A stretch of DNA of 61,438 bases, filler included, from an uncultured bacterium (lineage in GTDB: Bacteria; CAYJOG01): assembly GCA_964371695.1 (NCBI GenBank). It is 4 parts of 4 records of this genome, joined end to end, with 100 filler letters (N's around TTAATTAATTAA, not from the genome) between each part and the next. Parts side by side here need not be neighbours in the genome. Positions count along the whole stretch, not along the records: positions 1 to 15,860 come from CAYJOG010000016.1; 3 more parts are not named here. The stretch is one strand, 5' to 3'. The number at the start of each line of letters is the position of its first letter. Within the stretch, counting starts at the first letter, position 1. Below are positions 1 through 61,438 of this stretch, in pieces. The position numbers were made by a program, and so were the translations under genes. The notes beneath the pieces were generated by a model. It saw nothing but the letters and a program-made list of their open reading frames with translations, was not told where the DNA came from and made no database searches.

Positions 1-3000
1 CGATTTCAGCACCACCGTTTTCACCCGGTCCATGGGGTCATAATCATAGGCAAACAAATTGCCGTTGGGGTCTATCGTGGTGAGCACCCGGTGGGCAGTG
101 TCATAGGTGAAATGGGTGGTGCGGGCCTCGGTTGTTCCCTCGGCTTCGGTCACGGTTTTCACATCGGCGGTGCCATCGAAATAGGTGTAACGGGTAATGT
201 GACCTGCCACATCCTTCACCGTTTCCAGCAAGCCCTTGTCGGTGTAGGTATAACTGATGGTGCGGTTTTCATCGCTCTGTGCCCCAGGGGCGGCAGGGCG
301 CTTGATGGTAGAAACCTGCCGGGTGGCGGTGTAGGTGTACTCGGTGATATTACTCCGGGCATCGGTCACAGACTTTACTAACCCCTTTTCTGTGCCCTGG
401 GTGTAATACTCGGTGAAGACCTGGATATTTCCGGGCAGGGTGGTGGTCATTTTTTTGAGGACCATCTTGTCCACGGCGTCTGTGATTGTTTCAAGGATGC
501 TGTTTAAATCATTAAAGCCCCCTGCATCATCGGCACTCATCACCATTTCATAGGCATAGGTGGTGGTGGTTTTTTCATCTCCCTCACCCACCGACATTTC
601 CGTCACCCGGTTTCTGGCGTCGTATTTGTATTCGGTGAGAACCCCGCCGGGGTCACGCCGCGTGAGCATGTTGTTGCGATCGTCATAGGTCATTTCTGTC
701 ACGCCAATGGGAGAAATCGTTTTGACAAGGTTGTAATCAGCGTCGTATTCAAACGAGGTCACCTTGTCAAGGTGGTCCGTCATGGTGAGCGGCTGGTTGT
801 TTTCGTTGTAGGTGTAGGTGGTGACACGATTTAACTCATCGGTGATGGTGAGTACGTTACCCTGACCGTCGTAGGTGTATTTAACCATGGAATCGTCTGG
901 TTGGGTGATCTCGGTGGGCAGCAGCAAGGTGGGATGCAACACTTCAGTGCGGCTGCGCTGCGCTTGGTCTTTGATGCTGACGGTGGGTATGGAAGGGGCA
1001 TTGGTTGAAGATGGCGGCACAGTGCCATAGGTATAAGACTCAGTGTGACCAAAGGGGGAAACGATGGTCTTTACCCGGCCTTCGGGCGTTACCTGACCAT
1101 TGCTCGTTTCATACTCAAAAGAGGTGGTATTGCCATTGGGGTCCGTTATCTCGGTGGGCAAATGCCCCAAGCGAGCATCATTCAAATATTTGCGTTTGGA
1201 ACCATCGGCATAATCTGCCCCTACCACCCGCTGGGTACCACCAACAAGCTCTTTAGCAGCGTTAAATTGTTCATCCCGCTGAAACTTAACCTGATTACCA
1301 TAGGGATCGATGGCGTGGGTGACGCGCCCCTGATCATCCCGCTGGTATTTCATGCCCCTATCCATGCCGGGCTTGGGAATCCTCACCAGCATCTCCGCCG
1401 GGTCGGGAGCCGGCGGAGGAGGCGGGGGAGGAGTATTTTGCGGCGGCGGTTGCTCAAACACAGGACGGTTAAAAAATTTCACATACTGCTTGCCGCTTTG
1501 CATCGTGGTGACCAAACGGAACAAATAAGACTGGCCGCCCTCTGTTGGGGTCACCCGATTGCCTGTAAAACGGCTTTTAAGATTCCAGACAAACGTGTTG
1601 TCATAACCTTTCAAATCCTCATCCCCCAGCACAGGCATGTGTCGAACCTCTTTCCAAACCACATTATCTTCTGCGTGAAACATCGGGTCGGAGGGATCTT
1701 TGTCCAACACCTGAAATTCCACGGAGACGACAGAAAAAGCCCCCCGTTTATCCTCAAAGTCATACTCCAGCAACATAAACTCCTGGCCATCCAGTGTCTC
1801 CACTTCCGTTTCCACGGTTTGACCACCCAAAATCTCGGCGTCAAACGCCCCCCCGAACAGCTCACCGGGACCAACGGGATAGGGCACTTTGTCGTTTAGC
1901 CCTTTGATGGTTTTCACCCTTCCTGAGTGGTCATAGGCCTTAAGCTGGAACTCATAGGCTCCTGGCTTTACCAGTTTGCCATCTGCACCCCGCCAATCCC
2001 ATTGAATAGGCACCGCTACCTGATCGCCCAGAATATCGCCATTCAAAATCTGCGCTTCGGTTACCGCTGATGGTGGAGGGGGCGTGATTTCGGGTGAGAC
2101 ATAAACTGGTGTGGATTCGCCTTTACGAAACACTTCTGCAATAAGTTTGTCGGTCTGCAAACTACTCACCAAGGCCTCTAAACTAGAAGCGTTGCCAACA
2201 GTGTGATTGCGGGCACACTCACCAGACAGGGGATTGATGCTGCCCAAGTCGTTCATATCCAGACACTTGCCAAATTGATAAAGGTCGTGGATAAGTGTAC
2301 CAACGGCCACGGCTTTCATGAAATCCGAAGAGGCAATTTTATCCACCTCCGCACACACCTCGGTTTGTTTTCCAAACGAACAAATGGTTTGAAGCGTTGT
2401 GAGGATGTCACGAATTTGATTTCCATACCCAAGTATTTGTTGCAGCAAGTTGTCATGTTCTTCTTTGGTTGTTCCAAGTTTCTTAATATCTTCCTTAAGT
2501 TTTAAGATATCGTTCTTCATGCTGCGCAGTTCCTGATTTTTTCTTCTAATGCTTGTGATGCTAAACTCCGCCCCTTCAAAAACACCAAGTATGGATTTGC
2601 TAAACCCAGCCAGAGTAACTAATAGTGCAGCTGTCTGAGTCCCATTCAGGCCACTTGTCAATTGGTCTGCAAACTGATTTACTTGGGCCTTAAGCTGGTC
2701 TTCAACAAGACCTGGATTCGCCATAAACTCTCTCGCACTATTCAAGGAACCGAACAGAAATGCTGCGTTTGAAAGCTTGTTTTTAATGGCTTCGCCATCT
2801 TGGCCGAGAGGAATATAGTTAACCACCGTCTCTAATTCTTTAAACAGATCTCTTGCCGCATGAAATGGTTGATTACCATTAAAAACATCATTAAAGCTTT
2901 GTTTAATCCCCGAAGCATGAGTTTCAAAGTTTTTTCCGAGACTAACAACACTTAGCACCTTATTTCCCCAATCCAAAGCTCTTGTTATACCAATGTAAGG

Positions 3001-6000
3001 ATTGTGCTCCACCCTGAAGCAGCGCTTTTCCGCGTGCAACACTCCATCGGGAGCCCCTGTTTTCCCTTGAACAATTATTCCATCAAAATCAATATTCGGA
3101 TCATTTAAGCCCCGGACATGAAGCTCTTGGAGCAAGTCCACAGAGCTTTCAACCTCTAATACTTCTCCCGTTTTTAGCACAACTTCAAACGGCCCGTTTA
3201 AGTGCTCATCTTTTTCAACCAACTCCTTTAAGTCAACCTGATATTTATTGGCATTTCCGGAAAACTCTGGATCTGCTGGCTCGCAAACCAATCGCGTGTT
3301 TGGTCTGATTACACCAACAGCCTTTAATAATGGGCACCCAATAGAGCATATCGTGCTTGCAATGTTGAAGTATTTGAATGTTGACAAGCCGACATCTATT
3401 TGATGAAGCGGGCCTTGGACACCTTCAGGAAGAGGTATGGTTTTGTTCGGTCTTAAAAAACTGTCCAAATTCCCAGCAAAATTAATAATTGGACACAATC
3501 CGTCACAATAAAATGCCAAAATCGGTCTCAAGATTTGTTTGTAAAGGAATTCGAGGATGTCGCCGATAACGGTCACAAAAGCAACGAGTGCCTGTACAAT
3601 GGCATCCACTAGCGACTTTAAAACATCGCCAACAAATTCAATAATGCCTCCAAGCGCTTTTTTGAACCACTTCTTGAGCTTCTTAAAAAACCCGTCGGAG
3701 GCAAACACGTCCAGTTCAGGTGAGAGTTCTTCATCCACGGTAAGCGCCTGTCCCTCATCCGCGCCATAATATTCCTGGAGGGGCGTGGCCAGGGTTTCCT
3801 CAGACAAGAATTTGCCTGCATTCATTCGCCCCCAGCCGAACTGTTTGTCGTTTCCTTTTTCGCCCAAGTCCTCGGCACTTTGATAAAGCATGGTGAGCAA
3901 TTGTTCTGGCGTGGCGTCATTCATCTTGGTGAGGAAATGCCCCACCGCGCCTGCTACCAATGCCGCCGCCGCAGAGGTGCCGGAAACGGACGCGAATTGC
4001 CCTCCCAGAGCGGTTGTGAGCAGGTTTACCCCCGGAGCTGTCATGTCCAGGAAATCCCCATAGTTCGAGAAGCTTGCAAGGGCGTCTTCGGTATCGGTGG
4101 CTCCCACCGCAATCACCTCTGGGAACGCCGCAGGATAAACCACTTTTTCCTGACCATCGTTCCCCGCTGAGGCCACCACCACCATGCCGCTTTGGCGGGC
4201 GTGGCGCACTGCCTCCCACAAAGCCAAGCTCGCAGCTGGGCCAGACACGCTCACCACAATCACCTTGGCTCTGCCATCCTGCACCACCCACTCAATGGCG
4301 CGGGCCAGATCACCACCACTGCCCCGGCCTTCTCCATCCAGCACCCTCACCGGCAATATCTTGCACCGGGGGCAAATGCCCGCCCCGCCCTGCGCGTTGT
4401 TGGGGGCCGCCGCGATCAACCCCGCCATCTGGGTGCCATGGCCAAAGACATCCTGGGCCGTTTGATCCTGTTCAATAAAGTCTGGGCCATCCAACACCCG
4501 GCCCTGGAGTTCGGGGTGAGTGGCGTCCACGCCAGAATCCAACATGGCAACCACCACTTCGTGCTCATAAGGACCATTTTGCGCCCACACTTGGTTGTAG
4601 CCCGTTTTGGCATAGGCCCATTGATCATTAAGCCGAGGATCGTTAGGTGCCGCAGCCGTGACTTGTTCTGTGCTGGCCTTGGCGAGGAAATTCAGTTCCA
4701 CCGCCGCAAACAGTTTTTCTTTTTGCAAGGCCTCCGCAGCCTCCAGCAGGTTTTTGCCCTTGGGTAACAAAACCACCACCGATTGCTGGCCTGCGGACGG
4801 CCCACGGGTGAGCCCATGCCGCTTGAGCATGGCATCCACCGCGCTCAAATCCGCCTGAGGAGCCAGTGTCACCAACAATTCGTCGCTCATCACCTCGGCC
4901 TGTTCTGGTACATGGGCCAGAGGGTTTAGCCAATGCGCCTCCACCATGTCGCTGGCTCGGAGTTTTTTGTCCGCCAGGGACAAATCGGCCCCGCTGCCGG
5001 CCTTGATGTAGAGAAGACCTTCACGGCTCAACCCCGGTACCACCACCAGACGAAGCTCGGTGAGCAGGCCCTTCAGGGCGCTGGCGGTGACGCCCTCTTT
5101 CAGTTTGATCACCAGATCGTGGCTTGCGGAATAGTTCTTCAGCAGGTCCGACAGCGTGGCCTTGGGGCGATCCTGCCAGTCACGCCCTCGAGACACCTGC
5201 ACAACCGCCTGTTCTTCCTGTTTTTGTTGTTGCGCCCGCACCTGGTTTTCACGCCGTAGCTGGCCCAGGTCGAGCCACAACAACCCTTTGGACCCAATAG
5301 CGACGGCACGCTCTCCTTCCAGAGGCAACACGCCATACATTGGGCTATAGGCCAAAACACCTTTGGCGCCACTCCTCTTGTCCACCCAGGCAAGGCCATT
5401 GCCAGCCGTCAGGCGCAACTCTCCCGTGACCAACAGACCATCGGGCCTTTCCAATGGGAAGGGAAACCCCTGTTCCGGCTTGCTTTCTCCTTGCTTCAAT
5501 TTCACCACAACGCCCAGGTTTTTATCCACCACGGCAGTTTGTGTTTCCCCCATCAGGTGCAAGTGACTGGACGTGGCGCTGAGGCCTTCCAAAAACTCCT
5601 GCCCCACCGTGTCCCCCAACTTGGACGGCTCCCACTGGCGGATTTTCTCGTTGTGCGCCAACAGAAACTTTTTGCCCGCCATGTGGTCGTAACCCACCAG
5701 CCAGGCTTTGTTTTGAAACACCGTCAGGCCATGCACCCTGATAACTGCAAGGCCCTCCTCTTTACCGAACCCTTTGAACTGCAGCGTCTTAAGATCCACG
5801 GCATAAGCCGGTTGCAGCTTTTGCACAAAGTTTTCGGGATGCGCCTGGATAATTTTTTGTTTTTCCTCGGGCAATGGTTCGTCGGGATTGATGGGCTGCT
5901 CAAAGCGTTTGGCTAACCCCAACCACAAGCGGCCCCCCTGCAGGGCAGCGGCGGAAATAAACGCATCAAACATGCGGCCCTTTTTAAAATGCCCCAAGCC

Positions 6001-7473
6001 CAGACGACGCACCCGTTTCAGGTTTTTGTCGAAAAACCGTACTTCGTTTTGCAACACCACAATCCCTTGAGTGGGCGTGGCCAACAGCGCCACGGGTTTG
6101 ATGGCTGCATCTGCACTGCTGGAATAATTCTCCAGCAGTTTCACCGTTCCTGTTTTGAGTGACAACGCGCTCAGGCGGTCACTTCGCAACACCAGCAGTT
6201 GATCCCCCAATTTGGCTACACCGATAGCGAATCGCATGGCGGGGTGCTGCGGCAAGTCCGTGACGGTGGGCGCAACCCATGCCGTGCAACCCGCCGCACC
6301 CACCCCACAACGCCACACCCCGGTACCGGAGCTGACCAGATATTGCCCCTGCGCCAATGGCAGCACGTCATGCACGTTGACCGTGGGCAGGACTCCCGCC
6401 ATGAAAAGAGGGGCAATCCCCAATCCCTGGGGCTCCGCCGTCACCGCCAACACACCCGCCGCCGCTGTGGCAACCAACAATTCCTTCTGAGATTTATACA
6501 CGGCATGAATCCGGCCCACAGCACTCACCACGGGCTTTTGGCCGGGATAGGACACGGGGTCCGCGGCCAATGCCTGCCAAGTCTTTTTCTTCAGGTCATA
6601 GGCAAACAGGCCGTCCTCATAAACCAGCACCAAACGCCCTTGCCATAACAACAGTTTTTGCAGGTTTGAGACAACGGGTTTTTCAAACGGCGTGAGGTTG
6701 TTTTTGCTTTTAACTGTCACCGTTTTTTTCGCCGGGTCTATTTTTAGATCAAGTTGCAGTACAAGCTTTTGACCCGAGAACCACACCCGCTCCATCTGGC
6801 CAGCAATCAACATGTCGTTGATGACCAGATCCTTGTGTTTTTCAAACTCCGGCAGCGGCAGGCTTTTGAAGTTTTCACCGCTGGTGCTCACCAACCGCAG
6901 TCCTTTGTTGGTGTTCACCAACACCAAACCATAACGCTCCACAAAGGCGCGAATGGTCTCCCCACCGGGAAATTGCAGGGGAATGGGTTTCCAGCGATTT
7001 TCATACGCGTCAAAGCCAGTGAGCTTTTGGCCTTTGTCCATGACAACCAGACGGCTACCCAAGGTAAAGGTCTGGATTTCTCCGTTCAGGGCCAGATCCT
7101 TGAGGGAATAAACTCTGGCCTGCACCGGTCTGGCCTTGGGCACGATCCACACGCCCTCGGCCCCCACGCCATACACGTTCAACCGGTCAGACACCATGCC
7201 CAGCGGCTTGCCCACCAAGGGAAAGGTTTTCTCCAAACGGGCGACTTTGCCACTTTTGACATACATTTGCAGGTTCGCACCCCGCAACACCCACAGGCGG
7301 TCGCCATGGGTTTCCAACGTGGCGCTGGGATGGGTGAGGTTAATGTGTTGCGGCGGCATGGCGGCAGATGCCCCTCGTCCGCAGCAGACCAACAGCACGG
7401 CCAAAACCTGCGGCCAAAAGGTTTTGGGCCAACGCACCGGAGATATGAAGGAGTGAAAGGGGGGCATGGTCAT
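1..7473 (-). CDS. Giant secreted multidomain protein (>=2491 aa, 3' end outside window): signal peptide, beta-propeller-like region, two I9-like prodomains, S8 subtilase, helical low-GC domain, FlgD-type Ig domains, Pro linker, YD/RHS repeats
   Basis: Translated by hand from ATG at 7473 (MTMPPFHSFISPVRWPKTFWPQVLAVLLVCCGRGASAA). No stop was seen in the segments translated, and the ORF track lists no stop-terminated ORF from this start. S8 motifs: PNDPRLNDQW (~4647), VAMLDSG (Asp 4537-4539), HGTQMAG (His 4438-4440), ASAGN, GTSAAA (Ser 3973-3975). YD repeats such as YTYDGQGNVLTITDELNRVTTYTYNENN and YKYDARNRV run from ~1340 to 1. Confidence 0.9.
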   Translation of the reverse strand, partial: MTMPPFHSFISPVRWPKTFWPQVLAVLLVCCGRGASAAMPPQHINLTHPSATLETHGDRLWVLRGANLQMYVKSGKVARLEKTFPLVGKPLGMVSDRLNVYGVGAEGVWIVPKARPVQARVYSLKDLALNGEIQTFTLGSRLVVMDKGQKLTGFDAYENRWKPIPLQFPGGETIRAFVERYGLVLVNTNKGLRLVSTSGENFKSLPLPEFEKHKDLVINDMLIAGQMERVWFSGQKLVLQLDLKIDPAKKTVTVKSKNNLTPFEKPVVSNLQKLLLWQGRLVLVYEDGLFAYDLKKKTWQALAADPVSYPGQKPVVSAVGRIHAVYKSQKELLVATAAAGVLAVTAEPQGLGIAPLFMAGVLPTVNVHDVLPLAQGQYLVSSGTGVWRCGVGAAGCTAWVAPTVTDLPQHPAMRFAIGVAKLGDQLLVLRSDRLSALSLKTGTVKLLENYSSSADAAIKPVALLATPTQGIVVLQNEVRFFDKNLKRVRRLGLGHFKKGRMFDAFISAAALQGGRLWLGLAKRFEQPINPDEPLPEEKQKIIQAHPENFVQKLQPAYAVDLKTLQFKGFGKEEGLAVIRVHGLTVFQNKAWLVGYDHMAGKKFLLAHNEKIRQWEPSKLGDTVGQEFLEGLSATSSHLHLMGETQTAVVDKNLGVVVKLKQGESKPEQGFPFPLERPDGLLVTGELRLTAGNGLAWVDKRSGAKGVLAYSPMYGVLPLEGERAVAIGSKGLLWLDLGQLRRENQVRAQQQKQEEQAVVQVSRGRDWQDRPKATLSDLLKNYSASHDLVIKLKEGVTASALKGLLTELRLVVVPGLSREGLLYIKAGSGADLSLADKKLRASDMVEAHWLNPLAHVPEQAEVMSDELLVTLAPQADLSAVDAMLKRHGLTRGPSAGQQSVVVLLPKGKNLLEAAEALQKEKLFAAVELNFLAKASTEQVTAAAPNDPRLNDQWAYAKTGYNQVWAQNGPYEHEVVVAMLDSGVDATHPELQGRVLDGPDFIEQDQTAQDVFGHGTQMAGLIAAAPNNAQGGAGICPRCKILPVRVLDGEGRGSGGDLARAIEWVVQDGRAKVIVVSVSGPAASLALWEAVRHARQSGMVVVASAGNDGQEKVVYPAAFPEVIAVGATDTEDALASFSNYGDFLDMTAPGVNLLTTALGGQFASVSGTSAAAALVAGAVGHFLTKMNDATPEQLLTMLYQSAEDLGEKGNDKQFGWGRMNAGKFLSEETLATPLQEYYGADEGQALTVDEELSPELDVFASDGFFKKLKKWFKKALGGIIEFVGDVLKSLVDAIVQALVAFVTVIGDILEFLYKQILRPILAFYCDGLCPIINFAGNLDSFLRPNKTIPLPEGVQGPLHQIDVGLSTFKYFNIASTICSIGCPLLKAVGVIRPNTRLVCEPADPEFSGNANKYQVDLKELVEKDEHLNGPFEVVLKTGEVLEVESSVDLLQELHVRGLNDPNIDFDGIIVQGKTGAPDGVLHAEKRCFRVEHNPYIGITRALDWGNKVLSVVSLGKNFETHASGIKQSFNDVFNGNQPFHAARDLFKELETVVNYIPLGQDGEAIKNKLSNAAFLFGSLNSAREFMANPGLVEDQLKAQVNQFADQLTSGLNGTQTAALLVTLAGFSKSILGVFEGAEFSITSIRRKNQELRSMKNDILKLKEDIKKLGTTKEEHDNLLQQILGYGNQIRDILTTLQTICSFGKQTEVCAEVDKIASSDFMKAVAVGTLIHDLYQFGKCLDMNDLGSINPLSGECARNHTVGNASSLEALVSSLQTDKLIAEVFRKGESTPVYVSPEITPPPPSAVTEAQILNGDILGDQVAVPIQWDWRGADGKLVKPGAYEFQLKAYDHSGRVKTIKGLNDKVPYPVGPGELFGGAFDAEILGGQTVETEVETLDGQEFMLLEYDFEDKRGAFSVVSVEFQVLDKDPSDPMFHAEDNVVWKEVRHMPVLGDEDLKGYDNTFVWNLKSRFTGNRVTPTEGGQSYLFRLVTTMQSGKQYVKFFNRPVFEQPPPQNTPPPPPPPAPDPAEMLVRIPKPGMDRGMKYQRDDQGRVTHAIDPYGNQVKFQRDEQFNAAKELVGGTQRVVGADYADGSKRKYLNDARLGHLPTEITDPNGNTTSFEYETSNGQVTPEGRVKTIVSPFGHTESYTYGTVPPSSTNAPSIPTVSIKDQAQRSRTEVLHPTLLLPTEITQPDDSMVKYTYDGQGNVLTITDELNRVTTYTYNENNQPLTMTDHLDKVTSFEYDADYNLVKTISPIGVTEMTYDDRNNMLTRRDPGGVLTEYKYDARNRVTEMSVGEGDEKTTTTYAYEMVMSADDAGGFNDLNSILETITDAVDKMVLKKMTTTLPGNIQVFTEYYTQGTEKGLVKSVTDARSNITEYTYTATRQVSTIKRPAAPGAQSDENRTISYTYTDKGLLETVKDVAGHITRYTYFDGTADVKTVTEAEGTTEARTTHFTYDTAHRVLTTIDPNGNLFAYDYDPMDRVKTVVLKS

Positions 7474-7474
7474 G

Positions 7475-9286
7475 TCAGTTGCGCACCAGACAGAAGGGGT
7501 TTTTGTAAACAACGAAATATTCCTTGCTCAGATCATCCACCCAGGCCGTGACGGCGCCCGCGTTGCGCTGCGCCTCCACGTGGTTGACTTCCACCGGAGG
7601 GTTGCCTGCGGCAAAAACGTGTAAGCCCAAAGTGGGGCTGGGGGGATTGGGGGAGTTGTAAAAAGCGTTGTGGAAGGGCGTAAGGCTTTGGTAGTCGTAA
7701 TACAAGCCGATTTTGTGAGTGGGAACTGGGGATTCCTCAATCACCTCGAACGTTTGTGTGATGGGTTCGCTGGTGCCCCCGGTGACGCCGGTGGCCCTGA
7801 ACTGCACCGTGTGCTGCCCCACGGCCAAGCCGCTGAGCGTGATGGAAAACTTGGCGCTGGTGTGCGTGAACTCTCCTTCGCATTTGTTTACCATAATCCA
7901 ATTAATACTGTTATCCAGCTTGTATTCCAATGATTGCACCGCGTCATCCGCTTCTCCATTGATCGTCCCTTCAAATTCGGCAAATCTGGCGGATATGACA
8001 CCCCCGCCTGTCATGATGGGAGAACGCGTGAAGTTGATTGAAGGAGGCAGCGGATTGATTTTAAATCGGATCACTTTATCGTCGCATCCAATTAATAAAT
8101 AGCTATTTTCGGGATCGTACAATATTTTTTGGCGCCGTGGGGGGACGCCGTTATACACATAGCTGGATGCTTCTCCATTGGGGTGAAACCACCTTGCATC
8201 CCCATTGTTCGCACACTCTGGTATTTCTCCAAGAATAGAAACAGAATAGTCAGCGATGTTCGCCTTAAACACCTTTCTGTTTTTTGAGACCCCAAAAACG
8301 AATCCCTCTTCAGGACTATATGTAAAAGCGAATCTGCGATCGAGGTCGAGTTCCACAGGAGAGAACCTTTTTACTAAAGCCAGTGTTTTTCTATTGTAAA
8401 CATCAATGGAAGCCGGTGCTGGAGGGTCAAACCCATTGGCGTCCACTGAAATCCAAACCGTCTCAGTTTCCGGAACATTGACAATGGTCAATAAATCTGC
8501 CTCGTGGGGATATTGAAGGTCTCCAGCGGCATCGTTACTTCTAGCCGGAGAGCACGAGTCAACATTTATTATGTTGACATATGAGAATGCTGCTCCAGGT
8601 GGTTCCCAAGGAACCCAAACTGTGTTGACGCCACCATAATAATTTTCCTCCGGGTTTGTTGTCTGATAAAAAGAATCTGGAATAAACACAGGGTCAGCCG
8701 CATTTCTGATTTCGAAGTTAGGGAACGCTGCAGGCCATCCCGTATCGCAAATCGGCGCAAGGAGAGAAGAAGAATCCTTAAAAAATATGCCATGCATCGG
8801 AGACCCGCCAAACCTCCGTGCCCCATGAATAATTTTATTAATCGCAGATGGAGACTCTGCGATTCCAAACACATGGGAATATGGATAAGAATGGGGACCA
8901 AGAACCCCGGAAAGACTGGATGAGTTTAAAACTAAAAAAGTGTTCGGGTAGTTCAGAAGTAAAATATCATCACCGTCGTCGGAAAGCACGTTATAGCGTA
9001 TTGAAATATTACCCTGCATACTTGGAAATGGTCTTGTGTCAAAAACGGTGTCTCCCGTTCCGGCGTCAACTCTTCTTATTTTCTGATGGCATTTGACATA
9101 ATAGGCGTCTCCACTAATACCAAACAGATACCCTGGGCGTTCATCTGGCGCGCAGATCGGAAGCTCGACGATATCAAACGGCCCCGCCTTGGCGCTGGCT
9201 GTCAGGAACAACAGAGCAACAACCGTGATTTGAATGAATGTTCTGGTGACCCGCCACCAATGCTTTTGGTTTTTAGCCTTTTTCAT
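7475..9286 (-). CDS. Secreted beta-propeller-like protein with C-terminal Ig-like domain (~603 aa)
   Basis: ORF with signal peptide (MKKAKNQKHWWR...ALLFLTASAKA), beta-rich repeats and an Ig-like LAVGQHTVQFRATG segment. ATG at 9286 overlaps the upstream TGA, and the stop lies 1 nt before the next ATG. Confidence 0.75.
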   Translation of the reverse strand: MKKAKNQKHWWRVTRTFIQITVVALLFLTASAKAGPFDIVELPICAPDERPGYLFGISGDAYYVKCHQKIRRVDAGTGDTVFDTRPFPSMQGNISIRYNVLSDDGDDILLLNYPNTFLVLNSSSLSGVLGPHSYPYSHVFGIAESPSAINKIIHGARRFGGSPMHGIFFKDSSSLLAPICDTGWPAAFPNFEIRNAADPVFIPDSFYQTTNPEENYYGGVNTVWVPWEPPGAAFSYVNIINVDSCSPARSNDAAGDLQYPHEADLLTIVNVPETETVWISVDANGFDPPAPASIDVYNRKTLALVKRFSPVELDLDRRFAFTYSPEEGFVFGVSKNRKVFKANIADYSVSILGEIPECANNGDARWFHPNGEASSYVYNGVPPRRQKILYDPENSYLLIGCDDKVIRFKINPLPPSINFTRSPIMTGGGVISARFAEFEGTINGEADDAVQSLEYKLDNSINWIMVNKCEGEFTHTSAKFSITLSGLAVGQHTVQFRATGVTGGTSEPITQTFEVIEESPVPTHKIGLYYDYQSLTPFHNAFYNSPNPPSPTLGLHVFAAGNPPVEVNHVEAQRNAGAVTAWVDDLSKEYFVVYKNPFCLVRN

Positions 9287-12200
9287 CACGGTCCACCTCC
9301 CTGCGCCAGGATGATTTCTTGTGGTGGCGCGGTTTGGTCATCGAGAAGAAAGTAACGCCGCTCCGCGCCCACGTCCGCCACCAGCAGCAGGTGCTCCCGC
9401 TGGCGCTCCAGGCGCACCAAGCGCGACTGACCTTGGCCGGGATTCACGGGCAAGCGCTCCGCCGCCACCGGTCCCTGGGCGGGCTGACGGTAAAGCGCCA
9501 GTTCACCCTGCGCGTCACTGAGAAAATAGAGCCACTGGCCATCCACGGAATAGGTGGGATAGGTGTTCACCCGCGCATCGGGGGTGCTCACCGTGGACTG
9601 AGGTGTGAAAACCCCGCCGGTTACCAAGCCGGTGACAATTTCAAACCCACTTTCAGTCCTCACCACATAGGCCAGCCGCCCCCCCAACCCCAAACTGGGC
9701 AGACTGGCACGCTCATGAGTGCCACTCACTCTTGGCGGGTCGCTGGTGGGACCGTCGATGAGATAAATGCCACTTTTGCCTTGTTCGTCTGTGGCATCGA
9801 ACACCGCCAGGGGCTGATCTGGCGCGACGGAGGTGTAGCCAGGCGTGAGACCCGAAAGGCCAATCTTTTGGCCCGGCCCGGGTGGCCCCTGGCCCAGTTG
9901 CTGCACCCACAACTCACCCTCGCCCTGATCAGACACGCCTGAATAAATGAGAAAATTTTGTGGCGACACCGAAGGCAGCATGTGGCTGCCGGGGTTGGTG
10001 CTCACCGGCTGCTGGCCCCCCTGAGGTGTCCAGCGCACTACCTGAAAACTCCCCTGCACCATCCGCGTGAGGAACAGATCCTCCAGCGCCGGGCCGGGTT
10101 CCTCTCCAATATTCAACGTGTTGGTGAAAACCATTGCCGAGGTGTCCTGCAAGAAGGCCGGAATGGGATCTACCGAAACACCGGTGAGGGCCGCCTCATT
10201 CCAGCCAAACCCGGTATCGGCGCTGGCCGGTGGCGTCAATACATCAGGCACGAAGGCCTCTAAAGTGAGCGGCCCCAGTATTCCCCGCAGGGTGGGTTCA
10301 TCCACCTGCGTGAACAACGTCATGTGAAACGTGGGTCCATTGGGGACCACCATGGTGAGGAGGGCCGCATTCACCGGCGCAGCCTGAGTTGCCCGCACCC
10401 GTGTATTGTCCTCCGTCACAGGAAAAACATCGTCCAGGTTGGTGCCCGCGAACCCCAAACCAGGACGCTGAATATCAAACAGCACAAGGCTGTCATAGGC
10501 GACACCATCCATGGCCAGCGGCGTGAGACTCATGAGATAGTTGCCGGGAGGACGACTGAGATTGGTTGTCAGTTTGTCCACCTGCAGGATTTGAACCGTG
10601 TCGGCGACTTGATCCAAATTGGCGCTCAACTGCACCGCATAGGCGGACTCTGCAACGGTTGGCAATCCAGCTTCTGTATGACGAAGAGCAAACCCTGTGC
10701 CTTCTTCTGAATAAAAGCGGGCAATTCCCTGCTGGGGATCAAATTCCACCTTCACCACTGCGCTTGTCCCATTGGCGAACGCCAGACCCGGCAGCTCCAT
10801 GGTCTTGTTCACGCCCCCCAGGCTCACCAGCACCCTTAATCGGCATGGCCCATTCGGGTCTTGAACCATTTCAATGCCAAGTCCCTGGCAGGTAAGACAC
10901 CCCGAGGCCGGTTTGCCCAACCATAACCCAACGCCACCATGGTGTGTCAACTGGGCCGGAATCATCAGTTCACCTTCCACCCGAATGATTTCACCCTGTG
11001 GCGGCTGGTAGTCTCCAAAAACGGTTTCCACCCGCGAGTAGTTGGCATTTCCGCCGTGGCCCAAGGGAAACACCAAAACACCATTTTGAGCCACAGGATT
11101 CGCCACACTGTCCTGCACCACAATTCGCCACAAACCATCCTGCCCCACCTGCTCCCGCACGCGCAGGCTGTCGAACTCATCTACAAGGGGATTGGGGTAA
11201 TCAGGATCAGGGTTGAACACCAAATGACCAGGATTCACATACCCCGCCGCCACGCTGATGCCGCGCACCCCTCCGGTAAAGGGCCGGATGGCCGCCAACA
11301 CCTGCGCTGCCGTCTGGCCACCGGCGTCCTGATCAGTCACCAGGGGCGCAATCCCTTCATAATTTCCACTACCTGGAGGTTGCTCTGCCAGTGAAATCAG
11401 TTGGGAGAGCACCGCCTCTGGCGAAGGCCCGGAGCCCCCCTGATGAGAAGGATTCAGCAACAGGGCTTTGAGATCAGCTATTCCCGCTTCGGCCCGCGCC
11501 CGGATTCGCAACAGATCGCCCACTTGCACCGCTTGCGCCGAGGGATTCGAATCCTTCACCAACTGCGCTTGAGATGATGGAGGCGGTGGAGGTGGCGGCC
11601 CTTGGTTCGTGACCAGCGTGTTCACCGCGAGGTTACCCGCCCGGTCGGCCACCGTGAGCACAAACGTGTGAGGCGTGTTGGGATCCAGCGGGCTAGGTGT
11701 ATTTGCTAAAAATTCGCCTGAAGACCCAGTCAGGATGGAAACCTGAACACCATCCACCGAGAGAGAGAGGCGGGTTTGATCCACACCACTCCCCATGTTC
11801 CCCTGGGGCTCCTCCACCCTGAATCGCAGGGATGACGCCGGTGAATAATTTCCCTGTGCCGTGGGGTTCAACCAGGAGACCGCAGGGGGCAATGTGTCCA
11901 GCAAAATCTCCAGCAGCCGTGGATCACCCACGTTGCCCGCCTGATCGGTGACGCTGAAAAGGAAGGAATTCACCCCTTCCTGCAATGACACGGGCACCTG
12001 AAACCGTCCATCGGGAAGCACCAGCACTGGTGTGTTATCCATGTTCAGTGACGCCCCAGGCTCCGTCACGCCTTCCACCAACACTGAGGGCATGTTCACA
12101 TAGGCGGGATCGCGGGCGGGTTGAATAATCTGAATAAACGGTGGCGTGGTGTCTGGCGCATCGGTTCTGGTCACCACCAACGTGGTGGTGACCACGTTAC

Positions 12201-15200
12201 CGGCGCCATCCATCGCCGTCAGCACCAGAACATTGCCGCCTCCCTGCAGAGTGGCAGGGACGCTGAAATTTCCCCCCGCATCCAAAACAAGCGGCGTGTT
12301 CCCCATCGACGCCGTAGCCACAAGACCGCTGTCGTCCTGAATCGTACCCGTCACCGTCACCATCTGTTCCGTGGTTTCAAACGGAGAATTGGTGGGGAAC
12401 GTCACGGTGATCACCGGGGGCGCATGGTCTTGCTGCGGGGGTGGTGGTGGGCCTTGGGTGGACAAGGTGATCATCCTCACCACAGACACACTTTTCCCGC
12501 TGCCGTCGGTGGCCTGAAACGTCAACGCATTGGGACCCGGCGACAAAAACACCAAGCCTTGAAACTGGCCATTCGTCAAGGTCAGCGGCCTGCCGTTCAC
12601 CATCACAGACACCACACCCGACCCTTCGTCCACCGCCTGGCCCGAAACCATGAACTCTGCCGAGGAAACCGTGATGTCGCCCTGGGGTTGCATCAAATTA
12701 AGCGTAGGCGGCTGGGTATCCACCACAAAATAGGCGCTGGCCGTTGGTGCGGCATTACCATTGATATCCCTGGCCTCCACACTCAGAAAGTGCCCCCCCT
12801 CCGCCTTGGCTTCAAGCATCGTATTCACGGTCACGGGTACGCCCACTGGGGAACTCCACTGCAGGAGCGTCACCGAAGCGCCATCCAGCAGAATGACTAC
12901 GCTGGTGCGGTCGATGTCTTCGTTGTCCGTAATCCCTGCAGATACCCCAAACGGCATTTGGGTCACCATCTGACCCGGTGTGGGTGAGAACAACTGAATC
13001 TGCGGGGCGTTAGGGTCCGGCGGGCTGTAGGTGAGTATTCTCACCACAGGAGCAGAGAAATTGCCCGCATTGTCCCTGGCTTGAATGGAAAACACATTCT
13101 GACCAGGAGCCAACGTCATGCTGAAGTTAAAGCCGGTGGGGCCAATGGCCGCCACCGCGCCATTCACCATCACCTGTGACACCCCCGAAGCCCCATCCGC
13201 CACCGTCCCCAGCAAAGTCACGGAAGCCTGGCTAACCACGATGTCCTGGGGATGGCTGATGAGGGTCAACACCGGCGGCTGGGTATCTAAATTAAATCCA
13301 CGGGTGGCCGAGGACGTTTTCCCAGCGCCGTCCTGCACCGTGATGGTCAGAAAATGCGCTCCATCTCCCCGATTGGGCAACATGCCCTGAACCACCTGCT
13401 GGGTGGCGGACCCGGCAGCGGCGGGCAACTGCCCCGTGATGGAAGAACCATCCAGACTGATGTTGATGGTGTTGACGTTCACCTGCTGGTCATCGGTGAA
13501 AACCACCTCCAGGGAAACTGGCTGGGTATTCAGCCAAATGCCTTCCTGGGGGCTTTGCACCAACACCTGGGGTGGCGCAGTATCCCCAACGATAGGAGTG
13601 TACTGAATCTGACGCACCAGCGTGGCGGCGTTACCGCTGTTGTCCGTGGCTTGAAAAGTCAACACGTTGGGACCTGGGTTTAGTGCCTGCATAAAGCTAA
13701 AAGCACCGCCCTGCAGCGTCACCGTCACACCGTTCAAAGTAAGCAACGCCACGCCGGTGCCCCCATCCGTCACGGTTCCCTCAAACAACAGACTGGCGGT
13801 GGTCACCGTGGTGTCGGCGGGGGGCTGGGTCAGCGTAATTTGAGGGGGCGTGGCGTCCACCACCGGCGGGGTATACGTCAAGGTGCGCACTACCGGTGAT
13901 CCCGCGTTACCGCTGCCGTCCACCGCTTGTAACGTCACTGTGTTTACACCCGGCGACATTGCCTGACTAAATTGAAACGACTGGCCCTGTAAAGTGACCG
14001 ACGAGCCATTTACCAACAACTGCGCCACGCCGCTGAGGTCATCGGTGACCGTCCCCTGAAAAGTCACGTTCGCTGTGGCCACCGCACCATCTGCGGCGGG
14101 TTGGGCCAACGACACCACCGGACCCGTAGTATCCGGGGGCACGCTTTGCTGCCCCGTCGCCGTCACCACCATGGTGGTGGTGTTACCTGCCGCGTCCACC
14201 GCCGTGACGGTGAAAGTGTTCACTCCCAAAGCCGCTGCCACCGATGGCGCTTGATAACTGCCGTTGTTGTTGGTGGCGGCCACCCCGTTTACCGTCACAT
14301 TCGCGCCGACCTCGGTGGCGCCCGCCACCACAATGGCTTGGCCCTGGGTCACCACAAGCCCCTGCAACGGCTGTGTCACGGTGAGGGAAGGCGCGGCGGT
14401 ATCCAACGTCACCTGCAATACCTGGGTGCTTGTGTGTCCTACACCATCGGTGGCAATCACGGTGAGCGTGTTCGGCCCCTCCGCCAATGTTACCGGCAAT
14501 GAAAAACTCCCCGCCGACACAGGGGCGTTCACACCATTGATTTGCACTGTGGCGGGCGTGAAATTGTCCGTGGCGGTTCCCGTCACGGTAAATGGGTTTT
14601 GATTCGTCACCGTGCCATTCAGGGGAGACGTCACCGCCAGCACCGGCGCAGTAAGGTCCACAGTGAAATTCACCGAGGCCTGCGCCGCCGCGTTGGCGGA
14701 TGTGTCCGCACCGTCCAGCGTGAGTTGGTGCGCCCCTTCGCCAAGTCCGTTGGCGGTGTAGGTCACGCTGGGCAAAGCCACCACCGCCGACACCGCCACA
14801 CCATCAAGTTTGAGTTGAACGCTACCACCGTCCACCGCCACGTTGTCCGTCACCGCACCGGTCACCGCCACGGTGCCAGAACCAAACAACTGACCCGGCC
14901 CTGGCGCAGACAGCGTCGCCACCGGTGGCGTGAGGTCCGGCGGCGTGTAAGTAACCGTGCGTTGCACCGTGGCGCTGTTGCCCGCCACGTCCGTTCCCAC
15001 GAAGGACAACACGTTCACACCGGAGGTCAAATTCACATTGTCAGAGAACCCGCCTCCCGCCAAGGCCAGCGCCTGCCCATTCACTGTCACCGATTGTGTT
15101 CCGCTGCCGCCGTCCACCAGCGTGCCACTCACAGCCAGGGGCGTGCTGGTCACACCGATATCCGTTGCCGGGGCTGTGACGGTTAACGCCGGAGCGGTGG

Positions 15201-15860
15201 CATCCACCGTGAAGGTGCTAACCAATACGGTGGGGATTCCCGTGGTGTTTTGCAGCGTCACCTGCAACGTGTGCAGGCCGTCTGCCAGTGCGGTGACCAA
15301 TGACCCCATGGCGTCACCCGCCCCAACGGTCAGGTTGCCGGTTACGTTCGCGCCATCCACCGTCACCTGCAACGACCCCGTGTTGACGCCGCTTTGGGGA
15401 TCGGAATAGGTCACGCTCACCAGCGGCGTGGCGTCGTTCACCAGTTGTCCCGCCGTGGGGACGGTCACCGCCACCGAAGGACCGCTCATATCCAGGCCGG
15501 TGCTGGCGTAGACGATGCGCTTCTCCTCGCTCTCCGCGATATAAAGGTCTCCCGTCACGGGATGAATGGCCAACCCCTGAGGCTCGTTCAACTCGTTATG
15601 GCTCAAAAGAATTTCCGGTCCCAGGCCATTGGGAAACTTCCATAGAATTTTGGAGCCAATACCCAGATACAAGTTGCCCGCCTGGTCGCTGACCAAGGCC
15701 TTGGGATTATTTTGCATCCCGATGTCCTCGATCAACACGGCCACCACGCCACCCCCCGGCTGAGGATCAAGCCGGTACAGATGCATGTCGGGGCCTTCCA
15801 GCGTCACCGTAAAAATGCGGCCATTGGGGTCCTTGGTCAGCCCCCAGGTGTGTCCATGTG
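9286..15860 (-). CDS. Giant Ig-like repeat surface protein (5'-truncated, >2190 aa): NHL repeats, ~14 bacterial Ig-like repeats, beta-sandwich domain, C-terminal TolB/PD40-like propeller
   Basis: The frame is open from the contig end at 15860. It has NHL-like PQGLAIHPVTGDLYIAE, about 14 units starting D-x-x-[AGP]-P with G-x-N...A-x-D-x-x-G-N, and a PD40-like YPTYSVDGQWLYFLSD near the C-terminus. Confidence 0.85.
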
Positions 15861-15960
15861 NNNNNNNNNNNNNNNNNNNNNNNNNNNNNNNNNNNNNNNN
15901 NNNNTTAATTAATTAANNNNNNNNNNNNNNNNNNNNNNNNNNNNNNNNNNNNNNNNNNNN
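15861..15960. other. Contig junction spacer (N-run with TTAATTAATTAA)
   Basis: N44 + TTAATTAATTAA + N44, an artificial all-frame-stop linker. Confidence 0.98.
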
Positions 15961-16252
15961 CGCCGTTGTTGTTGACCAGATTGACGCTCAGGACCCGGAA
16001 CAGGATGAGGTCGCCGCCCGATGGCCCCATGCCGTGCAGCACGTCAATCACCTTGAGCTTGAAGGTTTCGATTTTGTCGCCGCTGAAAACCGTGCGGCCT
16101 TCGCCCTCCATGCCGGGCTTCAAGTCGGTGATGGGGATGACCTGAAGGCCCGCCGAACCGCTGAGAGGTGCTGCGCTGGCCACGGTTATCCACAGACACA
16201 GACCGGCGAGCAAAGACAGAAAGCCCCCCTTTTTCAGGCTTTCTAGCAACAT
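15961..16252 (-). CDS. SpoIVB/peptidase S55-domain protein, N-terminal fragment (3'-truncated)
   Basis: Signal peptide followed by LKPGMEGEGRTVFSGDKIETFKLKVIDVL...DLILFR, typical of the S55 family N-terminus. Confidence 0.75.
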
Positions 16253-16253
16253 C

Positions 16254-16877
16254 TCAAAAACCTTCCGCCGGTGTCTGGTTAAAACTCTCCAGAGCAAAGC
16301 GCCCATCTGCCGTCACAAACCGCGTGAGCGAAACATTGGCCAGCCTGAGCTGCCGAAAGGCGCTGAGGGGCATGGCGAGCAGGTTGAGGGTCAGCATTCG
16401 AAGCGTGCCGCTGTGGGCGACGAAAACGAGCGTATCACCGGGGCCATGCTGCTTCAATAAACGGGCCAGTCCGCGCCGCGTGCGGTTGCGGAAGGCCGCC
16501 AGCGTTTCGCCGCCCTCAAAGGCCACCTTTTGCGGCGCGGTGCGCCACAGGGCCATTTCCGCGCCGTGGCGGGCTTCTATCTCGGCCAGCGTCAGGCCCT
16601 CCCAGTGGCCATAGTGCAGCTCCCGCAGCCAGTCGAGGGGCGTGGGGTCGAGCGCGGCGGCGGCGCACAGGGGCGCGGCGGTTTGCGCGGCCCGCTGCTG
16701 GGGGCTGACAAACACATGGGCGCGCGGGCGCTGGGCCAGTGCGGGGCCGAGCCAGTCCGCCAGTGCTCGGGCCTGCCGATGACCTTTTTGGGAGAGAGGC
16801 GGATTCAGTCCCCCGCCCTGATAAATCCCGGCCCGGTTCTGGGCTGTCTCGGCGTGTCTCACCAACCAGAGCTGCAT
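16254..16877 (-). CDS. Histidine phosphatase family protein (phosphoglycerate mutase/CobC-like)
   Basis: LVRHAET, LRELHYGHWEG, GGET and VAHSG motifs; start taken at MQLWLVRH. Confidence 0.9.
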   Translation of the reverse strand: MQLWLVRHAETAQNRAGIYQGGGLNPPLSQKGHRQARALADWLGPALAQRPRAHVFVSPQQRAAQTAAPLCAAAALDPTPLDWLRELHYGHWEGLTLAEIEARHGAEMALWRTAPQKVAFEGGETLAAFRNRTRRGLARLLKQHGPGDTLVFVAHSGTLRMLTLNLLAMPLSAFRQLRLANVSLTRFVTADGRFALESFNQTPAEGF

Positions 16878-16937
16878 GGGGTGATGATAGGCAAAAGCGG
16901 GCGGGGGGATGGAAGAACAAAGAAAGAAGACGGAGAT

Positions 16938-17141
16938 TGAAAGTTGGAGGATAGAAGTTGGAAGCTGGAGGTCCGAAAAGAAAAAGGCCCCGATGTTTCC
17001 CACTCCCGTCCTTCGGGTGAGTGTGGGCAAAGAACGCCGTCATTCCCGCGAAAGCGGGAATCCAGTCAAACATAAAAACCACCCTATTCCCCTCTCCCCT
17101 TTACGGGGAGAGGGTGGCGCGGAGCGCCGGGTGAGGGGTTT
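16938..17141. repeat. Composite palindromic repeat island: GGAAGTTGG leader, GTCATTCCCGCGAAAGCGGGAATCC REP-like hairpin, CCCTCTCCC/GGTGAGGG element
   Basis: The 17036-17141 part is close to identical to 52436-52540 on another contig. Confidence 0.8.
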
Positions 17142-17270
17142 ATCCAAAAACAAAAAACCAAATTCCGCGCCTTTTGCCCCACCCAGAAACAGTTCTCTCA
17201 CGGTTGAATTTACAGAGTTTTACAAAATGTTTAGCATGCGCTTGTTGTGTTTTTCAACACGAGTATGCGC

Positions 17271-18116
17271 CTAGGGCTTATTTTCAACGCTGCCCTTATT
17301 TAATTCGGTAAAATTAGCCCGAAAAGCATCAAAAAAGTTTAGTGTATTTATATATTTTTGGGCTGGAGCGCCATCGCCACATAGGGCAATAAACTTATTG
17401 ATGTACCATTCTCTTCCATAAATGCCATATTTATCAGACTCATTGATTAACTTTAGGAGTGTGTCAATTATCTTTGAGGCGTCCTCCATCTGCCGCATGA
17501 ATTCTTGAGTCTCTTCTGCAAGGAATCCATAAATTGGCCAATTAACGGCATCTAAATTGTTTGCCCCACCCCTTGACATGGGAACAGAATAACGTTTGGA
17601 AAATATTGGATTATTAAGATAGCCCCCTTTTTCTTCAGCCAGCTCACGAATCAAAGTCATTTTCGGCGTTAAAATCAGACCCAACCAGTTTGCTTTTTCG
17701 TACCATTCGGCCGCATCATTAACGGCTGGCCCCAAAATAGCCGGGGATTCTCGGTCAACATAAAACTCGCCGTATGAAACAGCCCCCCTAAAAGGCAACC
17801 CTAAATTTAATCCTTCTGGGATGATGGAAACTAGCCAATCATTTTCGTGGATTAAAAAATCATTTTTTGCTTGCTCTTCAAAAAGGTCGGCTTTTGGTTC
17901 ACAATAGAAAAATATTGTGTCCTGAACTAATATTATACCAATCGGATCAATGTCATCATGTCGAGAAGGATTAAAATATTTATAGACATTGGTCATTTTC
18001 TTGACCAATTCTTTCCGTTTATTAAGAAAGTCGATGGTTTTTTTTGAGTCCATGTTTCTGGCCCCCAAAAGGTCAATCATTACTACCATTCCTATTTTGC
18101 GCTCCCAACCAGACAC
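17271..18116 (-). CDS. AT-rich hypothetical protein, divergent class III nucleotidyl cyclase-like
   Basis: 281 aa with IDLLG, QDTIF, FRGAVSYGEF and GPAVNDA motifs in the order seen in the cyclase fold; visibly lower GC than its flanks. Confidence 0.55.
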   Translation of the reverse strand: MSGWERKIGMVVMIDLLGARNMDSKKTIDFLNKRKELVKKMTNVYKYFNPSRHDDIDPIGIILVQDTIFFYCEPKADLFEEQAKNDFLIHENDWLVSIIPEGLNLGLPFRGAVSYGEFYVDRESPAILGPAVNDAAEWYEKANWLGLILTPKMTLIRELAEEKGGYLNNPIFSKRYSVPMSRGGANNLDAVNWPIYGFLAEETQEFMRQMEDASKIIDTLLKLINESDKYGIYGREWYINKFIALCGDGAPAQKYINTLNFFDAFRANFTELNKGSVENKP

Positions 18117-18228
18117 GATAGTATTTTACAGCGACCCATCATTTAAGTCCATGTGTGTGTTTATTATTTCCCAAACTTCCGCAGAACCCTGCCGCGAAGG
18201 ACAAAATTGTTTTTTGCTTTTTTTGAAA

Positions 18229-18300
18229 CCCCTCACCCCAACCCTCTCCCCATTAAAGGGGAGAGGGGGTAGATGGCGTTCTGTTGTTCGGGTGAGGGGC
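18229..18300. repeat. CCCTCACCC-CCCTCTCCC-GGGAGAGGG palindromic element
   Basis: CCCCTCACCCCAACCCTCTCCCCATTAAAGGGGAGAGGG, near-identical to 29248-29287. Confidence 0.8.
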
Positions 18301-18428
18301 CACAGAATCGCAAAACCCCCAAAAAACAGCGGTTTTTGTCTTTGCATACCCCGGCACTGTCGTGCCGCTGGGCGCGCCCGGCAGTCTCAATAGGCTGCCG
18401 CAATCCCAAAAGACTGCCTCCCGTTTCT

Positions 18429-21400
18429 TCACCCCCCTGCCTCCACCACCCGGCCAGCGCGCAGAAACCACAGCTCAAAGCGGGGAGGTGATTTCAGACC
18501 CAGCGCCAGGGCCACCGCCTGCACATAAAGCTGACCCTGGGGGGCATAGGCGCGGGTTTTTTCCTGCAATCCGGCTTCATCCGCCACGTGGTCGGTTTTG
18601 AAATCCACCACCACCAGGCCGCCGTCTTCATCCTGATACAACAAATCCAGCGCGCCATACACCGCCCCCACCGGCGGGCTGCCCGGCAACGCCGCCGCCT
18701 GGGGCGAAAGCAGCAGCGGCAGTTCCCGCGCCACCACCCGCGGGCCAAGTTCAAACAAGCGCTGGCCCAGGGGGCCTTGCAGCAGGGTTTGCAGCAACTC
18801 CCCGGCCTCTTTCAGGGCGGCCTCGCCGGGGGGCGTGTCCAGCCGCCGGGCGGCCTGTTGCAGCAGCGCGGGCAAGGCCGCGCGCGCCGCGCCGGGTGCG
18901 GTGTGCAGGTCCAGATTTTCCAGCACGCCATGCACCAGCACACCCACCGCCATGGCGTCTGGGCGAGACAGGGACGTGAGTGCGCCGGTTCCGTCCTGGG
19001 CATCCGCATCATCGCGCCACCGGTGATGCGCCTGGGCCGAGGGGGTGGTGTGCCAGGGCCGGGACTGATGCTGGGCGGCCAGGGCGCGTTTTTGCACCAG
19101 CGCGTTTTCGGCTGCCAGCAGGACACCGGCGTCCGGGCCGGTGGATGTTTCTGCACCGGACGTGGCGGGAAGATGCGCGGGTTGTTCGGGTTCCTGAAGC
19201 ACTGCCACGTGCCGCACGGCAACACCCGGCGGCCCCTCACCGGCGGCGGGCCAGCCTGCCAGACTGGGCTTCAGCAGATCAACCAGCGTGACGATTTCAG
19301 GCACGGTTTCCCCGGCCCCAGTGGGCAGAGACGCAAATATCACCAGACGGCGCCTGGCGCGGGTGGCGGCCACATAAAGCAGGCGCACGGTTTCGGCGGC
19401 GGCGATTTTTTCGTCCAGCGCCTGGGCCTGATGGGCCAGCAGGTTGCCGTGCCCCATGAGCATCAGGGCGGGCGCGTCATTCACGTTTTTGAGAAAATCG
19501 CTGGCCCGCTGACGCGCCTGTCCGCGGGCCAGATCCGCCAGATACACCTGTTCAAATTCCAGGCCCTTGGCGGCGTGGATGGTCATCACCTGCACCGCGT
19601 CTGCCTGGGCGGGCGCAGTGGTGACCTTGACCTCTTTCACCCCCAGCGCGCCGTTGCGCAACTGGCGCAACAGGGCCACCGGCCCACCGCCGGGGTCGTG
19701 CAAAGTTTCGCGGGCCAGGCGCAAAAAACGGTTGAGCGTGGCCAAGCGGTGCGCCCCCAGAAAACGCGCCGCCTCGGTGGCCTGCGGGTGAAACAGGGTG
19801 TGCAGACGCTCAAAAAAAACATCGGTGGCGTCGTGGGCAAAAGACATCCTGAGCTGGGCCATGGACCGCGCCCCCGCCATAAAGACCACCGGCCAGTTTT
19901 TCAGCGCCCCGGCGGCGGGCAGATTTTCGCGGGCCAGTTCGGCGGCGGCCTCCTCCGTTTTTTGCCGCATGTCCCCCAACACGGCGTCACCGGGCGCAGA
20001 CAGGTTCGAGAACCATTCCGGCAGTCCCTTTTGCCACAGACGCAGCAGCGCCCAGTCGGGCAGTCCCACGGCGGCGCTGCGCAGCCAGGTGAGAAGCGCC
20101 AGATGATCCGCCGGGTCCAGCACCACACGCAGCAGGGCGGCGGCGTCCAGCACCACCCGCTGCAAAAACCAGTGGCGCTCCACCTGCACCACATAAGGCA
20201 CACCCGCCTCGCGCAAGGCCCGCAGGTAAACCTCCTGACTGCTGGTGGCGCGCAGCAGCAGGGCGGCTTTGGAATATTCACCCAGCGCGCCGCTCTGTTT
20301 CAGCGCCAGCAGATCCCGCGCCAGCAGGCGGGCCTCCCACCGGCGCTCCGCCTCGGCGCTCAGGGGCTTGCCCTTGCCCGCTTCGGGCAAACGCCACAGC
20401 TCCACAGCCCGGCGGGGGCCGCCACCCTGCTCAAAAAAATCTCCCGCGGCTTCGTTTTCTTCGCTGGGGGTGAGGAACTCATAGTGGGGCTGCACGCCTG
20501 TTTCGTGCTGCATCACCGGCGATATCAGGCGGTTGATCTGTCTTAAGATTTCAGGCCCGGCGCGGTGGTTGACGGTGAGGGTGTGTTTTTCGCCGCCCAT
20601 GTCCCTGAGAAAGTTTTCGTAACTGGCCAGGTCCGCCGCCCGCCACGCATAGATGCACTGCTTGGGGTCGCCCACCACAAACAAAGCGGGGCGGTTTTCT
20701 CCGGTGAGAGCCAGCCTGCGCACCACGCCGCACTGGGTGGTGTCGGTGTCCTGAAACTCATCCACCAGCAGCAGGCGCAGGCGGCATTGCTCCAGCGCGG
20801 CCACACGGGCATTTTGCAGCGCCCCCAGGGCCTCTTTGAGCAACCCCTGAAACGTGATGAGGCCCTTTTGACGGGCGCGGCGCTGCACCTCGCGCAGCAA
20901 GGGAGCCAGCGTGGCGGCGAGGGTCTGGATGGTGTCCTGATCTTCAAGTCGCTGCAGCAGGCGCAGGTGTTTTCGCGTCTGCCGGGCGCTCGACACGAGC
21001 AGGGGGCGGTTCAGGGTTTCACATTGTTCTTCGGTCTTGTTCCACTTTCCTTTTTTCCAGTCGTCCAGTTGTTTTATTACCTTGTCATTTTCCTGCGCGG
21101 CGCAAACCAGGTCTCCCAGTGAGGGGTTCTTCTCTTGCATCCGTTCCATGGCCCAGCACCACTCGGCAATCTCCTTCGGTTTTCTGAGGTTTTTCTCCCC
21201 CAGCAACGGCGCAAGGGCCTGGGCGAGTTGCGACAGCGCCGCGAAAAATGCGTCCGCAAAAACCCCGGTGACGGCGGGCGGAAACAGGTCCTGCTCCATC
21301 AGGTGTGAGTCCGCGTGTTCACCCGCCAGACGCAGCAACACCTCCGCCAACTGGTCCATGTCCACGGCCTGCTCAAACAACTGGCGCAAACTCGGCGCGA

Positions 21401-22049
21401 CGGCGTGCAGGTTTTTGTTTTGACCACTCCCGGCGGATTGCGACAACGCCAGGGCCAGGGCCTCGCGCATCACGTCGCGCACGATTTCTTCCAGTCCCAG
21501 ATTCTCGGCGTCTACCTGCAAAGCGGGGTGCAGGTTGCTGGTGAGCGCGTGGCGCGTGATCACCCCCCGGCAACAACTGTGGATGGTGCCGAGCGTCATG
21601 AAATCCAGCGACAGCAACAGCGCCTGGGCGCGGGCGCGGGCCTGCTCTGGCGCAAGATGCTCAAAAGGCTGGCCCTGGCTGGGTCGCACAAAAAACAGGT
21701 CTTTGCCTTGGGCCAGGCAAGACAGTTTTTCCGCCACGCGGTCTTCCAGTTCGGCGGCGGCTTTTTCGGTGAAGGTGATGGCGCACACACCCGCCGCCGC
21801 GCGCCGGGCCACATCGGGCGCCTCGGGGGCGGGGCCGGGTTTTTCTCGTAGTTCGGCTTCGGCTTTTTCCCAGCCGGGGCCAATGCACCACGCCAGAATG
21901 CGCTCTACCAGCACGGTGGTTTTGCCGGTGCCCGCGCCCGCCTCCAGGGCCAGAGGCCGGTCAAACACACGCACGGCCAAGCGGCGGGCGTTGGTGTCGC
22001 GCTCCCGCGCCAGCAGGATTTCCTGTTTTTCCTGTGCGCTGAAACTCAC
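18429..22049 (-). CDS. addA: ATP-dependent helicase/nuclease subunit A (AddA/UvrD-like with PD-(D/E)XK C-terminus)
   Basis: EAGAGTGKT, AITFTEKAA, VDEFQDT, VGDPKQCIY, MTIHAAKGLEF, LYVAATRAR and the nuclease motif DLL...VDFKT. GTG at 22049 overlaps the addB stop. Confidence 0.9.
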   Translation of the reverse strand: MSFSAQEKQEILLARERDTNARRLAVRVFDRPLALEAGAGTGKTTVLVERILAWCIGPGWEKAEAELREKPGPAPEAPDVARRAAAGVCAITFTEKAAAELEDRVAEKLSCLAQGKDLFFVRPSQGQPFEHLAPEQARARAQALLLSLDFMTLGTIHSCCRGVITRHALTSNLHPALQVDAENLGLEEIVRDVMREALALALSQSAGSGQNKNLHAVAPSLRQLFEQAVDMDQLAEVLLRLAGEHADSHLMEQDLFPPAVTGVFADAFFAALSQLAQALAPLLGEKNLRKPKEIAEWCWAMERMQEKNPSLGDLVCAAQENDKVIKQLDDWKKGKWNKTEEQCETLNRPLLVSSARQTRKHLRLLQRLEDQDTIQTLAATLAPLLREVQRRARQKGLITFQGLLKEALGALQNARVAALEQCRLRLLLVDEFQDTDTTQCGVVRRLALTGENRPALFVVGDPKQCIYAWRAADLASYENFLRDMGGEKHTLTVNHRAGPEILRQINRLISPVMQHETGVQPHYEFLTPSEENEAAGDFFEQGGGPRRAVELWRLPEAGKGKPLSAEAERRWEARLLARDLLALKQSGALGEYSKAALLLRATSSQEVYLRALREAGVPYVVQVERHWFLQRVVLDAAALLRVVLDPADHLALLTWLRSAAVGLPDWALLRLWQKGLPEWFSNLSAPGDAVLGDMRQKTEEAAAELARENLPAAGALKNWPVVFMAGARSMAQLRMSFAHDATDVFFERLHTLFHPQATEAARFLGAHRLATLNRFLRLARETLHDPGGGPVALLRQLRNGALGVKEVKVTTAPAQADAVQVMTIHAAKGLEFEQVYLADLARGQARQRASDFLKNVNDAPALMLMGHGNLLAHQAQALDEKIAAAETVRLLYVAATRARRRLVIFASLPTGAGETVPEIVTLVDLLKPSLAGWPAAGEGPPGVAVRHVAVLQEPEQPAHLPATSGAETSTGPDAGVLLAAENALVQKRALAAQHQSRPWHTTPSAQAHHRWRDDADAQDGTGALTSLSRPDAMAVGVLVHGVLENLDLHTAPGAARAALPALLQQAARRLDTPPGEAALKEAGELLQTLLQGPLGQRLFELGPRVVARELPLLLSPQAAALPGSPPVGAVYGALDLLYQDEDGGLVVVDFKTDHVADEAGLQEKTRAYAPQGQLYVQAVALALGLKSPPRFELWFLRAGRVVEAGG

Positions 22050-25000
22050 GGCGCGCTCTTCCCGTCGCCATCCGGTTTTTCGGCGGCGTCCTGACCCAGA
22101 CGCAACAGGGGCCACAGGCTTTGCCAATGAAAATCCTCTGGCGGCTCATCACCCTTCAACACGGTTTCCAGACGCTGGCGAAAAACCGTTTCGTGCCGCA
22201 GGCAGGTTTCGCTCACTTCGCAAATGCGGCAGGCGCTGTTGAGTTTTTCCTTGCCGGGCTCCTCCCAAAAACGGGGATAAAAATATCCCGCCTTCATGGC
22301 GCGCACCAACGGCTGAACGGTTCCACTCAGGGCCTGCTGCACCAGCGGGTCGTGGTGGGGCAGCGCCAGACTGGTTTTTTCTGGCGGCGTGCCGGGTGTG
22401 AGAAACAGGTAACGGCCCGTCGCGCCGGTGTGGGCGGCGGCATACACCACCGCCTGCAATTTTTTGCCCGAAAGAATGTCGTTTCTGAAATGGTTTTTGA
22501 CCGTTTCGGGTTTGACATCCTTGAGATAAAACGGCTTGCCGGTTTTGAAATCGGTGAAGGTGAGCGACATGAGGTTGCCCTCTGGCGCGTCCAGACGGTC
22601 TGCCAGGAAAACCACCCGGTCTTCGCCGCCGGGCAGCTTCACCCAACCCTCCAGTTCCGCCCCCCCCACCACCAAAGAATCCTGGCCCTCCGGCCAGTCC
22701 AGCGCCACGGCGTTTTCCACATAAGGCCGCGCCGCACGGGCCAGCAGGGCCATAAAACCCGGCGAGAAAAATCCCTCTTCGCGGGCGCAGAAATCCGCCG
22801 CTGCGGCCAGCGCCTTGTCAACGTCTGCGGGGGTGGGGCGATACACCGTGCAGAGACCGGCCTTGAGGCTTTCTTCGATCGTGGCCTCTTGGCGTCTGTT
22901 TGAAAAGTCCGTCGTGGACTTTTCAAACCCAACGCCTTCGGGGGCAAGCCCCCTTGGCGTGGCGAAAACCTCCGCTTTTTCAAAGCTTCGGCTTTCGGAT
23001 GCGGGCATCCTTGCCCGCAAAAGCCTGCTTAAAATTGGCTCCTGGGCTGACCCCCGGCCCACCAGCCGCCACAGGGCCTCGTGGGCCACCGCCCCCAGCA
23101 GTCGGGCCGAGAGGCTGGGCAGCCCCCCCGCAGGGTCGGGCAGGGGCCTCAGATGCAGCACCCTTTCCACAAAAACCGACCACGGGCAGCGGGACCATTT
23201 TTCCAGCGTGGTGACAAAAACTTTTTCCAGCCCCGTTTGGCCCGCCCAACCGGCGAAGGCCCCAAAACGGCGGGCGGCGGGTGAGCGCCACGAGGTTTCC
23301 AGTTCGTCCAGCACCGCCAGACGGGCGTGGGCCAGTTCCCGCGGTGTTGCGCAGGGCGCGCCCGTCGCCAGACCCGTGAAAACCGCCTCACGAAAACCAC
23401 CGTCCTGCACCTGTGTCAGTACACGGGCGCAGGACAGACCCAGCGGCTGCTCTTTGGGCGCGGCGGCGGTTTCCAGCTTCAGCGGCGCGCCGTTCTGGCC
23501 GCCCAGCAGCAGGCGCTGCAACAGCGGCGAAGGAGCGATGTCTTTGCCGTTCAGGTTTTTTTGCGCACAGGAAAGCGTGACGTGATCGGCGGAAAAAAGC
23601 AGCGCACCAAACAGGAAACGTTCTTCGTCGTGACCCAGGGATTTCACCGGCAGGGCCGCGAGAACCGGCCGCAGGGCCTCGCGCGCACCTTCGCTGAAAA
23701 GCGGGTCTTCGCGCACTTCGCGGGGAAAAATGCCGTGATTCAGGCCCGTCACAAAAAGGTGCGAAAAAGTGAGACCCCGCGCTGCGGTCACGTCCAGCAG
23801 TCGCACACCGCCCCCCGCGCCGCCCAGCGGCTCGGCCCCCGCCGTGGCGGCGGCGTTTTGCAGCAGCCACACCATCTCCTGAAAATCCAGCGGCATTTCG
23901 GCCACGCCTCCTTCGGAGCCGAGGGCCGCCAGCGCGGTCCACACTTTTTCCAGACCCTCTCCCTCGCCGCCCTGCCCCCACCCCAGTTCCATCAACATTT
24001 GACGCAGACGCGCCGCCTGTGTGGCGGGCAACTGTTTTTCCGCCGAGCGGGCCGCCTCCCACAGTTTCAGCAGACACCCGGCGGCTTTCACCGCCTCCAT
24101 AAAAGTGGCATGAGGCAAACGACGGCGCTGGGAAGATTTGCCATTTTCAGACGGTTTGTCTGGCTTTTCATACCCTTCATCCTCTGGCTCATCCTCTGGT
24201 TCTTCAGATTCTTCGGCGGGCAGCGCGGCGGCGGCGCGGCGGGTTTGCAGCGGAAAACCAGATTCTGACGACAGCCCCTGGGGCCAGCGCTGCGCCGCCA
24301 CGTCCGCCAGTGTGGCGGCCCCCAACTGGGCCAGGGCCAGACCAAGGTCGCTGAGATGGGGCGACAAAGACGACTGCGCCCCCAGCGCCCCCAGCCAGTG
24401 ATGCGCCGGACACTGCCCCCCCAGCTTGAACACCTGCAACGCCGACAAAAATCGCCGGTGCGCCGCAAACAGCACGGGCGGCGCCAGACCGCCGCTGAAG
24501 GGCACAGCAAAGGCGCTGAACCAGCGGCGGAAAAAATCCGCCACGGCGGGCAACTGACGGTGGACCACGCCGATGTCTTCGGGGTCCACGCCTTCATCCA
24601 GCAGCGCGCGCACGCGCCCGGCAACCGTGATGATTTCCTCTTCGGTGTCCGCCGCCAGAAAACAGTCCATCTGTGGCCCGGCGGCGGCGTGGCCCGCCTC
24701 CAGCGGCTTGGCCTGCCCGGCGCTTTGCAGCACCGATTCAAAAAATACTTTCCGATACGCCTGACCGCCGGTCTGATCCTCCGTGTCCCCACGGCCGGTT
24801 GAATCCGTCAACACCAATCCCGCCCCCAGCTTGATCAGTTCACCCACCAAATCTCCCACCACCGCCGTGCCGTCTTCAAAACCCACCAGCCACAGGTGGG
24901 CCGCCCCCAGCAGCGAGGGCTGGTTCTGCAAGACCTGCGCCGCCTGCGCCAGCAGACCGCCGGGGCGGTCCACACCCATCTGGCGCAGGGCCTCGCGCAC

Positions 25001-25642
25001 CCGCAGCGCGGTGCGCACCAGTGCGGCGGTGGTGGGCGGGCTTTGTTTTTCATCCGCCTCGCGGGCAGCCTCCAGGGCTTCTTCGGCGATTTCGTCCGTC
25101 AGGCCCGCGTCCAGAAAATCTTCCACCGTGGCCCCCACCAGACCCAGCGCGTCTTCAAAACGGCCCAGGCGACTCAGGGACGGTTCCGCTGCGGCAAACC
25201 GCGCACTCAACAACCCCATCCACGGCCCAATGCGCGGCGGCGGCTCACCGGCGGCCAGCAAAACCTCCCGCGCCAGTGAAAACAGCGTGAGCACCCGCAC
25301 ACCCAACAGCGCGCCGCCGGGGGCCTGAGACGCCAACACCCGCAGCCAGTGACCGCGCTGCGTGTTACTCGCCACGACGATAAATTGTCTCAAAATCCCC
25401 TCCTGGGATTTTTCGACCGAGTGATTGTCGGGGAAACCCCGCCAATCACCGCGCAAAGCTTCGGTCTTTTGACCTTCGCTTTTCGGGGCAGGCCCTCCCT
25501 GGCCTGCAACAGATTGTCTCAAAATCCCCTCCTGGGATTTTTCGACCGAGTGTTGGGCAAGTTGCAGCACCTGTTCCAGCACCAGCGCCTGGGCGGCCCG
25601 GTTGTCCTCTGCCAGAAAAACCTTGCCGGGGGCCTCGCGCAC
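22046..25642 (-). CDS. addB: AddB-like PD-(D/E)XK nuclease subunit with Fe-S staple cysteines
   Basis: ARGLTFSHLFVTGLNHG, SRCP...CRICEVSETC and ADRLD...DFKTG; adjacent to addA. Confidence 0.85.
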   Translation of the reverse strand: MREAPGKVFLAEDNRAAQALVLEQVLQLAQHSVEKSQEGILRQSVAGQGGPAPKSEGQKTEALRGDWRGFPDNHSVEKSQEGILRQFIVVASNTQRGHWLRVLASQAPGGALLGVRVLTLFSLAREVLLAAGEPPPRIGPWMGLLSARFAAAEPSLSRLGRFEDALGLVGATVEDFLDAGLTDEIAEEALEAAREADEKQSPPTTAALVRTALRVREALRQMGVDRPGGLLAQAAQVLQNQPSLLGAAHLWLVGFEDGTAVVGDLVGELIKLGAGLVLTDSTGRGDTEDQTGGQAYRKVFFESVLQSAGQAKPLEAGHAAAGPQMDCFLAADTEEEIITVAGRVRALLDEGVDPEDIGVVHRQLPAVADFFRRWFSAFAVPFSGGLAPPVLFAAHRRFLSALQVFKLGGQCPAHHWLGALGAQSSLSPHLSDLGLALAQLGAATLADVAAQRWPQGLSSESGFPLQTRRAAAALPAEESEEPEDEPEDEGYEKPDKPSENGKSSQRRRLPHATFMEAVKAAGCLLKLWEAARSAEKQLPATQAARLRQMLMELGWGQGGEGEGLEKVWTALAALGSEGGVAEMPLDFQEMVWLLQNAAATAGAEPLGGAGGGVRLLDVTAARGLTFSHLFVTGLNHGIFPREVREDPLFSEGAREALRPVLAALPVKSLGHDEERFLFGALLFSADHVTLSCAQKNLNGKDIAPSPLLQRLLLGGQNGAPLKLETAAAPKEQPLGLSCARVLTQVQDGGFREAVFTGLATGAPCATPRELAHARLAVLDELETSWRSPAARRFGAFAGWAGQTGLEKVFVTTLEKWSRCPWSVFVERVLHLRPLPDPAGGLPSLSARLLGAVAHEALWRLVGRGSAQEPILSRLLRARMPASESRSFEKAEVFATPRGLAPEGVGFEKSTTDFSNRRQEATIEESLKAGLCTVYRPTPADVDKALAAAADFCAREEGFFSPGFMALLARAARPYVENAVALDWPEGQDSLVVGGAELEGWVKLPGGEDRVVFLADRLDAPEGNLMSLTFTDFKTGKPFYLKDVKPETVKNHFRNDILSGKKLQAVVYAAAHTGATGRYLFLTPGTPPEKTSLALPHHDPLVQQALSGTVQPLVRAMKAGYFYPRFWEEPGKEKLNSACRICEVSETCLRHETVFRQRLETVLKGDEPPEDFHWQSLWPLLRLGQDAAEKPDGDGKSAP
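22898..23031 (-). repeat. Multi-hairpin palindromic element inserted in frame in addB
   Basis: Hairpins TGCGGGCAAGGATGCCCGCA-TCCGAAA...GTTTGAAAAGTCC(ACGAC)GGACTTTTCAAAC; homologous to the intergenic copy at 35868-35976. Confidence 0.8.
25384..25552 (-). repeat. Multi-hairpin element with 40-bp direct repeats, inserted in frame near the 5' end of addB
   Basis: The exact 40-bp repeat ATTGTCTCAAAATCCCCTCCTGGGATTTTTCGACCGAGTG occurs at 25384-25423 and 25513-25552 (129 nt apart), giving HSVEKSQEGILRQ twice. Confidence 0.9.
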
Positions 25643-25685
25643 GGGACTATGATAGGTTCCACACCAAACTGCTTGTATGACCTAT

Positions 25686-25804
25686 CAGGGTGTTGATAAA
25701 CACCCTGAAAAATCCATGGATGGATTTTACCGCTTGCAGGGGTTTTTGGAACCCCTGCAAAATGGGTTGAGAAAGGCCAGGAGGGACTTTCTCAACACCC
25801 TGCT
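25686..25804. repeat. Intergenic multi-hairpin element (GGA-loop family)
   Basis: AAAATCC(ATGGAT)GGATTTT, TGCAGGGG...CCCCTGCA and GTTGAGAAAG..CC(AGGAG)GGACTTTCTCAAC hairpins. Confidence 0.7.
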
Positions 25805-25851
25805 ATTATCGGGCGCGCCTCAAAAAACAGTCTTACCCGGTCGATTAAAAA

Positions 25852-26151
25852 ATGATTCAGCGAGACCTTCACACACAGGACACCTCCGACGGTGTGCTTT
25901 ATCGCGTCTCAGGCACGCTGGATGTGGTGTTTGTGCACGAGCACCGGGAGCGGCTGGAAGGCGTGGCGCTGTCGGGAAACGGCCTGCTGATGGACCTGAC
26001 CGAGGTGGTGCATCTGGACAGCACCGGCCTGGGGCTGCTGGTGGCGCTGCGCCGCATGGCCGCCGCTGAAGGCGGCGAGCTGCGGGTGGTGGCCAAGAGC
26101 GAAGCGGTGCAAAAACTGCTGGAAGCCATGTTTCTGGATGATCTGTTTTAG
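25852..26151 (+). CDS. STAS domain protein (anti-sigma factor antagonist)
   Basis: DLTEVVHLDSTGLGLLV motif containing the phosphorylatable Ser. Confidence 0.9.
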   Translation: MIQRDLHTQDTSDGVLYRVSGTLDVVFVHEHRERLEGVALSGNGLLMDLTEVVHLDSTGLGLLVALRRMAAAEGGELRVVAKSEAVQKLLEAMFLDDLF

Positions 26152-26163
26152 AGCATTCTCGGA

Positions 26164-26378
26164 GTAGACGTGGACGCAATAAGAGCTTTTTTTCTTGCCC
26201 TCTCCCTGAGGGAGAGGGCAGCCGAAGGTTGAGCGAAGCGAAATCTGAGGCGGGTGAGGGGGAATGAGAACTTTTGAAAAAAGTCTGATTCTTTCTGCCC
26301 AGCCTGTTCCCCCTCACCCGCCCGCGACCTCACATCTGTTCGGTCACGGTCTGCCCTCTCCCTGAGGGAGAGGGCAAG
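26164..26378. repeat. Dispersed paired-palindrome element (REPIN/MITE-like)
   Basis: About 155 bp are near-identical in reverse complement to 41478-41631; the same architecture appears at 44526-44703. Confidence 0.85.
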
Positions 26379-26456
26379 AACTGGCCCCGCCCTTTGTCTA
26401 CGTCAAATATAAATTGCTCTAACCTGGCGTGTGTGCCGCCTTGTTAAACTCCCCCC

Positions 26457-29177
26457 ATGGCCCGTTACGCGCTCATTGACACACTGGGGTTGTTGTATCG
26501 GGCATTTTTCGCCATGCAAACCCGACTGAAAGACCCCCAGGGCCGCCCCGTGGGGGCCATCTATGGCTTCTTTCTGATGATGCGCAAGCTCGCAAGCGTG
26601 GAGAATCCCGACGTGGTGGTGTATGGCCTGGACCTGCCCGGCCCCACGTTGCGCAAGGAGCGTTTCGCTGATTACAAAGCCCAGCGCGAGCGCATGCCCG
26701 AAGAGTTGCAGGCCCAGTGGGCGCATTTGGTGGACCTGCTGCGAGCACACGGCTTCAACGCCCTGGGGGCCGAAGGTTATGAAAGCGACGACGTGCTGGC
26801 CACACTGGCCACGCAACTGTCCGCCCAGGGCCACACCGTGGACATCTTCACGGGCGACAAAGACCTGCTGCAACTGGTGAACGACAACATCAGCGTGGTG
26901 CTCATGACCAAGGGCATGTCCGACCTCACCAAAATCACACCGGGCGGCGTGCGGGACGTGTTTGGCGTGACGCCCGAACAGGTGATCGAAAAAAAGGCCC
27001 TCATGGGCGACAGCTCCGACAACATTCCCGGCGTGAAGGGCATCGGCGAAAAAACCGCCAACGAACTCATCGAACGCTTTTCAAATCTGGAAAACCTCTA
27101 CGCCAGCCTGGACACCCTGAAAGGCGCGGTGCAAAAGAAACTGGCCGAGGGCCGCGACATGGCTTTTTTCAGCCGCGAACTGGTGAGCCTGCACCGGGAC
27201 TTGCCCCTGCCCGCCGCGCCCCTGCGCCCCGCCGCCGAAGAATCCGCCGCACTCAGCGACATCTACCGCGCCCTCAAGTTCACGTCGTTTCTCACCGAGT
27301 CCCAGGGTCAGGCCCAATCGCTGTTTGAAACCGAAGACACGCTCAAAACCTTTTCGGGTGAGTGCCGCACAATGTACGGCGGCGAAGATCTCGCCGCCTT
27401 TGTGCAGCAGGCCCGGTTGGCGGGCCGCTGGTGTCTGGACCTGGAGACCACCGGCAACGACCCGGTGAAACATGAAATCGTGGGCGTGGCCCTGAGCACC
27501 GAGGCGGGCGTGGGGTTGTATCTGCCCGTGGCCCACCACGAGCTGGGGGTGCCCGCAGGCAAGGAGCAGTGGGCGCTGCCGGTGCTGCTGCGACAGTTGC
27601 AACCGCTTTTGTGCGAGACCGGCGTCACGCTTATCGGCCACAACCTGAAGTTCGACCTGCATTTTTTGCTGCGGGCGGGGGCGGCGTATTCGTGCCCCGT
27701 GGCCGACACCATGGTGGCGGCGCACCTGGTGGAAGACGCCTGGGGCGCCCTGGGACTGAAGGCCCAGACCGCCGCCCGGCTGGGGGTGGCCCAGACCACT
27801 TTCGCCGAGGCCACGCAGGGCCTGCCCAAAGGCTCCACCTTTGCCGACGTGCCGGTGGAAAAAGCTGCTTCCTATGCCGCGCAGGACGCCGCCCTCACAC
27901 TGGCCCTCTACGACAAACTGGAGCCGGAAATGCGGCGGCTGGACGTGTGGGAGAGCTTCAGCCGCGTGGAAATGCCGCTGTTGCCGATTCTGACCCGCAT
28001 GGAGCACACGGGCATTCGTGTGAATCAACCGGCGCTGGATGACCTGGCCGCCGCATTGGGTCAGGAAGCGGCGGAACTGGAGGCCCGTTTTGGTGAACAG
28101 GTCACGGCCCGTGCGCCGGGCGTGGCGGTGAATCTGCGCAGCCCCGCCCAGTTGCAGACCCTGTTTTTCGAGATTCTCGAAATGAAAATGCGAGGCAAAA
28201 AAAGCACCGACGTGGACGCGCTTGCGGCGCTGAAATCGGCTTATCCCACCCACGCCGTGATGCTGGACACCCTGCTGGAATACCGTCAGGTGGCCAAGCT
28301 CAAAAGCACTTACGTCGACGCCCTGAAACAGCACAGCAACAACCCCGCCGGGCGGGTTCACACCAACTTCAGCCAGACCGCCGCCGCCACGGGCCGCCTG
28401 AGCAGCAGCGACCCCAACCTGCAGAACATCCCCATCCGCACCGAGCGGGGCAGGCTCATTCGCCGCGCCTTTGTGCCAGAGCCGGGCTGGCTGCTGCTGA
28501 AGGCGGATTATTCACAAATCGAACTGCGGGTGCTGGCCCACATCAGCGAGGAACCCGTGCTGCTCGCGGCCTTTGGCCGGGGCGAGGACATCCACCGCCA
28601 GACCGCCGCGCTGCTCTCTGGCAAAACGCCGGATGAAGTGAGCAAGGAAGACCGCGACGCCGCCAAGCGCGTGAACTTTGGCGTGATTTATGGCATGGGG
28701 GCCTTCAGCCTGGGTCAGGACCTGGGGGTGGGCACCGCCGAGGCGGCGAAGTTCATCGAGACCTATTTCAACCGCCTGCCCCGGGTGAAAACCTTCATCG
28801 AAAACACCATCGCCCAGGCCCGCAAAGATGGCAGCGTGCGCACGCTGGGGGGGCGGCGCATTGTGCTGCCCGAAATCAACAGCGCCAACCGGCCCCGGCG
28901 CGAATACAGCGAGCGGGCCGCCGTAAACGGCGTGGTGCAGGGCACGGCGGCGGAGTGGATCAAGCTGGCGATGATTCGCCTGGACCGCTGGCTTGTCCAG
29001 AGTCACACACAGGCCCGGCTGCTGTTGCAGGTACACGACGAACTGGTGCTGGAAACCCCCCCCGACGAACTGGCGGCGGTGCAGGAGGCGGTGGGCACGG
29101 CCATGTCGGGGGCCTATGCCGCCCGCGTGCCTTTGGTGGTGGATCAGACCGTGGGCGAGAACTGGGCCATGGCGTGA
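26457..29177 (+). CDS. polA: DNA polymerase I
   Basis: 5'-3' exonuclease (GDSSDNIPGVKGIG), 3'-5' exonuclease (DLETTG) and polymerase motifs (ADYSQIELR, AKRVNFGVIYG, QVHDEL). Confidence 0.98.
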   Translation: MARYALIDTLGLLYRAFFAMQTRLKDPQGRPVGAIYGFFLMMRKLASVENPDVVVYGLDLPGPTLRKERFADYKAQRERMPEELQAQWAHLVDLLRAHGFNALGAEGYESDDVLATLATQLSAQGHTVDIFTGDKDLLQLVNDNISVVLMTKGMSDLTKITPGGVRDVFGVTPEQVIEKKALMGDSSDNIPGVKGIGEKTANELIERFSNLENLYASLDTLKGAVQKKLAEGRDMAFFSRELVSLHRDLPLPAAPLRPAAEESAALSDIYRALKFTSFLTESQGQAQSLFETEDTLKTFSGECRTMYGGEDLAAFVQQARLAGRWCLDLETTGNDPVKHEIVGVALSTEAGVGLYLPVAHHELGVPAGKEQWALPVLLRQLQPLLCETGVTLIGHNLKFDLHFLLRAGAAYSCPVADTMVAAHLVEDAWGALGLKAQTAARLGVAQTTFAEATQGLPKGSTFADVPVEKAASYAAQDAALTLALYDKLEPEMRRLDVWESFSRVEMPLLPILTRMEHTGIRVNQPALDDLAAALGQEAAELEARFGEQVTARAPGVAVNLRSPAQLQTLFFEILEMKMRGKKSTDVDALAALKSAYPTHAVMLDTLLEYRQVAKLKSTYVDALKQHSNNPAGRVHTNFSQTAAATGRLSSSDPNLQNIPIRTERGRLIRRAFVPEPGWLLLKADYSQIELRVLAHISEEPVLLAAFGRGEDIHRQTAALLSGKTPDEVSKEDRDAAKRVNFGVIYGMGAFSLGQDLGVGTAEAAKFIETYFNRLPRVKTFIENTIAQARKDGSVRTLGGRRIVLPEINSANRPRREYSERAAVNGVVQGTAAEWIKLAMIRLDRWLVQSHTQARLLLQVHDELVLETPPDELAAVQEAVGTAMSGAYAARVPLVVDQTVGENWAMA

Positions 29178-29247
29178 GCGGGGAAGCCGGAGGCTGGCGG
29201 TTCATTTGATTTGAAATGAGTCGCAGCGGTTTTTGTTTTTGAATAAA

Positions 29248-29420
29248 CCCCTCACCCCAACCCTCTCCCCATTGAAGGGGAGAGGGGGCCGGGGAGCAAT
29301 CTTGGTCAATAACCCGCAAGCCTGCGGTGTGCAAATGGTGCCCGCCCAGGGTTTTGCATTTGAAAGTCAGAGGTGTTTAACCCCCTCTCCCCTACTGGGG
29401 AGAGGGTTGGGGTGAGGGGT
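29248..29420. repeat. Inverted pair of CCCTCACCC/CCCTCTCCC palindromes
   Basis: 29248-29287 and 29381-29420 face each other between the convergent polA and rsmE genes. Confidence 0.8.
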
Positions 29421-29463
29421 AAAACATAAACATAAAACCTTTTTATTTTTCTGGCCTGCCGCT

Positions 29464-30324
29464 TTACCCGTGCCCCTCGTGGCTCACCTTGTGCAGAAAC
29501 TGGATGCCCAGAGACAGAAACACCGCCGTCTCCACCAGCAGGTTGAACGGCCCCAGGGTGACGGGTTTTGCGCCCCCTTCTTTGAAGCGGTGCTTTTCGT
29601 GAGTTCCCCAACCGCCCTCTGGCCCCACAATCAGGCCCACGGGGCCATCCACGGCCTCAATGGGTTCTCCGTCTTCTTCGAGCAAAAGCCAGGTGCGGTT
29701 GTCGTCCATGTGCCATTCGTTGAAATAGGTGGGGGTGTTCAGCGTGGGGCTGCCCAGGTGACCCGCCACCTCGGCGCCTGACTGCAACAGGCGCTGCGCC
29801 CGGGCGTTGCGCTCTGGCGAGGGTTTGCTCCACTGGCCCTGAGACCGCTCGGCGGGCAGCAGCACCACTTCGCGCAGGCCCAGGTTGCCCAGAATGGGCA
29901 GCACCTCGGCCAGTGTCTGGGGCCGGGGCCAGGCCATGGCCAGCACAATGTTGGGGGGCCGGGGCGCGCTGATTTCCTCACCCAGAAACACCAGACGCAG
30001 GCTGCCCCGTGGCTCCCAGTGCAGTTTGCAGCGCATGGGCCGCTCGCTGGGGCCCACCAGCACCACCTCTTCGCCGTCGCTCACCCGCCGGGCGCGCATG
30101 TGCTGCGTCAGAGGCTGGGCGCGGTCCAGCACCTCTTCACCGGCGATATCAAACGGCACATGAAAAAGCTTCTTCTCAAACGTCTTGACCGACAAGGCAA
30201 GCCCCCCCTGGGCCGGGAAATAAACCGGGTGATTGTAGTTCCGGCCCAGCGGACGGAAAAATAGTTTTTCACGCGGCAAAAGGCAGTGACGGTCATCACA
30301 GAGTTTGTTTATAAACAGGCTCAC
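29464..30324 (-). CDS. rsmE: 16S rRNA m3U1498 methyltransferase (true start probably ~130 nt downstream of the ORF start)
   Basis: IVGPEGG and LGPFNLLVETA SPOUT motifs. Confidence 0.85.
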   Translation of the reverse strand: MSLFINKLCDDRHCLLPREKLFFRPLGRNYNHPVYFPAQGGLALSVKTFEKKLFHVPFDIAGEEVLDRAQPLTQHMRARRVSDGEEVVLVGPSERPMRCKLHWEPRGSLRLVFLGEEISAPRPPNIVLAMAWPRPQTLAEVLPILGNLGLREVVLLPAERSQGQWSKPSPERNARAQRLLQSGAEVAGHLGSPTLNTPTYFNEWHMDDNRTWLLLEEDGEPIEAVDGPVGLIVGPEGGWGTHEKHRFKEGGAKPVTLGPFNLLVETAVFLSLGIQFLHKVSHEGHG

Positions 30325-30354
30325 GCGACAGCCGTCACAAAATCATCAGATTTT

Positions 30355-30501
30355 TTACCAGCTCTGGCCGATGTTCTTGATGACGTAGCCGATAAGCCAC
30401 GCGATGGAAATCAGCCAGCCCACAATCAGCACGGGGTGAAAGTGATGCCCCTCCTGGCCATGGTCCAGATCGTCAGAATGCCCTGTGGGTTGTTCGCTCA
30501 T
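30355..30501 (-). CDS. Small membrane protein (48 aa), cbb3 oxidase accessory-like; not in ORF track
   Basis: MSEQPTGHSDDLDHGQEGHHFHPVLIVGWLISIAWLIGYVIKNIGQSW; its ATG overlaps the upstream stop. Confidence 0.6.
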   Translation of the reverse strand: MSEQPTGHSDDLDHGQEGHHFHPVLIVGWLISIAWLIGYVIKNIGQSW

Positions 30502-30680
30502 AGGTACACCTCGCTGTCGTTTTCAAAGTCGGGGCCGGTTTCGCCCCGCAGCATGTCGTGTTTGGCCTGCTCCACGCGGCCCTTGTTGTTCAGCAGCCAC
30601 CAGAAAAACAGGCAGCCCATGCCCGCCATGGTCAGCAGGATCATGGAAAACATCATCGTAACGCCCTGTTCCGCAGTCAT
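30498..30680 (-). CDS. Small membrane protein, CcoS-like cbb3 oxidase assembly factor
   Basis: Single TM segment followed by FFWWLLNNKGRVEQAKHDML; downstream of a cytochrome c. Confidence 0.55.
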   Translation of the reverse strand: MTAEQGVTMMFSMILLTMAGMGCLFFWWLLNNKGRVEQAKHDMLRGETGPDFENDSEVYL

Positions 30681-30946
30681 CGCACCCCCCAGATGTCATA
30701 TTTGAATTCGCTCTCAAGCATGTCTTTTGCAGGCTGCTCCACATTGCTTCTGTTGGTGTAAATCAGGCTGTAGGCCAACAGACACCCCAGCCCCAGCGCG
30801 CCAAAACCAATGAAGGTGAGCAGGATGGGCAGAATATCCAGCGCGGGCTGGTTGCACACCAGACACGCGTGAGACACAGCGGGCCACACGAGCAGGCCAA
30901 GGCCCGCCATGGCCGCCAACTGCATTTTCAGTCCCGCTTTTGTCAT
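30677..30946 (-). CDS. Small membrane protein with signal peptide, CxxC and a CcoS-like tail
   Basis: VSHACLVC, a TM segment, then NVEQPAKDML, similar to the neighbouring small ORF. Confidence 0.55.
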   Translation of the reverse strand: MTKAGLKMQLAAMAGLGLLVWPAVSHACLVCNQPALDILPILLTFIGFGALGLGCLLAYSLIYTNRSNVEQPAKDMLESEFKYDIWGVR

Positions 30947-30950
30947 GTGT

Positions 30951-31363
30951 TTATTGTCCCTCTTCTTCGAGCATCGGGAAGGCATAAAGTGACTGAACAT
31001 AAACCGCCACGGCGTGTTTTTCGTCGTTGCCAAGCGCCGTGAAGGCGGCCATGGTGGTGCCGGGTACGCCTTTTTCCAGCGAACCCAGAATCTGGTTCAG
31101 GTTGGGCCGCTGGGCGGTGAACTTGGCGGGGCGGGGGCGCAGGCCCAGACCGGCCGGGCCGTCGGCGTCGCCTGCCGGGCCGTGACACAGGGCGCACTGG
31201 GCGTCATAAATGCCCTTGCCCTGCTCTTTGAGTGCTCCGGCGTCCATGCCCTGGGGCAGGGCGTCGTCGGGGGTATGCACTTCTTTGCTGGCCACATACA
31301 CCGCCATGGCGCGCAGGTCGTCATAACCCCACTCGCGGAAGCTGGGCATGGAGGTGCCCGGCC
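30951..31363 (-). CDS. c-type cytochrome, C-terminal part (5'-truncated)
   Basis: CALCH heme motif with distal GTTM; an upstream PGTSMPSF suggests a second heme domain. Confidence 0.85.
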
Positions 31364-31463
31364 NNNNNNNNNNNNNNNNNNNNNNNNNNNNNNNNNNNNN
31401 NNNNNNNTTAATTAATTAANNNNNNNNNNNNNNNNNNNNNNNNNNNNNNNNNNNNNNNNNNNN
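31364..31463. other. Contig junction spacer
   Basis: N-run with TTAATTAATTAA. Confidence 0.98.
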
Positions 31464-31610
31464 CATGACAAGCCCCATAGGGGAGAGGGGGCAATGGAAC
31501 ATTTCTTTTTTCCGGCGCCCAAGCCACCTGATTCTTCCTTTCCGTCTCCCGCTCCCGACCCTGGCCGAATCTCGCCCGTGTCGTTAAGATTCGGTTAAGA
31601 GGGCAGGGCC

Positions 31611-32327
31611 ATGCATCACACACCGCTTCATCCCAGCGACGCCGAGAGCGTTGTGCGCCTGATGGTGGCTTTTGCCGCCACGGCCATGGTGGGCAACAAC
31701 CGCCACCGCAACGACAAACCGGCGGGTTTTCGCACCCACGTGCTGGTGGGTGTGGGCAGTTGTCTGGCCATGCTGGTGAGCATTCACATGGCCTATGCCT
31801 ATGACGGCGGCGGCGGGTTCCGTCCCGACCCGGCGCGCATCGCGGCCCAGGTGGTGACGGGTATCGGCTTTTTGGGGGCGGGGGCCATTCTGCACCAGGG
31901 CGGCAGTGTGCGGGGGCTGACCACCGCCGCCACGTTGTGGTGCAGCGCGTGTCTGGGCCTGGCCGCCGGGGCGGGACTATATGTGCTCACCACCATGGTC
32001 ACGCTGCTCATGCTGCTGTCGGTCACGGTGCTGGACCGCATCCAGTCCCGCGCCATCACACGCCGCACGTTCCGCGTGGTGAAACTCACCTGCATGGACT
32101 GGAGCGCCCCCGGCCATGTCAGCGACAGCCACATCACCACACTCGAAAGCGTCATCACCCGGTTTGGCCGGGCCATGCGCAACCTGGAGCTGAAAACCAA
32201 CAAGGGCAGCAAGGGGCGTTTGGTGATCGAGTTCAGCACCGAGTTTTTCAGCAACAAGGCCATGCTCGACGCCGTGCTGGTGCTTCAGGATCTGCCTTTT
32301 GTGGAATCGGTGGAGCTGGAAGCGTAG
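31611..32327 (+). CDS. mgtC: MgtC/SapB family membrane protein
   Basis: AGFRTHVLVG, DPARIAAQVVTGIGFLGAGAI and GLTTAATLW. Confidence 0.92.
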   Translation: MHHTPLHPSDAESVVRLMVAFAATAMVGNNRHRNDKPAGFRTHVLVGVGSCLAMLVSIHMAYAYDGGGGFRPDPARIAAQVVTGIGFLGAGAILHQGGSVRGLTTAATLWCSACLGLAAGAGLYVLTTMVTLLMLLSVTVLDRIQSRAITRRTFRVVKLTCMDWSAPGHVSDSHITTLESVITRFGRAMRNLELKTNKGSKGRLVIEFSTEFFSNKAMLDAVLVLQDLPFVESVELEA

Positions 32328-32335
32328 CGCCGCCC

Positions 32336-33190
32336 TCAAGGCTTGGCCAACTCGCCATAATGCACCAGACGCAGACCCTTTTGGCGGGCTGCATCGGGCC
32401 AGCCGGTGGCCAGCAGCGTGTTCAGGTCGCCGGGCCAGTCATAACACCAGTGGGCATAGCGGCTGTGCATGAGGGGGTCGTCGTGGCCGGGGTGGGCCAT
32501 GAGTTCGGTGAGCGGCGGCAGGGGACCGTCCAGAAATCGCCCCAATGTGGCGGGGCCAAGGTGGCCGCTGTCCTGCAAACCCAGAAAAGCCGCCGGGGGT
32601 GAAAAATCCCGCAGCACGCCCCCGGCGGCCCGCCGCGCCAGCGCCGCGAGGCCCAGGGCCTCCCAGGGGCGCAGGCGGGGCGTCACCCCCACGCTCGGCA
32701 AAGGTCGGGACAGGTTGCGCACATAAGGAATGTTGAAATGCCGCAGCAGGTCCGCCACCACGCGGGCCACCGGCGGCAGCACATGGGTGTGCTGGTGACT
32801 GTCCACGTGTGTGGGGCGGATGCCCTGCTCCACCACCCAGGCCACCTGGGCGAACAACTCGCGGCGGATGTCTTCTTCGCGCACGCGCCCCAGCATCAGC
32901 CGCTGGGCCAGCGCCCGTGCGCCCGGCGGCAGGCGGCCATCCGGCCCCGCCAGCGTGGGCAGCGCGCCGGGGGGCGACAGGGGCCATTCCTCTATCAGGC
33001 ACAGATGTACCCCCACGCCCAGGCCGGGCAGTGTGCGGGCCAGGGCGACGGCCTCTGAAGCGTGGGGCGCAGTGGCCAGCAGGCTGGCGCTGGTGACGAT
33101 GCCCCGGCGGGCCAGTTCGGCCACCGCCTGGTTCACACCGGGGCACAGACCAAAGTCATCGGCGTTGAGGATGAGTTGGGGGGAGAACAC
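32336..33190 (-). CDS. ChbG/YdjC/HpnK family deacetylase
   Basis: NADDFG, THVDSHQHTH and ELMAHPG. Confidence 0.92.
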   Translation of the reverse strand: MFSPQLILNADDFGLCPGVNQAVAELARRGIVTSASLLATAPHASEAVALARTLPGLGVGVHLCLIEEWPLSPPGALPTLAGPDGRLPPGARALAQRLMLGRVREEDIRRELFAQVAWVVEQGIRPTHVDSHQHTHVLPPVARVVADLLRHFNIPYVRNLSRPLPSVGVTPRLRPWEALGLAALARRAAGGVLRDFSPPAAFLGLQDSGHLGPATLGRFLDGPLPPLTELMAHPGHDDPLMHSRYAHWCYDWPGDLNTLLATGWPDAARQKGLRLVHYGELAKP

Positions 33191-33222
33191 TGATTTGGTT
33201 CCCCCTTCTCAGCGAGGCAGCG

Positions 33223-33738
33223 TCATGGGGCCTTCACACGTTTTTTGGCGGGAGCCTTGGCGGAAGACGATGAGGCCGGGTTTTTTGGGGGGGATGGTTT
33301 TGGGCGACTGTCTGAGGTCTTGATTTTATCTTGGACCAGTTGCTTAATATTAAAAGTTGGAAGGTGAATGACGCCGGTATGGAAAGTCCCCGTAATATTT
33401 GCAAAAACACCGCGAAGCGCCCCGTATAAAATCGAGTTTCCATTTAAAAGTAAAAGTTCCATCTTTTCTTCTTCTGACGTGTTTTCTGGAAAACTGAATT
33501 GACCAAGAATTACGATTTTTCCCTTTTGCGCGCGTTCCGTACGCGGCGCAAAAACAATACCCAATGTTTGCTCAATCTGTGCCTTGTTTGGGTGGACATC
33601 GCTTTTTCTTAACTCAAAATCGAGACTGAATGCCGCCTGAAATTCACTAAATTTCTCGTTTATTTCTTCTGCAATAAAATACGGCAAAACAATTTCAAAA
33701 ACGACAAACCCATCGAGGTTAATTGGACTAGGAGGCAC
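33223..33738 (-). CDS. SecB-like chaperone (TAC system)
   Basis: C-terminal NGNSILYGALRGVFANITG...LPTFN matches the SecB-like signature; third gene after a toxin and an HTH antitoxin. Confidence 0.8.
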   Translation of the reverse strand: MPPSPINLDGFVVFEIVLPYFIAEEINEKFSEFQAAFSLDFELRKSDVHPNKAQIEQTLGIVFAPRTERAQKGKIVILGQFSFPENTSEEEKMELLLLNGNSILYGALRGVFANITGTFHTGVIHLPTFNIKQLVQDKIKTSDSRPKPSPPKNPASSSSAKAPAKKRVKAP

Positions 33739-34180
33739 GAGACAACTCCATGTCGGATTTTACCGCTTGAAATGGGGTGATTTTGGATGAGGGGGGCATG
33801 ACTTGAAGTCTTCTTGGGCTTCTTGGAATTTCTATGAAAACATGCATTTCTTTTCTTGCCCTCATTCTGTGCACAGCCTCCATCTCTTCGGCGCTCAACA
33901 CGGCGACACGTTCGTCTGGCCGAGCAATGCGGGCATCAAAGTGGCGGCCCAACCCCACCGCAATCTGAGCAAATGTTTGAATCGTGGCATTGTCACTCGC
34001 CGCCAGCAGGCGGTTTAGCTGTTGGCGGGACATGCCAATTTTCTTAGCCAAGTCAGATTGTTTCATTGAGGATTCTTCCAAGCCCTGCAAAACGTCATTC
34101 GCCAAAATCATTTTTGCAACGGCCGTTTGCGCCCGCACATCTGGAATGCTTTCGGGCGTTTTCTCTGGTCCATTTTTCAT
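33728..34180 (-). CDS. HigA-like XRE HTH antitoxin with C-terminal extension
   Basis: MKQSDLAKKIGMSRQQLNRLLAASDNATIQTFAQIAVGLG plus a ~65-aa tail; start taken at MKNGPEK. Confidence 0.8.
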   Translation of the reverse strand: MKNGPEKTPESIPDVRAQTAVAKMILANDVLQGLEESSMKQSDLAKKIGMSRQQLNRLLAASDNATIQTFAQIAVGLGRHFDARIARPDERVAVLSAEEMEAVHRMRARKEMHVFIEIPRSPRRLQVMPPSSKITPFQAVKSDMELSRAS

Positions 34181-34202
34181 TTTCAACCCCTGGTGATATT
34201 TT

Positions 34203-34628
34203 TTATGTGGATAAAAATTTTGATCTGATGCTGTTTGACTTCTTGAATTCTTCATTTTGTTCTTTTGGTGGTGGTTTTAAGCATCCATGTGTCAGTAAGA
34301 AAAACTTTCCATCATGGCATGAGTAATAAAATCAAAAAAGCCTGAGCTTTCCACTTTTTATTTCAAATATTTCTTCACAACCGCTTTCTCTGCTTCCTCG
34401 ACTCACCCATTGTGGTCTTACAATTCGATCGGCACGTGCCAGAGTATGCAAAATATCAAAGATTTTCTGATGGTCCTTTCTGTGCTCATGTTTCCAGTCT
34501 TCAAGGGTTTTCAGTGCTTTTGACTGATCAAAATTGGCCAGGGCGCGTATCTTGTGCCTTGAATCGCTTGATTCAAAAATCCCTGGAACCTGCAAGAAAG
34601 AATATTGAGGCTCTCGTGAAGGGGACAT
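34203..34628 (-). pseudogene. HigB/RelE (Gp49-like) toxin interrupted by an in-frame TGA at 34332-34334
   Basis: IFEIKSGKLRLF*FYYSCHDGKFFLLTHGCLKPPPKEQNEEFKK; the frame continues to TAA at 34203-34205. Confidence 0.8.
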
Positions 34629-34820
34629 GGGGAGTCATAAGGTTACCTGCATGGCAGGGTGACACAAAGGCGCATCCACCCTTTTCGGCACTTGATTTTA
34701 TCCATCCAGCCCCAGGCTTGTCAATTTATTTGTTGACAACCCCACTGGCGCATGTGTTTTTTGGGCAAGTCGCGACGAGTCCTTTCCGGCCCGCTTGGGG
34801 AATGCCCCTAAAATAGGACG

Positions 34821-35843
34821 ATGCAAAAGAAAACCGTTCTGGTTCTTCCTCTGGTGGCGGGGGCGCTTGTCGCCGCCGTGTTGTGTCGCGCCGCCGGGCC
34901 GGTGATTGTGTTCAGGGTGGGGTCGGTTGCCCCTGCCGCCAGCCCCTGGGGCAAGGTGGCCAACTACCTCAAAAAAGAGCTGGAAGAAAAAAGCAAAGGC
35001 CGCGTGGCGGTGCAGGCTTTTCTGGGTGGCAGCCTGGGCAACGAGGACACGCTGCTCAACCGCGTGAAGCTGGGCAGCCTGCAAGGCGTGGCGCTCACGG
35101 GCAGCGGGTTGTATCAGGTGTTGCCAGAGCTGGAAGCCGTGGAGCTGCCCTATGTGTTCAAAGACGCCGCCGAGGCCCGCGCCGTGATGGACGGCTACGT
35201 GGCCCCCTATCTGGAACGCAACCTGCCCAAAAAGGGGTTTACCACCAACGCCGTGAGCGAAAACGGCATGCGCCACATGATCGGCATGAAGCACTTCAAA
35301 ACCCCGGCTGATTTCAGGGGCGTGAAAGTCGCCAGTTGGCCCAGCCCGGTGCATCTGGCCACCTGGAAAACCCTGGGGGCCGCCGCCGTGGCCACGCCTT
35401 ATACCGAAATCTTCACCAGCCTTCAGCGCAAATACACCGACGCGGCAGACAATTCCGTCGTGGCCATTCAGGCCCTTTCGCTCACCACCCGCACCAAATA
35501 CCTCACCTTCACGGGTCACAGTTTTCAGCCCGGCGTGGTCATGTTGAGCAAGCCGTTTTTTGACGCGCTGCCCAAAGACCTGCAAACCCTGGTGCGCAAA
35601 ATGAACCACGACGTGGGCACCGTGTGGCTGCGCCAGTTGCTGGACAAAGAAACCGAAACCACCCTGGCCCTGATGCGACGCATCAGGGTGAACATGTACA
35701 CCCCCACCCCCAAGGAGCGCGCCGCCATGGAGGCCGCCACCCGCCCCCTGCGCAACGCGGCGCTGAAGGGCAAAAGCGCTGCATTCTTCCGGGGCCTGAT
35801 CAAGGCGCGGGACGCTTACCGGGCAAAGAAGAAGAGCCCCTGA
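34821..35843 (+). CDS. dctP: TRAP transporter substrate-binding protein
   Basis: APAASPW, FLGGSLGNE, ENGMRH, TPADFRGVK and PYTEIFTSLQ. Confidence 0.88.
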   Translation: MQKKTVLVLPLVAGALVAAVLCRAAGPVIVFRVGSVAPAASPWGKVANYLKKELEEKSKGRVAVQAFLGGSLGNEDTLLNRVKLGSLQGVALTGSGLYQVLPELEAVELPYVFKDAAEARAVMDGYVAPYLERNLPKKGFTTNAVSENGMRHMIGMKHFKTPADFRGVKVASWPSPVHLATWKTLGAAAVATPYTEIFTSLQRKYTDAADNSVVAIQALSLTTRTKYLTFTGHSFQPGVVMLSKPFFDALPKDLQTLVRKMNHDVGTVWLRQLLDKETETTLALMRRIRVNMYTPTPKERAAMEAATRPLRNAALKGKSAAFFRGLIKARDAYRAKKKSP

Positions 35844-35979
35844 CAAAACTGGTTTTGTCAGGGGCTCTGCGGACCTGGATGGTCCGCATCCGAAACCCGG
35901 AGGGTTTCGCGCTCGAGACGGGGATTCATTCCCCGTCTCGGCGATAACAAAACTCCATGGAGGGAGTTTTGTTAGAGGT
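35834..35979 (+). repeat. Intergenic multi-hairpin element (same family as the addB inserts)
   Basis: TGCGGACC(TGGAT)GGTCCGCA-TCCGAAA...AACAAAACTCC(ATGGAG)GGAGTTTTGTT; the first palindrome contains the dctP stop. Confidence 0.8.
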
Positions 35980-36012
35980 TTTAAATAACAGCCTGCGGTG
36001 AAGTGAACGTGG

Positions 36013-36876
36013 CTACTGCGGCTTGACGCTCAGGCTCTGGGCCACTTCCACACCCATGAGCTGGGCGAATTTTTTGCCCAGCCAGGGCAGGCCCTTTTTC
36101 AGGTTGTCCGAGCCGAGCATCACAAACAGCACCTCGCGGCCCCCCAGCGTGAAGGTGCCCGCCAGGCAGTCCTGTGCGCCCCGCGTGAAGCCGGTTTTGC
36201 CGCCGTTAAACGTGTCGGGCAGCGGAAACTTGCCCAGGCGCCCCACCAGCTCGCGGGGGCCTTCGGGGCCAAAAAACGGCAATGCCAAGCGCCCCCGGCG
36301 GCTCATCAGCCACCACAGCACCGGGTCTTTGCGCACGTTGTAAAGAATCACCGTCTGATCCCGCGCCGTGCTGCCGCAGCCGGGGCAGTCCAGGCCCGAC
36401 AGGTTGCCATAACGGGTGTTCGTCAGACCCAGTTCCTGTGCTTTTTTGTTCATGGCGGCCACCGGGTCGATGCCCTTTTGGCGCAGCGCCCCCGCCAGGG
36501 CGTGAGAGGCGTCGTTGCCGCTCTGCACCAGCAGCCCCGCCAGCAGCTCATAAACCGTGTACAAACCCTGGGGTCGCACCCCCGCCTTGCTGCCCATGGG
36601 GATTTTGAAATCCTTGGGCACGGCGACTTTCTCCCACAGTCCCAGGTGCTGACGCACCACCAGGGCCGTGGTCATTTTGGTGAGGCTGGCGATGGGCCGT
36701 TTGGCGGCGCTGCCCTGTATGAACAGGGGCGTCTGCTCACCCATGACGTGGGCATAAACCGTGGCGGGTGCAGCCTGGGCCGCCGTGGCCGTCAGGCCGA
36801 GCATCCCCAGCAGCGCCAGCGTGCGCAACGCCACCCGCCACACATCTTTTTTAGCCATGCGGGTCATTTGTTTCAT
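36013..36876 (-). CDS. D-alanyl-D-alanine carboxypeptidase (peptidase S11)
   Basis: SLTK, SGN and KTG motifs; signal peptide. Confidence 0.92.
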   Translation of the reverse strand: MKQMTRMAKKDVWRVALRTLALLGMLGLTATAAQAAPATVYAHVMGEQTPLFIQGSAAKRPIASLTKMTTALVVRQHLGLWEKVAVPKDFKIPMGSKAGVRPQGLYTVYELLAGLLVQSGNDASHALAGALRQKGIDPVAAMNKKAQELGLTNTRYGNLSGLDCPGCGSTARDQTVILYNVRKDPVLWWLMSRRGRLALPFFGPEGPRELVGRLGKFPLPDTFNGGKTGFTRGAQDCLAGTFTLGGREVLFVMLGSDNLKKGLPWLGKKFAQLMGVEVAQSLSVKPQ

Positions 36877-36947
36877 TTTACCGCCGTGGTATTCAAACCC
36901 ATGGTTCCCGATGAGGGCCATCCGTTCCCTTGACTTTTTATTTCAAC

Positions 36948-37121
36948 TGGCCTCGCCGTTCCTCGTGAACGGCTTTGGCCCGGTGCGGCTTAAGCAAAGC
37001 TCGCGCCGCACCGCGAACACCTGCGGCACCTGCTGCGCCGCGGTGTTCGGGGCGAATTCATCCATGAATTCATGCCAATTCGCTCCAATATATTGCTTTG
37101 TTTGATGGCGAATTGGCATGA
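36948..37121. repeat. Structured ~150-bp dispersed repeat, copy 1
   Basis: Homologous to 40305-40475 and, inverted, to 50030-50198; contains GAATTCATCCATGAATTC. Confidence 0.85.
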
Positions 37122-38023
37122 TTTACGATATCCCCGTGGCGCTCAAGAATCTGGACAAACCCATTCCCCGGCATCCGCCTTGGCTCAAACAGCGCCTGCC
37201 GGTGGACCGCACCGAAGAAACCTGGCTGCGGGGCCAGCTCAAAGAAGGCGGCCTGCACACCGTGTGTCAGGAGGCCCGCTGCCCCAACCTGCACGAGTGT
37301 TTCAGCCAGCGCACCGCCACCTTTTTGTTGATGGGCAGTGTGTGTACCCGCGCCTGCACTTTTTGCGCCATACAAAAAGGCCGCCCCATGCCGCTGGACC
37401 CCCAGGAACCGGAGCGGCTGGCGGCGCTGACCGGGCGCATGGGCCTGCGTTATGTCGTGCTCACCTCGGTGAACCGCGACGACCTGCCCGACGGTGGCGC
37501 GGGCCATTTTGTGGCCACGATCCGCGCTCTGCGCCAGCAGGCGCCGGGCATTGGCGTGGAAGTGCTCACGCCGGACTTCCGGGGCAATCTGGATAACGTG
37601 GACACCGTGGCCAGCGAGAAACCCGCCGTGTTCAACCACAACGTGGAGACGGTACCCCGTCTCTATGGCCGGGTGCGCCCCGGCAGTGTTTATGAACGCT
37701 CTTTGTCGGTGCTGGGCCACGTGGCGCGGCAGCACACCGATGTGCCGGTGAAAAGCGGCCTCATGGTGGGGCTGGGTGAAACCCCCGAAGAAGTGCATCA
37801 GGTGATGGTGGACCTGCGGGAGGTGGGTGTGCGCCTGCTGGTGATTGGCCAGTATCTTTCGCCCGCCAACCAGCGCCTGAGCGAGCAGGCTTTTGTGCCG
37901 CCAGAGGTGTTTGAGAAGTGGCGCGAACAGGCGCTTTCGCTGGGGTTTGAAAAAGCCCACGTCAGCCCCTTTGCCCGCAGCTCTCACCACGCGGCAGAGC
38001 TGGCGGGAGTTACTCCCCCTTGA
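37118..38023 (+). CDS. lipA: Lipoyl synthase
   Basis: CQEARCPNLHEC, CTRACTFC, TSVNRDDL and NHNVETV. Confidence 0.96.
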   Translation: MIYDIPVALKNLDKPIPRHPPWLKQRLPVDRTEETWLRGQLKEGGLHTVCQEARCPNLHECFSQRTATFLLMGSVCTRACTFCAIQKGRPMPLDPQEPERLAALTGRMGLRYVVLTSVNRDDLPDGGAGHFVATIRALRQQAPGIGVEVLTPDFRGNLDNVDTVASEKPAVFNHNVETVPRLYGRVRPGSVYERSLSVLGHVARQHTDVPVKSGLMVGLGETPEEVHQVMVDLREVGVRLLVIGQYLSPANQRLSEQAFVPPEVFEKWREQALSLGFEKAHVSPFARSSHHAAELAGVTPP

Positions 38024-39551
38024 AAACCACCTTGCGGCCAAAGAGGGTTTCAAACAGGTGGGCTTTTTCCTGGGCGCGTTCCAGGGCCAGGCGCGATTTC
38101 GACCTCAGTTGAAGACTGATTTCCACCCGCCCCCGCTGGTTTTTGGCCACCAGGTTTTTTACGCACTGGCGGTGGTCGTGGTCCAGGCCATCGGCAATGC
38201 GCAGCAGTGCCAGCAGCTTCATCAGTTCTTCGCGCTCCGGCGGCGGAAACACCGCCAGGGCCTTTTGGTCGGTCTGATCAGGCGGGCGGGTGTGAAAACG
38301 CACCAGTGCCGCCAGCCGGGCGCGGGTGTGGTTGTCCACCCCGGCGATGGCCCCGTGACGGATGAGATAGTCGCCGTGTTTGGCGTGTTTGTCTGAGGAA
38401 ATGAACGAGCCTATGTCGTGCAGCAGGCTGGCCAGTTCCAGGTCCAGCCGCGAGCCGTTGGTCATTTTGTGCAGGTCTTTGAGCTGATCATAAAGGCTCA
38501 CCGACAGCCGCCGCACCTGCTCGGCGTGCTGGGCCTCGTAATGAAACCGCGTGGCGAATTCCCGCACCGAAGCCCGCAGGGCCTGGGCGCTGAAGGTGCT
38601 GCCGTGGGCCACGCGGCCCAGTCGGCTGAGCATCATCTGCGTGAGCACGCCCTCGCGCACACCCACGCCCGGCGCTACAAAGTGCCCGATGTTCAGCACG
38701 CGCCCCAGGGTGCTGAACACCAGCGCGGCCACGCCCATCACCTCGGCGCGGTCGCGGCGCACGTTAAAAATCTTCATGCGTTCGGGCACGTCCAGCCCCA
38801 GCATCTGCCACAGGTGCTCGTGCAGGGCATACACGTCTATCACCGGCAGGCCGCCCCGCAGGTCTCCGGGCGCAATCACACAAAGCGCCTCGGCGTTGCC
38901 GCCGCAGGCCACGATTTCGCCGCCCCCAAGATCAAGCTCATCGGGCAACTGGGCCCGCAGCAGGCCCATTACGTGGCCCCTTATGGCCTGCACCTGGGCG
39001 GGTGTGATGGCCCCGGTCACACCAAAGGTTTCCATCAGGCGCACGGTGCCGATGGGCAGGGTCAGGCTCTGCTCCACCTTGCCTTTTTTCATCACGTTGA
39101 TTTCCAGGCTGCCGCCACCCAGATCCAGAATCAGGCGCGGCGGCAGTTTTTCGCCCATCACGCGCATCACCGCCAAGCGCACCAGACGGGCTTCTTCCAC
39201 GCCGTCAATCACTTCCAGTTTGATGCCCGATTCTTTCTGCACGCGCTTGAGCAGGGTTTTGCGGTTGCCCGCCTCGCGGGTGGCGCTGGTGGCCACGGCG
39301 CGGTAATCCCGCACGCCGTGGTGCTCCATGATTTGCCGGAAATGTTTGAAGGCCCGCACCGCCTCGTTGAGCGTGGGTTCGTCAAACTCGTGGTGGGTGA
39401 ACACGTGGTGGCCCAGGCGCACGGCCACGCGCTCGGTGAAGAGGGGTTCGAACCCCTCGCCGGGGCCGGGGCGCGCCACCACCAGACGCAGGGCGTTGCT
39501 GCCCGCGTCAATCGCCGCGATGGGGTCGGGGCCGGGCAGTTGCTCGGTCAT
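38010..39551 (-). CDS. ppx: Ppx/GppA exopolyphosphatase with HD domain
   Basis: IDAGSNALR, ATSATREA, DLGGGSLE, GVREG and LLHDIG. Confidence 0.93.
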   Translation of the reverse strand: MTEQLPGPDPIAAIDAGSNALRLVVARPGPGEGFEPLFTERVAVRLGHHVFTHHEFDEPTLNEAVRAFKHFRQIMEHHGVRDYRAVATSATREAGNRKTLLKRVQKESGIKLEVIDGVEEARLVRLAVMRVMGEKLPPRLILDLGGGSLEINVMKKGKVEQSLTLPIGTVRLMETFGVTGAITPAQVQAIRGHVMGLLRAQLPDELDLGGGEIVACGGNAEALCVIAPGDLRGGLPVIDVYALHEHLWQMLGLDVPERMKIFNVRRDRAEVMGVAALVFSTLGRVLNIGHFVAPGVGVREGVLTQMMLSRLGRVAHGSTFSAQALRASVREFATRFHYEAQHAEQVRRLSVSLYDQLKDLHKMTNGSRLDLELASLLHDIGSFISSDKHAKHGDYLIRHGAIAGVDNHTRARLAALVRFHTRPPDQTDQKALAVFPPPEREELMKLLALLRIADGLDHDHRQCVKNLVAKNQRGRVEISLQLRSKSRLALERAQEKAHLFETLFGRKVVFKGE

Positions 39552-40285
39552 GTGCGCCAAAGGGCGGCCAGTTCGCCCGACGGTTCGTATTTGATGGTGC
39601 GGATGCCCAGGTGTTCGGCGATGTGTTTGCGTATCTGCCGGTTCACCTCCAGCACCGGTTGTTCGGCGTTCAGGCGAATGAACGGGTCGCGGTTCAAAAA
39701 ACGGTCAAACTCCTTGCGCAGCATGGTCTGATAGGTGATGAACGACTGGTAGAGATCCATGGACAGGCTCATGTCGCGGCCGCTTTCCCAAAAACTCAGC
39801 ACGGGACTTTTTTTGAACTCCCGCTCAAAAGCCACCTGGGGGGAGACCTCCATGAGAAACGTGATGTCCGCTTTGGGAGTGGGGGCGAACACGCCGTCCA
39901 GATAATGCCGGTCTATGCCCCGCACGCAGGCGCGGGCCATGAGGGTGTAAACGTAGCGATCCGCCAGCACCACGCTGCCCGCCTTCAGCGCGGGCAAAAT
40001 GATGTTGTCGATCTGGTCAAAAATATCGGTGGCGTACATCAGCGCCAGGGTGAGGCGCGTGACGGTGTTGCGGGCCAGCAGGTCGTCCAGGTTGCGGGCC
40101 AGCAGGTGGCTGCGGCGCAGACCCATGGTCTGCACGGCATAACCGTTGGCCTCCAGCCATTCCTTGAGCAGCGCCACCTGGGTGCTGCGGCCAGAGCCGT
40201 CGGGGCCTTCGATGACAAAAAAACTGCCGGGCAAGTCACGGATGTTGTGGCGGATGGGAGACACGTTTTTGAGCATCGGCGTCAT
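39548..40285 (-). CDS. Thymidylate kinase-like protein (P-loop GSGRST)
   Basis: IEGPDGSGRSTQ and LADRY; its stop overlaps the ppx start. Confidence 0.88.
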   Translation of the reverse strand: MTPMLKNVSPIRHNIRDLPGSFFVIEGPDGSGRSTQVALLKEWLEANGYAVQTMGLRRSHLLARNLDDLLARNTVTRLTLALMYATDIFDQIDNIILPALKAGSVVLADRYVYTLMARACVRGIDRHYLDGVFAPTPKADITFLMEVSPQVAFEREFKKSPVLSFWESGRDMSLSMDLYQSFITYQTMLRKEFDRFLNRDPFIRLNAEQPVLEVNRQIRKHIAEHLGIRTIKYEPSGELAALWRT

Positions 40286-40304
40286 GGGGTGCTCCTGATA
40301 CCGA

Positions 40305-40475
40305 TTCCAATTCCAGAAAGCAGGAATTGGAATCTTTTATTTGGCCTTGCCATTCGTCGTGAATGGCTGCGGCCCGGCGCGGCGCAGGCAAAGCCCGCTT
40401 GCGCCGCGAACACCTCCGGCGCTTGTTGCGCCTCGGTGTTCGAATCGAATTCATCCATGAATTCATGCCAATTCT
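40305..40475. repeat. Structured ~150-bp dispersed repeat, copy 2
   Basis: Lies between the two tmk-like genes; homologous to the copies at 36948 and 50030. Confidence 0.85.
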
Positions 40476-40496
40476 TCTCATTTTTTTCTGATTTCA

Positions 40497-41342
40497 TCAT
40501 GGTTTCCCGCCAGTCAATCCTTCCGGCGGTTTTCTGCCATCTCGGAGTAGAATTGGCATGAATCTGGAAAGATCGATGCGGCTGGTGACGATTTCGCGCA
40601 TCAGCAACTGCTGCTGGTTCATCGCCAGCGTGGCGTCCATTTTCACAAACCGGTCTTTTTTCTCCATGCTGTCATAGGCTTCCAGAATGCGCGCCTGCAC
40701 CAGACGAAAACTTTCCTCCGGGTCGCTGGAAAGCCCCAGATCCATGCCCGCTTCGTAATATTTCAGACGGGGACGGCCAGAGAGAATGCGCTCCAGCGAC
40801 ACCGCCAGAGGCGCACGAAAGAAAAACGTGATGTCGGGCACCGGCGCGAAGGAATAGAGGTTGCGCAGCCAGGCGGGGTCGCAGCCCCGTGCGCTGTCGC
40901 GGGCAAAGGCGGTGTAGATGTACCTGTCCGCCAGCACCAGATAACCCCCGCGCAAAAGCGGCATGATCTGCCGCTCCAGGCGGTCGGCGAAGTCTGCCGC
41001 GTGAATGAGCGAAAAGGTGTGCGGAGTGAGCAGGCGCTCTTTTTTGCCGCGCTTGGTGGCGTTTTTCACCAGGGGCGAGCTGTTCCACTCGGTGAAATAG
41101 ATTTTGTACCCCGACACCTCCAGCCAGCGTTTGAGCAGATAGAGCTGGGTGCTTTTGCCAGAGCCGTCAATGCCCTCCACCACAATCAGCGCGCCGGGGT
41201 AATCGCGCTGGGGCAGGGGAGGGTGTGCGAGAACTCCTTTGGCCGAAGATTTGGCCGTTTTCGCCGGGGCAGATTTTTTGGCTGGTTTTTTGGGGGCGGC
41301 GGCTGTCATGGATGAAGACCCGGTTAAGGCTAGACGCGCCAT
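40497..41342 (-). CDS. Thymidylate kinase-like protein (P-loop GSGKST)
   Basis: VEGIDGSGKSTQ and LADRYIYTAFARD. Confidence 0.88.
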   Translation of the reverse strand: MARLALTGSSSMTAAAPKKPAKKSAPAKTAKSSAKGVLAHPPLPQRDYPGALIVVEGIDGSGKSTQLYLLKRWLEVSGYKIYFTEWNSSPLVKNATKRGKKERLLTPHTFSLIHAADFADRLERQIMPLLRGGYLVLADRYIYTAFARDSARGCDPAWLRNLYSFAPVPDITFFFRAPLAVSLERILSGRPRLKYYEAGMDLGLSSDPEESFRLVQARILEAYDSMEKKDRFVKMDATLAMNQQQLLMREIVTSRIDLSRFMPILLRDGRKPPEGLTGGKP

Positions 41343-41371
41343 TTTAATATTTGTTTAAGGGCGGGGGAGGA

Positions 41372-41713
41372 AGATAGAGGTTGGAAGTCGGGAGTTGGAA
41401 AAAGAAAAAGCCCCATTGTTGAAGAAGGTCTTACTGTTCCCTCTCCCCAGGGGGGAGAGGGTGGCGCGTAACGCCAGGTGAGGGGGAACAGGCTGGGCAG
41501 AAAGAATCAGACTTTTTTCAAAAGTTCTCCTTCCCCCTCACCCGCCTCTGGTTTCGCTTTGCTCAACTTTCGGCTGCCCTCTCCCTCAGGGAGAGGGCAA
41601 GAAAAAAGGCTCTTATTATGTCCACATCTACTTTGAAAATGCGCTAAAGCGGGTGTTTATATTTCGCCCCTCACCCGCCCCTTCGGGGCACCCTCTCCCC
41701 AGCGGGGAGAGGG
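41372..41713. repeat. Composite palindromic repeat island
   Basis: GGAAG-type leader, three CCCTCTCCC palindromes and the inverted copy of 26164-26320. Confidence 0.8.
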
Positions 41714-41759
41714 AACCATCGGAGCCTTTTTTTTCAACCACAACTTCCAGCTTCCATCT

Positions 41760-44489
41760 CTACCCCAACAACGCTTTCAGCGCCGGGTCAGTGGGAGCCT
41801 CGGTGTGGCCCAGACGCCAGGCAGCGGCCCGCAGGTGAACGTCGTCCAGCGCGGAAAGGTCTTCGGCCAGGGTTTTACTCATCACCAGCGGTGCGCCAAA
41901 GAGCTGCTGGTGCAGGGCGGCGGCCCGCTCGGATGTCAGCGGCATTTCCTCCAGCACTTTCAGCACCGGCGTGGCCAGGGATTTCTGACGCAGTTGTGAA
42001 ACAGCCTCCAGCGCCAGCCCTCTGTCCTGCTTGTTGCCCGAATACAACCCCAGGCTCACCCGCTGGAAAAAATCGTCGCTCTGGCCCGACAGGGCCGTGA
42101 GCACCACCACAGCAAAAAGCACGTGTTCGCGCTCCACCTGCGACACAGCCTTTTGCAGAAAATGCAGCATGTCGCTGTTTTTCAGTTCCTGCTGCACCCG
42201 CCCGGACGTGGCCTGACACCGCAGCACGCGCCCCAGGGCCGAGAGGGCGGATTTTTCCAGCGTGGTGTTAAAGGCTTCATCCGCATGGCTCAAAAGCAGG
42301 TGCAGCACCCGCTGGCGCAGGGCAAAGGGCGTGGCCTGCGAAAACAGGGCCTCTTGCAGCACGGTGTCCGCCAGAGCAAGACGGGCGGCGAAAAACTGCT
42401 GGGCCAGGGCGCTGAGCCGGGGGGACTGATCGGCCAGCAGCGGCAACACGGCCCGCAGCACCGCCTCGGTCTGGGTGTCCAGATGCGCCACAAACTGGAC
42501 CGCCTCCAGACGCACCGGTGGCTGGGTGTCGTGCAGCCGGGCCAGCAGTTGTTGGCGCAGGGGTTCTTCTGGCGCCGGAAAAAGCGCAGCCAGTGTGCGC
42601 ACCGCAGCGGCCCGCACCTCGCGCCCGGGGTGATCCAGAAAAGGCAGCACCGCGCCCTGCACATCCGTTTCGCCCACCAGCGCCAGCATGTCCAGCGCGG
42701 TGGTTTTCAGGCCGCTGTCCTCACCTGACAAAATTTCGAGGGCGCGGTTTTTCAGCAGCGCCGTTTCTGAAAAATGGCTGCTTTGCATCAGGCACCGGGC
42801 CGCTGCGCCCAGTTCGTCTGCCGGTGTGGCGGGGTCGTGCAAAAGCTTCAGCGCCTCCTGCACCACTTCGAGCCGGTCATAGGGGGCCAGAAACCGCAGG
42901 GATTCCGCCACCAGCGCGTTCATCTCCGGGTGTCCCTCAAACTTTTGCAGCGCCTCAAAAAGCGGGGCAAAGGCGGCTTCTTCACCGGGAAAACAGCCCA
43001 GCGTTTCCAGACACGCCTCGGCCACGGCGCGGTTTTCGGTGTCCGCCAGAATCGCCGCCACCTTGGGAATGTCCTCTGGCCGTTTGAGCTGGCGCAACAG
43101 TTCCAGACCCAGCAGCACGTTGGTGTGGCTGTCGTCCTTGAGCAGTTCCCCGGCCTGGGCCGCCACCAGGGCGGGGGGCAGCTCGCCCATGCGGTCGGTG
43201 GGCAGGCCCCGTTTTTTGAGCAGCCCCAGCACGCCGTGGTCATAGGCCCGCCACTGCGGAAAAATCAGCACCACACCCGCCAGCGCCACCACCACCATCA
43301 AAAACTTGAGCACCTCGTTCATCCAGTCCGTGCCAAAACCCTGCCGCAGGGCCACCAGCACCAGTGTGCTGAGCACAATGGCCACCGGCTGCACCACGCC
43401 CCCCAAAAAGGCTTTGGCCACGCCCCAAAAGCGGCTGGCCAAGCCGTTGAACAGCAGGTTGTCCACGGGTTTGCGAAAGTAGGTGCGCAGTTCCTGATTG
43501 ATGGCCTGGGCAAAAATGCCCGCCCACAAACCCTGGCTCGCCACCAGCACCCCCGCCGCGCCCAGATAGAGCACCGGGTGCAGCAGGCTGGAAAGCCCCA
43601 CGCCCAGTCGGCTGATGAGGCGCGACGCCACCAGCAACTGAAAGCTCAGGGCCAGCAGGTTCATGATGAGGTCGTATTTGCCAAAAAATGCGGCGCGGTC
43701 GGCGGGGTGGGGAAACTGCTGGGGATAAATCACGCCCTGATAGAAATAGACCATGAACTGTTGCAGCAGCGTGGACAGAAACACCCCCGCCGCCAGCCAG
43801 CGCAAAAGCGGCACACCCGCCGAAGCCTTCACGCCCTCGCCCATTTGCCTGAGCGGATTTTTGCGGGCAACGGGCGCGCCGGGTTTGAGCAGGCTTTCGC
43901 GCTGTCGGCTCACCCAGCCCACCACCGCCATGGTGAGGCCCGCCGAAAGCGGCATGATCAAAAGCAGCCACACGGGGGCGACCACCCCCAGCAGCAGAAA
44001 CAGCACCGCGCCCCCCAGCATGGCCCCCAGGGGAATGCCCGCCGAGATGAACCCCGCGAGGCGCTTTTGTTCGTAGGCGTTGAGGTAGGCCCCCAGGTGG
44101 GTGCCGTCGTGCATGGCCACCACGGGCAAGAGCACAAACACACCTACATAAAGCAGCGCCGAGGCGATTTTGAGCTTGAGCAGCATGAGGCCGAAACACA
44201 GCAGGCAGAACACCGCCAGACTCACCAGCAGGCCCCGATAAAGCACCCCCGGCGAAGTGCGCTCGCTGAGGCTGGCGTAAAACACCGAGCCGATGAGCTG
44301 GAACACGCCGATGAGGGCGAACATCAGCGGCAGGGCGTCTTTGCCAAAATCGGCCACCACCAGACTCATGGCCACGTTGCGCACCACCGTCACGCCGCTG
44401 AACAGGCACACCAGCAACAGCAGAAAAGGCGCGGCCTGTTTCATTTCGTCGCGCCGCAGCGAGAAGAGTTTTTCAAAGAGAGTGATCAT
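41760..44489 (-). CDS. NTT/TLC-like MFS transporter fused to HEAT repeats
   Basis: About 12 TM segments in the first ~420 aa, followed by HEAT-like repeats (LDHPGREVRAAAVRTL, LHDTQPPVRLEAV). Confidence 0.8.
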   Translation of the reverse strand: MITLFEKLFSLRRDEMKQAAPFLLLLVCLFSGVTVVRNVAMSLVVADFGKDALPLMFALIGVFQLIGSVFYASLSERTSPGVLYRGLLVSLAVFCLLCFGLMLLKLKIASALLYVGVFVLLPVVAMHDGTHLGAYLNAYEQKRLAGFISAGIPLGAMLGGAVLFLLLGVVAPVWLLLIMPLSAGLTMAVVGWVSRQRESLLKPGAPVARKNPLRQMGEGVKASAGVPLLRWLAAGVFLSTLLQQFMVYFYQGVIYPQQFPHPADRAAFFGKYDLIMNLLALSFQLLVASRLISRLGVGLSSLLHPVLYLGAAGVLVASQGLWAGIFAQAINQELRTYFRKPVDNLLFNGLASRFWGVAKAFLGGVVQPVAIVLSTLVLVALRQGFGTDWMNEVLKFLMVVVALAGVVLIFPQWRAYDHGVLGLLKKRGLPTDRMGELPPALVAAQAGELLKDDSHTNVLLGLELLRQLKRPEDIPKVAAILADTENRAVAEACLETLGCFPGEEAAFAPLFEALQKFEGHPEMNALVAESLRFLAPYDRLEVVQEALKLLHDPATPADELGAAARCLMQSSHFSETALLKNRALEILSGEDSGLKTTALDMLALVGETDVQGAVLPFLDHPGREVRAAAVRTLAALFPAPEEPLRQQLLARLHDTQPPVRLEAVQFVAHLDTQTEAVLRAVLPLLADQSPRLSALAQQFFAARLALADTVLQEALFSQATPFALRQRVLHLLLSHADEAFNTTLEKSALSALGRVLRCQATSGRVQQELKNSDMLHFLQKAVSQVEREHVLFAVVVLTALSGQSDDFFQRVSLGLYSGNKQDRGLALEAVSQLRQKSLATPVLKVLEEMPLTSERAAALHQQLFGAPLVMSKTLAEDLSALDDVHLRAAAWRLGHTEAPTDPALKALLG

Positions 44490-44525
44490 TGGATTTCGGA
44501 ATGGGCTGGGTGCGCTGGTTTTTGT

Positions 44526-44703
44526 TGCCCTCTCCCTGCGGGAGAGGGCAGACCGTGACAGAACGGAGTGAGGTCACGGGCGGGTGAGGGGGAGAGGCGT
44601 CGAAGTGGAAGTCTGAATTTTTCCCTTTCCAGGCTTACCCCCTCACCCGCCTTGGGTTTCGCTTCGCTCAACCCTCGGCTGCCCTCTCCCTGAGGGAGAG
44701 GGC
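44526..44703. repeat. Paired-palindrome element (same family as 26164-26378)
   Basis: TGCCCTCTCCCTG.GGGAGAGGGC at both ends with CCCCTCACCCGCC arms. Confidence 0.8.
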
Positions 44704-44766
44704 GACCCGTACACCATGGAATACAAGCTTGGTACCGATGAGGATTTTGCCGTGTCATGCGTCTGT

Positions 44767-45186
44767 TTACTTCTTTTGCCGCACCAGGCCGCAGAGGTAT
44801 TTGAAAATCGCCAGGGCGATCACGGGGTAATCCATCACCAGCTGCACAAAGGTGTCTTTCTCCAGCACCAGAAAACGGCAGTGCTCCTCGCACCGGGCGC
44901 TGGCGGAGCGGCGGTCGTCATCGAGCAGCGACATTTCGCCAAAAAAGCTGCGGGGGCCCCGGGTGGCCACCACCAGGGGGCCTTCGGGCCGGTTGATGGA
45001 AAGCGCCACATTGCCGGAGACCACCAGATACATGCGGTCGCCGATGTCGCCTTCCTGAAACAGAACCTGCTCGGCCTCGCCTTCGCCCTCTTCGGCCACG
45101 GTGGCCACCAGACCCAGGTCCTGCACGGGCAGTTCCTCAAACAGGTTCACGTGGCTGAGAAACAGGATTTTCTCGAAGAGGGTCAT
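44767..45186 (-). CDS. Stand-alone cyclic nucleotide-binding domain protein
   Basis: LFQEGDIGDRMYLVVSG, FFGEMSLL and RSASA. Confidence 0.92.
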   Translation of the reverse strand: MTLFEKILFLSHVNLFEELPVQDLGLVATVAEEGEGEAEQVLFQEGDIGDRMYLVVSGNVALSINRPEGPLVVATRGPRSFFGEMSLLDDDRRSASARCEEHCRFLVLEKDTFVQLVMDYPVIALAIFKYLCGLVRQKK

Positions 45187-45239
45187 GACGAAAGTGAGCA
45201 GGCAGTTTAGCAGGGTGTCGATAAACACCCTGCCAGGAC

Positions 45240-45437
45240 GGGAAGTTGGCGGCTGGAAGTTGGTAAAAGAAAAAGCCCTCTCCGCTTTCCGTCGTCATTC
45301 CCGCGAAAGCGGCGTCCATTAAAACATAAGAAAAAACCAGTTCTGGTGGCGCAGGCATCTTGCCTGCGTTCATATAAAAGACAGGCGAGACGCCTGCCCC
45401 ACCAAAGAATGGAGTAGGCGCGGTGTCCGCACCGCGC
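45240..45437. repeat. Composite REP cluster (GTCATTCCCGCG, GTGG-type and GTAG-type palindromes)
   Basis: GTCATTCCCGCGAAAGCGG, GGTGGCGCAGGCATCTTGCCTGC...CAGGCGAGACGCCTGCCCCACC and GTAGGCGCGGTGTCCGCACCGCGC. Confidence 0.8.
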
Positions 45438-45449
45438 AACCAGCAGGTG

Positions 45450-46528
45450 TCAGTTATACGGGCAGTCGTCCACCAGATCCAGGCGTTCGAGATACACCTG
45501 ATAGGCCCATTCATCAATCTTGCCCGTGTGGGCGGCGGCAATCAGCAGTTGCAGGGCCGTGGGGGCGGGTTTTTTGGTTTCTTTGCCAAACGCCGCGAGC
45601 TGATCTGCCACGGCTTTTTCCAGACCCTTGTCGTGTTTGATGATCTGGATGATCTGCCCTTTGCTCTGGGCCAGCAGCACGCCGGTGCGGTTGCGGATGG
45701 GTGAGAAATATTTGCCCAGGCGCTGGATTTCGTCTTCGGTGTAGATTTTCAGCAGCCCCCAGTAGCTGTCGTCGTGGCAGCGTTCGTCATACACGCGGGG
45801 CACCCCCTGCCACGGGCCGTCTGAGAGGGGATGGCTCTGGATGCTGTCGCGGTTGCGTCCCCCCAGGTCGCGGGGCAGCAGTTCGCGGGCGTTCTTGAAG
45901 CGCGCCGCCAGAAACTGCTGGGTCATGGGTTCCTCGATGGTGGGGCGCAGCAGCACCAGGGTTTCGCTCTGTTCCTTGCGTTTTTCCTTGTTGCTGAACA
46001 GCTTGCCCAGCCATGGCACCTTGGAAAGGCCGGGGGTGCGTTTGGTCTCCCAGGTGTCGGTTTCCTTGATCAGGCTGGCGGCGATGAAGGCCTGGCCGTT
46101 CTGGTAAAACCCCTTGCTGGTCATGCGGGTGTCGTCGGTGGCCAGGGCGTTTTCCAGCGAGGCGGCCTGATTGATGCTGCCGTCCGAGAGCTCCAGCTCG
46201 GCATACACCAGGGCCTGACCATCGGGCGCGGCGGGGGGCACAATGCGCGCCTGTTTGATGTCCAGCGTAATACCCGTCTCTTTATATTGAATGTTGGTGC
46301 CGTATTGGCTGGCGGTGGCCTGCGGAATGGCGGTGACGCTTTTGAACGTGGCGCCGTCGCCGTCTTTCACCCGCACGATGGGTTTGCTCACCACCTTGCC
46401 CAGGCCCTCCTGCAAAAGCCACCCGGCGGTGATTTTGAACTGGCGGCCCTTCTGGTCAAAGATGCCCACCACGGTGTCCATGAAGGTCTGGTTGATGCCG
46501 AAATCACCCAGGCCCGTGAGGGTGAAGG
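45450..46528 (-). CDS. Secretin (type II secretion/type IV pilus family), C-terminal part (5'-truncated)
   Basis: IQYKETGITLDI, PGLSKVPWLGKLFS and ETLVLLRPTI. Confidence 0.85.
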
Positions 46529-46628
46529 NNNNNNNNNNNNNNNNNNNNNNNNNNNNNNNNNNNNNNNNNNNNTTAATTAATTAANNNNNNNNNNNNNNNN
46601 NNNNNNNNNNNNNNNNNNNNNNNNNNNN
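46529..46628. other. Contig junction spacer
   Basis: N-run with TTAATTAATTAA. Confidence 0.98.
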
Positions 46629-46629
46629 G

Positions 46630-47655
46630 GTGTGGACCGGCGAAAAAATGTCTCTGGACGACGCATGGCGCACGGGCCTGGAATGGGCCGACAAAATCCT
46701 GAACCGGGATTCCGGTTTTCTGGTGGGCATTCACCCCGACCCCGTAGAGGGCGACCTGTGGCTGGACAATCACCTGCCCATCCGTCTGGTCTTCAACAGC
46801 CTGCCCTATCGTTACAACGACCTGATCCGCCAGCGGGCCAAGGAAAAAGCTCCCGTGCTGCTGGTGGCATCGCTGTGCGATTTCAAGCAGTTCCGCGTGG
46901 CCCCGCAGGTGCAGATGCAGGTGGGCGGCATTGGCGCGGTGAGCGACGGGGAATACCTGTTTGGCAGCAAGCGCCTTGAAGAGGCCACCAAAAAGTTTCA
47001 GGGCGCGGCCAAAAAGGGATTTGTGCCCCAGGCGGTGCCCGGCAGCGCCGCCCAGACGGGCGCAGAACTGGTGTATGGCGCGCCGCCGGGTTATGCCTCG
47101 CAAGCCCAGGCCGTGCTGGAAGAAACCAAAACCCCGCACCTCGTGGTACACCTGCGCCATCCCGACCAGTGGATGGACGCCAATCTGGCGGTGGCGGCCC
47201 GCGCCCATGCCGTGGCGGGGGCGGACCTGGAAACCCTGGTGATCACCAGCGGTTTTGTGCTGCCCCCCACGGCCATGGTGTCGCCGGGTGTGGCGGCGGT
47301 GAATCTGCTGCGCCTCAACACACAGTCGCTGCACCGGCTCTCGGTGCAACTGGCCCGGTGGAAGCTGCGGTTTAACCGCATTCTTCTGGCGGTGCCGCCG
47401 GTGCTGGGGGGCATCAACCTGCAACCCTCGCTGGAGAAATGGCTCTCGGCCCTGAACGCCTTTGGCGAGGTCACCGTGCTGGGGCAGCACCGAAAAACTT
47501 TTCCGCAAGATTTGGCTTTTTACAGCCGCCTGAATGCCGTGAACGCGGCGATGGCCGCAGGACGGCTGAAACAGGGCCTGCCCCTGGGTTATCGTGAATA
47601 CATGGGCCTGCTGCGGGATGTGGCCAGCGGATGGGCGAAAGAGGACACGCCGTGA
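46630..47655 (+). CDS. Hypothetical protein (probably 5'-truncated)
   Basis: 341-aa frame with host-like codon usage; its stop overlaps the next start; no motif recognised. Confidence 0.7.
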   Translation: MWTGEKMSLDDAWRTGLEWADKILNRDSGFLVGIHPDPVEGDLWLDNHLPIRLVFNSLPYRYNDLIRQRAKEKAPVLLVASLCDFKQFRVAPQVQMQVGGIGAVSDGEYLFGSKRLEEATKKFQGAAKKGFVPQAVPGSAAQTGAELVYGAPPGYASQAQAVLEETKTPHLVVHLRHPDQWMDANLAVAARAHAVAGADLETLVITSGFVLPPTAMVSPGVAAVNLLRLNTQSLHRLSVQLARWKLRFNRILLAVPPVLGGINLQPSLEKWLSALNAFGEVTVLGQHRKTFPQDLAFYSRLNAVNAAMAAGRLKQGLPLGYREYMGLLRDVASGWAKEDTP

Positions 47656-49967
47656 CGTTCGCCGCAGACCTGTTGCGCTCGCGCCTGGGCAGCGTGTTCA
47701 CGCTGGCCGCCTCGCCTCTGCTGTTTTCGCTACGGGGCACGGGCAGCCTGTTTTTTTGCGGCGGCCCGCAGGTCACACTGCGCCACCGCAACGTGCGCCA
47801 CGTGATTGGCCCAGGGGACTGGAAAACCAGCGAAAGCCCCTCACCCCGAAAAACCAAAGCGGGTGAACGCTTTCACCTCAAGGCCGCCTGCCCCTGGCTG
47901 GCAATGGACTTTTCCCTGCTGTTGGACGAAGACGCCAGCCTGCTTGCCGAAATGCGCCTCACACCGCTGCTGAGCGGGATTTCGCTGGAAGAAGCCTGCC
48001 CGTTTTTCCCGGCCAGTCCCGAAACCGCCATGGGGCTTTCCAGCCAGGCGTGGGTCTATGACCTGGGTTATCAGAGCTGGGCCTTTGGCGGCAAACGTCC
48101 CCTTTATGGCCCCGGCCTGAACCCCGTGCTGCCGGTCATCCGCACCGCGTCCTACAACGAAGCCATCAAATACACCGGCAAGCCGGGGCATCACTTTTTG
48201 CACTGGATGGGTGCGGTGGGCGACCCGGCGCTCGACGCGTGGATTGCCATGGGGGCCCTCAGCGCCCATCAGGCCATCACTTCGGTAGAGGTCAAAGCCA
48301 AAGAAACCGATGGGGTTTCGTTGTGCCTGCGCATGGATACCGACGGCGTGTTGCTGAAAGAGGGCCAACCGTTTGAACTGGACACCGCGTGGCTCAGCAT
48401 CGGCACTTCGCTTAACACGCTGTTGCAGGAACACGCCGCCCTCGTGGCCCAGCACATGGCCCCCCGCGTGAAGGGCCACCCCCTGAGCGGCGTCTGCACC
48501 TGGTATGAACTTTTCACCCGCGTGAAGGAAGACGATGTGCGACAGGCCACGGACATGATGGCCCGGCACAAAATCACCCTGCCGGTGGACATGATTCAAC
48601 TGGACGACGGCTGGCAAAAGGACATCGGCCACTGGCACAACACCAATGGCAAGTTCGGCCATTCCCTGCGCCCCATGGTGCAGGACATCGAAGAAAAAGG
48701 TTACACCCCCGGCCTGTGGTGGGCCCCGTTTTATACCCGCCCCACGGCCCCTCTGGCCCGCCAACACCCAGAGCGCCTGCTGAAAAACAAACACGGTAGG
48801 CCCCGTGGGGCCGGTTTCAACCCCCTGTGGGGGGGACGTGTGCTGGCGTGGGATCCCTCTCACCCCCAGGTGCTGGAAATGCTGGAAAAGTGGACCCGCA
48901 AAATGGTGGAAGAATGGGGCTTCACCTTTTTGAAAATGGATTTTCTGTTTGCCGGTTTTTTGCCGGGCAAACGTCACCGGACAGACGAAACCCGCCTGTT
49001 CAGCGCCCGCAAGGCGCTGGAACTGATTCGCCAGACCGCCGGTGAAAAAACCACGCTGCTGGGCTGCGGCATGCCGCTTTTGCCCGCCGTGGGCATTTTT
49101 GACACCATGCGGGTTGGCCCGGACACCGCCCCCTACTGGGAATCCCCCCTGATGCACGCTTTTTCGTTTGGCGCGGAACCCTCGGCCCGCTGGGGTCTGC
49201 TCACCCCCCTCAACCGCCAGCACCTGCACGGCCAGTGGTGGTGGAACGACCCCGACTGCCTGCTGGTGCGCGAAACCAACACGCAGCTTTCCCGCACACA
49301 GTCCCGCACACAACTGCGCACCTGTGTGATGACCGGGGGCATGCGGCTGATGGGCGACCTGCCCCAGCGCCTGGGCAAAACCCCGCTGCGCTGGTTGTCC
49401 AAAGCCATGGGGCCCTGGCCGCTGCAAACGGACCTGCCGGGTTTTGACGACACCCTTTTCCCCCGCCTTGTCCGCAACCAGTTGCCCCAGGACACCCTGG
49501 GCCGCCAGTTGCTGCTGCTGGTGAATCTGGAAACCCATGAACAGGAAATCAAATTGCCCGCCGGTCTCTTTGCAGAGGTCGGTCCCCTGCTGTGCCTGGA
49601 CCTGGACGAACGCCAGACCCGCGTGATTCAGTCCACCGAGGAACTGAACCTGACGCTCGCGTCGGGCGCACACCGCCTGCTGCTGGTGGCCCCATTGCCA
49701 GAGAAACCCTGCTTTTTCGCGGGTTCGTGGTCAGACGCCGCTGGCCTGGGAGAATGGGCCGAAGAAACCCAGAGCGACGAACGGCTCACGGTTCGCTTCA
49801 CCACCAACTGCCGCCGGAAGGGCCTGATGCACGTCTACCTGCCCCCCGGCTGGTCCATGGACGGCGGCCCGGCCCCTTTGCCACAAAAAGGCCACACCCA
49901 ACGTTTCGCCCTGGACTTTGACGCTCCTTTTTCTATTACGTTTGATATCAATTCTAAACCGGGATAG
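47652..49967 (+). CDS. Glycoside hydrolase family 36 (alpha-galactosidase-like)
   Basis: CTWY, IQLDDGWQ, GLWWAPF, FLKMDF, RVGPD and NDPDCL. Confidence 0.9.
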   Translation: MTFAADLLRSRLGSVFTLAASPLLFSLRGTGSLFFCGGPQVTLRHRNVRHVIGPGDWKTSESPSPRKTKAGERFHLKAACPWLAMDFSLLLDEDASLLAEMRLTPLLSGISLEEACPFFPASPETAMGLSSQAWVYDLGYQSWAFGGKRPLYGPGLNPVLPVIRTASYNEAIKYTGKPGHHFLHWMGAVGDPALDAWIAMGALSAHQAITSVEVKAKETDGVSLCLRMDTDGVLLKEGQPFELDTAWLSIGTSLNTLLQEHAALVAQHMAPRVKGHPLSGVCTWYELFTRVKEDDVRQATDMMARHKITLPVDMIQLDDGWQKDIGHWHNTNGKFGHSLRPMVQDIEEKGYTPGLWWAPFYTRPTAPLARQHPERLLKNKHGRPRGAGFNPLWGGRVLAWDPSHPQVLEMLEKWTRKMVEEWGFTFLKMDFLFAGFLPGKRHRTDETRLFSARKALELIRQTAGEKTTLLGCGMPLLPAVGIFDTMRVGPDTAPYWESPLMHAFSFGAEPSARWGLLTPLNRQHLHGQWWWNDPDCLLVRETNTQLSRTQSRTQLRTCVMTGGMRLMGDLPQRLGKTPLRWLSKAMGPWPLQTDLPGFDDTLFPRLVRNQLPQDTLGRQLLLLVNLETHEQEIKLPAGLFAEVGPLLCLDLDERQTRVIQSTEELNLTLASGAHRLLLVAPLPEKPCFFAGSWSDAAGLGEWAEETQSDERLTVRFTTNCRRKGLMHVYLPPGWSMDGGPAPLPQKGHTQRFALDFDAPFSITFDINSKPG

Positions 49968-50029
49968 CGCTAAACCCAGTAAGGCGTAGCCTGCCCGCCA
50001 GCAAGGAATAAAACAAAAAGGAGGAAAAG

Positions 50030-50198
50030 AATTGATATGAATTCATGGATGAATTCGACTCAAACACCGAGGCCCAGAAAGGGCCACAGGTGTTTGCGGC
50101 GCAAGCGGGCTTTGCCTGCGCCGCGCCGGGCCGCAGCCATTCACGACGAATGGCAAGGCCAATTAAAAGATTCCAATTCCGCTCTTTTGAATTGGAAT
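50030..50198. repeat. Structured ~150-bp dispersed repeat, copy 3 (inverted)
   Basis: GAATTCATGGATGAATTC...GCCATTCACGACGAATGGC...TTCCAATT; reverse complement of 40305-40475. Confidence 0.85.
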
Positions 50199-50221
50199 CG
50201 GAACGAATTGACCCGGACACC

Positions 50222-52373
50222 GTGACGGAAATCCATTATTTCTGGCTGTTGCCGCCCTTTTACACCGCCCTGTTGCTGGGAGCGGCGGTGGTGGTGATGG
50301 GCCTGGGCCTCTTGCGCCGCCCGGCAGAAGTCCCCCTCGCCGTGCGTTTTGCCTGGGGCGTGCTGCGGCTGGTGGCGGTGCTGATGCTGCTGGTGCTGTT
50401 CATGGGCCCCAAACAGATAAAAAAAGTGCGCACCCCCATTCCCAACGACCTGTGGCTGGTGGTGGATCAGAGCAAAAGCATGGGGCTGAAAGACGCGCCC
50501 CCCAGCCGCTACGCCCAGGCGTCTGCATTGGCGCTGAAACTGAAGGCCCAACTGAAAAACCGCTACGCCGTGCATCTGGCCCTGGTGGGGGACCAGGGCA
50601 AAGAGGTGAAAGCCCAGCCCCCCCACCCCCCCCGCGCCCCCCTCCCCCACCGGCGCCACCAGCCCACTGGGAGAAGACCTGCTGGCCCTGACGGAAACCA
50701 TGGACGAACGCCTCACCCGCGCCGTGGTGCTGCTGAGCGATGGCCGCATCACCCACGGCCCGCCGCTGGAGGCCGCCGCCCCCGCGCTCACGCGGCTGGG
50801 GGCCACCGTGCTGATCTCGCCCCTGGGAAAGGAAAACCGCGAGGTGGACCTGGAAATACAAAACCTGAGCGCACCTCAGACCGTGGCGCAGGAAGAACCT
50901 TTTGAAACCACCTTCACCCTGCGCCGCAACCGTCAGGGCCCCGCCTCGGCGCAGGTCACCTTCACCGCCCCCGGCCAACCCCTCAAACAACTGGCCGTGC
51001 GTTTTGCGCCACAGGAAACCGAAAAACACCTCGCGGTCAAAACGGTGCTCAAGCAGGGTGGTTTTGCCAAATTGAGTGTGCGCGTGCCGCCCGCACCGGG
51101 TGAAACCCAACTGGCCAACAATCAGCAGCAGCGCCTCATCAAGGTGAACTTCAGCAATGCCCGGTCTGTGGTGGTGTGGGGAAAACCCGACCCGGCGTTG
51201 GGGGCCATGGCCCGGTTTCTGGCCCAGGAGCGGGGCGAGGTGGCGCGGGCGATTCTGGACGCCCCCGGACAGACCACACAAAACCGCTCCCTCTGGAAAG
51301 GCCCACAAACCCGCCAGCGCCTGACGCAAACCCTGGCGACCAGTGGTGTGGACCTGCTGGTGCTGGGAGAAACCCAGACCCGACACCTGGGGGGCGCGGC
51401 GGCGGCGGTGCTGAACAACATCCGCCAGGGGGCTTTGGGAGGCTGGTGGATTTATGGCAGCCCGGCGGGGGCGTTTTTAAATCCACGCCTGCCCGCCCCC
51501 AGGGCATTGCAGCGGTCTCAATACCGCCCTGCCCCCGGCCCCATGCTGGCCCGTCTGCTGGGTGACAATCCGCCACCCAAACTGGCGCAGTGGCCGCCCC
51601 TGCGCCTGCTCAGCGCCGCGCCACAACCCCCGGCAGAGCAGGTGGTGTTGTGGGCCACCAGCGCGGCGGGCGGCGCAGAGCGTTATCCCCTGCTGGTTTG
51701 CAGCAGCACACAGGGCCGCCAGTGCGCCCTTTATTCACCAGATTTCTGGACATGGTTTCTGGCCCCCCAGGGCCGTGAACAGAGCCGCGAAGAAGCCACG
51801 GTGCTTTTTCGCGCCGTGGCGGACTGGCTGACGGACAAATCGGCCCCCCAGCGCCTGCTCTTGAATCTGGAAAAAACCCGCCTGAATGAAGGCGAAAAAA
51901 TCAGCGCCACGGCAGAAGCCTATGGGTCTGATTTCGACCTGCTCAAATCGGGCAAACTCAATCTCACCACCCGCTGTCCGGGCCGCACCCATTCGGTGGT
52001 GTTTCAGAACCGTGGCAAGGTGTCTTATGCCTCCGGCCCCCTGCCCGCCGGGCCTTGCACCCTCACGGCGCGCCTGAGCACCCCCGATGGCCAGTTTGTG
52101 ACGCAAAAGGATTTTGTGGTGGAAAAACAGGACATCGAAATGAGCAGCACCAGCGCAGACCCCGCTGCCCTCAAGGCGCTGGCTGCCGTCACGCAGGGGC
52201 GTTTTTTGCCCGCGGGCGAACTGACGGCCGCGCTCGAGGCGCTTAAACCCAAGCCGGTTTACCATCTGCGGGTGCAGGAAAACGACCTGGCCCGCAGCCC
52301 CTGGCCCCTGGCCGTGCTGCTGGCGGCCCTGACGCTGGAATGGGCTTGGCGGCGCAGGCGGGGTGTGGCGTGA
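50222..52373 (+). pseudogene. Membrane-anchored VWA-domain protein, frameshifted in a C-rich tract at ~50615-50650 (or assembly error)
   Basis: N-terminal TM segments and MIDAS-like DQSKSM in one frame; LLSDG and C-terminal LEWAWRRRRG in another. Confidence 0.75.
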
Positions 52374-52435
52374 TGCGGTTACGGATTGTTTCAAAACAGC
52401 AACTCCCCTTGATGGATTGTCATCACCCACCAGCC

Positions 52436-52700
52436 ACCGCCTTTCCCGCGAAAGCGGGAAGCCATCTCAAATATATAAACCACCTTATTCCCCTCTCCCC
52501 TTTACGGGGAGAGGGTGGCCGAAGGCCGGGTGAGGGGTTTAAGCAAAAGACAAAATCTTTTTGGGTTGTTTTTCACATCGCCCTCACCCGGTTCCTGCCT
52601 GCGCTGCGCTCCGGCAGCAACCACCCTCTCCCAGGCAAAGCACGGGAGAGGGGAAAGGGCGGCCTATTTCTTTTTCCGACATCCTGCTGCCAACTTCCCA
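52436..52700. repeat. Composite palindromic repeat island
   Basis: TTCCCGCGAAAGCGGGAA and CCCTCTCCC elements, plus a reverse-oriented GGAAGTTGG...AAAAAGAAATAGGCC leader. Confidence 0.8.
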
Positions 52701-52726
52701 ATTTCGGGTTGCACCGGATTCCCATC

Positions 52727-53392
52727 ATGGTCGCCCTGTTTCTCATCGCCCTGCTGACACCACCAGCCATGGGCGCTCCCCCCCGCGAACTCCCCCCCAA
52801 CCGCATCAACATCGGCAAGCTGCGTTATGGCGGCGGTGGCGACTGGTACGCCAACCCCAGTTCACTGCCCAACCTGCTGCGGGAACTGCGGGACAACACT
52901 GGTCTGGACGCCGCACCAGACCCGGTGGAAGTGCAGCCGCTGGACAGCCTGATTTTTTCGCTGCCGCTGGTTTATTTCACAGGTCACGGCAACATCCGCT
53001 TCACGCCCGCCGAGCGCGAAAACCTGCGGCGATACGTGACCGTTGGGGGGCTTGTGTGGGGTGACGACAACTACGGCATGGACAAAAGCCTGCGGCGTGA
53101 GCTGCTGGCGCTTTTTCCCGGTGAAAAACTCGTGCCGCTGCCCTTTGATCACCCCGTCTATCACACGGTGTATGACTTTGGCAGCGGCCCGCCCAAGGTA
53201 CACAAACACGACAACAAAGCCCCCCAGGCCCTGGGCATTGTGCGCAATGGCCGTGTGGTGTTTTTATACACTGTCGAAAGCGACATCGGCGACGGCATGG
53301 AAGACCTGAGTGTGCACAACGTACCCGAACCCATGCACCGCGCCGCACTGCGTTTTGGTGTGAACGTGATGGTGTATGCGTTGAGTTATTAA
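52727..53392 (+). CDS. DUF4159 domain protein
   Basis: KLRYGGGGDWYANP, YFTGHGN, DDNYGMD and PPKVH. Confidence 0.88.
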   Translation: MVALFLIALLTPPAMGAPPRELPPNRINIGKLRYGGGGDWYANPSSLPNLLRELRDNTGLDAAPDPVEVQPLDSLIFSLPLVYFTGHGNIRFTPAERENLRRYVTVGGLVWGDDNYGMDKSLRRELLALFPGEKLVPLPFDHPVYHTVYDFGSGPPKVHKHDNKAPQALGIVRNGRVVFLYTVESDIGDGMEDLSVHNVPEPMHRAALRFGVNVMVYALSY

Positions 53393-53410
53393 AGCATTTT
53401 TATAAAAAAA

Positions 53411-53475
53411 GGAGTAGGCGCGGTGTCCTCACCGCGCTCAGATCAAACGGCGATGAGGACATCGCCGCTACTCCG
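53411..53475. repeat. Inverted GTAG-type REP doublet
   Basis: GGAGTAGGCGCGGTGTCCTCACCGCG ... CGGCGATGAGGACATCGCCGCTACTCC. Confidence 0.8.
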
Positions 53476-53527
53476 GTTTTACCAACTTTAGGCACATGAA
53501 TTAAGCCAAAATCCAGCGGGAGGCTTC

Positions 53528-54964
53528 ATGGACTTTTCAAACGGGCTTTTGATCAACGGGGAGTGGCGCAGGGCCAGCGATGGCGGGCAGATCGAGGTCA
53601 TCAACCCAGCCACCGAAGAAGTCTTTGCCGCCGTTGCCCACGCCACGGTGCAGGACATGGACGAAGCGCTTGAGGCCGCCAAAAGGGGTTTTGAAACGTG
53701 GCGCAACACAGCGGCCTGGGACCGCGCACGGCTTCTGCGCAAGGTGGCCGACGCCATGCAGCAGCAGGCCCCCGACATGGCCCGCGTGCTCACGCAGGAA
53801 CAGGGCAAACCCCTGGCCGAGGCCACCGGCGAAATCCGCGCCGCCGCCGAACAGTTTGAGTGGTACGCCGAAGAAGCCAAACGCGCCTATGGCCAGATCA
53901 TCGACGGTCATTCCCGCGCCCATCGCCTGATGGTGATGCTGCAGCCCACCGGCCCCGTGGCGGCGTTCACACCCTGGAACTTTCCGGTGCTGTTGCCCGC
54001 CCGCAAAATGGCCGCCGCCCTGGCCGCCGGTTGCAGCGTGATTGTGAAACCCGCCGAAGAATGCCCCCTGGCCTGCATGTGGATGGCGCGGCTGTGCGAA
54101 GAAGCCGGTTTGCCGCCGGGTGTGCTGGGGCTGCTCACCGGCGACCCGGCGGCCATCAGCGCCCATCTGGTGAACAGCCCGGTCTTCAAATAAATCAGCC
54201 TCTCCGGCTGGGTGCGCGTGGGCAGAGTGGTGGCCGAACAAGCCGCAGCGGGCCTTAAGAAACTCACCATGGAGCTGGGCGGCCACGCCCCCCTGATTGT
54301 GTTTGAAGACGCCGACGTGGAAGACGCCGCCCGCATTGCGGCGCTGGGAAAGTTCCGCAACAACGGCCAGGTGTGCATCGCCACCAGCCGACTGTTTGTT
54401 CACCAGTCCGTGGCCAAGAAATTTCTGAAAACTTTTGTGGAGGTGACCCGATCACTGCGCCTGGGCAATGGCCTGGAAACGGGCACGGACCTGGGGCCGC
54501 TTACCAGCGCACGGGGCTTGGCTGGCGCGGAATCGCTGGTGCAGCAGGCGGTGGGGGCCGGGGCCTCACTGATCACGGGGGGTTGCCGCAGCAGCAAGTT
54601 CGACAAGGGTTATTTTTTTGAACCCGCCGTGCTCACCGGCGTGACCGACGACATGGCCGTGATGCGCACGGAGCCTTTTGGCCCCGTGGCCCCCGTGGCC
54701 ACGTTTGACACCTTCGACGAGGTGATCACCCGCGCCAACAACACCGATTACGGTTTGGCCGGTTATGTGTTTACGCAAAACACCCGCACGGCGTTTCTCG
54801 CCAGCGAGGCGCTGGAGGTGGGCATGGTGGGCGTGAACAATCTGGTGATTGCCTCGGCGGAGATTCCCTTCGGCGGCGTCAAACAAAGTGGTTACGGCCG
54901 CGAAGGCGGCAGTTGGGGCATTCAGGAATACCTTCAGACGAAATACATCAACATCAAGTTATAA
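53528..54964 (+). pseudogene. NAD(P)-dependent succinate-semialdehyde dehydrogenase-like ALDH with an in-frame TAA at 54191-54193
   Basis: PWNFP, ELGG, NGQVC, EPFGP and PFGGVKQSGYGREG lie in one frame, broken at SPVFK*ISLSGW. Confidence 0.85.
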
Positions 54965-56845
54965 CCCGATTTCCTGTCGCATCTCCTGCACGTCCTCACA
55001 CCAGTTGCCCACGTTCCAGCGGCCAAAGGCCCCCAGTCCCCCCAGCGGGTTTTCACCAAAATACACCGGCAGATGAATCAGGCTCAGGCCGTTGTAGGCA
55101 TGGGCTTTTTTCAGCGCAGCCTTCAGCGACGCCACCGACCAGCCCCCAAAAATTGCCTTCACCCCCCGCACCGCCGAGGCCATGCGCACATAGTCCACCA
55201 CCACACTGTCGTGGGTTTTATAGGTGTGGGCGTACTGGGCTTTTTGCAGCGAGGCGATGGCCCCCATGGCGCGGTTGTCCATGAGCAGAATGCAGGCATG
55301 AACCCGGTGTTCCACCGCATCAATCAGGGTTTGCGGATTCATCATGAAGGAACCATCGCCGGTGAACGCCACGGCGAATCGGGGTTCCTTCGCCAGCCCA
55401 CCGGCCACCAGGGCGCTGGTGGCGAAGCCCATGTAACTGGCTCCGGTTTCGGTGAAGGTCTGAAACGGCGTGTCATCTTCCACCACCTGAAAACCATTCG
55501 CCTGCACGTCTCCCGCGTCGAAATATTTCACACCGCCCACGCTGTTTACAAACCTTGATGCGGCGAAAATCGCTGCGGGCTGCGTGAGTACCTCGCGCCC
55601 CCAGGTTTCATCAAACAACGTGGGTTGGTCATAACGGGCCTGTTTGAAGCGCTGCCATTTTTCTTTCTGCGCCGCGCAGGCCTTCAGCCACGAACTGTTT
55701 TTATGCGCCTGCGCCCCCAGCAACGGCAGCAGATTTTTGAGCGTGCCCCCGGCATCGCCCACCAGCGCCAGACCGTGGCGGTAATGGGTGGCCTCGTGGA
55801 ATCCGCCGCTCAGGTGAATCACCCGTTTCACCTTGGGATAAGCCGTGCGAGAGCTGTCGCTCTGGCACACCGCCCGCGTGCCGATGGCCACCAGCAGATC
55901 GGCCCCCTCCATGGCGAAATTGCCGCACAGGCTGCCCTTGCTGCCCCCCACCGTCATGTTGCGCGGGTGCCCATAGGGCAACACGCCCCCGGCACCCGGC
56001 GTATGCACCAGCATGCCATCCACCGCCTCCAGAAAATCCGCCAGCAACGGCCCCAGATGGCGACCGCCGCCCCCCACTTTCACTACCACACGCCGGGCCT
56101 GTTTCAGCCAGCGAGCCGCTTCATGCAGCAGGGTTTCATCCTGAGCAGGCGGCAGCACCAGCGGCACGGGTTGGGGCAACGCCAGCAGGTTGAAGTTTTT
56201 CATCACCTGGGGCTGTGTGTTGAGCGGCAGCAGCAAATAAAACGGCCCCGCACCGGCCGGGCGGTGGGTGCTCACAAAACCCCGCGCCAGCGCCTGGGGC
56301 AGCGCCTGGGGCGTGTGCAGGCTATAAGCCTCGCCCATGGTGCTCAGCAGTTTCAGAAACAGCCCCTGTTCGGGTTTGGGAATCTGCTGCATGTTGGGGC
56401 CTTCATCCCGCGTGGTTTCGTCGCCATAAATATGCCACACCCCCACGCCATTGCTGGCCGCCGCCAGAGACCCCGCCATGGCCTGCAAAGCACCGGGGCC
56501 GATGCTGGTGATCACCGCCGCCTGTTCGCCATAGGTCCAGCGCAGGGCCGTGGCCACGTGGGCGGCCTCTACCTCGTTGCGCACGTTGAAGGTTTCCAGC
56601 AGCCCTTCGGCTTCATAAATGCGCATCACCTCGGCGAGATCCGTGGAGCCGTGGCCAAAAATCGCCACGAACTTGCGCACACCCAACTGCCACAGGCCCA
56701 GCACCAATGCTTCAGACAGCGTGAGGTCAAGCCGCCGAGCCAAAGCGCCGTTTTCGATGGCCTGGGGAATACCACCGTGTTTCAGCACGGCCCTGGCCCT
56801 TTTCTGGCGCGTTTTGTTGAGGTTAGACAAGCTGGACATGGACAC
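54959..56845 (-). CDS. Thiamine pyrophosphate-binding enzyme, IolD-like
   Basis: AIFGHG, RNE, TSIGPGA and the GDGSFMM...DN TPP motif. Confidence 0.85.
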   Translation of the reverse strand: MSMSSLSNLNKTRQKRARAVLKHGGIPQAIENGALARRLDLTLSEALVLGLWQLGVRKFVAIFGHGSTDLAEVMRIYEAEGLLETFNVRNEVEAAHVATALRWTYGEQAAVITSIGPGALQAMAGSLAAASNGVGVWHIYGDETTRDEGPNMQQIPKPEQGLFLKLLSTMGEAYSLHTPQALPQALARGFVSTHRPAGAGPFYLLLPLNTQPQVMKNFNLLALPQPVPLVLPPAQDETLLHEAARWLKQARRVVVKVGGGGRHLGPLLADFLEAVDGMLVHTPGAGGVLPYGHPRNMTVGGSKGSLCGNFAMEGADLLVAIGTRAVCQSDSSRTAYPKVKRVIHLSGGFHEATHYRHGLALVGDAGGTLKNLLPLLGAQAHKNSSWLKACAAQKEKWQRFKQARYDQPTLFDETWGREVLTQPAAIFAASRFVNSVGGVKYFDAGDVQANGFQVVEDDTPFQTFTETGASYMGFATSALVAGGLAKEPRFAVAFTGDGSFMMNPQTLIDAVEHRVHACILLMDNRAMGAIASLQKAQYAHTYKTHDSVVVDYVRMASAVRGVKAIFGGWSVASLKAALKKAHAYNGLSLIHLPVYFGENPLGGLGAFGRWNVGNWCEDVQEMRQEIGL

Positions 56846-56888
56846 AGTTTAAGACGCGGCGTCAGAACAGGCTTGGCTTGGCTTAAAA

Positions 56889-56926
56889 CCCCTGACAAAA
56901 CTCCCTCCGTGGAGTTTTGTCAGGGG
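56889..56926. repeat. Isolated terminal hairpin of the GGA-loop family
   Basis: CCCCTGACAAAACTCC(CTCCGT)GGAGTTTTGTCAGGGG, matching the stems at 35837 and 35946. Confidence 0.75.
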
Positions 56927-57030
56927 ATCTTAGCCAGTCCCGGTTTTGACCAATTTGGTCCACCTGGAACATTTTGGCTGTTGCTCGCTACACTCTCTGG
57001 CCTTGGCCACACCGGCCCCTCGGCGCTCAA

Positions 57031-58404
57031 ATGTCCCGCTCACCCGAAAAAAAAGCCCTCACCGCCCTTTTCATGGTGGTGTTCATTGACCTGTTTGGTT
57101 TTGGCATGGTCATTCCACTCTTGCCCCAGATTGCCGACGCCTACACCGGCGCTGCGGCGGCGGCCAATGTCAAAAACATCCTGGCCGGTTCCCCCCTGCT
57201 GAGCTGGATGCCAGAGGACTGGCTGGGGCGTTTCTGCCACCTGTTTTTTGCCCAGAAAGGCTCGGCCACCGGCTGGCTGCTGGGACTGTTCAGCCTGATG
57301 CAGTTCATCTTCAGCCCCTTCTGGGGCAGCCTGAGCGACCGTTATGGCCGCAAACCCCTGCTGGTGTTTGGCCTGATGGGCAACATGACGGGCCACGCCA
57401 TGTTTGCGCTGTCTACGGCGGCGGGGCCTCTGGCGCTGTTGTGGATGTATTTCTCACGCATTGTCACCGGTGTGAGCGGCGCCAACCTGCCCGTGGCGCA
57501 GGCTTACATTGCTGATCACACCGAACCCGCCCAGCGCGCCAAGGCCATGGGGCTGATTGGCGCGGCCTTTGGCCTGGGTTTCATTTTCGGCCCGGCCCTG
57601 GGGGGCATCCTGGCCGAAAAAATCAGTTGGGGCGCGCCCTTTTGGCTCGCGAGCGGCCTGAGCCTGTTGAGCGCCATTTTCGCCCAGGCCGTGTTGAAAG
57701 AAAGCGACCCCAGCCGCCGCAAGGCGGGCGCTGTGCGCGAAAAACGCCTGGTGCTGCTCAAAAGGGCGTGGAACACCCCTGGCCTGAAGGGGGCGCTACT
57801 GCTGTTTTTTCTCATCATGTTCGGCTTCACCAACATGGAAGTCAGTTTTGTGCTGTTCGCCAAAGAAGTGTTGGGCCAGGGTCGCGACCACATCGGCTAT
57901 CTCTTTTTCTGGGCGGGAGCGGTGATTGCTTTCACGCAGGGGTTCGCCATCGGCAAGCTGCGCAAACGTTTTCACGAGGCCAGCCTGATTCGCACCGGCA
58001 CATGCTTCATGGCCCTGGCTTTGGGTCTGATGCCCCTGGCCGCCCCACTGCACAAGGGGGGACTGCTGGCCCTGGGGCTGGTTCCGGCGTGGCTGCCGCT
58101 GATTCTCCTTTGCCTGTTTGGCGTGGCCTTTGGCAACGGCATCAGCAATCCGTCGTTGTCCTCATATCTCAGCCGCCGCACGCCCGAAAACGTGCAGGGC
58201 GGCGTGCTGGGCGCGGCGCAATCGCTGGCCAGTCTGGCGCGGGTGCTGGGACCGATTTTCGCCGGTCAGGTGTTCAACCGACTGGGCCACGCCCGCACGC
58301 TGTGGGTGGGCAGCACCGTGATGGCAATCGGCGTGCTGGTGGCCTTTTTTCTTCTGGATACACACGACCATGCGGGGCCTGAAATCAGCACCCACGGCAC
58401 CTGA
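57031..58404 (+). CDS. MFS efflux transporter (TetA/DHA1-like)
   Basis: GSLSDRYGRKP, AYIAD and GFIFGPALGG. Confidence 0.92.
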   Translation: MSRSPEKKALTALFMVVFIDLFGFGMVIPLLPQIADAYTGAAAAANVKNILAGSPLLSWMPEDWLGRFCHLFFAQKGSATGWLLGLFSLMQFIFSPFWGSLSDRYGRKPLLVFGLMGNMTGHAMFALSTAAGPLALLWMYFSRIVTGVSGANLPVAQAYIADHTEPAQRAKAMGLIGAAFGLGFIFGPALGGILAEKISWGAPFWLASGLSLLSAIFAQAVLKESDPSRRKAGAVREKRLVLLKRAWNTPGLKGALLLFFLIMFGFTNMEVSFVLFAKEVLGQGRDHIGYLFFWAGAVIAFTQGFAIGKLRKRFHEASLIRTGTCFMALALGLMPLAAPLHKGGLLALGLVPAWLPLILLCLFGVAFGNGISNPSLSSYLSRRTPENVQGGVLGAAQSLASLARVLGPIFAGQVFNRLGHARTLWVGSTVMAIGVLVAFFLLDTHDHAGPEISTHGT

Positions 58405-58408
58405 AAAA

Positions 58409-59197
58409 TCAACCCCCTTCCAAAATACGGGCGGCAGAAAATCGTTTTTCCTGGCCTTCTGAATCCGTCACCAGCAAACGGCCCTTGTCATCCACGCCCC
58501 GGATGACGACCGGCAGGTGCTGGCCTTCTGAGACCTCCAGTTTCACCCGTTCACCGGCCCAGGCCATCGCGTCGCGATACTCCGCCAACCACCGGCCCGC
58601 GCCGGTGAGGTCCTTCATCGAGCGCCAGAAAACATCCAAAATCTCCGACAACCAGATCAAACGGTGACGCACCGGCAAACCCGCCTGCAAGAGCGATGTG
58701 GGGCCATGGGGCGCCTGGGGGAGTCCTGCCCCTTCCACCGGCAGCAGGTTCAGCCCCAGGCCCACCACGGCACGGGTGTTGTTCCCGGTGGTGGAAGACT
58801 CCACCAGAATCCCCGCCAATTTGCCCCCCTGCCACAGCACGTCGTTGGGCCACTTCAGTTGGGTTTCCAGGCCATACACCCCCAGCGCCCGCCACAGGCA
58901 CCAGCCGGTATACAGCGGCAGCAGGGGCAACACGCCGGGGGATAATCCGGTCACCACCCAGCTTGCGGCCAGGTTCTCAGGCCGGTGCGCCCACACACGG
59001 CCATGCTGGCCCCGCCCCTGTGTCTGGTGGGTGGCCACGGCCACAGCCCCGTGGGGCAGGTGGCGGATCTTCGCCTCGGTGTTGGTGCTTTGTGTGGTGT
59101 GAAACAGCCACAGCGGCACGCCGGGCGTGTGGCGGTTGAGTGTGAGCCGGAGCTGGACCAGGGGGCCGGCGGGTGTGGTGGTGAGGGATTTCATCAT
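58409..59197 (-). CDS. birA: Biotin-[acetyl-CoA-carboxylase] ligase
   Basis: STN, QTQGRGQHGRVW, KWPND and KLAGILVE. Confidence 0.93.
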   Translation of the reverse strand: MMKSLTTTPAGPLVQLRLTLNRHTPGVPLWLFHTTQSTNTEAKIRHLPHGAVAVATHQTQGRGQHGRVWAHRPENLAASWVVTGLSPGVLPLLPLYTGWCLWRALGVYGLETQLKWPNDVLWQGGKLAGILVESSTTGNNTRAVVGLGLNLLPVEGAGLPQAPHGPTSLLQAGLPVRHRLIWLSEILDVFWRSMKDLTGAGRWLAEYRDAMAWAGERVKLEVSEGQHLPVVIRGVDDKGRLLVTDSEGQEKRFSAARILEGG

Positions 59198-59238
59198 CGG
59201 GACTGGTGAGCCGAAACACCACCACTATACTTCCCGTC

Positions 59239-60396
59239 ATGTTCAAAAAACGCCGCCTGCCCCACCCCTTTTGGCTTTCTGCCCTGTGCGCCCTGCTGAT
59301 GATTTCAGCGGTGGGCTGTTCACAAAAGTCCAAAGAAAAACCCGGCACGGAAAAAGAAGCTGCGGTGACCAAAGAAGGCGAAGACGCACCGAAAGAATCC
59401 ATCGGCGAAGACAAAGGCACCGAGACCGAAGTGAACAAACCCAGCGCGGTGCCGAGCGGCGAAGCCATCGTGGGCCAGCCCCTGCCCGACGTGCAGCTCA
59501 AGGACATCACCGGCAACACCGTGCAATTGCGCGACCTGTTTTTTGGCAAAACCGGCGTGGTGGTTTTTGTGGGCGAAGAATGCCCCCCCTGCGTGACCGA
59601 ACTCAAAAAGCTGAATGACCACCTTGCAGCGGGCAAACTGCCGGTGTCGGTGGTGGTGATTGGTCGCGATCAGGCCGGGGCGGACCCCGTGCTGAAAGAA
59701 GCGGGGGTTTCCTTTCCCCTGTTTCTGGACGCCTTTGGGGAGGGCGGCATCAAGCTGGGTGTGCGGGCCAAGGGCACGTTTTTTCTGGTGGACAATCTGG
59801 GCCGCCTGCAAACCACCGGCCAACTGGAAGTGGCCAAGGACACCAGCGGCGGCGGCACTTTTCTCGACATGATTTCCGCCGCCACCAAGGGCAAGTATCC
59901 CGACCCACGCCTGTGGGACACCGACCCCTGGAAGCGCTGGGCCGCCGGAGACCTGGCTAAACGCAAACCCGCCCCGGCGTTTGCCCTGGCGGCGCTGAAC
60001 GGCAAAACCTATGCCCTTCAGTCGGTGCTGAAAAAACAGAATGTGGTGCTGATTTTTTTCAACCGCCGCTGTCCCCACTGCACCAAAGAGCTTCCCATTG
60101 TGCAGAAGTTCTATGAAGCCGAGGCCAAAAACCTGAACTTTGAGGTGCTGGCCCTCACCCCCAGCCCCGATGCAACAGAGGACAACGAAATTCGCACCTA
60201 CGCCCGCGATTACAGCCTCACCTTTCCCATCCTGCCCCTGCGAGATGAGCACGAGGAACTCTTCACCAGCTACGGCATCAGCAGCAATCCGGCCTGGGGC
60301 GTGATTGGCCAGGACGGCAAGTTCTACCTCAGCAACACCGGCGAACACCCCGACATTGGCCAAGCCTTGGGGGCGGCGCTCAAAGAGCTGCAATAA
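59239..60396 (+). CDS. Lipoprotein with two redoxin/TlpA-like thioredoxin domains
   Basis: Lipobox SAVGC; CPPC and CPHC motifs. Confidence 0.85.
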   Translation: MFKKRRLPHPFWLSALCALLMISAVGCSQKSKEKPGTEKEAAVTKEGEDAPKESIGEDKGTETEVNKPSAVPSGEAIVGQPLPDVQLKDITGNTVQLRDLFFGKTGVVVFVGEECPPCVTELKKLNDHLAAGKLPVSVVVIGRDQAGADPVLKEAGVSFPLFLDAFGEGGIKLGVRAKGTFFLVDNLGRLQTTGQLEVAKDTSGGGTFLDMISAATKGKYPDPRLWDTDPWKRWAAGDLAKRKPAPAFALAALNGKTYALQSVLKKQNVVLIFFNRRCPHCTKELPIVQKFYEAEAKNLNFEVLALTPSPDATEDNEIRTYARDYSLTFPILPLRDEHEELFTSYGISSNPAWGVIGQDGKFYLSNTGEHPDIGQALGAALKELQ

Positions 60397-60414
60397 GCCG
60401 CCTATCATGAAAGC

Positions 60415-60828
60415 ATGACTCCCCCCTCGCCGGGCCGTGTGCTGGTGATTGATCCGGGCCGTGACAAATACGGCTGGGCGGTTTTTGTAGACGGCGCGCC
60501 TGCCCAAAAAGGCGTGCAGCAGACCGACGACGCGCCCCTGCACCTGCGGGAAATCGCACGGGGCGTGGACCGCGCCCTGGTGGGCAAAGGCACGCACCGG
60601 GAGCCTTTTCTCAGACACCTGCAAGACCTGGACGTGCCCGCAGAAGTGGTGGATGAAACGGGCACCACCCAGGCGGGCATCGCCCTCTATTTTCTGCACG
60701 AGGCCCCACGGGGACCGCTGTGGTGGTTCCGGCGGCTCCTGAACATGCCCCGCCGCCCCATAGACGACTGGGCCGCCGTGGCCATCGGCCAACGCTTTTT
60801 TGCCTCAAAACAGGGCCCGACACTGTGA
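60415..60828 (+). CDS. YqgF/RuvX-like RNase H-fold nuclease
   Basis: IDPGRDKYG, VDETGTT and IDDWAA. Confidence 0.8.
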   Translation: MTPPSPGRVLVIDPGRDKYGWAVFVDGAPAQKGVQQTDDAPLHLREIARGVDRALVGKGTHREPFLRHLQDLDVPAEVVDETGTTQAGIALYFLHEAPRGPLWWFRRLLNMPRRPIDDWAAVAIGQRFFASKQGPTL

Positions 60829-60849
60829 CCACGTGGTCTGTGACAACCC

Positions 60850-61437
60850 TCAGTTCAAAGGCACGTCGGGCACACGTTTGAGCACCAGGGCGTTGCTGAT
60901 TTTGCGTTGTGCGCCGTCTGAGGGCCGGTTCACCACCACGCCGCCAATCACCATGGTGCTGCTGCCGCCGCCATCCATGCACACCGCGTCGGTGGTGCCA
61001 AAGGTTTGCAGATACTGCGCCAGTTCGGCATAACTGGCCCCCACGCTGTAACCCTTTCGCCGGCCATCCACCACCACCATCAGCAGTTTGTTGTCAATGG
61101 TGCGCCCCACCGCCGTGAGGGGGTTGCGGGTGTAGGGCGAATAATGAAAACCCTCCTGATAAGAGGTGATGTTCACCATGCCTTTTTTGAGCAGCGTTGG
61201 CCCGCCGGTGATGACCTGTGTCACGTTTTCCCATTCCCGACGAATGGAAAACACAAAACGGATGGGCTCGCCCCGCTTGAGTGTGCGGGCCAGACTCGCC
61301 TGGGGGCCGTGCAGGGAGATAACGTAACCGTCATAGGGAATCAGAGAATTGCCCCCCGCCACCACCTGCTGCACCCGGTAGCCCTTCACCACCAGTTCCA
61401 GCCCAAAAGGATTCGTATTGGTGCGCTCCCCGTAATA
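60850..61437 (-). CDS. Phosphodiester glycosidase (NAGPA) family protein, C-terminal part (5' end outside window)
   Basis: GGPTLL, NPLTAVG, VVDGR and MDGGGSSTM. Confidence 0.88.
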   Translation of the reverse strand, partial: YYGERTNTNPFGLELVVKGYRVQQVVAGGNSLIPYDGYVISLHGPQASLARTLKRGEPIRFVFSIRREWENVTQVITGGPTLLKKGMVNITSYQEGFHYSPYTRNPLTAVGRTIDNKLLMVVVDGRRKGYSVGASYAELAQYLQTFGTTDAVCMDGGGSSTMVIGGVVVNRPSDGAQRKISNALVLKRVPDVPLN

Positions 61438-61438
61438 A

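Follow-up and report, generated by a model that had tools for sequence, protein, structure and literature searches.

A rare RHS/YD protein of an uncultured bacterium combining an apparently active subtilase with a family-specific helical module

The window, i.e. the whole stretch of 61,438 nucleotides that was analysed, comes from an uncultured bacterium and begins inside a very long reading frame on the minus strand, which raises the question of whether this frame is a genuine gene and, if so, what kind of protein it encodes and where its cargo would lie. Counted from 7512, the frame remains open as far as window position 1 (2,504 codons, 0 stops, 3' end open). From an ATG at 7471-7473, it translates at 7473..1 (-) into 2,491 aa without an in-frame stop, in agreement with the at least 2491 aa of the preliminary description, the C-terminus lying beyond window position 1. 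As had also been noticed, the frame is missing from the default ORF listing without open ends, and it seemed 'hidden' because ORFs running past the window end are excluded from this listing. The domain order proposed earlier was recovered by translation, Pfam, AF2/Foldseek and the family alignment, and runs from a signal peptide through a tandem beta-propeller-like region, a prodomain, a Peptidase_S8 (S8) domain, a helical module, two FlgD-like Ig units and a Pro linker to YD/RHS repeats.

An abrupt fall in GC3 within the gene, and the fact that the window end cuts it, might suggest an assembly chimera or a pseudogene, in which a low-GC middle would have been misjoined to unrelated S8 and RHS genes. 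However, the frame stays open throughout its 2,504 codons, the borders of the low-GC segment are devoid of repeats and display only short matches, probably due to chance, and two independent metagenomic proteins from other sources (P0122 and P0123) keep the same order across both junctions. Because these two homologues are colinear with the giant protein, which argues against misassembly, chance can be set aside and the chimera or pseudogene reading is close to refuted, its likelihood being next to nil.

The start codon is followed by a predicted Sec signal peptide (residues 1-37, 7363..7473, minus strand), recognised by inspection from a hydrophobic peak at residues 23-41, R14 and K17 ahead of this peak and 'ASA' at 35-37. 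The N-termini of the homologues, when inspected, resemble this one, and the earlier proposal of a Sec-type export is supported by this predicted signal peptide. An all-beta region without any Pfam match extends over residues 38-780 (5134..7362, minus strand), of which ~38-610 have a tandem beta-propeller-like appearance, the remainder being poorly modelled. The AF2 model of residues 38-800 (alignment A3) was all-beta, with blades of 3-4 strands, a mean pLDDT of 57.5 and 292 of the 763 residues at pLDDT >=70. Multi-propeller proteins (for instance IFT-A, DDB1, the tandem WD protein Utp21, PorZ 5m11 and BT4673 3ott) were included among the top PDB matches listed by Foldseek, with E ~1e-14 but TM <=0.34. 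Judged from this model, residues ~38-610 are beta-propeller-like. Two prodomain-like units had been announced further downstream. One of them, at residues 855-928 (4690..4911, minus strand), was identified by Pfam as a Fervidolysin_NPro-like subtilase prodomain (PF22148, E 1.1e-4, 22.9 bits for a cut-off of 21) and is also present in P0122 (E 5.2e-10). The other one, at residues 781-852 (4918..5133, minus strand), corresponds to a sequence pattern only, since this region gave no Pfam match at E<=1 and no internal repeat by BLAST.

A thermitase-like Peptidase_S8 domain follows at residues 943-1221 (3811..4647, minus strand; Pfam E 1.1e-55), whose best PDB sequence matches were the AK.1 protease (1dbi, 6.8e-51) and thermitase (1thm, 8.9e-45). 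Asp979 (codon 4537-4539), His1012 (4438-4440), Ser1167 (3973-3975) and the oxyanion Asn1105 (4159-4161), all on the minus strand, align with the corresponding residues of the PDB enzymes, and the triad together with Asn1105 is invariant in 3/3 family members (alignment A1). The claim of an intact thermitase-like protease with a full Asp/His/Ser triad was thus confirmed by Pfam, PDB matches and family invariance, as was its location N-terminal to the YD/RHS shell by the domain positions. From its sequence, the S8 domain is apparently active and catalytically competent. It shares with thermitase and AK.1 (1thm, 1dbi) the fold, the triad and the oxyanion Asn, and the alignment begins at the mature N-terminus PNDP, residue 3 of the thermitase chain being aligned with residue 943. 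The domain differs from these enzymes in that it is embedded mid-way in a giant chain and reads GTSAAAALVAG after the catalytic Ser, whereas thermitase reads GTSMATPHVAG. Self-processing by the subtilase, as suggested earlier, is plausible.

Closer to the window end, two FlgD-type Ig-like units (residues ~1796-1890 and 1891-2005; 1459..2088, minus strand) were indicated by phmmer matches to the Ig-repeat proteins P0126-P0128. In the giant protein itself, the FlgD_ig match was weak (E 0.011), its 16.1 bits falling short of the cut-off of 27, and FlgD from the PDB (3osv) matched the helical module plus Ig units at E 0.8 only. The assignment made in the preliminary description, whose quoted FlgD-like motif was located here at 1948-2007, is better supported in the homologues, with FlgD_ig at E 6.4e-5 in P0123 (23.3 bits, cut-off 27) and the NCBIfam FlgD model NF009452 at E 1e-7 in P0122, 3.6e-8 in P0123 and 1.9e-6 in the fragment P0124. 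A proline-rich linker, directly visible in the translation as previously stated, spans residues ~2008-2027 (1393..1452, minus strand), and its residues P2010, P2015, P2018 and P2023 do not vary among the family members (A1). The N-terminal part of the YD/RHS shell then occupies residues 2028-2491 (1..1392, minus strand), where it is cut by the window end. The YD repeats read there earlier are matched by RHS_repeat (E 7.8e-39, 10 stretches), by TIGR01643 (E 1.6e-23) and by solved Rhs cocoons (7q97, 3.9e-20; Tse15, 8uxt, 4.6e-14; range to 6.8e-14). A Pfam search of residues 1790-2010 and 2000-2491 at E<=1 revealed no DUF6531, the plug domain that precedes the shell of many bacterial RHS proteins, and no Pfam or NCBIfam match to PAAR, VgrG-binding or prePAAR domains, nor to SpvB, TcdB-type, NHL or other delivery domains, was obtained across the 2,491 aa.

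To what family this protein belongs was answered by an exhaustive phmmer search of 1.84 billion representatives, which recovered P0122 and P0123 as the only full-length colinear relatives, along with two fragments, P0124 and P0125. The same domain order, which had been proposed as something to look for elsewhere, therefore exists in two other proteins. Identities amounted to 890/2512 (35%) with P0122 and 737/2550 (29%) with P0123, or 39% and 31%, respectively, in alignment A1. The family surfaced in this exhaustive search only: a word-indexed homology search with the whole protein gave no match covering more than 19% of the query, and a profile word search with alignment A1 added no member (maximum coverage 22%). 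A scan of 185,579 species representatives, a collection from which the source genome and its close relatives are absent, produced 186 pattern matches, from which a single locus was confirmed; this was an unrelated S8 domain from Maribacter (L001). The family is thus very rare rather than common and characterised, and no experimental work on it was found in a literature search.

The relatives also indicate what may lie beyond position 1. The Rhs_assc_core model TIGR03696 matched above cut-off in P0122 (E 8.6e-15) and P0124 (E 2.3e-12). These two proteins are 62% identical over an alignment that ends exactly at the G of DPxG (residue 3052 of P0122, residue 1504 of P0124), after which the tails, of 279 and 267 aa respectively, are unrelated. 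Conservation up to DPxG followed by unrelated tails corresponds to the classical polymorphic-toxin pattern with a C-terminal cargo, and these sequences suggest that, in the present gene, the variable toxin would sit at the far end beyond position 1, as in ordinary RHS toxins. None of the C-terminal domains of the family, the tails of P0122 and P0124 included, matched a known toxin family. The C-terminal domain of P0122 matched no Pfam family at E<=1 (nothing better than E 0.18) and no PDB sequence at E<=1, so that 'toxin' applies there by position only. P0123 gave neither an Rhs_assc_core nor a DPxG match and carries a C-terminal region of several hundred residues without family match; not every member need therefore be a cleaved toxin.

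The segment between the S8 domain and the Ig units had been described as an AT-rich, toxin-like and variable cargo. Its base composition was confirmed, with a GC of 0.41-0.46 at 2001-3500 versus 0.51-0.62 in the rest of the gene, and a GC3 of 0.34-0.43 over residues 1301-1700 (0.34-0.38 for 1501-1700). This low-GC helical module of ~570 aa can be divided into two parts. The first one, 'mid-A' (residues 1222-1500; 2974..3810, minus strand), comprises a conserved linker motif ELDxFAxDGxFKKL (ELDxFAxDG at ~1254-1262), a long amphipathic helix and a Cys-rich alpha/beta part, and is 39-55% identical to P0122 (residues 1201-1500). It contains six of the eight invariant Cys of the whole module, which fit with an extracytoplasmic protein. 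The second one, 'mid-B' (residues 1501-1795; 2089..2973, minus strand), is a divergent helical/coiled-coil part with the lowest GC3 of the gene, and its identity falls to 24-28% with P0122 (residues 1501-1800) and 13-17% with P0123. AF2 predicted, at low confidence, a long helix then small strands for mid-A and helices of pLDDT ~50-66 for mid-B; the whole module (4-row alignment) was mostly helical, at pLDDT 43. No fold was assigned because of this pLDDT and because none of the 500 Foldseek matches reached E<=1e-3. The module had no match in Pfam, NCBIfam or PDB sequences, a PDB sequence search with the module plus the Ig units gave none below E 0.01, and the best score in the Protein Atlas, 0.81, was too low to count as a lead.

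Could the module itself be a toxin that forms pores or otherwise acts on membranes, lying N-terminal to the shell and set free by the neighbouring subtilase? Its conserved amphipathic-to-hydrophobic helix (residues 1262-1320, Kyte-Doolittle peak 2.07), the strongly conserved linker motif between S8 and this helix, which could be a cleavage site, the deviant GC3 of 0.34-0.43, which suggests an origin elsewhere, and the second half of the module, where the family diverges most, would agree with such a role. However, the module is homologous and colinear in all full-length members, the helix of P0123 is charged instead of hydrophobic, none of the searches cited above revealed a likeness to a toxin, a pore-former or any other family, and the part that varies in the family is C-terminal. 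We consider this explanation very unlikely. The label 'toxin-like' is supported by no result and the notion of a variable cargo ahead of the shell was not supported. The helical nature of the segment agrees with the low-confidence AF2 model. From the sequences compared, the module is conserved in the family and is not a swappable cargo.

The two genes located upstream have the same orientation. The nearest one (7475..9289, minus strand) encodes 604 aa with a signal-peptide-like N-terminus and without Pfam or NCBIfam match; its stop codon lies 1 nt ahead of the giant gene's ATG, so that both genes are probably co-transcribed. It is overlapped by 4 nt by a gene encoding at least 2,173 aa (9286..15807, minus strand), whose true start may be past the N runs at 15861-15960. 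This latter product, an Ig-repeat protein of the surface type, carries a TolB/PD40-like repeat at its C-terminus and is matched by Glucodextran_B (Pfam E 7.1e-77, 9 stretches), Big_13 and Big_7, and, in NCBIfam, by OmpL47-type barrel and Ca_tandemer models. No paralogy was found between the giant protein and these two neighbours. None of the window ORFs scanned was recognised as a T6SS gene. The host possesses a secretin-like gene and thus probably an outer membrane. Among the matches listed for its DNA polymerase I, its own copy excepted, none exceeds 44% identity (38-42% for full-length comparisons), which points to a scarcely sampled lineage.

Taken together, these results make it probable that the gene represents the first three quarters or so of a Sec-exported protein of the RHS/YD polymorphic-toxin type with an in-built, catalytically competent subtilase. 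The signal peptide would carry the protein across the inner membrane. S8 would fold on its prodomain and, if the mature N-terminus of thermitase is taken as a guide, cut itself free near residue 941. Such a cut would split the propeller and prodomain from the S8-helical-Ig-RHS part, the two halves possibly staying bound non-covalently, and the protease or its cleavage would mature or release the toxin-carrying part, as has been suggested for the peptidases built into polymorphic toxins. The helical module, conserved and disulfide-rich, might form, together with the two Ig units and the Pro linker, a stalk or plug carrying the RHS capsule, and the propellers might bind the surface of the producer or of the target. 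Beyond position 1, the shell would continue for another ~500 residues and the protein would include an RHS-associated core with the aspartyl autoprotease motif and an encapsulated variable toxin domain; an immunity gene would be expected downstream of the giant gene.

The same domains could be those of a surface adhesin or cell-envelope protease instead of a toxin, with a structural or binding, teneurin-like RHS shell, propellers and Ig units for attachment, and a subtilase that would digest external proteins, either as food or to break through the surface of a prey or host. P0123, devoid of the core and of DPxG and ending in a long region without family match, would conform to this scheme, as would the Ig-rich surface-type proteins encoded by the two co-oriented upstream genes and the lack of a detected toxin family in the C-terminal domains. 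It is nevertheless unlikely, since in P0122 and P0124 a canonical RHS-associated core precedes unrelated tails, the signature of toxin cassette exchange, and the giant protein is nearer to P0122 than to P0123 in A1. A bolder proposal, and one that we hold to be quite improbable, is that the family achieves a self-contained, single-chain delivery of an RHS capsule without an injection machine: target recognition would fall to the tandem propellers and the maturation cut to the subtilase, while the conserved, disulfide-rich amphipathic helical module would serve as a new device for membrane translocation and achieve within one chain what TcA does for TcB-TcC. If this were true, the codon-usage break inside the gene would mark an exchange of this delivery module between lineages. 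How RHS toxins are targeted without T6SS, Tc or a wall-anchoring partner is poorly understood. With an apparently active protease, a propeller region and a conserved helical module linked to the capsule, this family provides a case in which maturation under the control of a protease can be tested. In practical terms its value is modest, as S8-RHS proteins are already catalogued and the gene is truncated in the window.

The giant protein would resemble the WapA-type toxins of Gram-positive bacteria, large RHS toxins that follow a Sec signal peptide and need no injection machine, but their hosts are Gram-positive, whereas the present one probably has an outer membrane; WapA is not known to contain a protease domain, propellers or a helical module. 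TcB-TcC of Tc toxins and teneurins are large extracellular proteins that unite an RHS capsule with a beta-propeller and Ig-like domains, as the giant protein may do. In the giant protein, the propellers are placed ~1,400 residues from the shell and SpvB, TcdB-type or NHL domains are not detected. The T6SS Rhs effectors (7q97; Tse15, 8uxt; Tre23, 7pq5) possess a homologous YD shell, and share the RHS core and DPxG with the relatives P0122 and P0124; in place of their PAAR, VgrG-binding or prePAAR domains, the giant protein has a predicted signal peptide.

The closest known systems are RHS proteins that contain a subtilase. A peptidase and RHS repeats were found by Pfam in the single polypeptide studied here, and this combination, part of what had been described as an unrecognised architecture, is not new as such: tables in Zhang et al. 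2012 (PMC3482391) list subtilisin/S8 among the proteases that process Sec/T2SS RHS polymorphic toxins. It is the exact domain order that is very rare. Three of the 120 proteins among the matches listed (P0015, P0044 and P0067) display a prodomain-S8-DUF6531-RHS order, DUF6531 being present in P0015 and P0044, and the C-terminal end of P0067 is formed by a CDI-type nuclease toxin domain. They share with the giant protein a Fervidolysin-type prodomain-S8 unit ahead of the RHS shell; they also have a signal peptide and a variable C-terminal domain, which are predicted for the giant protein. However, their S8 domain is extreme N-terminal and linked to the shell via DUF6531, which is not detected in the giant protein, where ~800 aa of propeller-like sequence precede the prodomain and the ~570-aa helical module and two Ig units precede the shell. 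The S8-RHS combination is therefore already known, and what is new here is a rare form of it with a family-specific helical module.

On the minus strand, positions 1 to 7512 form a single open frame of 2,504 codons, which exits the window at its left end. Translation from the ATG at 7473 gave a giant protein of 2,491 residues; an in-frame stop was looked for and none was found, which confirms the long ORF of the preliminary description. The frame had been called hidden, and it is indeed missing from the default ORF listing, but since this listing drops frames leaving the window, this is an artefact of the listing and not a biological property. Overall, the interpretation attached to this ORF was partly supported.

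Residue r of the giant protein lies at window position 7473-3(r-1), all features below being on the minus strand. The announced domain order was confirmed, and Pfam, NCBIfam and PDB-sequence matches place a subtilase (S8) and YD/RHS repeats on one polypeptide. Residues 1–37 resemble a Sec signal peptide by inspection only (basic n-region, hydrophobic peak at 23–41, ASA at 35–37). Residues 38–780, for which no Pfam match was obtained, form an all-beta region with repeated blades of 3–4 strands in an AF2 model made from an alignment of 3 rows (residues 38–800, mean pLDDT 57.5, 292 of 763 residues at 70 or above). The top Foldseek PDB matches listed for residues 38–800 include multi-propeller proteins (IFT-A, SSU-processome WD proteins, DDB1, PorZ and the BT4673 sensor domain), with E values of about 1e-14 and TM-scores of only 0.18–0.34. 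We read this region as propeller-like and probably tandem, with no precise fold assigned. Two prodomain-like units had been proposed to follow: residues 855–928 matched the Fervidolysin N-terminal prodomain of Pfam just over the cut-off, whereas the similar-looking residues 781–852 are without statistical support. The thermitase/AK.1-like subtilase occupies residues 943–1221 (Pfam and PDB sequence matches), and neither its full triad (Asp979, His1012, Ser1167) nor Asn1105 varies across the family alignment A1. It is followed by a helical module (residues 1222–1795), two FlgD-type Ig-like units (residues ~1796–2005; weak match in the window protein, better in its relatives), a proline run and, from residue ~2028 to the window end, YD/RHS repeats homologous to solved Rhs cocoons. 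The AF2 model of the helical module is mostly helical and unusable (pLDDT 43); a Foldseek search with it gave 0 of 500 matches at E≤1e-3, and no relative of the module was found in Pfam, NCBIfam, PDB sequences or the Atlas.

A word-indexed search of 5.8 billion proteins returned partial matches only, each falling on the S8 or the RHS part and covering at most 19% of the query among the matches listed. An exhaustive phmmer search with residues 1216–2010 against 1.84 billion cluster representatives recovered 7 proteins at E≤1e-3, 3 of them at E≤1e-30. Two relatives, P0122 (3,331 aa) and P0123 (3,712 aa), align colinearly with the giant protein over about 2,500 residues and match its domain order, with 890/2512 (35%) and 737/2550 (29%) identities, respectively; in A1 the giant protein is likewise nearer P0122 (39%) than P0123 (31%). 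Proteins of this family are also represented by two fragments, P0124 (1,771 aa) and P0125 (177 aa), and all four relatives are singletons from metagenome sources. A profile search with A1 yielded no further members and the genome collection scanned contained no relative. On these results, the family is real yet extremely rare in current data. A full-text literature search found no paper pairing Peptidase_S8 with RHS_repeat, and further searches showed, among the papers listed, no experimental study of an S8-RHS fusion; as far as these searches go, this very rare family is thus not a common, characterised one.

The helical module had been taken for a variable N-terminal cargo. It is instead aligned in all family members and, judged from these alignments, is not a swappable cassette. 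Its first part (1201–1500) is well conserved (39–55% identity to P0122); here lie the ELDxFAxDGxFKKL motif, a long amphipathic helix and, within a Cys-rich stretch, six Cys that do not vary. The part that follows (1501–1800) is divergent (24–28% identity to P0122), helical or coiled-coil, and has two more invariant Cys. At the other end, P0122 and P0124 share 62% identity over 1,510 columns, up to exactly the G of DPxG inside the TIGR03696 RHS-associated core, past which the two tails (279 and 267 residues) show no relation to each other. Such a sequence pattern typifies RHS polymorphic toxins, in which the cargo is C-terminal. In P0123, neither the RHS-associated core nor DPxG was matched, and its C-terminal region (residues ~2890–3712), several hundred residues long, has no family match; P0123 may be a variant with an uncleaved tail. 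By rough analogy, the giant protein within the window would be short of some 500 shell residues and the tail, the global alignment being unreliable at the very end.

GC3 of the giant gene is 0.59–0.75 in the first 1,200 codons, 0.34–0.43 in codons 1301–1700 (window ~2100–3700) and 0.54–0.68 after. As these values lie below those of the housekeeping genes AddA and PolA (0.76–0.82), the whole gene looks foreign in its genome, and the internal break suggests a mosaic origin. The helical module, we infer, looks like an acquisition or replacement from a relative of lower GC, although a donor was not identified and the borders of the low-GC segment show no repeats.

Two large genes lie directly upstream (7475–15807, minus strand). 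The stop codon of a 604-aa ORF is one base before the giant-gene ATG, and an ORF of at least 2,173 aa overlaps the 604-aa ORF by 4 nt; these junctions suggest that the three genes probably form one operon of surface proteins. The 604-aa protein has a signal-peptide-like N-terminus and no family match; its gene is also low in GC3 (0.51). Ig-like repeats are numerous in the longer protein (Glucodextran_B in 9 stretches, Big_13, OmpL47-type barrel), which has a TolB/PD40-like repeat at its C-terminus. No paralogy of the giant protein with either neighbour was found. Six runs of exactly 44 N occur at the record joins (15861–15904, 15917–15960, 31364–31407, 31420–31463, 46529–46572 and 46585–46628), as three pairs ~15.2–15.5 kb apart with 12 nt between partners. 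The true start of the longer ORF may lie beyond the first pair, just upstream.

The window encodes PolA, an AddAB-like helicase-nuclease, BirA, thymidylate kinases and an exopolyphosphatase, and by this gene content is chromosomal. A secretin-like ORF of 343 aa (45450–46481, minus), whose only match is to the secretin domain at the C-terminus of PilQ/GspD-type proteins (E ~1e-14), makes an outer membrane probable; this ORF ends beside an N run and may be cut there. PolA (26457–29177, plus) shows 38–44% identity, and at most 42% full-length, to the homologues listed, one identical record aside. These come from many phyla, so the host lineage seems scarcely sampled. Two neighbouring dTMP kinase-like ORFs (39548–40285 and 40497–41342, minus; 81.0 and 77.6 bits, cut-off 83.25) are a possible tandem duplication. 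The AddA/RecB-like (1,232 aa) and AddB-like PD-(D/E)XK (1,198 aa) ORFs (18429–25642, minus), as listed, share an overlap of ~80 nt.

We consider it reasonably probable that the giant protein is a Sec-exported protein of the RHS toxin type with a built-in, self-activating subtilase. Beyond the domain assignments, we infer that the subtilase would cut itself near residue 941, by analogy with the mature N-terminus of thermitase, which aligns at residue 943 (the thermitase PDB chain presumably begins at the mature end). A second self-cut might occur in the conserved linker after S8. Through such cuts the part that bears the capsule would be matured or released. The helical module, the Ig units and the proline linker would serve as its stalk or plug, and the sequence beyond the window would encode the toxin. 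A non-toxic adhesin or surface protease, backed mainly by P0123, appears unlikely. As the helical module is unexplained, the cargo function first proposed for it, or a pore-forming one, is kept as a reading that we hold to be quite improbable. An assembly chimera, contradicted by the colinear P0122 and P0123, deserves hardly any credence.

Built-in proteases of this kind have precedents. The tables of Zhang et al. 2012 name subtilisin as one of the proteases that process Sec/T2SS polymorphic toxins, the repeats given being RHS and beta-propeller, and list Ntox32 toxins with 'Peptidase S8; repeats: RHS' (PMC3482391). A 2022 paper on a Gram-positive polymorphic toxin system assigns maturation to a stand-alone S8 peptidase (PMC9424270). 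S8 and RHS were combined in 3 of the 120 matches listed from the word-indexed search (P0015, P0044 and P0067), in the order prodomain-S8-DUF6531-RHS, and P0067 has a CDI-type nuclease toxin domain at its end. Together with the tabulated cases, these proteins indicate that the principle of an N-terminal protease, a capsule and a C-terminal toxin is already catalogued. Compared with these three proteins, the giant protein adds a propeller-like N-terminus of about 800 residues and has the helical module and two Ig units where they have DUF6531. What is new here is this N-terminus, the family-specific helical module with its two Ig units, and the rarity of the family.
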